Shown here in pieces: positions 1-64,000 of a stretch of DNA of 64,000 nucleotides. The stretch lies in NCBI RefSeq assembly GCF_018977255.1, contig NW_024704742.1:13270001-13334000 (forward strand), in the 5' to 3' direction. The notes under the pieces are model-generated. The model was given only the letters and a program-made list of their open reading frames with translations. It was not told the origin of the DNA and made no database searches. Numbering within the stretch: the first letter of the stretch is position 1; every line of letters begins with the position of its first letter. The DNA comes from Callorhinchus milii (taxonomy: Eukaryota). The position numbers and the translations under genes are program-made.

Positions 1-12
1 GATGGGGCAGTA

Positions 13-2060
13 ATTTGAGAGTATAGAGTAATTGACGCTATAGTATTTATTACAATTAAACCTACTAAAATGTCAATGTATGTGACATTATTGATTAGAA
101 AATTAATAATTTTCTCTCTTATATCTATCAATGTTCACTCTACCCTGTCATTTCACTCTCACATCACACGTCCCAAATTATTTGGTCTTATGTGTAGTTC
201 TATGCAGACCCCCATATTCCTTAAATATTGTCTTGCTATTTGGCTGGCCAATTGCCATCACATTTTTTCCTTTTTTTGTGCTTGGGAATGTTTGTCAGAA
301 TATTTTCTGTAGCCCAAGATATTTTTTATAAACATCAGCAGGTGGTGTCATTGGATGACAGCATACCAGGTCTGAATTGGCCTTGCGCAACTGTGAGCAA
401 CTTTGAAATTTATTTTTTCAACCAGTTTTAGAGACGTTTAAGCTTTCTCACTAATTTGGAATAAAACTGATTCACAGCCAGGTGCTATAAAAAAATGTAA
501 ATGCCCCTGACTGCTGTTTGTATTCTACTCATTTTCAAAAAAGTTATTACTTTTAATCCAGTTACCAAATTCTTTTATCAAAATTGATTTGGTTTTCAAT
601 CCTCTCTTCCATTTTTTCTCAAATACCTTTTCTTCTGTAACATAAAATTAAAAGTTAAATTATCCTCCCCATTTTATTTGGGGTGATTTCAGGAATCTTC
701 TACAATTTATGATTCTATAATGAATCTTTGTGTCCTTGTGTATTTTTCCTTCTCCTACTTGGATGTTGATCACATCCTAAACAGGCGTCTGCTGTATTAT
801 TACCTTTTGCATGAGGTATGTTGTTTGTGTGTGCCTTGACTTTTTGAGTTGCAATTTGAGACTTATAAGGTAAAGCAATTTTAATAATAGCTTGCAGTAA
901 TTTTCCAGAGGGAGCGGTTTCCAGTCTGCCAATACAAACCCCCTCACCTTCCATTATTGGCAGATACTCTATAAGTAAATTACATGCATACATGGAATAC
1001 GAATAGATAGTAATTGGTAATGGATACATGTCGATGTTTCATAAAACATATGCAATTATTATTATTGTTATTATTATTAATTGCAGCTAATTCTGCCCCC
1101 TGTACTGCTCAGTGATCAGGTAAAGAAATTTTTACTTTTAAATCCATTTGTGGAACATAAATTCCAAATCCGGTTTGCCTCATCCCCTCAACTACTGAAT
1201 TAGATCCATTGACAGACAGTAGTGGATTGTGGAATTTCAATCGCTTTGAATGGACCCTTCAGATAAATTGGGCCACTTATACCACAATAACGAGTATCCT
1301 CTTCATAGAGTAACTTGTTAGCCAAAAATGGCGGAGAATTGAAATGTTTTATCGTAATGTCTCGTTTTTGTAACAATAAAGTCCATCGAGCCATACGGAC
1401 ATTTGATACCATCTAAAAGTAATTCTGTTGGGGTATAATTGGTTAACAAAAGCATAGGTGATAAACCAACAATGTTAAAACATTGATTAAAAAACTGATA
1501 AAGAGTTAAAACAACAGTGATAAAACAAAATGTTGCACAGCCCAAAATGTTTTTCACATTTTGAAAAAATTAGTTCTACAGGAGTCAATACTCTGGATGC
1601 AGAGTAATGCAGAGACACAGTTTACTATGCTTGTGCTGTAATAAAACTGCTGAAATAACTAAATCTGGGGCTGCTACTTCCAAATAAAAAGGTTCCCTTT
1701 CTGGAACTTGTAAAGCAGGAGCTGACACTAAAACTTGTTTTAACTTTTGTGCTGCTCAGTACAGGCTGGCGTCCAATTCCATTCAGCATGTTATTGTAAT
1801 AAAGCATAAAGGGGAGCACTGAGTGTAGCAAAATCTTCAATAAAAACCCTGCAATCCCCTACCAATCCTAAAAAAGATCTCAATGATGGGACAGAAGTTG
1901 GCCAGGGTAAGAGCTTAATGGTCTTCATTTTATCTTCATCAGGTACGAACATCTTTACCAATTTGGATCCTAAAAATGATGCATTCTCTTTAGCAATCTG
2001 TGTGTTTTAGGATTTACTTTTAATCTTGATTCATAGATCAACTGTAACAGTTCTGTCAAC
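13..2060 (-). mobile_element. Third partial copy of the retroelement (RT thumb, tether, RNase H, integrase deleted, post-IN region)
   Basis: Appears identical to 17379-19426 (offset 17366; ORF-track entries are identical). Confidence 0.8.
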
Positions 2061-4268
2061 ATCTTTCAATCCTTCTTGAACACCTGGGGTGGTGCCAGAG
2101 GACTGGGGGGTTGCAAATGTTACTCCGCTGTACAAAAAAGGGCAGAAGGATAAACCCGTGAACTACAGGCCTGTCAGCCTCTCAGTAGTGGAGAAACATC
2201 TGGAGACGTTAATCCGAGACAAAATAAATTTTCGCTTAGAAAACTATGGGTTATAAAGGACAACCAACATTGATTTGTTAAAGGCAAATCATGTCTAACA
2301 AACCTGATAAGAGTTTTCTTTGATGAAGTAACGGAGAGGGTGGATGAAGGTAGTGCAGTTGATGTAGTTTATATGGATTTTCAAAAGGCTTTTGATAAAG
2401 TGCCACATAAGAAACTGGTCAGCAAAATAGAAGCCCACGGTATTAAAGGGACAGTGGCAGCATGGATACAGAACTGGCTGGGAAACAGAAAGCAGAGAGA
2501 GGTGGTGAACGGTTGTTTTTCTGACTGGAGGGAAGTGTGCAGTGGTGTCCCCCAGGGATCAGTATTGGGACCACTGCTGTTTTTGATGGAGATACATGAC
2601 CTGGACTTGGATACAGGGAGTACAGTTTCCAAGTTTGCAGATGATACTAAGCTAGGAAAAGTGATAATTAGTGAGGAGGATAGTAAGAGGACGTAGACAG
2701 ACTGGTAAAATGGGTAGACACATGGCAGATGAAGTTTAATGTGGAGAAATGCAAAGTGATGCATTTTCGGAGGAAGAATGAGGAGAGGCAATATAAGCTG
2801 ATGGGATAATCTTACAGGGGGTGAATGAAAAGAGAGACCTGGGGATTCATATAAGTAAATCTTTGAAGGTATCAGGACAGGTAGATAAAGCTGTTAACAA
2901 TCACACGGGTTACTAGGCTTTATAAATAGGGGCAGAGAATACAAAAGTCAGGAAGTTATGATGAACCTTTATAAAACACTGGTTAGGCCTCAGCTAGAGT
3001 ACTGCGTTCAGTTCTGGGCCCCACACTTTAGGAAGGATGTCAAGGCATTGGAGAGGATGCAAAGGAGATTTACCAGGATGCTACCAGGAATGAGGGACTT
3101 TAGTTATCAGGAGAGGCTAGAGAAGCTTGGATTATTCTCCTTGGAGCAGAGAAGGTTACGAGGAGACTTAATAGAAGTTTTCAAAATTATGAGGGTGGCA
3201 ATGTGAACAAGGAGAAACGATTTCCACTGGCGGGTGGGTTGGTAACCTGAGGACACCAATTTAAGATAGTTGTTAAAAGAAACATAGATTTTTCATAGAT
3301 TCATAGAATGTTACGGCACAGAAAGAGGCCATTCGGCCCATCGAGTCTGTGCGGCTCTTTGACAAAGCAAGTCACTTTCACTAACCCCAATCACCAGCTT
3401 TCTCCCCATAACCCTGCAAACCCGTCCTCCCCAGATACCTATCCAGTTCTCTCTTAAAAGCTGTTATCGAATCGGACTTCACTACCCTTTCAGGCAGATC
3501 ATTCCAAATTCCAACAACTCGCTGAGTGAAAAAATTTCTTCTAACCTCCCCTCTGCTTCTTTTGGCAGATATCTTAAGACTGTGACCACGGGTCACAGAC
3601 ACACCTACCAGTGGAAACAGCTTTGCCTTATCGAGCCTGTCGAAACCTTTCATGATCTTGAAGACCTCTATCAGGTCCCCGCGTAACCTTCTCTGCTCTA
3701 ATGGGAAAAGTCCTAACTTCTCCAGCCTGTCCTCATAGCTAAGGTTCCCCATTCCTAGTATCATTCTCGTGAATCTCCTCTGCACCCTTTTCAGTGCTTA
3801 ATGTCCTTCCTGAAGTAAGGTGCCCAGAACTGGGCGCAGTACTCCAGCTGAGGCCTAATCAATGTTTTGTATAGATTAACCATAACCTCCCCACTCTTAT
3901 ACTCTATGCCCCTACTAATGAAGCTCAGTACACCAAATGCCTTTTTTACTGCCTTATCCACCTGCCCCCCTACCTTTAATGATTCGCTTACTTGAACACC
4001 CAGATCATGAGGGGAGGTGAGGAGAATTTTTTTCACACAACGAGTTGTTTGGATCTGGAAAGCGTTGCTTAAAAGGATGGTGGAAGCCAATTCAATCACA
4101 ACTCTTAAGAGAGTAGTAGATAATTATTTGGGGAGGACAAGTTTGCAGGGCTATGGGGAGAGAGTGGGGGGTGTGGGATTGAATTGGACAGCTCTTTTCA
4201 AAGAGCCGGCACAGACACGATGGGCCGGATGGCCATTTTCTGTGCTGTATAATTCTATGATTCTATGA
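2061..4268 (+). mobile_element. 5'-truncated CR1 inserted in the retroelement RT, with a nested antisense CR1 (~3283-4005)
   Basis: [47 protein letters not shown] tail at 4251-4268. The nested copy has its own tail. Confidence 0.9.
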
Positions 4269-4278
4269 ATTGTTCATG

Positions 4279-5965
4279 CAGGCGTGTGAACAGAAATCGG
4301 ATATGATCAGAATCAAGAGAGAGGAGGTACTAAAAAGGCTGTCGGTGCTCAACATAGATAAGTCACCTGGTCTGGACGGGATGCATCCTAGGCTACTGAG
4401 GGAAGCAAAAGTGGAAATAGCGGAAGCTCTGGCCACAATCTTTCAATCCTTCTTGAACACTAGGTGGTGCCAGAGGACTGGGGTTGCAAATGTTACTCCC
4501 CTGTACAAAAAGGGGCAGAAGGATAAACCTGAGAACTACAGGCCTCAGCCTCTCATTAGTGGAGAAACTCTGGAGACTATAATCCAGGACAAATAAATTT
4601 CCTTAGAAAATATGGGTTATAAAGGACACAACAGGATTTGTTAAAGGCAATCTGTCTAAAACCTAGATAGAGATTTTTGATGAAGTACGAGAGGTGGATG
4701 AAGGAAGTGCAGATGTAGTTTATTAGATTTTCAAAAGGTTTGAAAAGTGCCACATAAGAACTGGTACCAAAATAGAAGCCCACGGTATTAAAGGGACGTG
4801 GCACATGGATCCAGAACTGGCTGGGACAGAAAGCAGAGAGGGTAGTAAGGTTGCTTTTCTGACTGGTGTTCCCAGGGTCAGTATTGGGACCACTGCTTTT
4901 TGATAATAATGACTGGACTGATAAGGGAGACATTTCCAATTTGCAGAGATACTAAGCTAGAAAAGTGTTAATGTGAGAGGATAGCATCAGACTCTTCATA
5001 TCTGTTAAAAGAAACAGAGGGGAGGTTAGGAATTTTTTTTTCACCCAGCGCATTGCTCGGATCTGGAATGCATTACCTGAAAGGGTAGTGGAAGCCAATT
5101 CAATAACAACTTTTAAGAGAGAAGTAGATGGGTATTTGGGGAGGACAAGATTGCAGGGCTATGGAGAGGACTTAAGACAGATCGATAAAACGGGCAGAAA
5201 TGTGACAGATGAGGTTTAATGTGGAGAAATGCGAAGTGTTGCATTTTCGGTTGGAAGAATGAGGAGAGGCAGTTATAAGCTAGATGGTACAATCTTAAAG
5301 GGGGCAAATGAAAGAGTGACCGGGGGGTCCAATAAGCAAATCTCTGAAGGTGCAAGACAGGTAGATAAAACTGTTAAAAAAGCATATAGGTACTACGTTT
5401 TATAAATAGGGGCATAGAATCAAAGTCAGGAGGTTATGTTGAATTTTAAAATCTGGTATGGCCTCAGCTTGGAGTACTGCTTCAGTTCTGGGCACCCACT
5501 TTAGGAAGATGTAGGGCATTGGAGAGTGCAAAGGAGTTTACCAGGATGTACCGGGAATGAGGACCTTAGTTATGAGGAGAGTAGTGAAACTAGAATTATT
5601 CTCCTAGAGCAGAGAAGTTAGAGGGGATTTAAAGAGGTTTTCAAGATCATGAGAGGTTTGATAGTTGAACAGGAAAAACTGTTTCCACTGCGTGGGTCGT
5701 AACCCGAGGATACCAATTAAGTTAGTTAAAAGAAACGGAGGGGAGGTTCAGAATTTTTTTTCACCCAGCGAGTTATTCAGATCTGGAATGCATTACCTGA
5801 AAGGGTAGAGAGAAGTAGATTATTTTTGGAGGACAAGATTGCAGGACTTTGGAGAGAAAGCGGGCCAGTGGGATTCAGTTGGATTGCTCTTTTCGGAGCT
5901 GGTGCAGACACGTTGGGCCGAATGGCCTCTTTCTGTGCTGTATGATTCTATAAATTCAATGATTC
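4279..5965 (+). mobile_element. CR1 ORF2 3' portion (inverted duplicate of 34008-35782; many single-base deletions)
   Basis: [15 protein letters not shown] and NYRP motifs; tail gattctat near 5944. Confidence 0.85.
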
Positions 5966-6467
5966 TCAAATTTGAATAAAGAACAGAAAATCTGATGACA
6001 CTCAGCTATTTAACAGGGTAGTCCAACTTTCCCTCTGGCATTGGTTATTGAGTTCAAATCACTCTCTGTTCTTTCAGCAAATATTTGGTGGGATTAGGGA
6101 GTGTCAATAGGGAGTGTCAAAAGAATTATAATTACTAAATGATCCAGGAACACAGGATCATTTGTTGTTGTTTTTGATACCTTTGGAGATATTCTGTACT
6201 AGAGAACTTTTAAAATGTGATAATCGGACAGGTTTATTTACTAAAAGATGCCAGATTTAAAAAATAATCTGAGATTAGGATGAAACACATTGAGAAACAC
6301 TGCATTGATAAATGCAAAATCAGACAGACTCCATTCTGCCTCAATATGGCCTAGTACCTGTTTTGCGGCTAAGACCAAGGCAAAGATTAAGGGATAGGTT
6401 AAATGTGCCTGAGAGTTTTATTTGGGATTTTATGTTGGTTTATGTGCAGGTGCATTTTCTAGCTCAC

Positions 6468-6616
6468 CTGAGGTAAAGATTTTGCTGGCCGACAGTGTAT
6501 TCCTCCTACAAATACAAAATTAGGCAGAAATGGCCGGGGATAATCGAAGTCCCAATATGTTCGAATCAGCCAAATGTCAGCTTTACCCATTGTTTCACAG
6601 AACGTCGTTGGTTCAC
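6468..6616 (-). pseudogene. UGT2A: Duplicated copy of UGT2 exon 2 with intact splice sites
   Basis: Reverse complement of 33357-33505, inside inverted duplicate 4279-7302. No exon 3-6 copies follow it within the window. Confidence 0.8.
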
Positions 6617-7302
6617 CTTTGGAAAGAAATACAACAGATTAGAGAACAGAAACACAAGAGACAATCTGTGGCCCCAAATTAAATTTTCAAAATCAAATCT
6701 CGCTTAGAATTCTCAGGTCGCTGTGAGGACCTCAATTGTCCTACAGGATCACTGTTATCTGCTACACTTTGAAAACAGCAGTGGATCAATCCCAAGTGTG
6801 ACATCTCGCTTAAAACTGGAGTCTCTTCAGCACAAACCTGCGAAGCCTTCCTGGTAACCAACAGTTTTGACATTCTCTGTAGACACTGTGTTTCATGTAA
6901 AAGCTGCACAGTGCAAACCTGTGGCATTTCTGTTTGACAACAACTTACACTTACAAAGCGCCCTTCTCGCAGGGTAGCATCTCAGAGCATTTTATTCCCT
7001 GGTCCATGTGTTAATTAGCACAAGGAACATGTTAAGAAACACTGCAAACTTTATACCGGTGAAATAATAAAAACATAAAGAATTTATTTACTTAATAATA
7101 ATAATCCTTGCATTTGATATAGCACCTTCCATTTCAGGTGCTGTGCATTTATTTCAGATTATAATAATAATCCTTGAATTTGATATAGCGCCTTATCACA
7201 TCTTCAAGACATCTCAAAGCACTTCATAGATACACTGTAAAGTGAATAGACTGTATATTTTGTGGGCCAAACAAAAAAAAGATTTCCAGCTTTCAAGGGT
7301 TT

Positions 7303-8160
7303 ACGCCTTTTGAAAATCCATATAAACTATATCAACTCCACCACATTCATCCACCCTCTCCATTACTTCATCAAAAAACTCTATCAGGTTTGTTAGACAT
7401 GATTTGCCTTTAACAAATCCATGTTGGCTGTTCTTTATTAACCCATATTTTTCTAAGTGAAAATTTATTTTGTCCCAGATGTTAGTCTCCAGAAGTTTCC
7501 CCACTACTGACCTTAGGCTGACTGGCCTGTAGTTCCTGGGTTTATCCTTCTGCCTCTTTTTGTAGGGGAGTAACATTTGCAACCCTCCAATCCTCTGGAG
7601 GATATTATGTCTCCAATCTGTATTTTGGATCGCGTAATAAGATATTATGTCTCCAATCCAATCTCCAATCCGTTGTCCAAGGAGGATTGAAAGATTGTCG
7701 TCAGAGCCTCCTTTATTTCCACCCTTATTTCCCTCAGTAACCTAGGATGCATCCCGTCTGGACCGGGTGACTTATCTACCTTGAGCACTGACAACCTTTT
7801 TAGTACCTCCTCTCGTTTTTTTCTCATCTTATCCAATCCAAAGACAGATGCAAAGTACTCATTCAGTCCGTCAGCCATGCCCTCTGCCTCCACAAGAAGA
7901 TTTCCTCTTTGGTCACTGATTGGACCCACTCTACCTTTGACTAACCTTTTATTCTTTATGTATTTATAAAATACCTTAGAGTTTCCTTTTATGTTACCCG
8001 CTAATCTTTTCTCTAAACTAGAATATATTAGAATATACAGCACAGAAACAGGCCATTTGGCCCAAGTGGTCTATGATGATTGATGCTCCACATGAGCCTC
8101 CTCCTGCCCTTCCTCAACTAAGCCTTCAAGCACAACCTTCTATTCCTTTTTGCTCCTTAA
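7303..8160 (-). mobile_element. CR1 ORF2 fragments and a CR1 3'-end fragment
   Basis: [36 protein letters not shown]. Confidence 0.85.
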
Positions 8161-8289
8161 CTCTAACCAATCAATTCTGTTTTTAGACCCTCTAGCACAT
8201 TGTCCCTTTCCTAAAGAAAGTCTGTCTATTGAGCGCCTTGGGACGTCTCCAAGGTGCTATACAAATGTAATTTTGTTGTTGTTGTTGTA

Positions 8290-9290
8290 AACTCTTCCTC
8301 ACAGCACTAGTTAACCTCTCTGCAAGGACATCGGTCCCAGCCTATTCAGGTGTAACCCATCTACCAGGTCCCACCTGCCCCTGAACTGGTACCAACACTC
8401 CAGGAACCTGAAGCCCTCCTTTCTGCACAATTTCTCCAGCCATGCATTCATGTGTTTGATCCTGCTGTTTTGATACTCACTTGCACGAGGCACTGGGAGT
8501 AATCCATCTTTGAGGTCCTATTCTTTAGCTTTTTCCCTAGCTTCTGATACTCTCCTTGAAGGATCTCAGCCCTTTTCTCCCCTACATCAGGGATCCCAAC
8601 ATGGACCATGACTTTCTGGATATTCTTTCCCAGTAGAACGTTTTGCTCGTTCCCGATTGTTTTCAACCCCGGCACAAGGGGGAACGAGAGTGACATCTTT
8701 GGTTGCACAAACGCCTGTCTGCTCCTTTCACCCTGTGTCCCCTTGTGCACCCATTTGCTTTTGATTACCCTCCGCAGAGGGGCACCACCCTGACTGGCAT
8801 TCAGTGCAGAGACCCGTTTGTGAGTGCCACACTCAGGGGATTCCTGCACTCCCCATCCTTTCTTCCTACCATGCCAGATGGTCACCCACTCACTCTCGTT
8901 CTGAACCCTCTGTGGCTGTAGGGTGACTACCTCCTGAAATGTTCAATCCATGAACTCTTCAGCCTCCCATATGCTATGTAGTGACACCAGCCTCTCCTCA
9001 AGCTCAGAAACTCTGATCAAGCTCGAGCAGCCGGAGGCACTTCCGACACACGTGTCTGTCCAGGGCACACAGAGCATCCTGGAGTTCCCATATGGTACAC
9101 ATTGTGCATGCTGCTGCCATATTCCCAGACTTGTTTTCTATTATTTTAATATAACTTATATATTTTATAATTATGCACCTCATGCCTCCTCTGCACCAAA
9201 TTCCCACTCTCACCAAATTCCTTAACAGAATTCTCATTCTGTTCCACCTCACTCAGTTCCCTCCTCACACTGTGTCTCCGATCATTTTAT
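8290..9290 (-). mobile_element. CR1 5'UTR/ORF1 fragment (Zn finger + esterase)
   Basis: CTMCTIWE..HVCRKC, VHVG, DGLHLN. Confidence 0.8.
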
Positions 9291-11166
9291 GCTTGGATAT
9301 AATTACTTAAGCAACCAGAATTGTAAGTAATTAGAAAATTGTTAGCTCTATACATTAAACAAATGATTTTTTAATATACACATAAGTGATTTATAGTCAA
9401 AACAGAAACAGCATTAAAACCCAACATTCCCAAAGGACCATTGGCTCCAGAGTCTCACTCCACCCTACATCTGCAATCTCCTTCAATTTAACTGGCCACT
9501 TAGCGAGTACCGGCCTCACGTCCCCTCCTCAATCCATCCCACCATTGGCTGGCAGGTTTCAGCAATATTTGCCAATTAAGCAGAGAAAAAAAATGAATCA
9601 CTACTAGAGCTAATGTCTACCCAATCCAGGTTGTAGAGATGGAGTTACATGAAATAACCAAATTGACATCACCTCCAGCAGATCCAAACCTGAAGACTGT
9701 AATCAAAAATTTCTTCCAAGTTTTTTTAAAAAAATTATATCCTAGAAGTCCATAAAAAGTTTAGTTGCTTAAATTTGTCTTTGAACTGCCTTAATGAACT
9801 TGCACTTATCCCATCCACCCTGGGTTTCAGATGAGAATGTCACAAAAAAACATTAAAGGTCTCACATAACGCAGCATTAAGCCATTATTCCAGTTTCACC
9901 AGACCTGTGCTGATAGTTGAAATCAGCCAGGACAGAGTTGGGTCGCATATAGGCCTTTGGGTCCTCGAGTTGCGGAAAGGAAAAAACAAAGAGGTTCAGA
10001 TAAAGAAGGCTTTTGGACCAATTTGATTTAACTCTTACAGAATACCCAGTCTGTTATTATTTATATTAAAGCATTGAGCCTGCTTAAAAGACTCCAGTGG
10101 ACTGGTCTCAACCACACTTCCTGCTTAGCCTTTCCAGATATTAATTACCATCAATGTAAAGAAATATTTCCTGCAATCTGTCCTCAAATTACCTTTCACA
10201 ACATTCAATCTGTGTTTTCTTTAGTTCAGCCAAGTATCTGAAAATCCTCCATGTTTAATCTCCAAAAACAGTATACTGAATGAATGCATAACCATTTTTT
10301 ACCTGGGATAGATGTTGACCAAGACGCTATAGAAATTCACAGCACAGATTGAGCTCAAAGTTCCAACATGGTGTTTGAACCCAGAACCTTTTAACTCAGA
10401 GGCAAGAGTGCTAACAACTGAGCCAATATGACACTGGTTTCCATTCGCTTGGAATACAATACGCACAATCCTTATCGAACTCTAGAGGGTGTTAGGCACA
10501 GGATGGGGAATCCCAGAATGTGTGTTGTGACTCTACTGGAGCTTAAAAAGCTAAAACTGCAACCTACCATTGTGAACAAATGTATCAAGCTTCCCACTGC
10601 TTATCCAACTAGGGAAATGCCAAATAACCCATCAGGGATTTGGGTTGCAGGGCTAATTTTGGGGGGGTCTGCCAAGCATCTGACAGATGCAGAAACACAT
10701 CACCACACACACCATTTGGAAATACAGAGTTCCAAAGATGTGAAGACTTTCCTCTTTGATCATGCTTCCCGCCACCCTCCCCCCTAATCAATCAATGACT
10801 GTTGTGGGACACTTCTGTGCTCAATTGGCTGCCGCGTTTCATCCACAAAATACGGTCAATTCACTTTGTGATATATTCTGTGAAGCCTTTTGAGATGTCG
10901 CAACAACATGATATATGAACTATATGAACTGCAGGGAAAATTATGATTATATTATTATTATTATTACCTCTGTCCCAAGGAGCCGTCACTTCTGGTTTAC
11001 TCCCCTGCCCACCCCGGGGCTCTAATAATAATAATCCTGGCATTTAATAAAGCGCCTCATCACGTCTTTGAGATGTCTCAAAGCGCTTCACAGTATTGAC
11101 TGTAAAGTGAATTGCCTGTGTATTGTAGGCAAAATATAAACCGGGGTCAGGGTTTATGTCCCTGAT

Positions 11167-11194
11167 GACAGACAGACAGACAGACAGACAGACA
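11167..11194. repeat. (GACA)7 microsatellite
   Basis: Read directly from the sequence. Confidence 0.9.
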
Positions 11195-11199
11195 GAGAC

Positions 11200-11690
11200 C
11201 AAGCCCCCCACCCCGGCTCCCCCCTCTGGCCCTGTGTCTCTGTCTGTGCCTCACAGGGGGGAGGAGTTTGACACTGAGCGGCCCAGGCCCTGACCTAGGC
11301 CTAGACACAGTGTCAGGCGGACTCTGGTCTCGGAGCCGGAGAGGTGAGCAAGACCCGGGCGGGGGGAGGCACAATGACTGGCCGGCCGGGTGGCGGTGAC
11401 CGGTGGGTGGTGTGACGGTCGCTCTCACCTTTCTCCTCGCGGTTCTCCGCCATCCCTCTGACTCGCCGCACACTCTGCTCCAGCAAAATGGCGCCGCCCG
11501 CGATCCCACAGGCCTTCCCGCCCGTCGCGCGTCACAATGCGGACCCGTCGCGACGTCACAATGGGCGGTGGCGGCCACGTACGTCACAATGGGCCTGCCC
11601 CCCCTCAACCCCACCTCCCCGGTGTTTGCTGGTCACGTGGTGGCTCTGACGTGGTGTGTGTGTGGAGCGTTCCATCCTCTCCGTCCACAC
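11200..11690 (-). promoter_or_regulatory. CpG-island housekeeping-type promoter and first-exon region
   Basis: Clearly GC/CpG-rich non-repeat tract in an AT-rich window. YY1-type CAAAATGGCGCC at 11484-11495; three CGTCACAATG units (11530, 11554, 11582); CACGTG near 11634; TGACGTGG near 11647. Confidence 0.75.
11429..11453 (-). CDS. YTHDC1: First coding exon resembling YTHDC1 exon 1 (MAENREEK + phase-1 donor)
   Basis: Minus strand gggATGGCGGAGAACCGCGAGGAGAAAG|GTGAGA inside a CpG island. Resembles the YTHDC1 N-terminus MAADSREEK|D, and YTHDC1 lies next to the UGT2 cluster in vertebrates (human 4q13). Only 8 codons, and YTHDC1 exon 2 was not found. Confidence 0.6.
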
Positions 11691-11844
11691 AGCGCTCACT
11701 CAACACATTCACACACATACTTCAGAATTTTGTAAACCAAATCAGGGGACATATACTTAAAAAAAGGGAACTCACCACTGTTCCTGGTTCTGGCAGTACT
11801 GGAGCAGCTTGTTTCACTGATGAGTGTATGTGTTTCAGAATGTT

Positions 11845-12127
11845 ATAGTCCTTGCATTTGATATAACGCTTCTCATGTCTTCGAGACGCCTCAAAGCGCT
11901 TCACAGAATATCTTGTAAAGTGAGTTGTTTGTGGGCGAAACACAGCAGCCAATTGCGCACAGCAACGTCCCACAAACAGTCGTGGATTGAAATGACCAAT
12001 TTATTGTGTGTTTTGTCTTGAGGGATTGTTATCAGTCATGTGGAGTAAGGAAACTTGCCCAAGGTTTGGCCCTGCCGGGAATTGAACACAGGTCTCTCAT
12101 TTGCAAAGCCACTGAGCTACAGGACTC
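11845..12127 (-). mobile_element. tRNA-derived SINE
   Basis: Same family; head CTGAGCTACAGGACTC on +. Confidence 0.8.
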
Positions 12128-12344
12128 CACCCCTTATACAATCACAATACATACGCCACTCGTTTGTGCACACATTCACACATTTACTCACACATTTACA
12201 CATACACATTCATGGATACATACTAAAATACACTCATTTCATGCATACTGATACATTCACTCTCAATACACTTGAATATATATATGTACTCATTCACACA
12301 CACACATGCATACAATACATAAATCTATACTCACTCACATACAT

Positions 12345-14330
12345 GATAATACGATTGAACTTGACATTAGGTTTGAGAGGGAGAAGGGAAAGTCCCAAAC
12401 CAAGGTTTTAAATTTAAGTAAGGCAAACTTCGATGGGTTGAGAAATAAATTGGCCACAGTAAACTGGGCTGAACTGTTAGTGGGTAAACCTACAAATAAA
12501 CAATGGGAAATATTCAAAAAAGTACAATACAATAGAATACAATACAGAACAAGTACATAACCCTAAAATGCAAAAGCTCCAACTGTGTAGTGAAGCAACC
12601 ATGGTTGACAAAAGAGGTTAGAGACTGTATCAAGCTAAAAGAAAAGGCTTACTCAAATGCAAGAAAAAGTGGGAATGCAGACAACTGGAAGAACTGACAC
12701 AAGGCAACAAAGAGATCCAAAGAAAGTACTAAGAGGAGCAAAAAGGAAATACGAAAAAAACTTGCAAGGGATATTAAAACCAATCGAAAAAGTTTTTACA
12801 AATATATTAAGAGAAAGAGTTGTCAAGGGGAATATGGGCCTGTTAAAGATAGATATAGGTGAGACTATAATGGAAAATAAGTAAATGGCTGACGTTAAAT
12901 AAATACTTTGCTAACGTTTTAACAGTAGAGGATGAATACAAAACACCAGCTGTACAGGGGAACCTAAAAATAAGTCAAAGTGAAATACTTAGACTTATTA
13001 ATGTAAATAAAAAATGGTAATGGGGAAAATAATGAGACTCAAGATAGACAAATCTCCAGGAACTGATAGTTTCTACCCAGGGGGTTAAAGGAAATAGGAG
13101 AGGAAATTGCAGATGCATTCGTCATCATTTTCCAAAGCTCACTAGATTTGGGAATTGTGCCCTAAGATTGGAAAATTGTGAATGTCACCCTTTTATTTAA
13201 GAAGGGAGGCAGGCAGAAACCAGGAAACTACAGACTTGTCAGCTTAAGGTCACTTGTAGGAAAAATACTGGAATCCATCATCAGGGACAGAGTGACTGAA
13301 CACTTGGACAGGTATGAACTAGTCAAAGAGAGTTAACATAGGTTTGTGAAGGGTAGGTCGTGTCTGACTAATCCAGTTGAATTTTTTGAGAAGTCACTAA
13401 AATGGTTGGCCTTTATCTCAAGGGGCCTGAATACAAAGGGGAAGAAATGCTGCTTCAGCTGTATAGATCGTTGGTCAGACCCCATCTGAAGTACTGCATT
13501 CAGTTTTGGGCACCGCACCTGTTTCCAGGCCTTAAAGTGTTAAGTTTAAGGCATGTCCCTACCTCTCCGAACGCCACACTCCGCAATCCACCACCGGGCG
13601 CCTCCACTAAACTGGCATCGGCCTCCTGCTTGTCCCTCGCACCCTCCGCCCCACCATTGGAGGTCGCGCTTTCAGCCACTACGCCCCAAAACTCTGGAAC
13701 ACTCTCAATCCCTCCGTCATTGTCCCCTTTTATCTCTTTTCTCAAGTCCCACCTGAAAACCTTTTTTTTGACCGTGCTTACGGTCACCTTCCACCCCACC
13801 CCTGGCTTGGAGTCAGGCTCCGCCGCTGTTAAACACTCTGAGACACTGTGTGGAGGGCGCTATATAAGTGCAAGTTGTTGTTGTTGTAAGTTATGAGGAA
13901 AGGCTGCATAAACTTGGATTGTATTCCCTGGGTTTAGAAGGTTGAGGGGTGATTTAATTGAGGTATTTAAAGTGATTTGATAGGGTAGATACAAGAAGCT
14001 ATTTCCTCTGGTGGGAGAATCCAAAACAAAGGCATAGTCTTCAAATTAAAACCAGGCCATTTAAGAGTGAAATCAGAAGCATTTTTTCACTTAAAGGGGG
14101 TGGTGGGGTAGAAATCTGGAACTCTCTCCACAAAAGGCTGTGGATACTGGATCTATCCACACCTTCAAAAGTGAAGTTGATAGATTTTTGGTAGATCAGG
14201 GTATCAAGGGATATGGGGAAAGAGTGAGAAATTGGAATTGACAGGATTAGTTGAGGTACAGATCAGCCATGATCTAATCTAATTGAATGGCGGAAGAGGC
14301 TCAAAGGGCTGAATGGCCTACTCTTGTTCG
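12345..14330 (+). mobile_element. Internally deleted CR1 ORF2 with an L2 3' fragment inserted (~13550-13886)
   Basis: [33 protein letters not shown]1 3'UTR ending near 14330. The inserted piece ends in (TTG)n. Confidence 0.8.
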
Positions 14331-14761
14331 TACATTCACATGCACTCATTCACCCACACCCAAACAAATACCCATGTACACTCACCCACAATTCGCACAT
14401 ATATACATTTAAGTACACAAAAGTACACAAGAAAAAACTTGCAAATCATTCTTGCTCTACTTCTCCTTTTCAAACAATTGCTCGATCCTGTTCCTTCCAC
14501 AATGAAACATGTCACTATGACCGAAGAAGGTTTTGGTTAGTGCTGTACTGAGTCCATTCATATTTCTTGCAATATAATAATAATCTTTGCATTTCATACC
14601 ATGCCTTTTCATGGTGTCCAGCCATCTCAAAGAGCTTCACAGTATATAAAGTAAAGTAATTGTTTATTTTTGGGGAAATGTGAGTCAAATGTGAGACTGA
14701 TTCACTTCCATTGAACACCACAATGACATTTCATTCTGGAACGAAAACGCAAAGGAGCTAT

Positions 14762-15488
14762 TGTAAGGGTTAATTTGTTTTCATGACCCTGCGTGAAGTA
14801 AGGACTGACACAAATGTTGTACATTTAATCAAGGTTTATTAATTCAGATTAATAATGGTTATAAGTAATTAAAAAATACATTCAATTATGCTTACATATC
14901 CACGTCTACTGTTCACAACAATTGAAGTTGACCAAACCAAATGCTACGGGAGAGGTAGAGGAGCAATGTCCAATTTAATGTTCCATTTTAATCCAAATAT
15001 AAGTCCTCAAAAGGTATCCAAGTATTGTTGTACGGTTCCCAGTTTGATATCGCCCAAAACTATCCAGGTATTATTGTGCGTTTAGTGTTGTCCTAGTCTT
15101 GATTTTTTTTATAAGCTGGAATATGGTTTGTGACTCCAAGTTCCAATTTCTTCCCTTCTCTCCTTCTCTTTTGAATTGATCTCTGTTTATACAGTTCGTT
15201 AGGTGACCTTTCACCGATCATCTTTTGCAGAATGGTTCCTTTGTAAAAACAAATGCAACATAGCTCTCTTAAACTGCAGACCATTTTTCCATCAGAAAAT
15301 GATTGATGAGGAATAAAAACAGTGTTGTTTATAAACAGTCTTTTGTTTCTCCTCCTTCAGCAAGGATCTTCTTCGAAGCTAGTCACAACCAGCTCTCCTC
15401 ATATGAGATTCATCATATGTCTCAAATATATAAACATCTCAAATATAATTTGAGATATTATTTAACACATTAACTACAGAAATCTACA
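14762..15488 (-). mobile_element. Candidate 3' LTR (~727 bp) of the retroelement
   Basis: On minus: degenerate PPT-like CAGGGCGGAC, then TGTAG...; AATAAA ~75 nt before the end; terminus ...CCCTTACA (TGTA...TACA). No second LTR in the window to confirm it. Confidence 0.5.
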
Positions 15489-15939
15489 GTCCGCCCTGAA
15501 GTGAGTTAAGGTTACAAATGTAAACCCACTTTTATTACTGTAATTAATGTAAAATTGGTACCATTCCCCTCTATCTCTTCCACTACATTCAATCTCCAAT
15601 CTATTTTAACATTTTTATGATTCTTTAATCGTTCATAAAAAATTCCACATTTTTTTCCATCATAAAAATCCATCAATTGTAGTAAATCATTATTAATAAT
15701 GATAAAAATAAAGTAACAAGGTTATACTTAAATTGTATGACCACAAAAATAAAATATTACTTTAGTGGGTGTTCCTTTTTTATGGGCACACTTCTTTTCT
15801 TTCAAAATATCATCTTCCAAAATTCCCAATCAATGTATCCATGTTTAATTTGTATAAACATCACTTTGATTAAATACTGGAATGTATAAAATAAATGATA
15901 CATGAAATAAAATCAGAATAAATCCAGTAATATTAAGAT

Positions 15940-17378
15940 AACAACAACAACTACAACAAAATTATATTTGTATAGCGCCTTTCACGTCAGGAGGACATCC
16001 CAAGGTGCTGGAAAGACAGAGTTATGGACCCGAGCTTGGGGTCGGGGTCAGGGAGGATGGAGGACAGGAGGGGAAGCAGGGAAATCAAAAGCACGGTCGA
16101 AGAGGAGGGTCTTGAGATGGATCTTGAAGGTGGCAAGGGAGGGGGCAAGGTGGAGGGACAGCGAGATGGAGTTCCAGAGGGTGAGTGCAGAGTAGCAGAA
16201 AGCCTAACCACCATTAGTGGGGTGAGCGAAGCAGGGGACGTGAAGCAGGCCACAGCCCGCTGAGCGGAGGTAGCGACAGGATGGTAGCGGTTAGGAGGTC
16301 ACAGAGGTAGGGGGAGCAAGACCATGGAGGGTTTTGAAGGTGAGGACCAGGATCTTGAACTGTATCCTCTGTGTGATGGGAAGCCAGTGGAGTTGGGCGA
16401 GGATGGGGCGATAGGGTCGCAGAGCTTAGTGCGGGAGAGGACACGGGCTGCAGAGTTCTGGATGATCTGCAGCCTGTGGAGGGAGGAGTTGGGGAGGCCG
16501 ATAAGCAAGGAGTTTGCATAGTTGAGCCTCGATGTTATGAAGGCGTGTATGAGGGTTTTGGCGGCCTGCGGTGTGAGACAGTGGTGGAACCGGACAATGT
16601 TGCAGAGGTGGGGGAAGGCAGAGCGGGTCATGGCGCAGATGTGAAGTCTAAAGGACAGTTGAGGGTCAAACAAGACCCCAAGGTTCCGGACTGGCTTAGC
16701 AAGCTGTGCAACCAAAGATGGTGTTGCTGTCAGCGCCTGAGGTGAGGAGGCGCTGACGGGAGAGCCTCGGTCTTGTTTACGTTGTTTACATGAAGAAAGT
16801 TAGCTCTCACCCAGGACTTGATATCCGACAGATATTCTGTCAGGACAGCAGTGGCAGGACAGCAGTGGTCCTGGAGTTAAAGGTAGAGACAGAGTGGTAG
16901 TTGGGTGTCATCTGCATACATGTGGACGTTGACCCTATGTCTGCGGATGATGTCACCAAGAGGGCGCATATAGATATTGAAGAGGAGGGGACCAAGGACA
17001 GTCCTGAGGAAAGCCGCATGAGACGGTGCAATGGCGAGAGAAAAAAATGTTTGTGGAGATGAAGTGGAGGCGGTGTGAGAGGTACGAACTGAACCAGTCA
17101 AGGACAGAAGAGAGGTGGTGGATGAGGATAGAGTGGTCGATGGTGTCGAAGGCAGCAGAGAGGTCAAGGAAGACGAGGAGGCAGAGGGAGCCCTGGTTGC
17201 AGATGGAGAGAATGTCATTTGTCCCTTTGACCAGGGCTGTTTCTGTGCTGTGGGCGGCACGGAAACCCAATTGGAGGGGTTCGAGAAGGGAATGGCGGGA
17301 GAGGAAGGAGTGAAGCTGAGAAGCAACAACTTGTTCCAGGACCTTGGAGAGGAAAGGGAGGTTGGAGATGGGGCAGTA
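15940..17378 (-). mobile_element. 5'-truncated L2 LINE inserted in the retroelement post-IN region
   Basis: [41 protein letters not shown]; (TTG)n-type tail at 15940-15960. Confidence 0.9.
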
Positions 17379-19426
17379 ATTTGAGAGTATAGAGTAATTG
17401 ACGCTATAGTATTTATTACAATTAAACCTACTAAAATGTCAATGTATGTGACATTATTGATTAGAAAATTAATAATTTTCTCTCTTATATCTATCAATGT
17501 TCACTCTACCCTGTCATTTCACTCTCACATCACACGTCCCAAATTATTTGGTCTTATGTGTAGTTCTATGCAGACCCCCATATTCCTTAAATATTGTCTT
17601 GCTATTTGGCTGGCCAATTGCCATCACATTTTTTCCTTTTTTTGTGCTTGGGAATGTTTGTCAGAATATTTTCTGTAGCCCAAGATATTTTTTATAAACA
17701 TCAGCAGGTGGTGTCATTGGATGACAGCATACCAGGTCTGAATTGGCCTTGCGCAACTGTGAGCAACTTTGAAATTTATTTTTTCAACCAGTTTTAGAGA
17801 CGTTTAAGCTTTCTCACTAATTTGGAATAAAACTGATTCACAGCCAGGTGCTATAAAAAAATGTAAATGCCCCTGACTGCTGTTTGTATTCTACTCATTT
17901 TCAAAAAAGTTATTACTTTTAATCCAGTTACCAAATTCTTTTATCAAAATTGATTTGGTTTTCAATCCTCTCTTCCATTTTTTCTCAAATACCTTTTCTT
18001 CTGTAACATAAAATTAAAAGTTAAATTATCCTCCCCATTTTATTTGGGGTGATTTCAGGAATCTTCTACAATTTATGATTCTATAATGAATCTTTGTGTC
18101 CTTGTGTATTTTTCCTTCTCCTACTTGGATGTTGATCACATCCTAAACAGGCGTCTGCTGTATTATTACCTTTTGCATGAGGTATGTTGTTTGTGTGTGC
18201 CTTGACTTTTTGAGTTGCAATTTGAGACTTATAAGGTAAAGCAATTTTAATAATAGCTTGCAGTAATTTTCCAGAGGGAGCGGTTTCCAGTCTGCCAATA
18301 CAAACCCCCTCACCTTCCATTATTGGCAGATACTCTATAAGTAAATTACATGCATACATGGAATACGAATAGATAGTAATTGGTAATGGATACATGTCGA
18401 TGTTTCATAAAACATATGCAATTATTATTATTGTTATTATTATTAATTGCAGCTAATTCTGCCCCCTGTACTGCTCAGTGATCAGGTAAAGAAATTTTTA
18501 CTTTTAAATCCATTTGTGGAACATAAATTCCAAATCCGGTTTGCCTCATCCCCTCAACTACTGAATTAGATCCATTGACAGACAGTAGTGGATTGTGGAA
18601 TTTCAATCGCTTTGAATGGACCCTTCAGATAAATTGGGCCACTTATACCACAATAACGAGTATCCTCTTCATAGAGTAACTTGTTAGCCAAAAATGGCGG
18701 AGAATTGAAATGTTTTATCGTAATGTCTCGTTTTTGTAACAATAAAGTCCATCGAGCCATACGGACATTTGATACCATCTAAAAGTAATTCTGTTGGGGT
18801 ATAATTGGTTAACAAAAGCATAGGTGATAAACCAACAATGTTAAAACATTGATTAAAAAACTGATAAAGAGTTAAAACAACAGTGATAAAACAAAATGTT
18901 GCACAGCCCAAAATGTTTTTCACATTTTGAAAAAATTAGTTCTACAGGAGTCAATACTCTGGATGCAGAGTAATGCAGAGACACAGTTTACTATGCTTGT
19001 GCTGTAATAAAACTGCTGAAATAACTAAATCTGGGGCTGCTACTTCCAAATAAAAAGGTTCCCTTTCTGGAACTTGTAAAGCAGGAGCTGACACTAAAAC
19101 TTGTTTTAACTTTTGTGCTGCTCAGTACAGGCTGGCGTCCAATTCCATTCAGCATGTTATTGTAATAAAGCATAAAGGGGAGCACTGAGTGTAGCAAAAT
19201 CTTCAATAAAAACCCTGCAATCCCCTACCAATCCTAAAAAAGATCTCAATGATGGGACAGAAGTTGGCCAGGGTAAGAGCTTAATGGTCTTCATTTTATC
19301 TTCATCAGGTACGAACATCTTTACCAATTTGGATCCTAAAAATGATGCATTCTCTTTAGCAATCTGTGTGTTTTAGGATTTACTTTTAATCTTGATTCAT
19401 AGATCAACTGTAACAGTTCTGTCAAC

Positions 19427-21634
19427 ATCTTTCAATCCTTCTTGAACACCTGGGGTGGTGCCAGAGGACTGGGGGGTTGCAAATGTTACTCCGCTGTACA
19501 AAAAAGGGCAGAAGGATAAACCCGTGAACTACAGGCCTGTCAGCCTCTCAGTAGTGGAGAAACATCTGGAGACGTTAATCCGAGACAAAATAAATTTTCG
19601 CTTAGAAAACTATGGGTTATAAAGGACAACCAACATTGATTTGTTAAAGGCAAATCATGTCTAACAAACCTGATAAGAGTTTTCTTTGATGAAGTAACGG
19701 AGAGGGTGGATGAAGGTAGTGCAGTTGATGTAGTTTATATGGATTTTCAAAAGGCTTTTGATAAAGTGCCACATAAGAAACTGGTCAGCAAAATAGAAGC
19801 CCACGGTATTAAAGGGACAGTGGCAGCATGGATACAGAACTGGCTGGGAAACAGAAAGCAGAGAGAGGTGGTGAACGGTTGTTTTTCTGACTGGAGGGAA
19901 GTGTGCAGTGGTGTCCCCCAGGGATCAGTATTGGGACCACTGCTGTTTTTGATGGAGATACATGACCTGGACTTGGATACAGGGAGTACAGTTTCCAAGT
20001 TTGCAGATGATACTAAGCTAGGAAAAGTGATAATTAGTGAGGAGGATAGTAAGAGGACGTAGACAGACTGGTAAAATGGGTAGACACATGGCAGATGAAG
20101 TTTAATGTGGAGAAATGCAAAGTGATGCATTTTCGGAGGAAGAATGAGGAGAGGCAATATAAGCTGATGGGATAATCTTACAGGGGGTGAATGAAAAGAG
20201 AGACCTGGGGATTCATATAAGTAAATCTTTGAAGGTATCAGGACAGGTAGATAAAGCTGTTAACAATCACACGGGTTACTAGGCTTTATAAATAGGGGCA
20301 GAGAATACAAAAGTCAGGAAGTTATGATGAACCTTTATAAAACACTGGTTAGGCCTCAGCTAGAGTACTGCGTTCAGTTCTGGGCCCCACACTTTAGGAA
20401 GGATGTCAAGGCATTGGAGAGGATGCAAAGGAGATTTACCAGGATGCTACCAGGAATGAGGGACTTTAGTTATCAGGAGAGGCTAGAGAAGCTTGGATTA
20501 TTCTCCTTGGAGCAGAGAAGGTTACGAGGAGACTTAATAGAAGTTTTCAAAATTATGAGGGTGGCAATGTGAACAAGGAGAAACGATTTCCACTGGCGGG
20601 TGGGTTGGTAACCTGAGGACACCAATTTAAGATAGTTGTTAAAAGAAACATAGATTTTTCATAGATTCATAGAATGTTACGGCACAGAAAGAGGCCATTC
20701 GGCCCATCGAGTCTGTGCGGCTCTTTGACAAAGCAAGTCACTTTCACTAACCCCAATCACCAGCTTTCTCCCCATAACCCTGCAAACCCGTCCTCCCCAG
20801 ATACCTATCCAGTTCTCTCTTAAAAGCTGTTATCGAATCGGACTTCACTACCCTTTCAGGCAGATCATTCCAAATTCCAACAACTCGCTGAGTGAAAAAA
20901 TTTCTTCTAACCTCCCCTCTGCTTCTTTTGGCAGATATCTTAAGACTGTGACCACGGGTCACAGACACACCTACCAGTGGAAACAGCTTTGCCTTATCGA
21001 GCCTGTCGAAACCTTTCATGATCTTGAAGACCTCTATCAGGTCCCCGCGTAACCTTCTCTGCTCTAATGGGAAAAGTCCTAACTTCTCCAGCCTGTCCTC
21101 ATAGCTAAGGTTCCCCATTCCTAGTATCATTCTCGTGAATCTCCTCTGCACCCTTTTCAGTGCTTAATGTCCTTCCTGAAGTAAGGTGCCCAGAACTGGG
21201 CGCAGTACTCCAGCTGAGGCCTAATCAATGTTTTGTATAGATTAACCATAACCTCCCCACTCTTATACTCTATGCCCCTACTAATGAAGCTCAGTACACC
21301 AAATGCCTTTTTTACTGCCTTATCCACCTGCCCCCCTACCTTTAATGATTCGCTTACTTGAACACCCAGATCATGAGGGGAGGTGAGGAGAATTTTTTTC
21401 ACACAACGAGTTGTTTGGATCTGGAAAGCGTTGCTTAAAAGGATGGTGGAAGCCAATTCAATCACAACTCTTAAGAGAGTAGTAGATAATTATTTGGGGA
21501 GGACAAGTTTGCAGGGCTATGGGGAGAGAGTGGGGGGTGTGGGATTGAATTGGACAGCTCTTTTCAAAGAGCCGGCACAGACACGATGGGCCGGATGGCC
21601 ATTTTCTGTGCTGTATAATTCTATGATTCTATGA
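19427..21634 (+). mobile_element. Same nested CR1 pair, second copy
   Basis: ORF translations identical to 2061-4268. Confidence 0.9.
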
Positions 21635-21644
21635 ATTGTTCATG

Positions 21645-21669
21645 NNNNNNNNNNNNNNNNNNNNNNNNN
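21645..21669. other. Assembly gap (25 N)
   Basis: Run of N; the flanks are contiguous in the paralogous copy near 50450. Confidence 0.99.
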
Positions 21670-23584
21670 AGTCTCCATGTCAGGCGTGTGTAACAATAAA
21701 TCCTTAACATATTGAATGATTGCAGTAGTTTGACTAAACTGTGTTATCACTTGAGCCATTCTTTGACGAAATATTGACAGAGAGTTATGAAATCCCTGGG
21801 GTATTGTTGGCTGTGAAAAGTAAAACAAATTTGCACTGACAACCAGGGTGTAACGGAACAACCCAAACCCATTTGATATATCAAGTACAGAAAATACTTT
21901 TGACTGAGGCGAGTACATCTGGTGCAGACACCACTGTGTGAATTATGTATTCAAATGGGACATTTAGAAATAAAATAGCCATGTATTTTAATAATATTTT
22001 CGTCATTGTAAACTATTGTGTATTGATTTAATCTCCTAGAATCTATTGTGAGTCGCCATAACCATCTGGTTTTCTAACTGCCCAAATGGGAGAATTATTA
22101 GAGATTACAATCCTTCTTAAAACTCACTGTTTCAGTAATGAATTTACAGTGGCTTGTCAGCTTCCTGAGGAAAGCAATATTCCTTCATCGGATGTGGAGG
22201 GTCTTCTCCAACGATTTTTAACCTGTCCTGCTAACTTTCCACAATCGTGTTTGTGATTTGCAAAAACAACGTTATTAGTGGTTAGTACGTTAGCAATGTT
22301 AACATTGTCATGTGTTAACATTTACTTTAAATCATACCACTCAGTTTTCTTTATTGCATAAACAGCTCCATGATCTGTTAATTTATTCCAAATGTAAGTG
22401 CCAGGTTTGGCACTTTCAACTTGCCATTATAGTTTGTTTGCAAAATCAATTATCAAATGATATTTGTCCATCAGATCTGCACCAATAATGTTTAAATTGT
22501 CTGGTGTGTTCACCAAAATACATGGCCATTTTATTTCTAAATGTCCTATTTGAAGTGGAATTGGAATTGATTCCACCGGTATTGACAATTGCCTGTAAAC
22601 CCACCTAATTGAGTAACTGTTTTAGATGCAAACTGCAATTAGGGTTCGGGTTAGGTGCAAAGACACAAGTAGCTTGTTGTCATTGTGGGACATTCCTGGT
22701 CTGAGTGTAAAAAAAATAGAATGCGAAACTTGTAGTAAAAAGGAACACATTAGTCCTGATTGTAGATTCAAAATAAAATGTAAGAATTGTGGTAAAATGG
22801 GACATATGACAAAATATTGTAAACATGAACAGATAAGAGGGCTGGTTTGAATCTAAAAGACATGGTAGGACAAATGAAATCAGAGTTTGGAAAGCTTAAA
22901 TGAAAGCTTTTCAAAGCCAGGCAACTGCGGCACCTGCTGTTCTTCTGATGTATAACATACAAGGAGGAGATAAGAGTTCATGAAGGGATGAATTGACAAT
23001 TAGAGGTCTTCACTGAGATAATGTGCCCATTAGAAATTAATAATCATGGAAGACCATAATATTTATTATTTTTTATAAATGTATTATAAATAATAATTAT
23101 GTATTCAAATAGGACATTTAGAAATAAAATGGCCATGTATTTTAATAATATTTTGGTCATTGTAAACTATTGTTATTGGACACTGGTGTCTCTCGAACTG
23201 TGATATATGAAAAAGACCCACAAAATTTGCAGTTTGCATCTACTCAACACTGAGTAGGTGAATGAACAGATAAGAGGGCTGTTATCACTGTTGCATTCAC
23301 CTACAAAATACACAGTCACTGCACTATCCAGTAAAATCCTGTGAAGGGCTTTGACATCCTCCACACATATTTAGTTTAATCACTAAAGGGCAATCCGTTA
23401 TAATAGCCCTGGTAAAGCTCTTGGGATCTCACTTTAATGTCTCATCCAAAGGACAGCACCTTCAGTGAATGGGACAACCAGCACTTTTGCCCAGACAGCC
23501 ATTGTGGGACGTCAATACTGATCCAAACATTATGATTCTCAAATTATTTTTTTCTTGTTTCTATTGATAACCGCCTCAAAACAT

Positions 23585-25150
23585 TAATAACATAACATGT
23601 AGGAGCAGGAGTAGGCGCCTGCCGCGCCATTCAATTATGGCTGATCTTCTAATCTAACTCAGCTAATAACATAACCCTGCCTCATCCCCATATCCCTTAA
23701 TACTTTTTACAATAAGAAATATATCTATCTCAGTCTTGAATATGTTCAAGGACTGAGCGTCAACAGCCATTTGGGGTAGCGAGTTCCATACATTCACCAC
23801 CCTTTGAGTGAAAAAGTTCTGCGATAGGGCTGGCCTCTGATTTTAAGGTTGTGACCCCTGGTTTTAGTTTCTCCAACCAGGGGAAACAATCTCCCACTAT
23901 CTACTCTATCATGCCCTTTGATGATCTTATAGGTTTCTATAAGATCCCCTCTAATTCTTCCATATTCTAGAGAATATAGCCCAAATTAGTCAGCCTATCC
24001 TCGTAACTCATCTCCTTCATCCCTGGTACTAACCTTGTAAATCTACTCTGCACCCCTCCAAGGCAAGTACATCCTTCCTTAAATAAGGAGACCAAAACGG
24101 CACACAGTATTCCAGGTGTGGTCTCACCAGGGCCCTATACAGTTGCAGCAAGACTTCCCTACTCTTATACTCTAATCCTTTCATAATGAATGCTAACATC
24201 CCGTTCTCCTTCCTAATTGCTGCTGTACCTGCAGACTAACTTTCTGTGATTGGTGTACAACACCCAAGTCCCTCTGGACGCCAACACATTCCAATCTCTC
24301 CCCTTCTAAAAAAATAACCTGCTCTAATGTTTTTGCTCCCTAGGTGGATGACTTCGCACTTCCCTACATTATACTTCATCTGCCACCTACCTGCCCAATC
24401 ACCTGACCTATCTATGTCGCGCTGTCCTCTGTGTTGACACTTCCTCCTAGTTTTGTGGTAGAATCCGCGAATTTAGATATATTAACTTCGATGTCCTCAT
24501 CTAGATCGTTGATGTAGATGGTAAATAGCTGAGGCCCAAGGACTGATCCTTGTGGCACTCCACCAATCACATCCTGCCAATCTGAAAAGGACCCATTTAT
24601 CCCTACTCTTTGTTTCCTACCCGTTAAACATTCCCCAATCCACGTTAATATGCTCCCCCAATTCCGTGGGCCCTATCTTTTGGACTAACCTTTTGTGCGG
24701 CACCTTATCGAATGCCTTCTGGAAGTCCAAATAGACCACATCCACTTATCTAGTTTACTCGATATACCCTTATCTAGTTTACTCAAAGTATCCTCAAAAT
24801 TTGTAAAGCCATGTTGACTTGGCCTAATTATATTGTGCTCCCCTATATACTGCACTACCACATCCTTAATCAACGATTCTAAAAATTTGCTATCACTGAT
24901 GTGAGACTAACTGCCTATCTTTTCCCCATCTTTTCCTTTCCACTTTTTTAAATAGTGGCGTGACATTTGCGATCTTCCAATCCATGGGGACTGTTCCAGA
25001 ATCCAAGGAATTTTGGAAGATTAGACACAAGGCCTCCACTATCTCATAAGCTACCTCTTTTAAAACCCTGGGATGCAAGCCATCCGGACCAGAGGATTTG
25101 TCACTTTTTAGTGCTAACAGTTTCCCTAGCACCAATTCTCTACTAATGAA
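23585..25150 (-). mobile_element. CR1 ORF2 3' portion (left palindrome arm)
   Basis: [38 protein letters not shown]. Confidence 0.88.
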
Positions 25151-25192
25151 AATTGCAAAAACTGCAGGGATCCAATTTTAAAGTTTTAAAGT

Positions 25193-25500
25193 GAGTCCTG
25201 TAGCTCAGTGGTTAGAGCGCTCGCTTTGCGAGCGAGAGACCTGAGTTCAATTCCAGGCAGGGCCAAACTTTGGGCAAGTTTCCTTACTCCACACACCTAA
25301 TAATAATCCCTCCAAAACCAAAAACAATAATAACTTGGTCATTTTCAATCTACGACTGTTTGTGGACATTGCTGTGGGCAATTGGCTGCCGCGTTCTTTC
25401 ACAAATATACAGTCAATTCACTTTACAGTGTGTTCTGTGAAGCGCTTTGGGATGTCCTCCAACGTGAAAAGCGCTATATCAAATGCAAAGATTATTATTT
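25193..25500 (+). mobile_element. tRNA-derived SINE with L2-like tail
   Basis: A-box TAGCTCAGTGG, B-box GAGTTCAATTCC, core CAATTGGCTGCCGCG, tail GCGCTATATCAAATGCAA..(ATT)n. Confidence 0.85.
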
Positions 25501-25801
25501 ATTTATTTGCCACCAGCTGGGGTCTGAAACTCTGTCTGTCCAGCGCATTGGGATGTCCTCGCAACGTGAAAGGTGCTATACAAATGTAATTTTGTTGTTG
25601 TTGTTGTTATTGTCTGATTCCAAAATCTCTGCAAGTTTCGACTATTATAATGTGTCCTTGGTTTATTATCAACCGCAGTGAGCTGCTCTTATCAACACTG
25701 AAGCTTTCATTCACTGATCAATATATTACTATTTTCGCCCACAAAATATACAGTCAATTCACTTTACAGTCTATTCCACGAAGCGCTTTGAGACGTCTCA
25801 A

Positions 25802-27139
25802 ATTTTGTTCCTATTCTTATACTCTCAAGCAGCATCTGGTCATTGTCCTGCATCCCCTAACTCTTGACCTTTGCTCTTGTGATTTAATTAACCCGTTCAG
25901 GAATGCTCTTAACTCAGTATTCCTCGCTCTTCCTTTCTGACCTTTGCTCTCGTCCTTCACCTAACAGGTTTCTAAAAAAAGGTGTTGACTCTTACCTTCA
26001 CCTTCAGATCATTACCTTCCTCAAGATTTGCTTCTGCACACGGCGTTCATTGTGTCGGTCCCGTTCAGTGATGGGTTCTCACACATTCCTTTGCCCTCAT
26101 GACTCTTCTCCTGACTCCTAATGTCCTTGTCCCAGTTTCCCTGTCCTGGCCTTGAAACTGTTTTCTGACATGTTTATTTGTTCTGGAAAATGTAACTTTG
26201 TCTAACTTCTTTGATAGCTCCATGACTATAAGCGTTGATTCATATGATTATGGGCAATGTACTCGCTGTCATTTAATAAGGAAAATGGGCAATTGATTGA
26301 CCTATGAAACCCCTGAAGTCAAGAGTAAAATGGAACCTAGCGGTCAGCAGGCTGGTACAAACTGGTTTAGAGCTATCTTAACTTCGTCTAACTTCTGTGA
26401 TAGCTCTAAACCAGTTGGTTAATATATAAGAATATAAATATAAGTATAAGAATAGGAACAAAATCTGAGTGAAGTTGTCTCGGATTGGGGAGGGAACAGA
26501 GGAGGAGCTCTGTGGTCACCCTTGTGAAGGGCTGACCTCTGCAACCGAAACCACAGAAACTCAAGATTGGGAAGGGCAGACTGTTAGTGAAAAGACAAAC
26601 TTCTTGATTGTCCGGCAAGTCAGTACTTTGACAGAGACAGAGAGAAGAAAGGAGCAGGCAGACCAGATCATCTGGTAACTGGTATCAGTCGATACCAGGT
26701 GGGGAGAGGCATGCGGTCCAAGTTGTGGGGATCGCCAGCCGCCAAACCAAGAAACCACCTTTCGGAGGAGAAAGGAAGAGAGACTGTTGAACGAGTAGTA
26801 TGGTTTCATTGGGGGACTTAGTAGGTCATTCAAGCTGTTAATTATCTGCTGTTGCGTCACAAATTATTGATTATTTTCTGTTGTGTCACAAATTATATGA
26901 GTTATCGAATTACCTCTATTCAGGTATTTTTCCTAACAAAGTATAAGGACAAAACTAGCTACTAACGTACTCCTTGATCCATAAAATACCAAGGTGACTA
27001 TCCTATTAGTGTTATACATGTATTTACGTCTGAAACTTGAGTTGACTTTACTGTACTAAAGTTGTGCTAATAAAATATTAAACATTGTGTCAAACACTCC
27101 AGTGTCTCAGTGTTTACCAATCACTCACAAAAGTTTACA
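25802..27139 (+). mobile_element. Rearranged LTR-like element (TATA to ...TTTACA on +, upstream part inverted)
   Basis: TATAAGAATAGG at 26445, AATAAA near 27069, end TTTACA at 27139. The 22-mer around the TATA is repeated inverted at 25802-25823. Confidence 0.45.
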
Positions 27140-28897
27140 GGGGTGTGTGTGTATGTGTAGAGGAAGGGGAGGATGTGTGTGTGTGTGTGGGGGGAGGGTG
27201 TGTGTATGTGTGAGTGTGTAGGGGTGAGCAAGTATGTGGAATCTCTACCTTCGCAATACACTGTTATACACTGGAGCTGAATATTGCCGTTTGGCATGGG
27301 GAATGTGCAACACATATTGTTTACATTTACTTTTAGAACAGATTGTTCTGATTTGATTCTATCTGGAGGTCTACTTCGGAGATAGGTTTTGCTTGTGAAT
27401 GCTTCATTGCAGTTGTTGTGCTGAAGGTTATTTAAATCAAACCCACGGATGTTTACCTGATCCTTTGCAAACATTGATGTACCCACTTGTGCTCTCTTAT
27501 CCTGTGATTTCCTAAGGTGAACTTCTGACTTTACCTACTTGGGGTTAGACATTCGCTTTAGAAAAAAGGTTTGAAAAATATCACCTTGGAGTCACAAATA
27601 ATGGCTCCCACTGACTACAGGCTGTGGGATCGACACTGGAAACCGTTCAGCTCAGGAACCGAGTTATTCAGAACGCCACCGAGGATTGACTTGATTCTGA
27701 TATTCCATTGGAGTCAACACAGCCCAAGGAAAGCCTACTTATCCCTTCCAACTGCCCAAGATAGTAAGGGAATTATAGAAGTATATTAGAAGAAGTAAAT
27801 ATGGCTATAATAATAATAATCCTTGCATTTGAAATTGCGTCTTTGAGACGTCTCAAAGCGCTTCATAGAATATACTGTAAAGTGAATTGACTGTACATTT
27901 TGTGTGCGAAATAGTTATATATTGAGCTGTGGCAAGGCTTCGATACAGAAGGGTACCAATTCAAGGAGTGAGGGAAGGAGGGAAAATATTTACTCCTCAG
28001 CTGTTAATTACCCTGTTTGTCAGGAAACACTTCCTGATGTCTGCCCTAAACTTGATTATCACAGCCCTGAATCTGTACCCTTCTGTATCGAAGCCTTGCC
28101 ACAGCTCAATATATAACTATTTTCGCACACAAAATGTACAGTCAATTCACTTTACAGTATATTCTATGAAGCGCTTTGAGACGTCTCAAAGACGCAATTT
28201 CAAATGCAAGGATTATTATTATTATAGCCATATTTACTTCTTCTAATATACTTCTATAATTCCCTTACTATCTTGGGGCAGTTGGAAGGGATAAGTAGGC
28301 TTTCCTTGGGGCTGTGTTGACTCCAATGGAATATCAGAATCAAGTCAATCCTCGGTGGCGTTCTGAATAACTCGGTTCCTGAGCTGAACGGTTTCCAGTG
28401 TCGATCCTACAGCCTGTAGTCAGTGGGAGCCATTATTTGTGACTCCAAGGTGATATTTTTCAAACCTTTTTTCTAAAGCGAATGTCTAACCCCAAGTAGG
28501 TAAAGTCAGAAGTTCACCTTAGGAAATCACAGGATAAGAGAGCACAAGTGGGGTACATCAATGTTTGCAAAGGATCAGGTAAACATCCGTGGGTTTGATT
28601 TAAATAACCTTCAGCACAACAACTGCAATGAAGCATTCACAAGCAAAACCTATCTCCGAAGTAGACCTCCAGATAGAATCAAATCAGAACAATCTGTTCT
28701 AAAAGTAAATGTAAACAATATGTGTTGCACATTCCCCATGCCAAACGGCAATATTCAGCTCCAGTGTATAACAGTGTATTGCGAAGGTAGAGATTCCACA
28801 TACTTGCTCACCCCTACACACTCACACATACACACACCCTCCCCCCACACACACACACACACATCCTCCCCTTCCTCTACACATACACACACACCCC

Positions 28898-30236
28898 TGT
28901 AAACTTTTGTGAGTGATTGGTAAACACTGAGACACTGGAGTGTTTGACACAATGTTTAATATTTTATTAGCACAACTTTAGTACAGTAAAGTCAACTCAA
29001 GTTTCAGACGTAAATACATGTATAACACTAATAGGATAGTCACCTTGGTATTTTATGGATCAAGGAGTACGTTAGTAGCTAGTTTTGTCCTTATACTTTG
29101 TTAGGAAAAATACCTGAATAGAGGTAATTCGATAACTCATATAATTTGTGACACAACAGAAAATAATCAATAATTTGTGACGCAACAGCAGATAATTAAC
29201 AGCTTGAATGACCTACTAAGTCCCCCAATGAAACCATACTACTCGTTCAACAGTCTCTCTTCCTTTCTCCTCCGAAAGGTGGTTTCTTGGTTTGGGCGGC
29301 TGGCGATCCCCACAACTTGGACCGCATGCCTCTCCCCACCTGGTATCGACTGATACCAGTTACCAGATGATCTGGTCTGCCTGCTCCTTTCTTCTCTCTG
29401 TCTCTGTCAAAGTACTGACTTGCCGGACAATCAAGAAGTTTGTCTTTTCACTAACAGTCTGCCCTTCCCAATCTTGAGTTTCTGTGGTTTCGGTTGCAGA
29501 GGTCAGCCCTTCACAAGGGTGACCACAGAGCTCCTCCTCTGTTCCCTCCCCAATCCGAGACAACTTCACTCAGATTTTGTTCCTATTCTTATACTTATAT
29601 TTATATTCTTATATATTAACCAACTGGTTTAGAGCTATCACAGAAGTTAGACGAAGTTAAGATAGCTCTAAACCAGTTTGTACCAGCCTGCTGACCGCTA
29701 GGTTCCATTTTACTCTTGACTTCAGGGGTTTCATAGGTCAATCAATTGCCCATTTTCCTTATTAAATGACAGCGAGTACATTGCCCATAATCATATGAAT
29801 CAACGCTTATAGTCATGGAGCTATCAAAGAAGTTAGACAAAGTTACATTTTCCAGAACAAATAAACATGTCAGAAAACAGTTTCAAGGCCAGGACAGGGA
29901 AACTGGGACAAGGACATTAGGAGTCAGGAGAAGAGTCATGAGGGCAAAGGAATGTGTGAGAACCCATCACTGAACGGGACCGACACAATGAACGCCGTGT
30001 GCAGAAGCAAATCTTGAGGAAGGTAATGATCTGAAGGTGAAGGTAAGAGTCAACACCTTTTTTTAGAAACCTGTTAGGTGAAGGACGAGAGCAAAGGTCA
30101 GAAAGGAAGAGCGAGGAATACTGAGTTAAGAGCATTCCTGAACGGGTTAATTAAATCACAAGAGCAAAGGTCAAGAGTTAGGGGATGCAGGACAATGACC
30201 AGATGCTGCTTGAGAGTATAAGAATAGGAACAAAAT
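28898..30236 (-). mobile_element. Mirror copy of the rearranged LTR-like element in the right palindrome arm
   Basis: Reverse complement of 25802-27139. Confidence 0.45.
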
Positions 30237-30537
30237 TTGAGACGTCTCAAAGCGCTTCGTGGAATAGACTGTAAAGTGAATTGACTGTATATTTTGTGGG
30301 CGAAAATAGTAATATATTGATCAGTGAATGAAAGCTTCAGTGCTGATAAGAGCAGCTCACTGAGGTTGACAATAAACCAAGGACATATTATAAAAGTTGC
30401 AACTTACAGAGATTTGGGAGTCAGACAATAACAACAACAACAACAAAATTACATTTGTATAGCACCTTTCACGTTGCGAGGACATCCCAATGCGCTGGAC
30501 AGACAGAGTTTCAGACCCCAGCTGGTGGCAAATAAAT

Positions 30538-30846
30538 AAATAATAATCTTTGCATTTGATATAGCGCTTTTCACGTTGGGAGGACATCCCAAAGCGCTTC
30601 ACAGAACACACTGTAAAGTGAATTGACTGTATATTTGTGAAAGAACGCGGCAGCCAATTGCCCACAGCAATGTCCACAAACAGTCGTAGATTGAAAATGA
30701 CCAAGTTATTATTGTTTTTGGTTTTGGAGGGATTATTATTAGGTGTGTGGAGTAAGGAAACTTGCCCAAAGTTTGGCCCTGCCTGGAATTGAACTCAGGT
30801 CTCTCGCTCGCAAAGCGAGCGCTCTAACCACTGAGCTACAGGACTC
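30538..30846 (-). mobile_element. Same SINE, mirror copy
   Basis: Reverse complement of 25193-25500. Confidence 0.85.
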
Positions 30847-30889
30847 ACTTTAAAACTTTAAAATTGGATCCCTGCAGTTTTTGCAATTT

Positions 30890-32458
30890 TCATTAGTAGA
30901 GAATTGGTGCTAGGGAAACTGTTAGCACTAAAAAGTGACAAATCCTCTGGTCCGGATGGCTTGCATCCCAGGGTTTTAAAAGAGGTAGCTTATGAGATAG
31001 TGGAGGCCTTGTGTCTAATCTTCCAAAATTCCTTGGATTCTGGAACAGTCCCCATGGATTGGAAGATCGCAAATGTCACGCCACTATTTAAAAAAGTGGA
31101 AAGGAAAAGATGGGGAAAAGATAGGCGAGTTAGTCTCACATCAGTGATAGCAAATTTTTTAGAATCGTTGATTAAGGATGTGGTAGTGCAGTATATAGGG
31201 GAGCACAATATAATTAGGCCAAGTCAACATGGCTTTACAAATTTTGAGGATACTTTGAGTAAACTAGATAAGGGTATATCGAGTAAACTAGATAAGTGGA
31301 TGTGGTCTATTTGGACTTCCAGAAGGCATTCGATAAGGTGCCGCACAAAAGGTTAGTCCAAAAGATAGGGGCCCACGGAATTGGGGGGAGCATATTAACG
31401 TGGATTGGGGAATGTTTAACGGGTAGGAAACAAAGAGTAGGGATAAATGGGTCCTTTTCAGATTGGCAGGATGTGATTGGTGGAGTGCCACAAGGATCAG
31501 TCCTTGGGCCTCAGCTATTTACCATCTACATCAACGATCTAGATGAGGACATCGAAGTTAATATATCTAAATTCGCGGATGGCACAAAACTAGGAGGAAG
31601 TGTCAACACAGAGGACAGCGCGACATAGATAGGTCAGGTGATTGGGCAGGTAGGTGGCAGATGAAGTATAATGTAGGGAAGTGCGAAGTCATCCACCTAG
31701 GGAGCAAAAACATTAGAGCAGGTTATTTTTTTAGAAGGGGAGAGATTGGAATGTGTTGGCGTCCAGAGGGACTTGGGTGTTGTACACCAATCACAGAAAG
31801 TTAGTCTGCAGGTACAGCAGCAATTAGGAAGGAGAACGGGATGTTAGCATTCATTATGAAAGGATTAGAGTATAAGAGTAGGGAAGTCTTGCTGCAACTG
31901 TATAGGGCCCTGGTGAGACCACACCTGGAATACTGTGTGCCGTTTTGGTCTCCTTATTTAAGGAAGGATGTACTTGCCTTGGAGGGGGTGCAGAGTAGAT
32001 TTACAAGGTTAGTACCAGGGATGAAGGAGATGAGTTACGAGGATAGGCTGACTAATTTGGGGCTATATTCTCTAGAATATGGAAGAATTAGAGGGGATCT
32101 TATAGAAACCTATAAGATCATCAAAGGGCATGATAGAGTAGATAGTGGGAGATTGTTTCCCCTGGTTGGAGAAACTAAAACCAGGGGTCACAACCTTAAA
32201 ATCAGAGGCCAGCCCTATCGCAGAACTTTTTCACTCAAAGGGTGGTGAATGTATGGAACTCGCTACCCCAAATGGCTGTTGACGCTCAGTCCTTGAACAT
32301 ATTCAAGACTGAGATAGATATATTTCTTATTGTAAAAAGTATTAAGGGATATGGGGATGAGGCAGGGTTATGTTATTAGCTGAGTTAGATTAGAAGATCA
32401 GCCATAATTGAATGGCGCGGCAGGCGCCTACTCCTGCTCCTACATGTTATGTTATTAA
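30890..32458 (+). mobile_element. CR1 ORF2 3' portion (right palindrome arm)
   Basis: ORFs 30904..31356, 31296..31628 and 31841..32248 carry CR1 RT motifs. Confidence 0.88.
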
Positions 32459-33356
32459 TGTTTTGAGGCGGTTATCAATAGAAACAAGAAAAAAATAATT
32501 TGAGAATCATAATGTTTGGATCAGTATTGACGTCCCACAATGGCTGTCTGGGCAAAAGTGCTGGTTGTCCCATTCACTGAAGGTGCTGTCCTTTGGATGA
32601 GACATTAAAGTGAGATCCCAAGAGCTTTACCAGGGCTATTATAACGGATTGCCCTTTAGTGATTAAACTAAAACCCTTGAAAGCTGGAAATCTTTTTTTT
32701 GTTTGGCCCACAAAATATACAGTCTATTCACTTTACAGTGTATCTATGAAGTGCTTTGAGATGTCTTGAAGATGTGATAAGGCGCTATATCAAATTCAAG
32801 GATTATTATTATAATCTGAAATAAATGCACAGCACCTGAAATGGAAGGTGCTATATCAAATGCAAGGATTATTATTATTAAGTAAATAAATTCTTTATGT
32901 TTTTATTATTTCACCGGTATAAAGTTTGCAGTGTTTCTTAACATGTTCCTTGTGCTAATTAACACATGGACCAGGGAATAAAATGCTCTGAGATGCTACC
33001 CTGCGAGAAGGGCGCTTTGTAAGTGTAAGTTGTTGTCAAACAGAAATGCCACAGGTTTGCACTGTGCAGCTTTTACATGAAACACAGTGTCTACAGAGAA
33101 TGTCAAAACTGTTGGTTACCAGGAAGGCTTCGCAGGTTTGTGCTGAAGAGACTCCAGTTTTAAGCGAGATGTCACACTTGGGATTGATCCACTGCTGTTT
33201 TCAAAGTGTAGCAGATAACAGTGATCCTGTAGGACAATTGAGGTCCTCACAGCGACCTGAGAATTCTAAGCGAGATTTGATTTTGAAAATTTAATTTGGG
33301 GCCACAGATTGTCTCTTGTGTTTCTGTTCTCTAATCTGTTGTATTTCTTTCCAAAG

Positions 33357-33505
33357 GTGAACCAACGACGTTCTGTGAAACAATGGGTAAAGCTGACATT
33401 TGGCTGATTCGAACATATTGGGACTTCGATTATCCCCGGCCATTTCTGCCTAATTTTGTATTTGTAGGAGGAATACACTGTCGGCCAGCAAAATCTTTAC
33501 CTCAG
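33357..33505 (+). CDS. UGT2A: UGT2 exon 2 (149 nt)
   Basis: Pyrimidine tract then ccaaAG|GTGAACCA...CCTCAG|GTgag. Translates (G)[49 protein letters not shown]. Not in the ORF track. Confidence 0.93.
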
Positions 33506-36500
33506 GTGAGCTAGAAAATGCACCTGCACATAAACCAACATAAAATCCCAAATAAAACTCTCAGGCACATTTAACCTATCCCTTAATCTTTGCCTTGGTC
33601 TTAGCCGCAAAACAGGTACTAGGCCATATTGAGGCAGAATGGAGTCTGTCTGATTTTGCATTTATCAATGCAGTGTTTCTCAATGTGTTTCATCCTAATC
33701 TCAGATTATTTTTTAAATCTGGCATCTTTTAGTAAATAAACCTGTCCGATTATCACATTTTAAAAGTTCTCTAGTACAGAATATCTCCAAAGGTATCAAA
33801 AACAACAACAAATGATCCTGTGTTCCTGGATCATTTAGTAATTATAATTCTTTTGACACTCCCTATTGACACTCCCTAATCCCACCAAATATTTGCTGAA
33901 AGAACAGAGAGTGATTTGAACTCAATAACCAATGCCAGAGGGAAAGTTGGACTACCCTGTTAAATAGCTGAGTGTCATCAGATTTTCTGTTCTTTATTCA
34001 AATTTGAGAATCATTGAATTTATAGAATCATACAGCACAGAAAGAGGCCATTCGGCCCAACGTGTCTGCACCAGCTCCGAAAAGAGCAATCCAACTGAAT
34101 CCCACTGGCCCGCTTTCTCTCCAAAGTCCTGCAATCTTGTCCTCCAAAAATAATCTACTTCTCTCTACCCTTTCAGGTAATGCATTCCAGATCTGAATAA
34201 CTCGCTGGGTGAAAAAAAATTCTGAACCTCCCCTCCGTTTCTTTTAACTAACTTAATTCGGTATCCTCGGGTTACTGACCCACATGTCAGTGGAAACAGT
34301 TTTTCCTGGTTCAATCTATCAAATCCTCTCATGATCTTGAAAACCTCTGTTAAATCCCCTCTTAATCTTCTCTGCTCTAGGCAGAATAATTCTAGTTTCA
34401 CTAATCTCTCCTCATAACTAAGGTCCTTCATTCCCGGTACCATCCTGGTAAACCTCCTTTGCACTCTCCAATGCCCTAACATCTTTCCTAAAGTGCGGTG
34501 CCCAGAACTGAATGCAGTACTCCAACTGAGGCCATACCAGCATTTTACAAATATTCAACATAACCTCCTGACATTTGAATTCTATGCCCCTATTTATAAA
34601 ACGTAGTATCCTATATGCTTTTTTAACAGTTTTATCTACCTGTCTTGCCACCTTCAGAGATTTGCTTATGTGGACCCCCCGGTCACTCTGTTCATTTGCC
34701 CCCTTTAAGATTGTACCATCTAACTTATAACTGCCTCTCCTCATTCTTCCAACCAAAATGCAACACTTCGCATTTCTCCACATTAAACCTCATCTGTCAC
34801 ATTTCTGCCCGTTTTATCGATCTGTCTTAAGTCCTCTCCATAGCCCTGCAATCTTGTCCTCCCCAAATACCCATCTACTTCTCTCTTAAAAGTTGTTATT
34901 GAATTGGCTTCCACTACCCTTTCAGGTAATGCATTCCAGATCCGAGCAATGCGCTGGGTGAAAAAAAAATTCCTAACCTCCCCTCTGTTTCTTTTAACAG
35001 ATATGAAGAGTCTGATGCTATCCTTCTCACCATTAACTACTTTTCTTAGCTTAGTATCGTCTGCAAATTTGGAAATTGTGCTCCCTATATCTAGGTCCAG
35101 ATCATTAATATAGATCAGAAAGAGCAGTGGTCCCAATACTGACGCCTGAGGAACACCAGTCAGAAAAGCAACCATTTACTACCACTCTCTGCTTTCTGTC
35201 TCCTAGCCAGTTCTGGATCCATGTTGCCACAGTCCCTTTAATACCGTGGGCTTCTATTTTGGTTATAAGTCTCTTATGTGGCACTTTGTCAAATCCTTTT
35301 TGAAAATCTAGATAAACTACATCTGTTGCACTTCCTTCATCCACACTCTCAGTCACTTCATCAATAAATTCTATTAGGATTTTCAGACACGATCTGCCTT
35401 TAACAAATCCTTGTTGACTGTCCTTTATTAAACCATATTTTTCTAAGTGAGAATTTATATTGTCCTGGATTATAGTCTCCAGAGGTTTCCCTACTAATGA
35501 TGTTAGGCTGATTGGCCTGTAGTTCTCAGGTTTATCCTTCTGCCCCTTTTTGTACAGGGGAGTAACATTTGCAACCTTCCAGTCCTCTGGCACCACTCTA
35601 GTGTCCAAAGAGGATTGAAAGATTGTGGCCAGAGCTTCCGCTATTTCCACTTTTGCTTCCCTCAGTAGCCTAGGATGCATCCCGTCCAGACCAGGTGACT
35701 TATCTATGTTGAGCACCGACAGCCTTTTTAGTACCTCCTCTCTCTTGATTCTGATCATATCCGATTTCTGTTCACACGCCTGAGATATTGTGGCATTGTC
35801 TTAATAATAATAATAATAATAATCCTTGCATTTGATATAGCGCTTTTCACGTCGGGCGGACGTCCCAAAGCGCTTCACAGAACACACTGTAAAGTGAATT
35901 GACTGTATATTTTTGTGGGCGAACGCGGCAGCCAATTGCGCACAGCAATGTCCCACAAACAGTCGTGGATTGAAAGTGACCAATTTATTATTGTTTTGTT
36001 TTGGAGAGATTATTATTAGGCGTGTGGAGTAAGGAAACTTGCTCAAGGTTTCGCCCTCTGCCTGGAATTGAACTCAGGTCTCTCACTTGCAAAGCGAGTG
36101 CTCTAACCACTGAGCTACAGGACTCCACAGGACTTCTTTTGTGAAGACAGTTGCAAAGCACTTATTTAGTACATCAGCCTCAACAAGACGATTTCCACTA
36201 GGGTCCCTAATTGGACAAACCCTACCTTTGACTAACCTTTTACTTTTGATATGCTTAAAAATACCTTAGGGATCCCTTTTATGTTTCCTGCTAATCTTTT
36301 CTCGCACAATCTCTTCGCCCCTCTTATTTCCCTTTTCACTTCTGCTCTATACTTCCTATATTCTATTTGATTATCCTGTGTGTTTTGGACCTAACATTTG
36401 TCATAAGCCTCCTTCTTCTGTTTTATTGTAATCCCAATTTCCTTAGTCATCCAGGGAGGTTTGACTGTCCTACCGTTCCCCTTTGTGGGAATGTATTTGC

Positions 36501-39500
36501 TCTTTCTATCTAACTATCAAACTATCTCTTCCTTGAAGGCTTCCCATTGTTTGTTTGCTACCTTACCTGCCAATCTTTCTTTCCAATCTATCTTGGCCAG
36601 GTCCCTTTTTAGCTCACTGAAATCAGCCCGTTTCCAGTTGAGGGTCTTTACCTTTGATTGATTGTTGTCCTTTTCCATAAATATTCTAAACCTAATGATA
36701 TTGTTATCACTGTTATCCAGATGCTCTCCTACTGAAACCTGCTCCACTTGCCCCACTTCATTTCCCAGTACTAAATCCAGCACTGCTTCCTTCCTTATTG
36801 GGCTGGAAAAATGCTGATCCAGAAAGTTCTCTTGCACATATTTCAGTAATTCCTCTCCCGCCTTGCCCTTTACACTGTGTGTTTCCCAGTCCATATTAGG
36901 ATAATTGAAGTCCCTCATTATCACTACTCTATTGGTTTTGCATCTCTCCGAAATCTGCTTACAGATTTGCTCATCTATTTCCTTCCCACTATTTGGAGGT
37001 CTATAGTAAATACCTAACGGAGTAACAGCTCCTTTTCTGCTCCGTAACTCTAAACAAATAGATTCAGTTTTTGGACCCTCTAACACATCGTCCTTTTCCA
37101 GGACCGTGGCCGTGTCTCTAATGAGTATTGCCACCCCTCCTCCTTTTTTCCCTTCCCTGTCTCTCCTGAATAGGTTGTAGCCAAGAATATTCAGCTCCCA
37201 TTCCTGTCCTTGCTTGAGCCAAGTCTCCATAATTGCCACCACACCGTAGCCCCATATGGCAACTTGAGCCGCAGCTCACCAAGCTTATTGGTCACGTTCC
37301 GTGCATTTATACACATGCACTCCAAGACCGGCTTAATCCGCTCTATATTTATCCCCCATCTCTTTCCACTTTTTGCTGGACTGTTCCTTGTTTCATTTCT
37401 ATTTGTCTCTCCTCGTCCACTATGTAACTCGTTTCCCCTCCCTGAAGCTACCTTCTGATCACCATCCCCCCTCGAAATCAGTTTAAACACTTCCCCACAG
37501 CACTTGTTATCCTTGTTGCAATAACATTGGTCCCAGCCCTGCTCAGGTATAACCCATCCCTTGTGTACAGGTCCCTCTGCCCCAGGAGTGGTCCCAGTGG
37601 TTTCGAAACCTGAAGCTCTCCTTCCTGCACCATTTCTCCAGCCAGGCATTCATGTGTTTGATCCTCCCGGTTTGGTATTCACTTGCATAAGGCATTGGGA
37701 GTAATCCCAAGGTCACCACCAATGAGGTCCTACTCTTTAGCTTCTTTCCAAGCTTCTGATATTCTCCCTGTAGGGTCTCAGCGCTTTTATCACCTACATC
37801 ATGGAGCCCGACATGGACCACAACTTCCTGATTTTCCCCTTCCCCCTGTAGTATATTTTGCACCCGTTCTGTGACGTCATGCACCTTGGTCCCAGGGAGG
37901 CAGCATACCATGCGCAAGTCCCATCTTTTATGGCAGAAACGCCTGTCTATCCCTTCAAATGTTGTATCCCTGTTAACAACAGCGTTTGCGTTTTTCCCCT
38001 TGTCCCCCTGAACGTCTATTACCTTTTGACTCTTCTCGCCGGAGGCGTCCTTGCTGGTATCCAGTACCGAGGTCCGTTTTGTGAGTGCTGCACTCTTAGG
38101 GGATTTCTGTACTGCCTGTTCTTTTTCTTGCTCCACGTTGGATGGTCACCCACTCACCCTTCTTCTGTGAGCCCTCTGTGTAGCTGGGGTGACCACCTCC
38201 TGAACTCTCTGTGGCTGTGGGGTGACCACTTCCTGAACTCTCTGTGGCTGTGGGGTGACCACCTCCTGAACTCTCTGTGGCTGTGGGGTGACCACCTCCT
38301 GAAAAATTCAATCCATAAATTCTTCAGCCTCCGTAACCTATGTGGTGACTGTAGCCTCTCCTCAAGCTCAGCGACCCTGAGCTCAAGCAGCCGGAGGCAC
38401 TTCCTGCGCACGCATTTGTCCAGAACACATGAACCATCCTGGAGTTCCCACATGGCACACAGTGTGCCTGGAATGGGTCTCAGCTGCCCTGCCAGGTTTT
38501 CATATGTGTTTTGTAATATATCTTAAACAGTTTCGGGGTAAATAGGTAAAAGCAAGTAATTTCACACCTTTTATTCCGTTGCTCACACTTCTTATATACT
38601 AAACGCCTCCTCAACACCTACCACCACAGGAATGTGACCTGTTGTGCAGGCTCTTGGGGGTTTTGTTTCTCCTTTACAAGTTCTCACCTTCACCAAATTA
38701 CCCCTCTGCATCGAATTCCCACTCTCACCTAATTGCCAAACAGAATTCTCACTCTGTTCCTCCTCACTCCGTTCTCTCCTAACACTCCTGGGCTCTCTGC
38801 TCGGGAACCCTCAATTAAATATGCCTTGATTTGGCACAAGAGAGTTCCGCATTAATTTACAATCCAACAAAAGATTGAAGATTTTATAATCCAGGTGCGT
38901 GCAAAAAAAAAGCAAAGCTTTGCACCCTTCCCTACTTACATTGCAAGTCTCAACTTGCTTTTGTGATCTTTCAAGGGAGAAGGTTTTGTTTGAATGGGGG
39001 GAAAATGACATGTCTGGCAACGGAATATTGGAATCGAGCCAGCCTTCTGTGGCAGTCTCAGTAGTCCGGTTCCTGAGCCAGGCAGGACCTCAGTTCTCTG
39101 GGGCACTGCTGATGACAGCCCAGCCAGCCTGGCTCATTGGCAGGACTTGGAGGATCAGACCAGTCACTGGGGGCAGCGAGTCATCCCACTCAGCTCCTGT
39201 TAACCCTGAAAGCCAAAGCCCTAATGGCTAGGGTGGTCCTAGCTGGACAAGCAGCAGGAAAGCTTGTCAGACATTGCTTTCAATGGCAAGCTATGCGGTT
39301 TTAGCTAGTTAAACTCCAGCAGTACCCAACGCACACTCTGGGATGCCCAAGCCTTGGCTCCTGCCAACCTGCACCTAATGCTTTCCAGATGTGTCCCTCC
39401 AGGGAGAGAGTGGACATTCCATTCCAACAATCTATCTGTGGAATTTCCAGAGGTTGGATACCTTAAGCATGGTGACGAGTTTTCGCGTCTTTCGGACACC

Positions 39501-42500
39501 AGGCTGAACAAAATAACAATAATAACAACAATAACTTGCACTTATATGACGTCCTGCACATAGGGTAGAGTCTCAGAGCACTTTAAAAAGAGGTGAAAGA
39601 TGGCTGATGACTTAGCGAACCATGCAAAGTATGGTGTGTTGCTGAGCCAAAATACATCAAAAAAGGTCCTAGCACAATTCCTCACCTCTGCTGTTAGCTG
39701 ATCTCAGTCTGTGTGGCCTGACCTGCCTTACTGTCATGAAGGTGGACGAGCTTTCAGCCATTCCGCCTCCGCTCTCTGGACTTCATCGCGCATTTTCTCT
39801 TTGACCGAGCCTTCAGCTCCCCTCTCGACTCTCTTCCCCCTCCTCGCTCCCTCCCTTCCCTCCCCTCACCCTGACCATTTCCCCCCTCCTCGCTCTCTCC
39901 CCTCCCCTGACCATTTCCCCCCTGCTCGGGTCATGACCCAACTGTGCAGCGCCTTGGGACGTCCTCCTGACGTGAAAGGCGCTTTATAAATGGAATCTTG
40001 TTGTTGTTGTTGTTGCTGCCGCCTCCCTCTCCACTTTTAATGCCCACATTAAGACCGTATTTTATTGACTGTTTTGATTATCATCCACCTCCGCCCCTTC
40101 TTCAGCTCCCACTACTTCCAGCTCGGGCTCCGTGTGGGTACGGTTCTGTGAAGCGCTTTGAGATGTCCTCCTGACGTGAAAGGTGCTATGTTAATGTAAA
40201 ATTGATGTAGTTGCTGATGGAGATGCTACAATTGGCTTAAATCTCCCTGGGCTGCAGAGAGGAAACATGAGCTGCTCCTGATTGCGATTCATTAAATCTA
40301 GTTAGATACTACACGTGAGCCTATCAAACAAGGACAGGATAAGGCCTGGCTGTACTGTCTCCACAGCCACATAACCTAGTGCAGGAAAAGACACAGGATG
40401 GCATGTGTCACAAGAAAGAAACACAGCCAATTTATCAAGGCACAAGCTCATTGTATGCATGAGGGAAATGGGAATAGAGGACTATGGGGGGAGGCAGGGA
40501 GTGGGCATTTGGAAGGGTGGAGTCTCAGGTGTATAAAATCCAGTATGGACTCGGGCCGAACGGCTTGTTTTGGTGCTGTGCAGGTTATGTAATTCTATGC
40601 TGGGGTATGGACTGCTAATTTAACCAGAGCTATGAGCTTCAGTCCTGACATGGGAAGTACAACCCAGAATCTTCTGACTGATCTAAAGGCAGGAGTGCTA
40701 CATACTAAACCAAACTGACACCACTTAGTAAAACAGACTTATTACCCTCTTCTTTAAGATGTTTGTTCACTTTCGTACACTTTAAAGTAAATTCTGTAAA
40801 GAGCTTTGATAAGGTTCTATATCTAAAATGCCAGGATTATCATTATATCAAACGTTATAAGGTCAGACATATGATCACATTTGAGACGCAAGGTCACCAC
40901 AACTCGCTCAGGATTTCACTTGTCCGGATATAACATTTAATAATAATAATAATCCTTGCATTTGATATAGCGCCTTATCATGCCTTTGAGACGTCTCAAA
41001 GCACTTCACAGAATATACTGTAAAGTGAATTGACAGTGCTTCACACTACCCTACCAAAGCATGCTTTTTTTCCGCATTTATTAGAACCCTCCGTGTGTTA
41101 TGATCTGGTTTTGTTTTTACAGGAGATGGAAGAATTTGTTCAGAGTTCTGGAGAGCATGGTATTGTGGTGTTCACTCTGGGCTCAATGATTAAGAACCTA
41201 ACAGCTGAGAGAGCTGATGTCATTGCTGCTGCTCTGGGGCAGATTCCCCAAAAGGTTTGTCTTGTTTTACATGGAATTAACTCGGTCAGGAATCCGGTTG
41301 TTAGCCAATTGGATGCTTTTCATGGGTAATAATCCCTTCCAAAAAAAATGATAATTAATTTGTTCGCCTTAGTCCATGACTGTTTGTGAAACCGCCCAGT
41401 GGAGGAGGAATAGCGACACCTCCTCTCTCCCATTGACAATCCCATTGGATGGGAAGGGGACCAATTAGCAGTGATTCAAGGTGATTGACAGCCTGCAGCC
41501 GCAGTGAAGGGATGGGCACTCCACAGTCATTCACAAGCAGCTCAGCGGTCAATCAATCACGATTTGACTCTTTCTTCGCCCCACGCCCCACTGATTTGAC
41601 AGCCAGACAGGATCTGCTTGTGAATGGCTGGAGTCTGGTGTCAATTAATCACAGTTTGACTCCTCCCATCTCCACCCCGGAGCCGCTTGTGGCTGGATGG
41701 AGCCACTCGAGACACAGAAGCCGCGAGAGTGAGTTGACGTAGCGGTGACCAGTGCCGCATTTTGTCTGGATTAACCGAAATTTTGTCCGAATCAACTAGC
41801 ATGTTTAAAACAGGTAAAAATACAAATGAATCGGAGCCGAGCGTTTCGTCAGATATACCCAGAGTCCGAGGTTAACTGGTGTCCAGCTAAAGCGGATTCC
41901 ACTGCATTATTATTGTATCAGACCCCATGGTATTCAGTATGGTTGTTTGTTGTGTCCCTTAATATGTCGATACAATAATACTTCCATTGGTGTGACAGCC
42001 CTATCCTCTGTGTTTAACTGTGCCGTCTCACAGGTTCTTTGGCGCTATGCTGGTGAAAAACCGAAAACCTTGGCTCCTAACACGAAGTTGTATGATTGGC
42101 TGCCTCAAAACGACTTGCTTGGTAAGATCCGGTCTTCAGAAAATATTCCAGTACTTCCACCAGAATGCATATGTAGCATTTCAAATCGCTAAAGAATACA
42201 TTTATTATTTCTTAATAATAATATAAAATGTCAACTTGGCTCAGACATTAGCAGTCTTGCTTCTGGGTTAGAAGAATGTGGGTTCAAGTCCTGTGTCGGG
42301 AGGGTTTTGAGCTAATGGTCCAGCCTGACACTTAGTGCAACAACAACAACAACAAGTTACATTCGTAGAGTGCCTGCCTTTCACGTCAGTAGGACGTCCC
42401 AAGGTGTTGGACACTCAGGGAACCGCACCCAAGCTGTTGGTTGGGAGCAGGAGGGGTGGAGGGCGGGGAGGGTAGGGATAGCTGCGACCGAAGATACAGT

Positions 42501-45500
42501 CGAAGAGGAGAGTCTTAAGACGGGACTTGAAGGAGGCAAAGGAGGGGATGAAATGAGGGATTGTGGGATGGAGTTCCAGAGGGTGGGGGCAGAGAGGCTG
42601 AAGGCCCGCCTGCCAGTGGTGGGTGGACAATGTGGGAGACATGAAGCAGATCGTAGGCAGCTGAGTGGAGAGAGCAGACAGGTTGGCAGAGGGTTAGGAG
42701 GTCACAGAGGTAGGGAGGAGCAAAGCCGTGGAGAGATGGGGAGTTAGTGGAGCGGGGCGAGGATGGGCTTTGGGAGAGTACATTGTCAGAGGTCGGAGGT
42801 GTCGTGTTTCAGATGAGACGTTAAAACAAGGTCTGTCCTTAATATGGATGTTAAAGATCCAATTTGGTCTTCACAATTTAAAGCAGAGAAGAGGGTTTCT
42901 CCAACCATCCCCCCCAAATAAAATTGGTCATTCGCTTCCTGGTTCCTTGTGGGACAGTGATGTGTGCAAATTAGCTGCTGTGTTTGTTTATAAATAGACA
43001 GTCACTACACTTTACAGTAAATCTGTGAACCTCTTTGAGGCGTTTCGATGATATGGTAAAGGTTAAAGAGCTATATCGAAGCCAAGGATTATGATTATTA
43101 TTAATTGTTATCAATGTAACCGAGAAGGACAAGACTGCACTCAGTTGTGTTTGTGTGTGTGTGTGTCCTTCAGCGTCATACAGTGTGCAAAAACTCACTG
43201 TATAATGTCAAAAATGTCAAGAACTTTGGCAGGTTACCAGAGGGGTGGCAGTGCAAAGTAATTATTTCCCCTCTCCCCGTAGGACGTAAGGCTTCTGGAG
43301 CAGAGAAAAGCGGATTTAAAAATAGATTAAACACTGAAAAGTGATTGAGTTGCCGAAGCTCCAAGCTACCACATGTCAGAAGATTACAAAGGAGCATAGG
43401 CAATAAATTGAATAATGGATTTGCTTAAAACCATACAGGAATAAAATATGATTGTAAAAGCAAAAAGAAGTGTTTAATTATTCAATTTGATAAATTTAGT
43501 TTAAAAACGGCTTTACACATGCCCAGATTATTTAATAACTCATGTGAATATATTGCAGGAGTTTATGACTAATGTGCAGTGCAAACAGTCTGAACCATTT
43601 GATTGTGTATTGCATAGACATTCTGTTGATCACTGTTTTTTCTTTTGTTTCTTTAATTATATCCTTAAGGTCTTAAAAAGGAACAGATCAACTTTCTCAG
43701 TAAATGTGTGCAACTTGTGTTACATGACATCAGCTTTCACCACAACCCCCAGCTGGAGCGAAAGTCTGGCTTTCAGTACAAGTACAATATGTTCTCTTCT
43801 GTTGGGGGTGTGGTGCAAGCTATGCTACATAATGATACACTGCACGCTGTAGATGTCAGTAAATATGTCAGTTAAGGAATGTTTTGGTTCCATGTAATTA
43901 CAGGACATCCGAAAACAAGAGCATTCATCACCCACGGTGGCACAAATGGCATCTACGAAGCCATTTATCACGCGGTGCCCCTGATTGGCATTCCCATATT
44001 TGCTGATCAGCCTGACAACATGTCTCACATGAAGGAAAAGGGAATGGCCGTGGTCCTGAATTTTAACACAATGACAACGCTGGATTTGGTTGATGCTCTC
44101 AACACTGTGATCAACGACCCAAGGTAGGAGAACAATAATAGGAAGAAACCTGGACTCAGGACAAATAAACACAATTCCTACATCCTGGAATGCACTGCCT
44201 GAAAGAGAGTGGTGGTTGTCAACCTTGTCCCCTACCCTCCGAAGGGCTTACACGTTCGATGTTGAACAACATATGTATTTCGAAACGTAGACTATTAGAA
44301 TCAAGGTTTTATTACAAAGTATAAATGATCAGCTACACACGTGTAAAGGCTGCAGTTGGATTCTCTGACTGTTCTGCTTCCTTCAGATTTCCCTCTTGAC
44401 TGTTCTGTTCCTACAGTCTAAGACCGTTCGGCTACCCTCAGCTCCTAACCATTACTGGCAAAACCTCTTTCTTATATCCTAAACTTGTTTTCTACAGAAC
44501 CCTGAGAACATCGTGATCTGATTCGTACGAGGCACCAAGTTACCAATGTCGGCTTTTTGCCAGGGACCTCTTTATCATTCTCCTTATCTTCCATAACTAA
44601 GTCTCTACTGACTCTTTCACACAGTCCTCTGGGTGCTTTGCATGAATATTATGGTCAACAAGCATGGCTTGTCCTCGGTGCCTACTGTGGTTAAGCTTTG
44701 CAGTGCCGGTACATCTGACAGTGGTGGAAACAGATTCAATAACAACTTTCAAAAGGGAATTGGATAGGTGCTTAAAGAGGAAAAATTTGCAAGGATATGG
44801 GGAAAGAGCGGGGGAGTGGGATTGATTGGGTAGGTCTTCCAAAGCGCTGGCACGGGCACGATAGGTCGAATGGCCTCCTTCTGTGCTGTAATATTCTATG
44901 ATTCTACACATGATAGCGATAAGAAATGTTTCAAGCTTTCTTGTTGTACAGGTGCAATGGTAGCACCAAGGCTTAGAGAGCCCAAAGTCTGGGTTGGGGT
45001 ATTGCTGGAGTTTAGCCAGCTAACAAGGTATAAATTGCCATTAAAAGCACTGTCAAGTAGGTTTCCAGCCACTTATCCAGCTAGGACCACCCCCCCACCC
45101 CAGTCCAGGCTCTATTATTAAGCATTTGCTTCCAGTATACAGAGTGGGGGATGGATACTTATGTATACTGTAAGCAAGAAGAATTAAAGACGTCCTCAGT
45201 TTGAGAGATGGCTAGTTCCTGAGGAGGCCGGGAAGGGGAGAGAGAGGAAGTGAAATGGGTTCAAAAGTGGAGCAAATACATTTGATCTGATTTTTCCTCC
45301 CCCTAGGTACAAAGAAAATGCAATAAGGTTATCTTCAATTCAACATGATCAGCCAATGACGCCTTTGGACACAGCTGTTTTCTGGATCGAGTTTGTAATG
45401 CGTCACAAGGGAGCTAAACACCTGCGCCCGGCTTCACATTCTCTCACGTGGTACCAGTACCATAGCTTGGATGTGATAGCTTTCCTGTGCTTTTGTTTAG

Positions 45501-45589
45501 CAGTTGCTTTGTACATCCCCATAAAGTGCTGTATGTATTGTTTCAGAAGGTGCAGAAGCAAGCTGAAAAGAAAAGGCAAAAAGGACTAA
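33357..45589 (+). CDS. UGT2A: UGT2-family UDP-glucuronosyltransferase, multi-exon span join(33357..33505,41123..41254,42034..42121,43904..44123,45307..45589); exon 1 not found in window
   Basis: Five exons of 149/132/88/220/283 nt with AG/GT boundaries and compatible phases, matching the vertebrate UGT2 exon 2-6 layout. The spliced product has the UGT signature [44 protein letters not shown], a C-terminal TM segment and a basic KxKxx ER-retrieval tail. The symbol is family-level; the exact paralogue is not resolvable. Confidence 0.93.
35801..36125 (-). mobile_element. tRNA-derived SINE, full length, inserted in CR1
   Basis: Same head, core and (TTA)n tail. Confidence 0.85.
38186..38303. repeat. 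33-bp tandem repeat (~3.6 units) inside CR1 ORF1
   Basis: GGGGTGACCACCTCCTGAACTCTCTGTGGCTGT units; translation repeats [11 protein letters not shown]. Confidence 0.9.
39700..40205 (+). mobile_element. Two L2 3'-end fragments
   Basis: GACGTGAAAGG(C/T)GCT 3' motif twice; (TTG)n tail at ~39998-40014. Confidence 0.65.
41123..41254 (+). CDS. UGT2A: UGT2 exon 3 (132 nt)
   Basis: ttttacAG|GAGATGGAA...CAAAAG|GTttgt; [44 protein letters not shown]. Confidence 0.95.
42034..42121 (+). CDS. UGT2A: UGT2 exon 4 (88 nt)
   Basis: tcacAG|GTTCTTTGG...TTGCTTG|GTaag; [29 protein letters not shown](G). Confidence 0.95.
42338..42730 (-). mobile_element. L2 3' fragment nested in a Deu-type SINE (~42228-43100)
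   Basis: (CAA)n tail and CCTTTCACGTCAG 3' motif. The flanks carry a SINE head (GGCTCAG..GGTTCAAG) and a GATGAGACGTTAAA core. Confidence 0.65.
43904..44123 (+). CDS. UGT2A: UGT2 exon 5 (220 nt)
   Basis: ttacAG|GACATCCG...CCCAAG|GTagg; [39 protein letters not shown]...VINDP(R). Confidence 0.95.
44217..44720 (-). mobile_element. Solo LTR (504 bp) inserted in a CR1 3' fragment in UGT2 intron 5
   Basis: TGTCA...TGACA termini flanked by a 5-bp target duplication GTGGT (44212-44216 and 44721-44725). Minus-strand TATA-like element near 44473 and AATAAA near 44310. Confidence 0.8.
45307..45589 (+). CDS. UGT2A: UGT2 exon 6 (terminal coding exon)
   Basis: cccct[52 protein letters not shown]...[10 protein letters not shown]...KRKGKKD-stop. 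Confidence 0.95.
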
Positions 45590-46994
45590 TTAAATCCGTC
45601 CATTTGTTAAAGACAAATAATCTTTAATTTTTACATTCTCTAATCTTTTCAGGGCTTTCAGTGGAAATTCTACTCTTAATTGCTGCACAAAGTTCACTAT
45701 GTTTAATGCAAAAAGTAGTTATTATTGTGGAAAAATTCCACCCGGGTATAGGTTTTGTCTAACTTCTTAGTGTTTCAGATCATCCAGATTTTAACAAATT
45801 TTTAAAAGCAGTCCTAATTTTAAAAGTGTTTTTACGCAATTTCTTTTAATACTGCAATCAGCTCTTCAATATTATTAAAAATTATCTTCTAAGAAGTTTA
45901 TTGAATGGACCATACAAACGTTTTTAAGGGGCAACAACAACTTGCATTTATATAGCGCCCCTCACGCAGGGTAGTGTCCCAGAGTGCCAGTGGAGGCCAA
46001 ATTGATTTCCACCAGTTGTGTTCTTAGCACAGAGGGGCAAGTTGATGGGCTACTCAAAATCTCTCTTAAGGTGATATCTCAGTCAGGCTCTGGTAAATTT
46101 GCCTACAGTTGGGGCTGCTGTGCGACCATAATTTATACCCTTTCACTCACAAAAATCTCATTATAAATTGGGAACAAAGTAAGTTTGCAGGTCTTGTGTT
46201 TTCCTATTGGAAAACACGGTTCTAAAACTTTGAAAGTTGTAAAGAAAAAGGCTTGTGAAAGGGCGACATAGACGGGCTACATTTATGTAACACAACATCA
46301 AAAGCTGCTTTATAATATTATTGCTTAAATCTCCTTGAAATATTGAATTAAAACCCCAAATTAAATGTCTCTACTCTGAATTTAATTAAGAGGAAACACA
46401 ATGGAGCCCATGCCTGCATTGTTGGAAAGTTTAGGTATGTCTAATTATCATTGTAAATACCACAAACCCACCACACCAACACTACACACATGGAACATTG
46501 TAACACTCCCTCCCATGGGTTTTCTACTTGAAATGGTTAAAATTGCATGGATAGTACTGACTACAGTCATGTTAACAATATAAGCCATCACTAAGAATAC
46601 TGCAGTGTTGGGAGAGGTGTGGAAGTCCGTGATAATGTATGTGAACAGTTATCAGCGGTTTCATGTTCAGAATATAACATTGATTGTTATGTCTGTCTGG
46701 TATCCTCCAAACCTTCTCAAATGAGATTAAAAACTATAAAAGAAAGATAACAAAACCTGTATAGATTTATCGCCACAGAGTGGATGAGTCCTAACTTCTG
46801 AAATTTCTCACGGTCTCAGTCTTAAAACCACTGTTTTAAATATGAAAATTCTGCTTAAAAACATGGCTTTCTAAATTAAGACGAAATTTAAGAATTTTCT
46901 GAAATTAAAATTGCAAAATTCTCCACAATCTTCAATGTTAAGACCGTTTCTGCAGTGTTGGGAGAGGTCTGTGTGGAGAATTTTGCAATTTTAA

Positions 46995-47865
46995 CAACCA
47001 ACTCCATCTCTTTCCGCTGCTGGAAAAGAATCTCCCTGCACTCCCACTCTGCTGCCCTGGAGTCTGAACTCCTCTCCCTCTGGCCAACCTCCCACACTGA
47101 CTTATCCTCCTCGGTCACTCTCCTCTACAACTCCCTCTCCATCGTTTTCGATGTCCTTGCCCCCCTCACCTCCCGAACCACCTCCTACTCATGAACCTCA
47201 CCCTGGTACACGAGCCACTTCCGTACTCTCGAGGGTCAGGTGCGTGCCACTGTACACACCTGGCTCAAATCTGATTTAACGGTCCACCGGCAGATCTGGC
47301 TGGACCACATAAAAACGTACCGGTCTGCCCTCGCCTCCGCTAAATCGTCCTTCTATTGCAAGGTAACCCAAGGCTTCTCTTCTGCAATCAACCAGCTCCT
47401 CCGTCCACCCTCTCACACCTCGCCCATCCTTTCCTCCAACTCCAACTGCGAGGAGATGCCAGATTTCCTCGAGACCAAAATCAAAGGGGATCCATTCAGC
47501 TGCCTCCGCCCTCCCAACTTCCACCCCCTCCCCATCCCGCCCTCCACACCTTAGAACCTCTCTCATCACCACTATAACCCACATGAAGCCCACCACCTGC
47601 TCCCTTGACTCCAATCCTACTCCTTTCCTTACCTCCCTGCTCCACTTCCTTGCCCCTTTACTCTCAGAGCTTGTCAACCTCTCCCTGTCAACTGGCACCA
47701 TTCCCACCCACCCCAAAACAGTATCACCCCTATCCTAAAAACAACCTTCCATGGACTAATCCGTGCTCACAAACTACTGCCACACCTCCAACTTCTCTTT
47801 CCTTTCCAAAGTCCTTGAAAGAGTTGTTGCTTCCCAGCTTCACACCTTCCTCTTCTGCCACTCCT
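46995..47865 (+). mobile_element. Decayed L2 ORF2 fragment
   Basis: C-rich; NYCHTSNFSFLSKVLERVVASQL. Confidence 0.75.
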
Positions 47866-48289
47866 GCTGGAAAAAGAAAAAAATCTTAGTATTTGTCCTG
47901 AAATTGCTCTTTTCAGCTCTAAACCTATGTTTGCTTGTTCTACTGTATTGCATCCTAAACGATTGTTCTGGGTTTACTTTTTAATTTAAAGTGTTTGAAT
48001 CTCTAAAACAGTAGCCAAGGGAGATAAAAGAAACATCAAATGCCGACTTGTTGTTAGGTTATATGAAGAACCCATGCAAATTGTAATAGGATTAAATCTA
48101 TATAAATCTTACTTCGGAGCATCACGTAAAGAAAAGAACTTGATGACATCCACTCTGCAGTTATCTGCCAAAGGATCCTCCTTGGAATGGATAACGTTCT
48201 CTCACTGGAAGTATTTTGTAACACTATCTCTCTCCATTTTAAATCTGTTAAATTAACTTAATATCCCACCAAAACTACATATATTTTGT

Positions 48290-48610
48290 GTCAGCCTGGT
48301 TTAGTTGACAGCATTCTTAAGCCTGAGTCAGAAGGTATGGATTCAAGCCCCATGTTGGGACTTGGAACTTATATATTTGAAGCTGACACTCCAATGCAAT
48401 GTAGTGCAGTCTTCGGATGAGACATTAAACCAAGGCCCCATCTACCTGTTCAGGTGGATGTTAAAGTTCCCATGGCTCTATTTGAAGGGAGTTTCTCCTG
48501 GTGATCTGGCCAAGAATCCCCCAAAATAAAATGGATTATTTACTTCATGGCTGTTTGTGGGACATTGCTGTGTGCAAATTGACTGTTCCATTCACTCATA
48601 AAACACACAA
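48290..48610 (+). mobile_element. Old Deu-domain SINE (SacSINE/AmnSINE-like)
   Basis: GATGAGACATTAAACCAAGGCCCC..CAGGTGGATGTTAAAGTTCCCATGGC core. Confidence 0.6.
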
Positions 48611-49062
48611 TCACTACATCTTATTTATTATTAATAAATAATAATAATCATTGCATTTTGTGTAATACCTTTCATGATCAGAGGACATTCCAAGTGCACA
48701 CTTTTATATTAAACAGAGGAAACAACAACAAATCATGTGTTATTACCGAATATGTGTGGAGGATGTCAAAGCCCTTCACAGGATTTTACTGGATAGTGCA
48801 GTGACTGTGTATTTTGTAGGTGAATGCAACAGTGATAACAGCCCTCTTATCTGTTCATTCACCTACTCAGTGTTGAGTAGATGCAAACTGCAAATTTTGT
48901 GGGTCTTTTTCATATATCACAGTTCGAGAGACACCAGTGTCCAATAACAATAGTTTACAATGACCAAAATATTATTAAAATACATGGCCATTTTATTTCT
49001 AAATGTCCTATTTGAATACATAATTATTATTTATAATACATTTATAAAAAATAATAAATATT

Positions 49063-52000
49063 ATGGTCTTCCATGATTATTAATTTCTAATGGGCACATT
49101 ATCTCAGTGAAGACCTCTAATTGTCAATTCATCCCTTCATGAACTCTTATCTCCTCCTTGTATGTTATACATCAGAAGAACAGCAGGTGCCGCAGTTGCC
49201 TGGCTTTGAAAAGCTTTCATTTAAGCTTTCCAAACTCTGATTTCATTTGTCCTACCATGTCTTTTAGATTCAAACCAGCCCTCTTATCTGTTCATGTTTA
49301 CAATATTTTGTCATATGTCCCATTTTACCACAATTCTTACATTTTATTTTGAATCTACAATCAGGACTAATGTGTTCCTTTTTACTACAAGTTTCGCATT
49401 CTATTTTTTTTACACTCAGACCAGGAATGTCCCACAATGACAACAAGCTACTTGTGTCTTTGCACCTAACCCGAACCCTAATTGCAGTTTGCATCTAAAA
49501 CAGTTACTCAATTAGGTGGGTTTACAGGCAATTGTCAATACCGGTGGAATCAATTCCAATTCCACTTCAAATAGGACATTTAGAAATAAAATGGCCATGT
49601 ATTTTGGTGAACACACCAGACAATTTAAACATTATTGGTGCAGATCTGATGGACAAATATCATTTGATAATTGATTTTGCAAACAAACTATAATGGCAAG
49701 TTGAAAGTGCCAAACCTGGCACTTACATTTGGAATAAATTAACAGATCATGGAGCTGTTTATGCAATAAAGAAAACTGAGTGGTATGATTTAAAGTAAAT
49801 GTTAACACATGACAATGTTAACATTGCTAACGTACTAACCACTAATAACGTTGTTTTTGCAAATCACAAACACGATTGTGGAAAGTTAGCAGGACAGGTT
49901 AAAAATCGTTGGAGAAGACCCTCCACATCCGATGAAGGAATATTGCTTTCCTCAGGAAGCTGACAAGCCACTGTAAATTCATTACTGAAACAGTGAGTTT
50001 TAAGAAGGATTGTAATCTCTAATAATTCTCCCATTTGGGCAGTTAGAAAACCAGATGGTTATGGCGACTCACAATAGATTCTAGGAGATTAAATCAATAC
50101 ACAATAGTTTACAATGACGAAAATATTATTAAAATACATGGCTATTTTATTTCTAAATGTCCCATTTGAATACATAATTCACACAGTGGTGTCTGCACCA
50201 GATGTACTCGCCTCAGTCAAAAGTATTTTCTGTACTTGATATATCAAATGGGTTTGGGTTGTTCCGTTACACCCTGGTTGTCAGTGCAAATTTGTTTTAC
50301 TTTTCACAGCCAACAATACCCCAGGGATTTCATAACTCTCTGTCAATATTTCGTCAAAGAATGGCTCAAGTGATAACACAGTTTAGTCAAACTACTGCAA
50401 TCATTCAATATGTTAAGGATTTATTGTTACACACGCCTGACATGGAGACTCATGAACAATTCATAGAATCATAGAATTATACAGCACAGAAAATGGCCAT
50501 CCGGCCCATCGTGTCTGTGCCGGCTCTTTGAAAAGAGCTGTCCAATTCAATCCCACACCCCCCACTCTCTCCCCATAGCCCTGCAAACTTGTCCTCCCCA
50601 AATAATTATCTACTACTCTCTTAAAAGTTGTGATTGAATTGGCTTCCACCATCCTTTTAAGCAACGCTTTCCAGATCCAAACAACTCGTTGTGTGAAAAA
50701 AATTCTCCTCACCTCCCCTCATGATCTGGGTGTTCAAGTAAGCGAATCATTAAAGGTAGGGGGGCAGGTGGATAAGGCAGTAAAAAAGGCATTTGGTGTA
50801 CTGAGCTTCATTAGTAGGGGCATAGAGTATAAGAGTGGGGAGGTTATGGTTAATCTATACAAAACATTGGTTAGGCCTCAGCTGGAGTACTGCGCCCAGT
50901 TCTGGGCACCTTACTTCAGGAAGGACATTAAGCACTGAAAAGGGTGCAGAGGAGATTCACGAGAATGATACTAGGAATGGGGAACCTTAGCTATGAGGAC
51001 AGGCTGGAGAAGTTAGGACTTTTCCCATTAGAGCAGAGAAGGTTACGCGGGGACCTGATAGAGGTCTTCAAGATCATGAAAGGTTTCGACAGGCTCGATA
51101 AGGCAAAGCTGTTTCCACTGGTAGGTGTGTCTGTGACCCGTGGTCACAGTCTTAAGATATCTGCCAAAAGAAGCAGAGGGGAGGTTAGAAGAAATTTTTT
51201 CACTCAGCGAGTTGTTGGAATTTGGAATGATCTGCCTGAAAGGGTAGTGAAGTCCGATTCGATAACAGCTTTTAAGAGAGAACTGGATAGGTATCTGGGG
51301 AGGACGGGTTTGCAGGGTTATGGGGAGAAAGCTGGTGATTGGGGTTAGTGAAAGTGACTTGCTTTGTCAAAGAGCCGCACAGACTCGATGGGCCGAATGG
51401 CCTCTTTCTGTGCCGTAACATTCTATGAATCTATGAAAAATCTATGTTTCTTTTAACAACTATCTTAAATTGGTGTCCTCAGGTTACCAACCCACCCGCC
51501 AGTGGAAATCGTTTCTCCTTGTTCACATTGCCACCCTCATAATTTTGAAAACTTCTATTAAGTCTCCTCGTAACCTTCTCTGCTCCAAGGAGAATAATCC
51601 AAGCTTCTCTAGCCTCTCCTGATAACTAAAGTCCCTCATTCCTGGTAGCATCCTGGTAAATCTCCTTTGCATCCTCTCCAATGCCTTGACATCCTTCCTA
51701 AAGTGTGGGGCCCAGAACTGAACGCAGTACTCTAGCTGAGGCCTAACCAGTGTTTTATAAAGGTTCATCATAACTTCCTGACTTTTGTATTCTCTGCCCC
51801 TATTTATAAAGCCTAGTAACCCGTGTGATTGTTAACAGCTTTATCTACCTGTCCTGATACCTTCAAAGATTTACTTATATGAATCCCCAGGTCTCTCTTT
51901 TCATTCACCCCCTGTAAGATTATCCCATCAGCTTATATTGCCTCTCCTCATTCTTCCTCCGAAAATGCATCACTTTGCATTTCTCCACATTAAACTTCAT

Positions 52001-55000
52001 CTGCCATGTGTCTGCCCATTTTACCAGTCTGTCTACGTCCTCTTACTATCCTCCTCACTAATTATCACTTTTCCTAGCTTAGTATCATCTGCAAACTTGG
52101 AAACTGTACTCCCTGTATCCAAGTCCAGGTCATGTATCTCCATCAAAAACAGCAGTGGTCCCAATACTGATCCCTGGGGGACACCACTGCACACTTCCCT
52201 CCAGTCAGAAAAACAACCGTTCACCACCTCTCTCTGCTTTCTGTTTCCCAGCCAGTTCTGTATCCATGCTGCCACTGTCCCTTTAATACCGTGGGCTTCT
52301 ATTTTGCTGACCAGTTTCTTATGTGGCACTTTATCAAAAGCCTTTTGAAAATCCATATAAACTACATCAACTGCACTACCTTCATCCACCCTCTCCGTTA
52401 CTTCATCAAAGAAAACTCTTATCAGGTTTGTTAGACATGATTTGCCTTTAACAAATCAATGTTGGTTGTCCTTTATAACCCATAGTTTTCTAAGCGAAAA
52501 TTTATTTTGTCTCGGATTATCGTCTCCAGATGTTTCTCCACTACTGAGAGGCTGACAGGCCTGTAGTTCACGGGTTTATCCTTCTGCCCTTTTTTGTACA
52601 GCGGATTAACATTTGCAACCCCCCAGTCCTCTGGCACCACCCCAGGTGTTCAAGAAGGATTGAAAGATGTTGACAGAACTGTTACAGTTGCTCTATGAAT
52701 CAAGATTAAAAGTAAATCCTAAAACACACAGATTGCTAAAGAGAATGCATCATTTTTAGGATCCAAATTGGTAAAGATGTTCGTACCTGATGAAGATAAA
52801 ATGACGACCATTAAGCTCTTACCCTGGCCAACTTCTGTCCCATCATTGAGATCTTTTTTAGGATTGGTAGGGGATTGCAGGGTTTTTATTGAAGATTTTG
52901 CTACACTCAGTGCTCCCCTTTATGCTTTATTACAATAACATGCTGAATGGAATTGGACGCCAGCCTGTACTGAGCAGCACAAAAGTTAAAACAAGTTTTA
53001 GTGTCAGCGCCTGCTTTACAAGTTCCAGAAAGGGAACCTTTTTATTTGGAAGTAGCAGCCCCAGATTTAGTTATTTCAGCAGTTTTATTACAGCACAAGC
53101 ATAGTAAACTGTGTCTCTGCATATGCATCCAGAGTATTGACTCCTGTAGAACTAAATTTTTCAAAATGTGAAAAACATTTTGGGCTGTGCAACATTTTGT
53201 TTTATCACTGCTGTTTTAACTCTTTATCAGTTTTTTATCAATGTTTTAACATTGTTGGTTTATCACCTATGCTTTTGTTAACCAATTATACCCCAACAGA
53301 ATTACTTTTAGATGGTATCAAATGTCCGTATGGCTCGATGGACTTTATTGTTACAAAAACGAGACATTACGATAAAACATTTCAATTCTCCGCCATTTTT
53401 GGCTAACAAGTTACTCTATGAAGAGGATACTCGTTATTGTGGTATAAGTGGCCCAATTTATCTGAAGGGTCCATTCAAAGCGATTGAAATTCCACAATCC
53501 ACTACTGTCTGTCAATGGATCTAATTCAGTAGTTGAGGGGATGAGGCAAACCGGATTTGGAATTTATGTTCCACAAATGGATTTAAAAGTAAGAATTTCT
53601 TTACCTGATCACTGAGCAGTACAGGGGGCAGAATTAGCTGCAATTAATAATAATAACAATAATAATAATTGCATATGTTTTATGAAACATCGACATGTAT
53701 CCATTACCAATTACTATCTATTCGTATTCCATGTATGCATGTAATTTACTTATAGAGTATCTGCCAATAATGGAAGGTGAGGGGGTTTGTATTGGCAGAC
53801 TGGAAACCGCTCCCTCTGGAAAATTACTGCAAGCTATTATTAAAATTGCTTTACCTTATAAGTCTCAAATTGCAACTCAAAAAGTCAAGCACACACAAAC
53901 AACATACCTCATGCAAAAGGTAATAATACAGCAGACGAATTGGCAAAGAAAGGGGCTACTGGTGACACAAAATGGGATCCAGCCATATTGTACCAATCTC
54001 TGGAACAAGTGGCCGCAATAATCTCACAAGAAAAACCCGTAGATTTAAAATGTGCCCAAGACACTGATGTGGAAATAGTACAAACTATTAAAGCACTAAA
54101 TTCAAAAGAACCTGTGAATAATTAATATTCAAGGCATGATTCAACTTTCAGTGTAAAACAGTTTGTTGTTTCATAAAGGTTTGTGGGTAGTTCCAATAAT
54201 TACAATGATTATATTGATCAAAAATTACAACACGTACATGATGCACCCATATCTGGTCATCAATCCAGCGCTACAACGTTAGACCGACTAACAACAAATA
54301 GCCTGGTGGCCTAAATGTGCAGACGATGTAAAACACTATTGTGAAAATTGCCTAATTTGTGCACAAATAAACCCTGACTTAAATTTAAAGACAGCTCTTT
54401 TGAAACATTAGCATGATTCAACAATAGAAGGTCCACGGACACAATTGCAAATTGGTTTTATTGGTCCACTTCCTCCTACATCTCGTAACAATCGTTATGC
54501 ATTAGTGCTAGTTGATACCTTCACTAAATGGGTTGAAGCGTTTCCAATGCCTCATAATACTGCACAAGCCACAGCAAAAATTCTTATGAAGCATATATTC
54601 ATTCGATGGGGTCTTCCAGTAGCTATTGATTTGGATCAAGGATCTCATTTTACAGGAAAGGTCACACGATGTGCAATGCAGTTGTTAGCAATTACACAGA
54701 AATTCCATATGCATATCATCCTCAATCATCGGGAACAGTGTGAAGCAAACTCTAAAAGCCATGTTACGCAAATTTATCACTGAAAACGTAAAATGTTTGG
54801 ATCAATTGTTACCATTAGTGCTAATGGCAATCAGATCAACACCTTCTCGGACAACATGTTCACCATATGAGTTAATAACAGGGAGATTAATGTGTACACC
54901 TGAACAATTATGGCTCACTGATATGTCAGATCCTGAAATTCAGGCTGTGACACATGAACAATATGTAAAACAATTGTGTATACATTTGAAAGAAATACAT

Positions 55001-56336
55001 TTGTTTTCTGCTTCAAATATTGTCTGTTCTAAACAGGCAAATGCTATGTACTTTGATCAAAAAACAAAACCGGTAGAGTGGGAAGTTGGCCAACGGGTTA
55101 TGATAAAAAAACTATGATCTAAAAGGACCATTCTCCCCTCAATATGCTGAACCATACTATATTGTGGATAAAGCAAATGCTTCAGTGTATCAGGTAGCCA
55201 GCACTATCAAGAAGAATGCCCGTCCAAATTGGTATCACTGCAATCAACTAAAATTGTATAAAGGCAGTGATGATAAACCTAATTGGAAGCCTCCTTTGTA
55301 GGATGTAAAACCCATGTGCGTAGCAAATGATTATCCAAAAAGAGGTGAATATCTCCACATTTGGGATGACGTTATTACGCCTTTTGAGGAAGATCAGTTC
55401 AGGAGAGGAACTGAAGAGTCAGTACAAAGACCATTGAGATCTGTTCATTCATTAGAAGAAATAAGTACAGAGGTCGCAATGATATCGACAGCTGTAGATT
55501 AGGGAGGAATAAAAGTTTGGTTAAGAAGTAGAACAAGGGAAAAAACTAAACAACAGAAAGCCTGTTTAGGATGTGATCAACATCCAAGTAGGAGAAAGAA
55601 AAATACACAAGGACACAAAGATTCATTATAGAATTATAAATTGTAGAAGATTCCTGAAATCACCCCAAATAAAATGGGGAGGATAATTTAACTTTTAATT
55701 TTATGTTACAGAAGAAAAGATATTTGAGAAAAAATGGAAGAGAGGATTGAAAACCAAATCAATTTTGATAAAAGAATTGGGTAACTGGATTAAAAGTAAT
55801 AACTTTTTTGAAAATGAGTAGAATACAAACAGCAGTCAGGGGCATTTACATTTTTTTTATAGCACCTGGCTGTGAATCAGTTTTATTCCAAATTAGTGAG
55901 AAAGCTTAAACCTCTCTAAAAATGGTTGAAAAAATAAATTTCAAAGTTGCTCACAGTTGCGCAAGGCCAATTCAGACCTGGTATGCTGTCATCCAATGAC
56001 ACCACCTGCTGATGTTTATAAAAAATATCTTGGGCTACAGAAAATATTCTGACAAACATTCCCAAGCACAAAAAAAGGAAAAAATGTGATGGCAATTGGC
56101 CAGCCAAATAGCAAGACAATATTTAAAGAATATGGGGGTCTGCATAGAACTACACATAAGACCAAATAATTTGGGACGTGTGATGTGAGAGTGAAATGAC
56201 AGGGTAGAGTGAACATTGATAGATATAAGAGAGAAAATTATTAATTTTCTAATCAATAATGTCACATACATTGACATTTTAGTAGGTTTAATTGTAATAA
56301 ATACTATAGCGTCAATTACTCTATACTCTCAAATTA
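49063..56336 (+). mobile_element. Decayed LTR retroelement/endogenous retrovirus, most complete copy (inverted gag end, PR, RT, tether, RNase H, IN, post-IN region), interrupted by CR1 at 50461-52668
   Basis: Read across frameshifts. PR: NIIGADL. RT: NSPIWAVRKPDG/WRLTID/SVLDISNGF/PQGFHNS/QYVKD. Thumb: LRSFLGLVG. Tether: PFYLEVAA..AYASRVL. RNase H: DGS..TGFGI..AELAAI..KVK.H..GN..ADELAK. IN: HHCC zinc finger, LVDTFTKWVEAFP, DQGSHFTG, GPF-type tail. Confidence 0.88.
50461..52668 (-). mobile_element. Same nested CR1 pair, third copy
   Basis: Reverse complement with a few substitutions. The retroelement RT reads ETHEQ before and LTELLQLL after the insertion. Confidence 0.9.
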
Positions 56337-57704
56337 CTGCCCCATCTCCAACCTCCCTTTCCTCTCCAAGGTCCTGGAACAAGTTGTTGCTTCTCAGCTT
56401 CACTCCTTCCTCTCCCGCCATTCCCTTCTCGAACCCCTCCAATTGGGTTTCCGTGCCGCCCACAGCACAGAAACAGCCCTGGTCAAAGGGACAAATGACA
56501 TTCTCTCCATCTGCAACCAGGGCTCCCTCTGCCTCCTCGTCTTCCTTGACCTCTCTGCTGCCTTCGACACCATCGACCACTCTATCCTCATCCACCACCT
56601 CTCTTCTGTCCTTGACTGGTTCAGTTCGTACCTCTCACACCGCCTCCACTTCATCTCCACAAACATTTTTTTCTCTCGCCATTGCACCGTCTCATGCGGC
56701 TTTCCTCAGGACTGTCCTTGGTCCCCTCCTCTTCAATATCTATATGCGCCCTCTTGGTGACATCATCCGCAGACATAGGGTCAACATGTATGCAGATGAC
56801 ACCCAACTACCACTCTGTCTCTACCTTTAACTCCAGGACCACTGCTGTCCTGCCACTGCTGTCCTGACAGAATATCTGTCGGATATCAAGTCCTGGGTGA
56901 GAGCTAACTTTCTTCATGTAAACAACGTAAACAAGACCGAGGCTCTCCCGTCAGCGCCTCCTCACCTCAGGCGCTGACAGCAACACCATCTTTGGTTGCA
57001 CAGCTTGCTAAGCCAGTCCGGAACCTTGGGGTCTTGTTTGACCCTCAACTGTCCTTTAGACTTCACATCTGCGCCATGACCCGCTCTGCCTTCCCCCACC
57101 TCTGCAACATTGTCCGGTTCCACCACTGTCTCACACCGCAGGCCGCCAAAACCCTCATACACGCCTTCATAACATCGAGGCTCGACTATGCAAACTCCTT
57201 GCTTATCGGCCTCCCCAACTCCTCCCTCCACAGGCTGCAGATCATCCAGAACTCTGCAGCCCGTGTCCTCTCCCGCACTAAGCTCTGCGACAATATTGCC
57301 CCCATCCTCGCCCAACTCCACTGGCTTCCCATCACACAGAGGATACAGTTCAAGATCCTGGTCCTCACCTTCAAAACCCTCCATGGTCTTGCTCCCCCCT
57401 ACCTCTGTGACCTCCTAACCGCTACCATCCTGTCGCTACCTCCGCTCAGCGGGCTGTGGCCTGCTTCACGTCCCCTGCCTCGCTCACCCCACTATTGGCG
57501 GGTGGGCCTTCCGCCACTCTGCACCCACCCCTCTGGAACTCCATCTCGCTGTCCCTCCACCTTGCCCCCTCCCTTGCCACCTTCGAGACCCATCTCACGA
57601 CCCTCCTCTTCGACCGTGCCTTTGATCTCCCTGCTTCTGAAATACTGTACACTGTCCAGCGCCTTGGGTCTTCCTCCTGACGTGAAAGGCACTATACAAA
57701 TATA
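56337..57704 (+). mobile_element. L2 LINE, counterpart of 15940-17378 with a different 3' end
   Basis: Same RT motifs; ends in GTGAAAGGCACTATACAAAT. Confidence 0.9.
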
Positions 57705-58570
57705 ACATAACATGTAGGAGCGGGAGTGGGCCATTCGGAAGAAGTTCTTCCTCAACTCAGTGCGAAAGGGCTGCCTCTGATTTTAAAGTTGTGACCCCTG
57801 ATTTTAGTTTCTCCAACCAGGGGAAACAATCTCCCACTATCTACTCTATCATGCCCTTTGATGATCTTATAGGTTTCTATAAGATCCCCTCTAATTCTTC
57901 CATATTCTAGAGAATATAGCCCCAAATTGGTCAACCTATCCTCGTAACTCATCCCCATCATCCCTGGTACTAACCTTGTAAATCTACTCTGCACCCCCTC
58001 CAAGGCAAGTACATCCTTCCTTAAATGAGGAGACCAAAACTGCACACAGTATTCCAGGTGTGGTCTCACCAGGGCCCTATACAGTTGCAGCAAGACTTCC
58101 CTACTCTTATACTCTAATCCTTTCATAATGAATGCTAACATCCCGTTCTCCTTCCTAATTGCTGCTGCATCTGCAGACTAACTTTCTGTGATTGGTGTAC
58201 AATGACCCCAAGTCCCTCTGGACGCCAACACATTCCAATCTCTCCGCTTCTAAAAAAAACCCGCTCTACTGTTTTTGCTCCCTAGGTGGATGACTTCGCA
58301 CTTCCCCTACGTTATACTTCATCTGCCACCTACCTGCCCAATCACCTGACCTATCTATGTCGCGCTGCATTTTTTAAATGTCATCCTCTGTGTTGACACT
58401 TCCTCCTAGTTTTGTGTCATCCGCGAATTGCCACTCCACTAGTGCCAATCCCGCCAATCTGAAAGGGACCCATTTATCCCTACTCTTTGTTTCCTACCCG
58501 TTAACCATTCCCCAATCCACGTTAATACGCTCCCCCCAATTTCATGGGCCCTTATCTTTTGTACTAACCT
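57705..58570 (-). mobile_element. CR1 3' fragment closely related to 23585-24690
   Basis: ORF 57752..58141 is nearly identical to 31841..32248. Confidence 0.85.
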
Positions 58571-58741
58571 TTTCTGTTTTTAACCTTTTATGGTTAATAT
58601 AATCTTGCTGTTGTTGTTCCCACCCTGTCCTCAACCCTCCCTGCACCCGACCCCAGCTCGGGCCCGAAAGTCTGTCTATCAAGCGCTTTGGGACGTCTTC
58701 CCAAGGTGCTATACAAATGTAATTTTGTTGTTGTTGTTGTA

Positions 58742-59780
58742 AACTCTTCCTCACAGCACTAGTTAACCTCTCTGCAAGGACATCGGTCCCAGCCTATTCA
58801 GGTGTAACCCATCTACCAGGTCCCACCTGCCCCAGAACTGGTACCAACACTCCAGGAATCTGAAGCCCTCCTTTCTGCACAATTTCTCCAGCCATGCATT
58901 CATGTGTTTGATCCTGCTGTTTTGATACTCACTTGCACGAGGCACTGGGAGTAATCCATCTTTGAGGTCCTATTCTTCAGCTTTTTCCCTAGCTTCTGAT
59001 ACTCTCCTTGAAGGATCTCAGCCCTTTTCTCCCCTACATCAGGGATCCCAACATGGACCATGACTTCTGGATATTCTTTCCCAGTAGAACGTTTTGCTCC
59101 CGTTCTGTGATGTTTTCAACCCCGGCACAAGGGATGCGAGAGTCACATCTTTGGTTGCACAAACGCCTGTCTGCTCCTTTCACCATTGTGTCCCCAATAA
59201 CAATTGCATGGACTATTCCCTCTGTCCCCTTGTGCACCCATTTGCTTTTGATTACCCTCCGCAGAGGGGCACCACCCTGACTGGCATTCAATGCAGAGAC
59301 ACGGTTTGTGAGTGCCACACTCAGGGGATTTCTGCACTCCCCATCCTTTCTTCCTATCATGCCAGGTGGTCACCCACTCACTCTCGTTCTGAACCCTCTG
59401 TGGCTGTGGGGTGACTACCTCCTGAAATGTTCAATCCATGAACTCTTCAGCCTCCCATATGCTATGTAGTGACACCAGCCTCTCCTCAAGCTCAGAAACT
59501 CTGATCAAGCTCGAGCAGCCGGAGGCACTTCCGACACACGTGTCTGTCCAGGGCACACAGAGCATCCTGGAGTTCCCATATGGTACACATTGTGCATGCT
59601 GCTGCCATATTCCCAGACTTGTTTTCTATTATTTTAATATAACTTATATATTTTATAATTATGCACCTCATGCCTCCTCTGCACCAAATTCCCACTCTCA
59701 CCAAATTCCTTAACAGAATTCTCATTCTGTTCCACCTCACTCAGTTCCCTCCTCACACTGCTGGGCTCTCTGCTCCGATC
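58742..59780 (-). mobile_element. CR1 5'UTR/ORF1 fragment, duplicate of 8290-9290 (more complete)
   Basis: Same motifs plus AIVIGDTMVKG (GDS-like block). Confidence 0.8.
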
Positions 59781-61555
59781 ATTTTATGCTGGGATATAAT
59801 TACTTAAGCAACCAGAATTGTAAGTAATTAGAAAATTGTTAGCTCTATACATTAAACAAATTATTTTACATAATATACACATAAGTGATTATGTGATAAG
59901 TGATAAGTCAAAACAGAAACAGCATTAAAACCCAACATTCCCAAAGGACCATTGGATCCAGAGTCTCACTCCACCCTATATCTGCAATCTCCTTCAATTT
60001 TACAGGCCACTTAGCGAGTACCGGCCTCACGTCCCCTCCTCAATCCATCCCACCATTGGCTGGCAGGTTTCAGCAATATTTGCCAATTAAGCAGAGAAAA
60101 TAAAATGAATCACTACTAGAGCTAATGTCTACCCAATCCAGGTTGTAGAGATGGGAATTACATGAAATAACCAAATTGACATCACCTCCAGCAGATCCAA
60201 ACCTGAAGACTGTAATCAAAAATTTCTTCCAAGTTTTTAAAAAAAATATTATATCCTAGAAGTCCATAAAAAGTTTAGTTGCTTAAATTTGTCTTTGAAC
60301 TGCCTTAATGAACTTGCACTTATCCCATCCACCCTGGGTTTCAATATAAAGCGTCCCAGATGAGAACGTCACAAAAAAACATTAAAAATCTCACATAACG
60401 CAGCATTAAGCCATTATTCCAGTTTCACCAGACCTGTGCTGATAGTTGAAATCAGCCAGGACAGAGTTGGGTCGCATATAGGCCTTTGGGTCCTCGAGTT
60501 GCGGAAAGGAAAAAACAAAGAGGTTCAGATAAAGAAGGTCTTTGGACCAATTTGATTTAACTCTTACAGAATACCCAGTCTGTTATTATTTATATTAAAG
60601 CATTGAGCCTGCTTAAAAGACTCCAGTGGACTGGTCTCAACCACACTTCCTGCTTAGCCTTTCCAGATATTAATTACCATCAATGTAAAGAAATATTTCC
60701 TGCAATCTGTCCTCAAATTACCTTTCACAACATTCAATCTGTGTTTTCTTTAGTTCAGCCAAGTATCTGAAAATCCTCCATGTTTAATCTCCAAAAACAG
60801 TATACTGAATGAATGCATAACCATTTTTTACCTGGGATAGATGTTGACCAAGACGCTATAGAAATTCACAGCACAGATTGAGCTCAAAGTTCCAACATGG
60901 TGTTTGAACCCAGAACCTTTTAACTCAGAGGCAAGAGTGCTAACAACTGAGCCAATATGACACTGGTTTCCATTCGCTTGGAATACAATACGCACAATCC
61001 TTATCGAACTCTAGAGGGTGTTAGGCACAGGATGGGGGAATCCCAGAATGTGTGTTGTGACTCTACTGGAGCTTAAAAAGCTAAAACTGCAACCTACCAT
61101 TGTGAACAAATGTATCAAGCTTCCCACTGCTTATCCAACTAGGGAAATGCCAAATAACCCATCAGGGATTTGGGTTGCAGGGCTAATTTTGGGGGGGTCT
61201 GCCAAGCATCTGACAGATGCAGAAACACATCACCACACACACCATTTGGAAATACAGAGTTCCAAAGATGTGAAGACTTTCCTCTTTGATCATGCTTCCC
61301 GCCACCCTCCCCCCTAATCAATCAATGACTGTTTGTGGGACACTTCTGTGCTCAATTGGCTGCCGCGTTTCATCCACAAAATACGGTCAATTCACTTTGT
61401 GATATATTCTGTGAAGCCTTTTGAGATGTCGCAACAACATGATATATGAACTATATGAACTGCAGGGAAAATTATGATTATATTATTATTATTATCACCT
61501 CTGTCCCAAGGAGCCGTCACTTCTGGTTTACTCCCCTGCCCACCCCGGGGCTCTA

Positions 61556-61847
61556 ATAATAATAATCCTGGCATTTAATAAAGCGCCTCATCACGTCTTT
61601 GAGATGTCTCAAAGCGCTTCACAGAATTGACTGTATATTTGTGGACAAAACGCGGCAGCCAATTGCACACAGCAGTGTCCCACAAACAGTCGTGGATTGA
61701 AATGAACAATTTATTATTATTTTTTTGTTGAGGGATTATTATCAGGCTTGTGGAGTAAGGAAACGAGCCCAGGGTTTCACCTTGCTGGGAATCGAAACCA
61801 GGTCTCTTGCTTGTGAGGCGAGTGCTCTAACCACTGAGCTACAGGAC
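61556..61847 (-). mobile_element. tRNA-derived SINE
   Basis: Same family; full head and tail. Confidence 0.8.
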
Positions 61848-61919
61848 TTGAGTTCAGCTACAGTTGCTGAACTCAAGTCAGGGCAAATTTAACCAGGGGC
61901 ACACTACCTCAGAAAAAAA

Positions 61920-61960
61920 ATGTCCCAGGAAAACGGGGGACATAGAGTCGGTCACCTTAT
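61920..61960 (-). mobile_element. Possible hAT (Blackjack-type) DNA transposon end
   Basis: Minus strand TAAGGTGACC..ATGTCCCCCGTTTTCCTGGGACA resembles TAGGGTGACC-type termini. Partner end not identified. Confidence 0.35.
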
Positions 61961-62565
61961 CATACAATTACAATACATATGCCATTCATTTGTGCACACA
62001 TTCACACATTTACACACTCACTCATACTTATATATACGTCACTCACGCACACAATCATACATTCACTCATGCATGTATTCACAAATACACATTCATGGAT
62101 ACATACTAAAATACACTCATTTCATGCATACTGATACATTCACTCTCATATACACTTGAATATATATATGTACTCATTCACACACACACATGCATACAAT
62201 ACATAAATCTATACTCACTCACATACATGCATAATACGATTGAACTTGACATTAGGTTTGAGAGGGAGAAGGGAAAGTCCCAAACCAAGGTTTTAAATTT
62301 AAGTAAGGCAAACTTCGATGGGTTGAGAAATAAATTGGCCACAGTAAACTGGGCTGAACTGTTAGTGGGTAAACCTACAAATAAACAATGGGAAATATTC
62401 AAAAAAGTACAATACAATAGAATACAATACAGAACAAGTACATAACCCTAAAATGCAAAAGCTCCAACTGTGTAGTGAAGCAACCATGGTTGACAAAAGA
62501 GGTTAGAGACTGTATCAAGCTAAAAGAAAAGGCTTACTCAAATGCAAGAAAAAGTGGGAATGCAG

Positions 62566-63950
62566 AGGACTGGGAGGGTGCAAGGGATGAGGGAGGTGCC
62601 AGAGGGTGAAGGGTTCTGAACATGAGTGTGAGGAACTTGAAGTCGATCCATTTGATATTGGGGAGCCAGTGAAGCCTGGCCAGAACCGTAAGATGTGGGT
62701 ATGGAATTTGGTCTGCGTAAGTATGAGGGTGGCACAGTTCTGATTGAGCTGGACCTTTTGAATAACGGACCTGAGGAGACCGGCGGGGAGTACGTTTGAG
62801 TAATCCAGGCGGGAGGTGACAAACGCATGCACAAGGATTTCAGCTACATTTGGGGTAACGTACGGTCGAAGGCGGCAAATGTGACAGAAGTGGAAGAAGG
62901 CGGTCCTGGTTAGGGACCGGATGTGGGGGAGGAAGGACAGCTGGGATTCAAACCAAACACCTAGGTTGCGCACTGGTTCGGTAAGACTGAGGAAAAGCCG
63001 GGGGAGGTTGAAGAGTTCAAATCAGGATTTTGCACTCATCCAGGCCCTAATGTCTGCCAGACAAGCTGATAGAATATCGGTGGACCTGGAGTTGGTACTG
63101 GAGGAGGCAAAGTAGATTTGTGAGTCATCTGCACACATGTGGAAGTTTACGTCATATCTGCGGAGGACATTGCCCAGAGGGAGCATGTAGATAAGGAAAA
63201 GAAGAGGGCCAAGGCTGGAGCCCTGGGGTACTCTGCAGGTGACTGGGCAGCTGCAGGAGGAGAACCTATTTGCTAAGATGAAATGGATGCGATTGGTTAA
63301 GTAGGACTCGAACCATGAGAGTACGGTCCCAATAAGGTGGATGAGGGAGAGGCGGTGGAGGAAGATGGCTGCCTGTGTCGAATGTGGCAGAGAGATCCAG
63401 GAGGATGAGGAGGCAGAGGCAGCCCTGGTCACAGATAGAAAGTATGTTGTTTGTGACTTTGACAAGTGTTTGTCTCTGTGCTGTGGGCAGAGTGAAAATC
63501 AGACTGCAAGGGCTTGAGGAGGGAGTGAAGGAAGAGGTTTGACCAAATTTGACCGAAGTTGACCAGTAACAATGCGTTCCAGGACTTTGGTAAGGAAGGG
63601 TAGGTTGGAGATGGAAAGGTAGTGTGAAAGATTAGTTGGATTGAGGGTGGGTTTTTTGAGGAGGAGTGTGATAACAGGTTTTATGGGGGAGTAGAACAGA
63701 GCCTGAGGAGAGAGACTGGTTGACTGTGACAGTTAGCAGGGAGGAGAGAAGGGGGAGTTGAGTGACAAGCAGCTGGGTGGGGATGGGTTTGAGGCAGCAG
63801 GTAGTGAACTTCATCCAGGTGATTGTAGTTCAGAGGAAGGAGGGAGAAATGGGGACAAAGGAGTGTAATGAGCGGGGAGTGGCAGGAGCCTTGGTGGAGG
63901 GAGAAGGTGATGTGGATGGTCTGGGTGGGGTAGAAGGGGCCATGAAGGAC
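62566..63950 (-). mobile_element. Decayed L2 ORF2 fragment
   Basis: VPQGSSLGPLLF, CADDSQIY, RNLGVWF, VHAFVTSRLDYSN. Confidence 0.85.
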
Positions 63951-64000
63951 AGTAAAATTTACACTAAAATTTACCCGACCCTGGCGGATTTCAAAATGGC

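Follow-up and report, generated by a model that had tools for sequence, protein, structure and literature searches.

Chimeric genes can arise through duplication combined with exon shuffling, the jingwei gene of Drosophila being an example. Replication template switching (FoSTeS/MMBIR) yields tandem duplications that carry inverted templated insertions, and genes of the UGT2A1/UGT2A2 type splice alternative first exons to a set of common exons 2–6. The two genes that meet at the locus described here are YTHDC1, which encodes an m6A reader, and UGT2A, a detoxification gene. False duplications in genome assemblies form a further relevant class: they are marked by gaps between pairs of copies on the same scaffold and by under-collapsed copies that stem from long-read errors, with read depth and k-mer copy number as the main criteria (PMC9516828). 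The reference assembly of Callorhinchus milii is entered as PacBio CLR/Falcon/HiRise in Table 1 of another report (PMC12952989).

The window—that is, the whole stretch of C. milii DNA that was analysed, 64,000 nucleotides in length—contains a minus-strand arrangement that a sequence-only reading had proposed to be a young chimeric gene, with a YTHDC1-like promoter and first exon lying upstream of, and in phase with, a duplicated UGT2 exon 2. All of the sequence features underlying this proposal were found again on re-reading. The YTHDC1-like coding part (11429–11453) opens with an ATG at 11453–11451 and runs for 25 coding bases to 11429, followed by GTGAGA with a phase-1 GT donor at 11428–11427; the UGT2 exon is preceded by a polypyrimidine tract and an AG at 6618–6617, extends over 149 nt from 6616 to 6468 (entered in phase 1 and left in phase 0), and has GTGAGC directly after it. 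Approximately 4.8 kb separate the two exons, no YTHDC1 exon 2 lies in that interval, the splice phases are compatible, and the computed join of both exons reads open for 58 codons. The CpG island is likewise present at 11150–11700 (65.9% G+C, CpG observed/expected 0.71), and 11300–11650 reaches 68.1% G+C and an observed/expected ratio of 0.89; the average across the window is 42% G+C. Matching phase alone is weak evidence for a fusion, because two phase-1 boundaries coincide one time in three by chance.

Both parts had been correctly identified. Checked against the YTHDC1 of this species, the 25-nt exon is the exact N-terminal exon, encoding MAENREEK ahead of DGEVNV in the protein; eight of the 12 members of the YTHDC1 cluster start with MAENREEKDGEVNV, and the other four are N-terminal fragments or variants. 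The 149-nt exon duplicates UGT2A exon 2 in inverted orientation: it shows 100% identity with the exon on the plus strand near 33356–33505, shares 84% identity with a shark UGT2A1-like protein, and matches positions 214–264 of the 499 in the Pfam UDPGT model (PF00201) with 63.9 bits.

The chimera built from these parts is not supported, as it consists of 58 codons and lies in error-rich second copies beside a scaffold gap. With a probability of roughly 0.65, we consider the YTHDC1–UGT2A arrangement to be an assembly artefact, i.e., a false duplication or mis-join; an assembly error is the most likely explanation because the stretch is duplicated and of low quality and has no capacity to encode a working enzyme. 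The caveat that the junctions at 4279 and 7302 might be artefactual is thus judged the better reading, and both positions are exact edges of duplicated blocks. Block U2 (7303–21644), in which the YTHDC1 5' region appears a second time, comprises exon 1 with a portion of intron 1, the CpG island (hence a second copy of the promoter), and upstream DNA. It equals window positions −10096 to 4278; the corresponding block, U1, comes first and is the cleaner of the two, starting beyond the window at −10096 and having its right end at 1–4278. The matching copy of the exon (C1:13263991–13264313, 99% identical) is located ~17.4 kb to the left of 11429–11453, and it is from this first copy that YTHDC1 would naturally start. 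The YTH exon lies at C1:13245139–13245252 and can be reached from the second copy of exon 1 solely through block B (described below) and all of U1, a distance of ~36 kb. Alignment of U2 with U1 (14,382 columns, 99.6% identity) gave 11 mismatches and 38 gap openings, with the bases absent from U2 at 34 of the 38, the differences being almost exclusively missing single bases; the final 5.2 kb of U2 are identical to U1, and no difference falls between 11402 and 11888, a stretch that takes in the promoter, exon 1, and donor.

Block B (4279–7302, ~3 kb) is an inverted copy of 35782–32671 and contains the end of UGT2A intron 1, exon 2, the start of intron 2, and pieces of LINE and SINE elements; its original, B' (32671–35782, plus strand), holds the real UGT2A exon 2. 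Their 3,116 aligned columns include 9 mismatches and 86 gaps, and the bases are absent from B at 82 of these 86. All differences are confined to 4452–5715, and the 1,587 bp from 7302 to 5716, exon included, are identical to B'. The differing half of B carries ~7% one-base deletions, has error-free stretches at 4279–4451 and 4978–5248, and shows one-base indels relative to B' that fall in homopolymers in 24 of 77 cases. True older paralogues in the window diverge by substitutions (27 in 2,098 for G/G', 24 in 2,418 for D/D', and 11 in 3,493 for A'/A''). A single raw read would not be expected to yield such error-free parts of B or the error-free final 5.2 kb of U2, an observation that runs counter to an artefact.

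U2 ends at a scaffold gap of 25 N (21645–21669), the sole long run of N, whose flanks abut without loss: record 7 of sequencing run X1 (623 nt) aligns to 21611–22258 with exactly 25 gap letters. Beyond the gap are block H (21670–23371), a 100% identical inverted copy of 50450–48749, and block I (23370–27966), the left arm of a palindrome with a 98-nt spacer and an inverted copy of 32672–28065. Block I is 99.3% identical to the other arm, with bases absent from I at 13 of 14 gaps and a cluster of ten substitutions at 25618–25695. A palindromic long read with a missed adapter was considered as the source of the two arms and rejected as a poor fit, given the unique 98-nt spacer and the ten-substitution patch. 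On unplaced contigs, a search with the palindrome arm and with block B (40 of 1,465 and 40 of 4,115 candidates scored, respectively) gave no copy of either beyond the two already known, the remaining matches being SINE/LINE relatives. B ends (32671) and I begins (32672) at a common breakpoint, and therefore the 16 kb of U2 plus H resemble a single clean insertion, for which a real event offers a neat explanation. At junction 4278/4279, ~19 of 22 bases are microhomologous to the beginning of block H, and the two remaining junctions are blunt (0–2 nt). Microhomology of this kind is what biological template switching or deletion typically leaves and is not predicted by an overlap mis-join, which again runs counter to an artefact.

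Assembled contigs from sequencing runs (Logan) were compared with positions 4150–24149, using X1 and X2 (DNA-like, with a possible dependence on the assembled sample) as well as X5 and X9 (RNA by guess). Over 11206–11902, the X1 and X2 contigs show four gap letters each, corresponding to the four single bases that U2 lacks relative to U1; since they carry the U1 form, the peculiarities of U2 appear to be errors, insofar as the runs are independent of the assembled sample. The joint from 11429 to 6616 is not among 15 joints listed of 9,107 in the four runs, where SINE/LINE contigs predominate. Similarly, no contig over 4278/4279 or 7302/7303 occurs among 32 pieces listed of ~223,800, and contigs break at the SINE at 7093–7260; depth on the pieces listed ranges from 7.5 to 27.8, a noisy measure without a single-copy baseline. 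Contig 25 of X9, a probable RNA run (1,543 nt, depth 148.8), matches 4150–24149 only at 6467–6618, and the rest of it (1,091 and 300 nt) is located elsewhere, off this interval.

The real UGT2A gene occupies the plus strand, with exons 2–6 at 33.3–45.6 kb. Exons 3–6 (~41117–41275, 42004–42132, 43897–44145, and 45275–45586) translate identically to the species records P0018 and P0124. That exons 3–6 do not follow the exon copy in its own orientation had been conceded from the outset, and they were found only on the plus strand at 41–45.6 kb; a search of the minus strand over 60 kb leftward of the copy revealed no UGT exons. Residues 1–244 of P0124, the full-length UGT2A record of the species, have no locus in the whole assembly (G000) or near the exon copy, the best matches being paralogues with 29–35% identity. 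Two different exon 1 ends precede the same exon 2 in the species records, SEIPG in P0018 and SEVLG in P0124, and the exon end encoding SEIPG was not found in 184 kb around the window. Because the assembly interval contains no true UGT2A first exon, the NCBI UGT2A1 model (281 aa) is truncated and begins within exon 2, at an internal Met. The loss of this exon from the whole assembly indicates that the locus is mis-assembled or rearranged.

Two real neighbours face each other head to head here, YTHDC1 on the minus strand to the left of the window and UGT2A on the plus strand; under the artefact reading, the ground between them has been copied extra in the assembly. The 14.4 kb of U2, with the promoter, exon 1, and some of intron 1 of YTHDC1, would have been placed twice, and the inverted 3 kb of B, with the UGT2A exon 2 region, would have been inserted between U1 and U2. 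The extra copies resemble an unpolished long-read draft and terminate at the scaffold gap; most likely, the locus, being rich in repeats and partly palindromic, gave rise to a false duplication or mis-join, and the true UGT2A exon 1 was lost from the assembly at the same locus. We infer that the order U1–B–U2 exists in no molecule of the animal. As in the false duplications described in PMC9516828, the two nearly identical copies share a scaffold, one of them is bordered by a gap, and their differences are of the sequencing-error type, as in the 'homotype' (under-collapsed) class, with a false gene gain as the result. Unlike those cases, a third, inverted block whose junctions show microhomology sits between the copies here.

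A real and very young rearrangement, perhaps confined to one animal, is a somewhat unlikely alternative: a 14.4-kb tandem duplication with a 3-kb inverted piece templated by UGT2A. As in FoSTeS/MMBIR, the order is copy, inverted nearby piece, and copy again, with microhomology at 4278/4279, and the breakpoint common to B and I agrees with such an origin; unlike FoSTeS/MMBIR, the other two junctions are blunt, and the extra copies bear error-like deletions. The locus is also prone to rearrangement because of the true older duplications there. Promoter, exon 1, and donor do not differ between the two copies, and the UGT exon retains both of its splice sites. Transcription could start from the copied promoter, with the UGT exon acting as a cassette or 'poison' exon before the true YTHDC1 exons. 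Splicing from the UGT exon copy onward into YTHDC1 exon 2 shifts the frame; exon 2, read in phase 0, has a stop at its 11th codon, for a total of 68 codons via the UGT exon. Such a transcript would be short and non-productive, and it would yield no new protein. This reading must contend with copy differences that are one-sided and of the error type, the termination of U2 at a gap, an assembly devoid of the true UGT2A exon 1, and DNA contigs that match U1 rather than U2; moreover, UGT residues occur in none of the 12 YTHDC1 protein records of the species.

It is rather improbable that U1–B–U2 is real in this animal and reflects a very recent replication-based event, one in which the YTHDC1 promoter and first exon were copied, an inverted UGT2A exon came to lie behind that copy, and YTHDC1 gained a second, upstream promoter through exon capture. 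If true, YTHDC1 transcripts from the upstream promoter would have to skip or include a frame-breaking UGT2A 'poison' exon, and an exon capture would have been caught in the act.

A working young chimeric gene, expressing a UGT2 common-exon protein from the YTHDC1 promoter behind an 8-residue leader, is highly improbable: the phases agree, 58 codons are open, and the promoter is a CpG island, but the product would span only the short Pfam UDPGT segment given above, further UGT exons are confined to the opposite strand, an unspliced read past the exon copy into the intron meets a stop after two further codons, splicing to YTHDC1 exon 2 breaks the frame, and the X9 contig with exon 2 continues elsewhere. 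The exon is homologous to UDP-glucuronosyltransferases (PF00201), but the unit has neither the signal-peptide-bearing N-terminal, acceptor-binding half nor the C-terminal, UDP-sugar-binding half of such an enzyme. The resemblance to jingwei is that, after duplication, one gene's promoter and first exon precede a phase-compatible exon of a second gene; unlike jingwei, no downstream exons or domain are seen, no transcript over the junction appears among the joints listed, the frame does not run open into a functional domain, and the duplication itself is doubtful. The comparison with UGT2A1/UGT2A2 is similarly divided: exon 2 measures 149 nt in phase 1, and two exon 1 ends appear in the species records, but the YTHDC1 exon, unlike a UGT2A first exon, supplies no signal peptide and no aglycone-binding domain.

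Because no new protein is possible, the arrangement has no importance as a gene. It serves instead as a warning that the YTHDC1–UGT2A interval of this assembly holds false or unresolved duplications and is without the true UGT2A first exon(s), so that any tally of UGT2 genes, of promoter copies, or of 'young chimeras' based on the region would be wrong. Three older NCBI models of the species have identical UGT exons 3–5, and there could thus be more than one true UGT copy, a point that runs counter to an artefact. UGT matches on C43 and at 32.87–32.89 Mb of C1 have equal scores exon by exon, which hints that uncollapsed duplicates may have been kept in the assembly there as well.

The sequence-only reading had placed a YTHDC1 promoter and first exon upstream of a UGT2 exon 2 on the minus strand and had proposed a possible young chimeric gene, and all of the features it described were found: a CpG island at 11150-11700 (65.9% G+C; CpG observed/expected 0.71), an ATG at 11453 with 25 coding bases running to 11429 and a GTGAGA donor, and, about 4.8 kb away, a 149-nt UGT exon (6616-6468) preceded by a pyrimidine tract and AG and followed by a GTGAGC donor. 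The latter corresponds to positions 214-264 of 499 in Pfam UDPGT, and when the two exons were spliced in silico, the predicted open frame was obtained (58 codons); the phase match is by itself a one-in-three event. The N-terminus MAENREEK-DGEVNV is shared by 8 of the 12 YTHDC1 cluster members of the species (the remaining four are fragmentary or vary at the N-terminus), so the 25-nt exon was rightly named as the true YTHDC1 first exon; UGT residues occur in none of these 12 records.

The true YTHDC1 gene is on the minus strand, left of the window, where the adjoining exons match C. milii YTHDC1. Its CpG island and exon 1 (C1:13263991-13264313 on the contig carrying the window, i.e., window -6009 to -5687) are 99% identical to the copy around 11429-11453, and are followed on the same strand by exon 2 (DGEVNVLDDIL...; about -12,470 to -12,570), later exons out to about -41,000, and the YTH domain exon (C1:13245139-13245252). 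NCBI models of both YTHDC1 and UGT2A are recorded on this chromosome.

The block structure of the locus (the window being C1:13270001-13334000 of the 991.5-Mb assembly) accounts for the exon pair. The same 14.4 kb of YTHDC1 5' sequence is present twice, as U1 (-10096 to 4278) and U2 (7303-21644), which are 99.6% identical across 14,382 aligned columns; they are separated by B (4279-7302), an inverted copy of B' (35782-32671) that carries UGT exon 2. Since U2 supplies the candidate exon 1 and B the UGT exon, the "gene" exists only through the position of B between U1 and U2, and no exon 2 stands behind the U2 copy of exon 1 because YTHDC1 exon 2 sits 2.4 kb past the left-hand boundary of U1. 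The right-hand boundary of U2 is the only long N run (25 N, 21645-21669). Beyond it come block H (21670-23371), which matches 50450-48749 in inverted orientation at 100% identity, and block I (23370-27966), an inverted copy of I' (32672-28065). Together, I and I' form a palindrome (23370-32672) with 4.6-kb arms of 99.3% identity and a unique 98-nt spacer (27967-28064). The arms differ mostly by single bases absent from the left one, with ten substitutions grouped at 25618-25695 versus 30343-30420.

Relative to U1, U2 shows 11 mismatches and 38 gaps, with bases absent from U2 at 34 of the 38, and its last 5,240 bases show no difference. B and B' (3,116 columns) differ by 9 mismatches and 86 gaps, 82 of which are bases absent from B; these differences are confined to 4452-5715 at roughly one per 15 bases, and only 24 of 77 one-base indels fall in homopolymers. 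The remaining 1,587 bases of B match B' without a difference, the UGT exon with its splice sites among them, and a 231-codon LINE frame intact in B' is broken in B by one-base deletions. In contrast, older paralogues in the window differ mainly by substitutions: 27 with 7 gaps for G/G' (2,098 columns; mixed, five in G and two in G'), 24 with 15 gaps for D/D' (2,418 columns; all bases absent from D), and 11 with 4 gaps for A'/A'' (3,493 columns; all absent from A''). Judged by this pattern, U2 and B resemble unpolished drafts of U1 and B' rather than diverged paralogues. A young LINE copy on the minus strand (35105-38145) has open frames of 231 (reverse transcriptase), 252 (endonuclease), and 200 codons (with an esterase-like ORF1 part), and its copy in block B is full of one-base deletions.

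Logan contigs of four runs were aligned to 4150-24149. DNA-like contigs of runs X1 and X2 over 11206-11902 carry four gap letters each, which coincide with four one-base deletions of U2 versus U1 at 11359-11401; these contigs hold the bases absent from U2, and thus real DNA has the U1 form there, with the proviso that independence of X1 and X2 from the assembled sample is not assured. Another X1 contig (623 nt) bridges 21611-22258 with a gap of exactly 25 letters, giving the scaffold gap zero true length, and the two flanks join exactly as they do at 50450/50451 in the inverted copy. A contig of run X9 (RNA only by guess; 1,543 nt, depth 148.8) aligned only at 6467-6618 (contig positions 1092-1243), while its flanking 1,091 and 300 nt map elsewhere, as would be expected of a normal spliced UGT2A mRNA, in which exon 2 stands between the true exon 1 and exons 3-6 with the 3' UTR.

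The true UGT2A gene is on the plus strand, with exon 2 at about 33356-33505; its exons 3-6 occur on that strand alone, between 41.1 and 45.6 kb, in line with the earlier caveat that they do not follow in the orientation of the candidate. Translations of the UGT exons are 100% identical to C. milii records, and the full-length protein P0124 (534 aa) is identical to this gene over exons 2-6. Its residues 1-244, encoded by exon 1, had no match in 184 kb around the window, searched with two shark relatives, and matched nothing but paralogues at 29-35% identity in the whole assembly; the NCBI UGT2A model for this chromosome is a truncated one (P0121, 281 aa) whose first residue is a Met within exon 2. 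The DNA required upstream of exon 2 (33356) is thus absent, and would be expected exactly where the palindrome and duplicated blocks are found; the locus is either mis-assembled or represents a rearranged haplotype. In two records of the species, the end of exon 1 differs before the same exon 2 (SEIPG in P0018, SEVLG in P0124), which suggests that first exons are used alternatively, as in UGT2A1/2A2; an SEIPG-coding site was absent from the 184 kb. Elsewhere, five UGT exon matches on C43:594401-613430 have E-values and scores identical to five on C1:32867824-32886896, of which the C43 region may be an uncollapsed duplicate.

According to Table 1 of PMC12952989, the C. milii reference was assembled from PacBio CLR data with Falcon, Chicago, and Hi-C with HiRise. 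Marks of false duplication described in PMC9516828 include low or half read depth, gaps separating duplicated pairs on one scaffold, and under-collapsed copies carrying long-read errors, and two of these, the gap at the pair and the error-type copies, occur at the YTHDC1-UGT2A locus. An assembly artefact is the favoured reading of the exon pair, at a probability of about 0.65. A real, very young, but non-productive rearrangement is a tentative second choice. At 4278/4279, the start of B matches a site 11 bases into H at about 19 of 22 bases, which ligation chimeras or overlap errors do not predict, and B ends at the very breakpoint where I begins (32671/32672), so that U2 plus H can be read as a single clean insertion of 16 kb in an otherwise continuous B-I; the remaining junctions are blunt, with 0-2 nt of common sequence. 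The locus also holds true older duplications, and UGT exons 3-5 are identical in three older NCBI models, which may point to more than one true copy. These features together keep a distinctly smaller share of the odds for rearrangement.

If the arrangement is real, transcription from the U2 promoter would run into a UGT exon with intact splice sites but no UGT exons 3-6. Read into the intron, the frame stops two codons past the exon; after splicing to YTHDC1 exon 2, the 149 nt put translation out of frame, and it would reach a stop at codon 11 of the YTHDC1 exon. The predicted product (about 60-68 residues) would contain no more of the UGT fold than the linker joining its two halves, and its transcript would be a likely target of nonsense-mediated decay. 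A working chimeric gene is thus highly improbable: the observed features and their naming stand, whereas the proposed young gene lacks support.

An older inverted duplication (16073-21644 versus 50451-57637; 98.1-99.5% identity, substitution-type differences) has 1.6 kb extra in its right copy (53938-55546), and this stretch includes an integrase-like open frame (54412-55117). An older direct paralogue of 8216-11104 and 12168-12688 (58666-62573; 96-97% identity, substitutions) matches the DNA flanking the YTHDC1 CpG island and exon 1 but contains neither; in it, one SINE occupies the place taken in the original by a SINE tail, the island, and another SINE, an arrangement that suggests SINE-SINE deletion. 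Single N letters occur in the flanks at window -27786, -19728, -7543, 93643, and 100901, one of them inside U1 where U2 has A.

Follow-up and report, generated by a model that had tools for sequence, protein, structure and literature searches.

Foamy viruses produce a Gag protein without Cys-His knuckles, which carries Gly-Arg boxes instead, and possess an A9-type protease, and members of the Metaviridae (Ty3/gypsy) encode a single RNase H directly after the reverse transcriptase (RT). Lokiretroviruses (PMC7947760) and Odin elements (PMC9040795) carry, as far as the accessible parts of both reports go, a degenerate gypsy-type RNase H, the tether, followed by a second RNase H, like the element described here. 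The Env protein of lokiretroviruses is similar to the paramyxovirus fusion glycoprotein and contains an RXKR site and a fusion peptide (PMC7947760). Lokiretroviruses are known from lampreys, bony fishes, amphibians and reptiles (PMC7947760), a host range that the first-pass annotation of the locus had given correctly; in the accessible part of the supplement, none of three genomes of the chondrichthyan order Orectolobiformes holds Loki, and the row for Callorhinchus carries no asterisk. According to the portion of Aiewsakun and Katzourakis 2017 (PMC5512871) that was available, foamy-like ERVs (FLERVs) of sharks cluster with a frog FLERV, and only pol was detected. ERVs similar to snakehead retrovirus (SnRV), a virus of snakehead fish, include, in the available part of Han 2015 (PMC4422223), CmiERV lineage I.

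The window analysed here is a stretch of 64,000 nucleotides from Callorhinchus milii (contig NW_024704742.1, positions 13,270,001 to 13,334,000 of the forward strand), which contains a retrovirus-like element that had been proposed as a lokiretrovirus-type or otherwise basal lineage. This element is very probably a broken, rearranged and dead copy of an old ERV family, named family W in the following, which belongs to the canonical retroviruses as judged from its RT and integrase. Its provirus runs on the plus strand in the order protease, RT, tether, second RNase H and integrase, and tblastn with the Pol of a coelacanth relative (P0003) aligns 1000 of its 1480 residues to the window in nine pieces, from the protease via the RNase H to the end of the integrase. 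No host gene was found in the window, which comprises the following parts:

1..4278, minus strand: third copy of the element, 100% identical to 17367-21644 and cut by the window start (megablast)
14762..15941, minus strand: provirus tail and 3' LTR, surviving only beside the inverted duplicate (identity to copy C2:80.95M)
17313..23371, minus strand: inverted duplicate, 98-100% identical to 48749-56400, lacking 53938-55549 (end of RNase H and integrase), with an N gap at 21645-21669 (blastn)
48878..49470, minus strand: in-place inverted segment of about 590 bp that contains the N-terminal half of the protease and the nucleocapsid end of gag (minus-strand translation with knuckles and LLLDTGVS)
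48942..49025, no strand assigned: first copy of a 79-85-nt unit, missing here in other copies (repeat finding, blastn, alignment)
49270..49494, minus strand: open frame of the nucleocapsid, carrying a pair of CX2CX4HX4C zinc knuckles (two stretches matched by Pfam zf-CCHC, E 5e-6)
49499..49693, plus strand: C-terminal half of the protease, with NIIGADLM (open frame; tblastn piece of P0003 residues 307-541)
49694..50094, plus strand: RT fingers (NSPIWAVRKPDG and WRLTID) with frame changes (translations, tblastn pieces)
50095..50179, no strand assigned: second copy of the 79-85-nt unit, inserted in the RT (repeat finding, blastn, paralogues)
50180..50460, plus strand: RT palm with LDISNGF and PQGFHNS, YVDD decayed to YVKD (Pfam RVT_1)
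50461..52669, no strand assigned: composite CR1/L2-type LINE insertion in the RT, about 2.2 kb, with fragments in both orientations (RVT_1, inverted arms)
52670..52935, plus strand: RT thumb (tblastn piece of P0003 residues 610-810)
52974..53403, plus strand: tether, a degenerate gypsy-type RNase H fold with PFYLEVAA and AYASRVL (Pfam RT_RNaseH_2)
53466..54122, plus strand: second RNase H with DGS, AELAA, SYS for SDS, and GNNTADELAK, in three frames, with an AAT run (paralogues)
54157..55298, plus strand: integrase with HHCC finger, catalytic core and SH3-like C-terminal part (Pfam; tblastn pieces of P0003 residues 1006-1479)
55299..56318, plus strand: post-integrase region common to family copies, in which no gene was recognised (81-83% identity to copy C2:80.95M)
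56319..57637, plus strand: L2-like LINE in the provirus tail (RVT_1 E 2e-14)

The segment 48878-49470 is in the opposite orientation relative to the RT in five other copies (C3:60.5M, C4:14.18M, C4:40.28M, C2:80.95M and C2:14.21M), where gag leads into pol. The twin CCHC knuckles previously ascribed to Gag are real, with pattern matches at residues 32 and 51 of the nucleocapsid frame, but they lie on the minus strand within this in-place inversion, and the family evidently once had three: a third, upstream knuckle is decayed in the window, and the Gag of copy C2:80.95M contains all three (zf-CCHC E 6e-12). The central 40 nt of the first 79-85-nt unit match the protease stretch 49566-49605 exactly in reverse complement. 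At the site of the second unit, other copies have about 15 nt and the RT runs through, and copy C1:64.51M joins 50460 directly to 52670 without the LINE block, which itself contains an RVT_1 match on the minus strand (52033-52455, E 1.8e-16) and the inverted arms I1-I3. The boundaries of both insertions into the RT, a LINE and a short insert, which had been noticed before, are thus confirmed by collinear paralogues.

The DNA of the RT fingers is 85-87% identical to that of other copies, the palm matches RVT_1 (50178-50471, E 3.8e-7, 30.5 bits, cut-off 29.6), and the top phmmer score of the thumb is a frog Pol (46 bits). The degenerate gypsy-type RNase H that had been described after the thumb is present; its RT_RNaseH_2 match (52974-53168, E 2e-6, 28.2 bits) is slightly below the cut-off of 29.8, and intact relatives show strong matches. 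The Pfam scan of the window, made on 20 fragments, gave no RNase_H (PF00075) match in any of the four fragments covering 53466-54122. The second RNase H of the window is nevertheless real because aligned paralogous copies match RNase_H: the stretch has a DNA identity of about 84% to copy C2:80.95M, whose open frame of 199 amino acids matches at E 3.9e-16, and two further copies match at 1.4e-7 and 6.4e-9. Its top PDB match is the foamy RNase H 2lsn (E 9.3e-13). The integrase, which follows as claimed, matches Integrase_H2C2 (54292-54408, E 9.9e-7), rve (54412-54780, E 1.2e-11) and, weakly, SH3_Tf2-1.

The window copy is a dead, rearranged provirus. It contains at least eight frame changes and at least ten in-frame stops, lacks the 5' LTR and the N-terminal half of gag, and its catalytic motifs are decayed in both the RT (YVKD for YVDD) and the RNase H (SYS for SDS). 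Together with two further local duplicates, both of which lack 53938-55549, it forms a set of three that are 98-100% identical. The provirus extends beyond 56336 and is interrupted by the L2-like LINE, and the local duplication stops at 57637. In the inverted duplicate, this LINE lies between 17395 and the point at 15941 where the tail resumes; the LTR (14762-15488) has 84% identity to that of copy C2:80.95M, and the tail (15489-15941) is 82-92% identical.

At least 25 loci of family W with 70-90% DNA identity are found in the genome. The search for more intact members that had been suggested yielded decayed loci, and none of those fetched has an open frame of more than 199 amino acids. The end of gag, the protease and pol are present in the family, LTR pairs were found in three copies (79-91% identical) and a single LTR in the window, and the 3' LTR follows about 2 kb after the integrase. 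These 2 kb contain no recognisable env in either the window or copy C2:80.95M, and Pfam found nothing above noise in the gag frames of C2:80.95M, knuckles and protease aside, or in its post-integrase frames. The ancestral W provirus would have consisted of an LTR, a gag ending in a three-CCHC nucleocapsid, a DTG protease, RT, tether, RNase H, integrase, about 2 kb that are now unreadable, and an LTR, and its domains suggest replication by LTR-driven transcription, reverse transcription and integration. The window copy was presumably disabled by the 590-bp inversion, two 79-nt templated inserts, the 2.2-kb LINE block in the RT and the L2-like LINE in the tail, the removal of the 5' LTR together with the larger part of gag, and frame changes, in-frame stops and decay of catalytic motifs; the disabled copy would then have been passively multiplied by local segmental duplication.

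The closest sequences found to W are Pol proteins with the database name NYNRIN-like from Latimeria chalumnae, Rhinophrynus dorsalis, Pyxicephalus adspersus and Aquarana catesbeiana. For the RT of W copy L017, the identity is 63% to those of Rhinophrynus and Latimeria and 55-59% to those of the two other frogs, and over 254 columns, P0002 and P0003 show 52.8-53.9% RT identity to W. All these relatives contain RVT_1, RT_RNaseH_2, RNase_H, H2C2 and rve in the same order as W, and the motif LPQGFHNSP is exact in P0002, P0004 and P0007 and reads HDSP in P0003. However, they have long open frames, whereas W is decayed, and upstream of its protease, coelacanth P0003 carries a Gly-Arg-rich box but no CCHC, in place of the CCHC knuckles of W. 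The nearest named virus by RT score is SnRV (147 bits, 50% identity over the N-terminal half of the RT). Both SnRV and W have a tether, RNase_H, an HHCC integrase and an orthoretrovirus-type CCHC nucleocapsid, and the window knuckle CKNCGKMGHMTKYC resembles the sole knuckle of SnRV, CRNCGKAGHMARDC; W, however, had three knuckles, and the SnRV integrase groups with foamy integrase and not with that of W (99/95). Gag, Env and the 3' ORF of SnRV gave no tblastn match at E<=0.01 against six W copies and the window. Among 36 matches in a protein search with the SnRV Pol region, there was no named exogenous virus, the 98-aa RT piece of the window gave no match among 16 candidates in a word-indexed protein search, and IMG/VR scans with Pol alignments yielded two records only (2/11 and 2/38 candidate stretches). 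A representative search with the RNase H of W produced 501 matches at E<=0.001, with no foamy virus among 20 that were scanned with Pfam from the 150 matches listed.

The RT tree comprises 66 rows and 265 columns (LG+G4; supports are given as UFBoot/SH-aLRT) and the integrase tree 58 rows and 300 columns. Both were built without ERV-L, lenti-, alpha- and betaretroviruses and the published CmiFLERV, XtrFLERV and CmiERV sequences. They were anchored by IMG/VR records L047 and L048, the '>SnRV' and '>Xen-1' rows of the PMC7947760 supplement, 16 foamy genomes (Spuma_A9PTase in 3/3 tested), 12 gamma-type and seven delta-like genomes (expected integrase domains in 2/2 tested per group), and two natural Loki-type RTs from contigs C466 and C548. 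The W rows consist of gapped read-throughs that tblastn positioned along the coordinates of P0003, which could pull them toward P0003; score rankings made without these coordinates agree with the tree placement. In the RT tree, four W rows are monophyletic (99/98) and sister to Latimeria P0003 (89/79). All dual-RNase-H elements other than Loki fall into one clade (100/99), which includes W together with SnRV, foamy, gamma, delta-like and epsilon-like viruses, and Loki lies outside; a forced clade of W and Loki costs 41.9 lnL (p-AU 0.024). The gypsy rows form the outgroup (100/99), so that the RT does not nest within the Metaviridae and is retroviral rather than ordinary gypsy, as had been argued. 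In the integrase tree, W (100/100) groups with coelacanth and frog rows (97/92), and Loki-type integrases are outside the 96/91 clade that holds W, whose group is the first branch after Loki. The RT identity of W copy C1:64.51M is highest to P0003 (53.9%), followed by SnRV (39.4%), Loki-type (35.1%), foamy (33%) and gamma (30.7%) elements. W and its relatives thus form, on the sequence evidence, a deep-branching cluster of coelacanth, frog and same-genome ERVs, and SnRV is the only named virus near it in the RT tree. The subclade uniting this group with SnRV has supports of only 56/47 and 54/86 and the backbone inside the canonical clade is weak; with Loki included, the group forms one of the two earliest branches, weakly supported, and without Loki, it is a basal grade (32/30). 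The idea of an 'otherwise basal' retrovirus relative is therefore loosely compatible with a deep branch among canonical retroviruses, but the backbone does not firmly carry it.

It is very improbable that W is a lokiretrovirus-type or Odin-type element, even though several likenesses exist. Short RT strings are common to W and Loki, with NSPIW occurring 50 times and WRLTID 63 times in the PMC7947760 supplement, W has the tether and RNase H, its integrase core scores higher with Loki-type integrase (84 bits) than with gamma (58), SnRV (48) or foamy (28) integrase, and its relatives are named NYNRIN-like, while PMC7947760 groups the Loki integrase with CGIN1. The pairing of tether and RNase H was rightly named as a feature of Retroviridae and their sister lineages, but it is not diagnostic of Loki because the Pfam pair RT_RNaseH_2 and RNase_H is also found in foamy (3/3 tested) and gamma (2/2 tested) Pol. 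The high integrase score reflects short branches, since the integrase tree keeps Loki-type sequences apart from the clade of W, as the RT tree does. For the RNase H of W, the score with Loki-type sequences (32 bits) is below those with SnRV (50) and foamy (48) sequences, and neither the window nor copy C2:80.95M has an F-like env frame after the integrase. In W, RT motif B reads LPQGF, as in canonical retroviruses, and W and its relatives have an APTVA-type sequence upstream, whereas Loki rows in the accessible part of the PMC7947760 supplement show PFGY or PFGL and VPLSRWP; PFG as a mark of Loki is a reading of these printed rows and not a criterion of the authors. In these data, a lokiretrovirus is identified by motif B (LPQG versus PFG) and a Loki-containing tree, and not by a tether with second RNase H, NSPIW or WRLTID. 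W does not extend the lokiretrovirus host range to a chondrichthyan, as had been suggested, because its RT groups with ordinary retroviruses.

An assignment of W to the foamy-like ERVs reported from chimaera and frog, as a basal member of the foamy side, is unlikely. The top solved-structure matches of W are foamy (N-terminal half of the RT, E about 2e-25; RNase H, 9.3e-13; integrase core, 5e-6), with 92 bits versus 57 for MLV in the N-terminal half of the RT and 51 versus 33 in the RNase H, but solved structures served as score anchors only. The shark-plus-frog pattern of CmiFLERV and XtrFLERV, as given in the accessible part of PMC5512871, parallels the frog and coelacanth relatives of W, and P0003 with its Gly-Arg-rich box and no CCHC also resembles foamy viruses. 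However, foamy viruses are in another RT subclade together with class I elements and the P0022 group (95/93), from which W is excluded, and W differs from the foamy-like ERVs in having CCHC knuckles and a protease that matches RVP and not Spuma_A9PTase. The statement that foamy Gag lacks such knuckles held for all 16 foamy genomes, none of which contains CX2CX4HX4C in any plus frame, and the ray-finned FLERV rows AciFLERV and ZFERV-2, as printed in the accessible part of the PMC7947760 supplement, are unlike W by eye. For W to be an ordinary element of the Ty3/gypsy type or an ERV of class I (gamma/epsilon-like) is extremely improbable: its tether still matches gypsy RNase H models, its integrase has a GPY/F-like SH3 tail, and P0003 scores 211 bits with Ty3, near foamy (233) and XMRV (231), but a second RNase_H domain is detected in the paralogous copies, so that W does not have a single RNase H, the gypsy rows are an outgroup, the class I clade (100/99) excludes W, and no MLVIN_C was found in 20 window fragments and nine other open frames scanned. 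Membership of W in the canonical retroviruses, outside these groups, remains the preferred reading.

Small contigs of the assembly carry intact lamprey-type lokiretroviruses, which are possibly contamination. The element on contig C548 has RTKR followed by a fusion-peptide-like stretch; its env frames gave no Fusion_gly match in Pfam and PDB sequence searches, and the env is identified as Loki because of literal matches to the printed Loki-Lca Env. Loki-type sequence also occurs in four large runs (organisms A, B, D and E), whose contigs have only two 18-nt scraps in common with window positions 52669-56336, which is no proof of absence. Mining of this assembly could lead to a false report of Loki from a new host class where contamination has not been ruled out; if the small contigs were genuine, they would extend the Loki range, but in a different element from W.

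In itself, the window element adds little, being another decayed copy of a type of ERV that has been described before from basal vertebrates. It is tempting, though doubtful, to speculate that W may represent, along with the coelacanth and frog elements related to it, the more intact sister families of the same genome and possibly SnRV, a slowly evolving and as yet unnamed lineage that branches at the root of the canonical retroviruses or close to it and retains a strongly gypsy-like tether and an integrase near the Loki/NYNRIN type. If this were true, no living group would be a better proxy for the ancestral retroviral Pol than that of W, and the NYNRIN (CGIN1) integrase could have come from this lineage.

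The element at 49063-56336, which the first-pass annotation had described as retrovirus-like, is supported as retroviral by a decayed C-terminal half of the protease, reverse transcriptase (RT), a degenerate gypsy-type RNase H (the tether), a second RNase H and integrase, which follow each other in this order on the plus strand between 49499 and 55298. The features of this dead provirus, a member of the endogenous retrovirus family W, are given below; the Pfam scan covered 20 fragments of the window.

Features of the W provirus in the window
Window fragment, plus strand: RVT_1 (Pfam E 3.8e-7)
Window fragment, plus strand: RT_RNaseH_2, the tether (Pfam E 2e-6, slightly below the cut-off)
Window fragment, plus strand: Integrase_H2C2 (Pfam E 9.9e-7)
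Window fragment, plus strand: rve (Pfam E 1.2e-11)
49494 down to 49270, minus strand: zf-CCHC, two CX2CX4HX4C knuckles (Pfam E 5e-6)
50095-50179: unit of 79-85 nt interrupting RT
48942-49025: second copy of the 79-85-nt unit
50461-52669: composite LINE block interrupting RT
56319-57637: L2-like LINE splitting the tail of the provirus
14762-15488: 3' LTR, the sole one left in the window, beside an inverted duplicate

The LINE block and the short unit interrupt RT as the first-pass annotation had it; the proposed end at 56336, however, does not hold, since the L2-like LINE splits the tail and the 3' LTR lies elsewhere in the window. Neither a 5' LTR nor the N-terminal half of gag remains within the window. 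The two Gag knuckles noticed earlier are present, but on the minus strand; along with the N-terminal half of the protease (LLLDTGVS), they belong to a segment of 590 bp (48878-49470) with an in-place inversion. Five other W copies carry this segment in the gag-to-pol orientation, and the better preserved copy C2:80.95M has three knuckles, a DTGA protease and two LTRs. A 40-nt core of both 79-85-nt units is the exact reverse complement of the protease stretch 49566-49605 of the window, with flanks that are much less alike; judged by their sequence, the units and the in-place inversion look like a local templated rearrangement. W copy C1:64.51M has a different inversion, of the N-terminal half of RT.

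A profile search recovers the two RNase H domains in part: the tether is matched in the window itself, slightly below the cut-off, whereas RNase_H matched none of the four window fragments over 53466-54122. However, a 199-aa open frame of a W copy with approximately 84% DNA identity to the window matches RNase_H with an E-value of 3.9e-16, two further W copies do so with 6.4e-9 and 1.4e-7, and the intact coelacanth protein P0003, a Latimeria 'NYNRIN-like' Pol, aligns to the window in nine tblastn pieces covering 1000 of its 1480 residues, including RNase H. Therefore, the second RNase H of the window is real, as had been claimed, but it does not mark a particular lineage: Pfam detected both RT_RNaseH_2 and RNase_H in all foamy (3/3) and gamma (2/2) Pol proteins tested, and a tether followed by a second RNase H is thus the ordinary retroviral state.

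The provirus is present in three window copies that are 98-100% identical. The LINE block is common to all three, and both copies that extend far enough also show the inversion and the 79-nt units, the third being truncated at 4278; the copies are thus segmental duplicates rather than separate integrations. The stretch 53938-55549 is missing from the two other copies. Segmental duplications are nested over 1-35782 and 48749-61635 of the window. They include a 4.6-kb palindrome (23370-27966 versus 32672-28065, 99.3%), an inverted pair (4279-7302 and 35782-32671, 96.6%) and a direct pair (8216-11104 and 58666-61635, 96-97%). Positions 1-4278 equal 17367-21644 at 100%, adjoining an N gap (21645-21669), and this block may be an assembly artefact.

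DNA searches of the whole assembly (991.5 Mb, 1762 contigs) revealed at least 25 W loci with 70-90% DNA identity. Intact family members did not emerge: every W locus fetched is decayed, with a longest open frame of 199 aa, and the LTR pairs of three copies are 79-91% identical; the family is thus old. Neither env nor an SnRV-like gag (SnRV, snakehead retrovirus) was found in W. More intact are sister families in the same genome (C15:6.26M, C5:55.63M, C33:1.13M, C13:10.09M and C30:1.79M; loci L004, L005, L008, L055, L058 and L060), which possess RT_RNaseH_2, RNase_H, H2C2 and rve and have open frames of up to 666 aa. Over 265 columns, their RT is 38-45% identical to three genome-copy W rows and 39% to the window row, and in trees they cluster with the unnamed database proteins P0117 and P0006. 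A further multi-copy unit (C884, C897, C1066, C1441, C1640, C1037 and C3:3.13M) is 74-80% identical to the RNase H-integrase junction of W, corresponding to window positions ~53915-54870; individual small contigs carry several repeats of it, and the same two TGA stops occur in every copy.

The closest proteins to W are 'NYNRIN-like' Pol proteins of Latimeria and three frogs, which share its domain order and are 55-63% identical over the N-terminal half of RT. P0003, the closest intact relative, has a Gly-Arg-rich box at ~130-170 and no CCHC knuckle upstream of the protease, whereas W has knuckles; the nucleic-acid-binding end of Gag is thus not the same in these sister lineages, which parallels the difference between orthoretroviruses and foamy viruses.

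Named anchors for the trees were two IMG/VR genomes that match the SnRV and Xen-1 rows in all stretches printed in the supplement of PMC7947760. Degenerate-motif scans supplied 16 foamy and 19 gamma-type or delta-like genomes, whose labels were Pfam-checked on seven. The RT tree (66 rows, 265 columns, IQ-TREE LG+G4, gypsy outgroup) comprises 62 of 97 extracted rows, four partial rows below 200 aa having been dropped, and four W read-throughs; the integrase tree has 58 rows and 300 columns. W rows were anchored on P0003, and both trees were built without CmiFLERV, XtrFLERV, CmiERV lineages I-III, ERV-L and lenti-, alpha- and betaretroviruses.

A lokiretrovirus-type lineage, proposed earlier for W, is rejected. 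In the RT tree, the Loki-type (lokiretrovirus) rows are sister (100/99, UFBoot/SH-aLRT) to a clade of everything else (100/99), and joining W and Loki by constraint costs 41.9 lnL (p-AU 0.024). The integrase tree concurs, with Loki-type outside a 96/91 clade in which the group of W branches first; this tree explains the high score between W and Loki-type integrase (84 bits) by similarity retained on short branches and not by kinship. In W and every one of its relatives, motif B of RT reads LPQGF; the Loki rows inspected have PFGY or PFGL instead.

All four W rows form one monophyletic group (99/98), whose sister is P0003 (89/79); the wider group that also takes in SnRV, the same-genome families and the rows from coelacanth and frogs has weak support (56/47, 54/86). 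The main rival reading is that W represents the published foamy-like ERVs (FLERVs). Among solved structures, foamy viruses indeed give the highest scores for the N-terminal half of RT, RNase H and the integrase core of W, and P0003 reaches nearly the same score with foamy viruses, XMRV and Ty3; in the RT tree, however, foamy viruses and class I fall into the other subclade (95/93). Fig. S3 of PMC7947760 places two CmiFLERV and XtrFLERV within the foamy bracket, with SnRV next to it, PMC5512871 detects pol alone for shark FLERVs, which cluster with a frog FLERV, and PMC4422223 (Han 2015) distinguishes three lineages of CmiERV, including an SnRV-like one. W is probably a canonical, deep-branching retrovirus of the SnRV side; the foamy structure scores, the basal grade formed by its group when Loki is left out of the RT tree, the missing env and SnRV-like gag, the tree sampling and the anchoring on P0003 keep this placement short of certainty.

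The natural Loki references came from an assembly motif scan for PFGY…NSPA[ED]F, which yielded an intact element in eight near-identical copies, all on small contigs (C466:896-7495 on the minus strand, C548:27244-32400, C364, C556, C771, two on C909, and C1182; L098-L104), two of which measure 62 and 56 kb. Over 300 aa of RT, the copies share 96-100% identity. The open gag-pol frame of the element spans 2200 aa and contains RVT_1, RT_RNaseH_2, RNase_H, H2C2 and rve; in its env, a fusion-peptide-like stretch comes after RTKR. Its RT and Env strings occur letter-for-letter in the Loki-Lca and Loki-Pma (lamprey) rows of the printed PMC7947760 supplement. That paper describes Loki hosts and features and reports Chondrichthyes as screened without Loki; PMC9040795 names sea anemones as the source of Odin elements, and PMC10699275 and PMC6001957 give general background. 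The large contigs of the assembly yielded no diverged Loki-type copies, and 74-95% of sampled Loki-type words are present in sequencing runs of five coded organisms from nine studies. The copies may reflect lamprey contamination or genuine presence. Nearly all of the gypsy-like RT matches that have long open frames (~270-1800 aa), which number over 100, likewise lie on small contigs (~C75 to C1664), whereas the retrovirus-like families related to W are mostly on large ones; this split may represent two repeat populations within one assembly.

Taken together, any use of the lamprey-type lokiretroviruses on small contigs carries the question of contamination, and the W provirus is of low interest in itself: in trees built without the published shark ERV sequences, W is a retrovirus of an already known kind.
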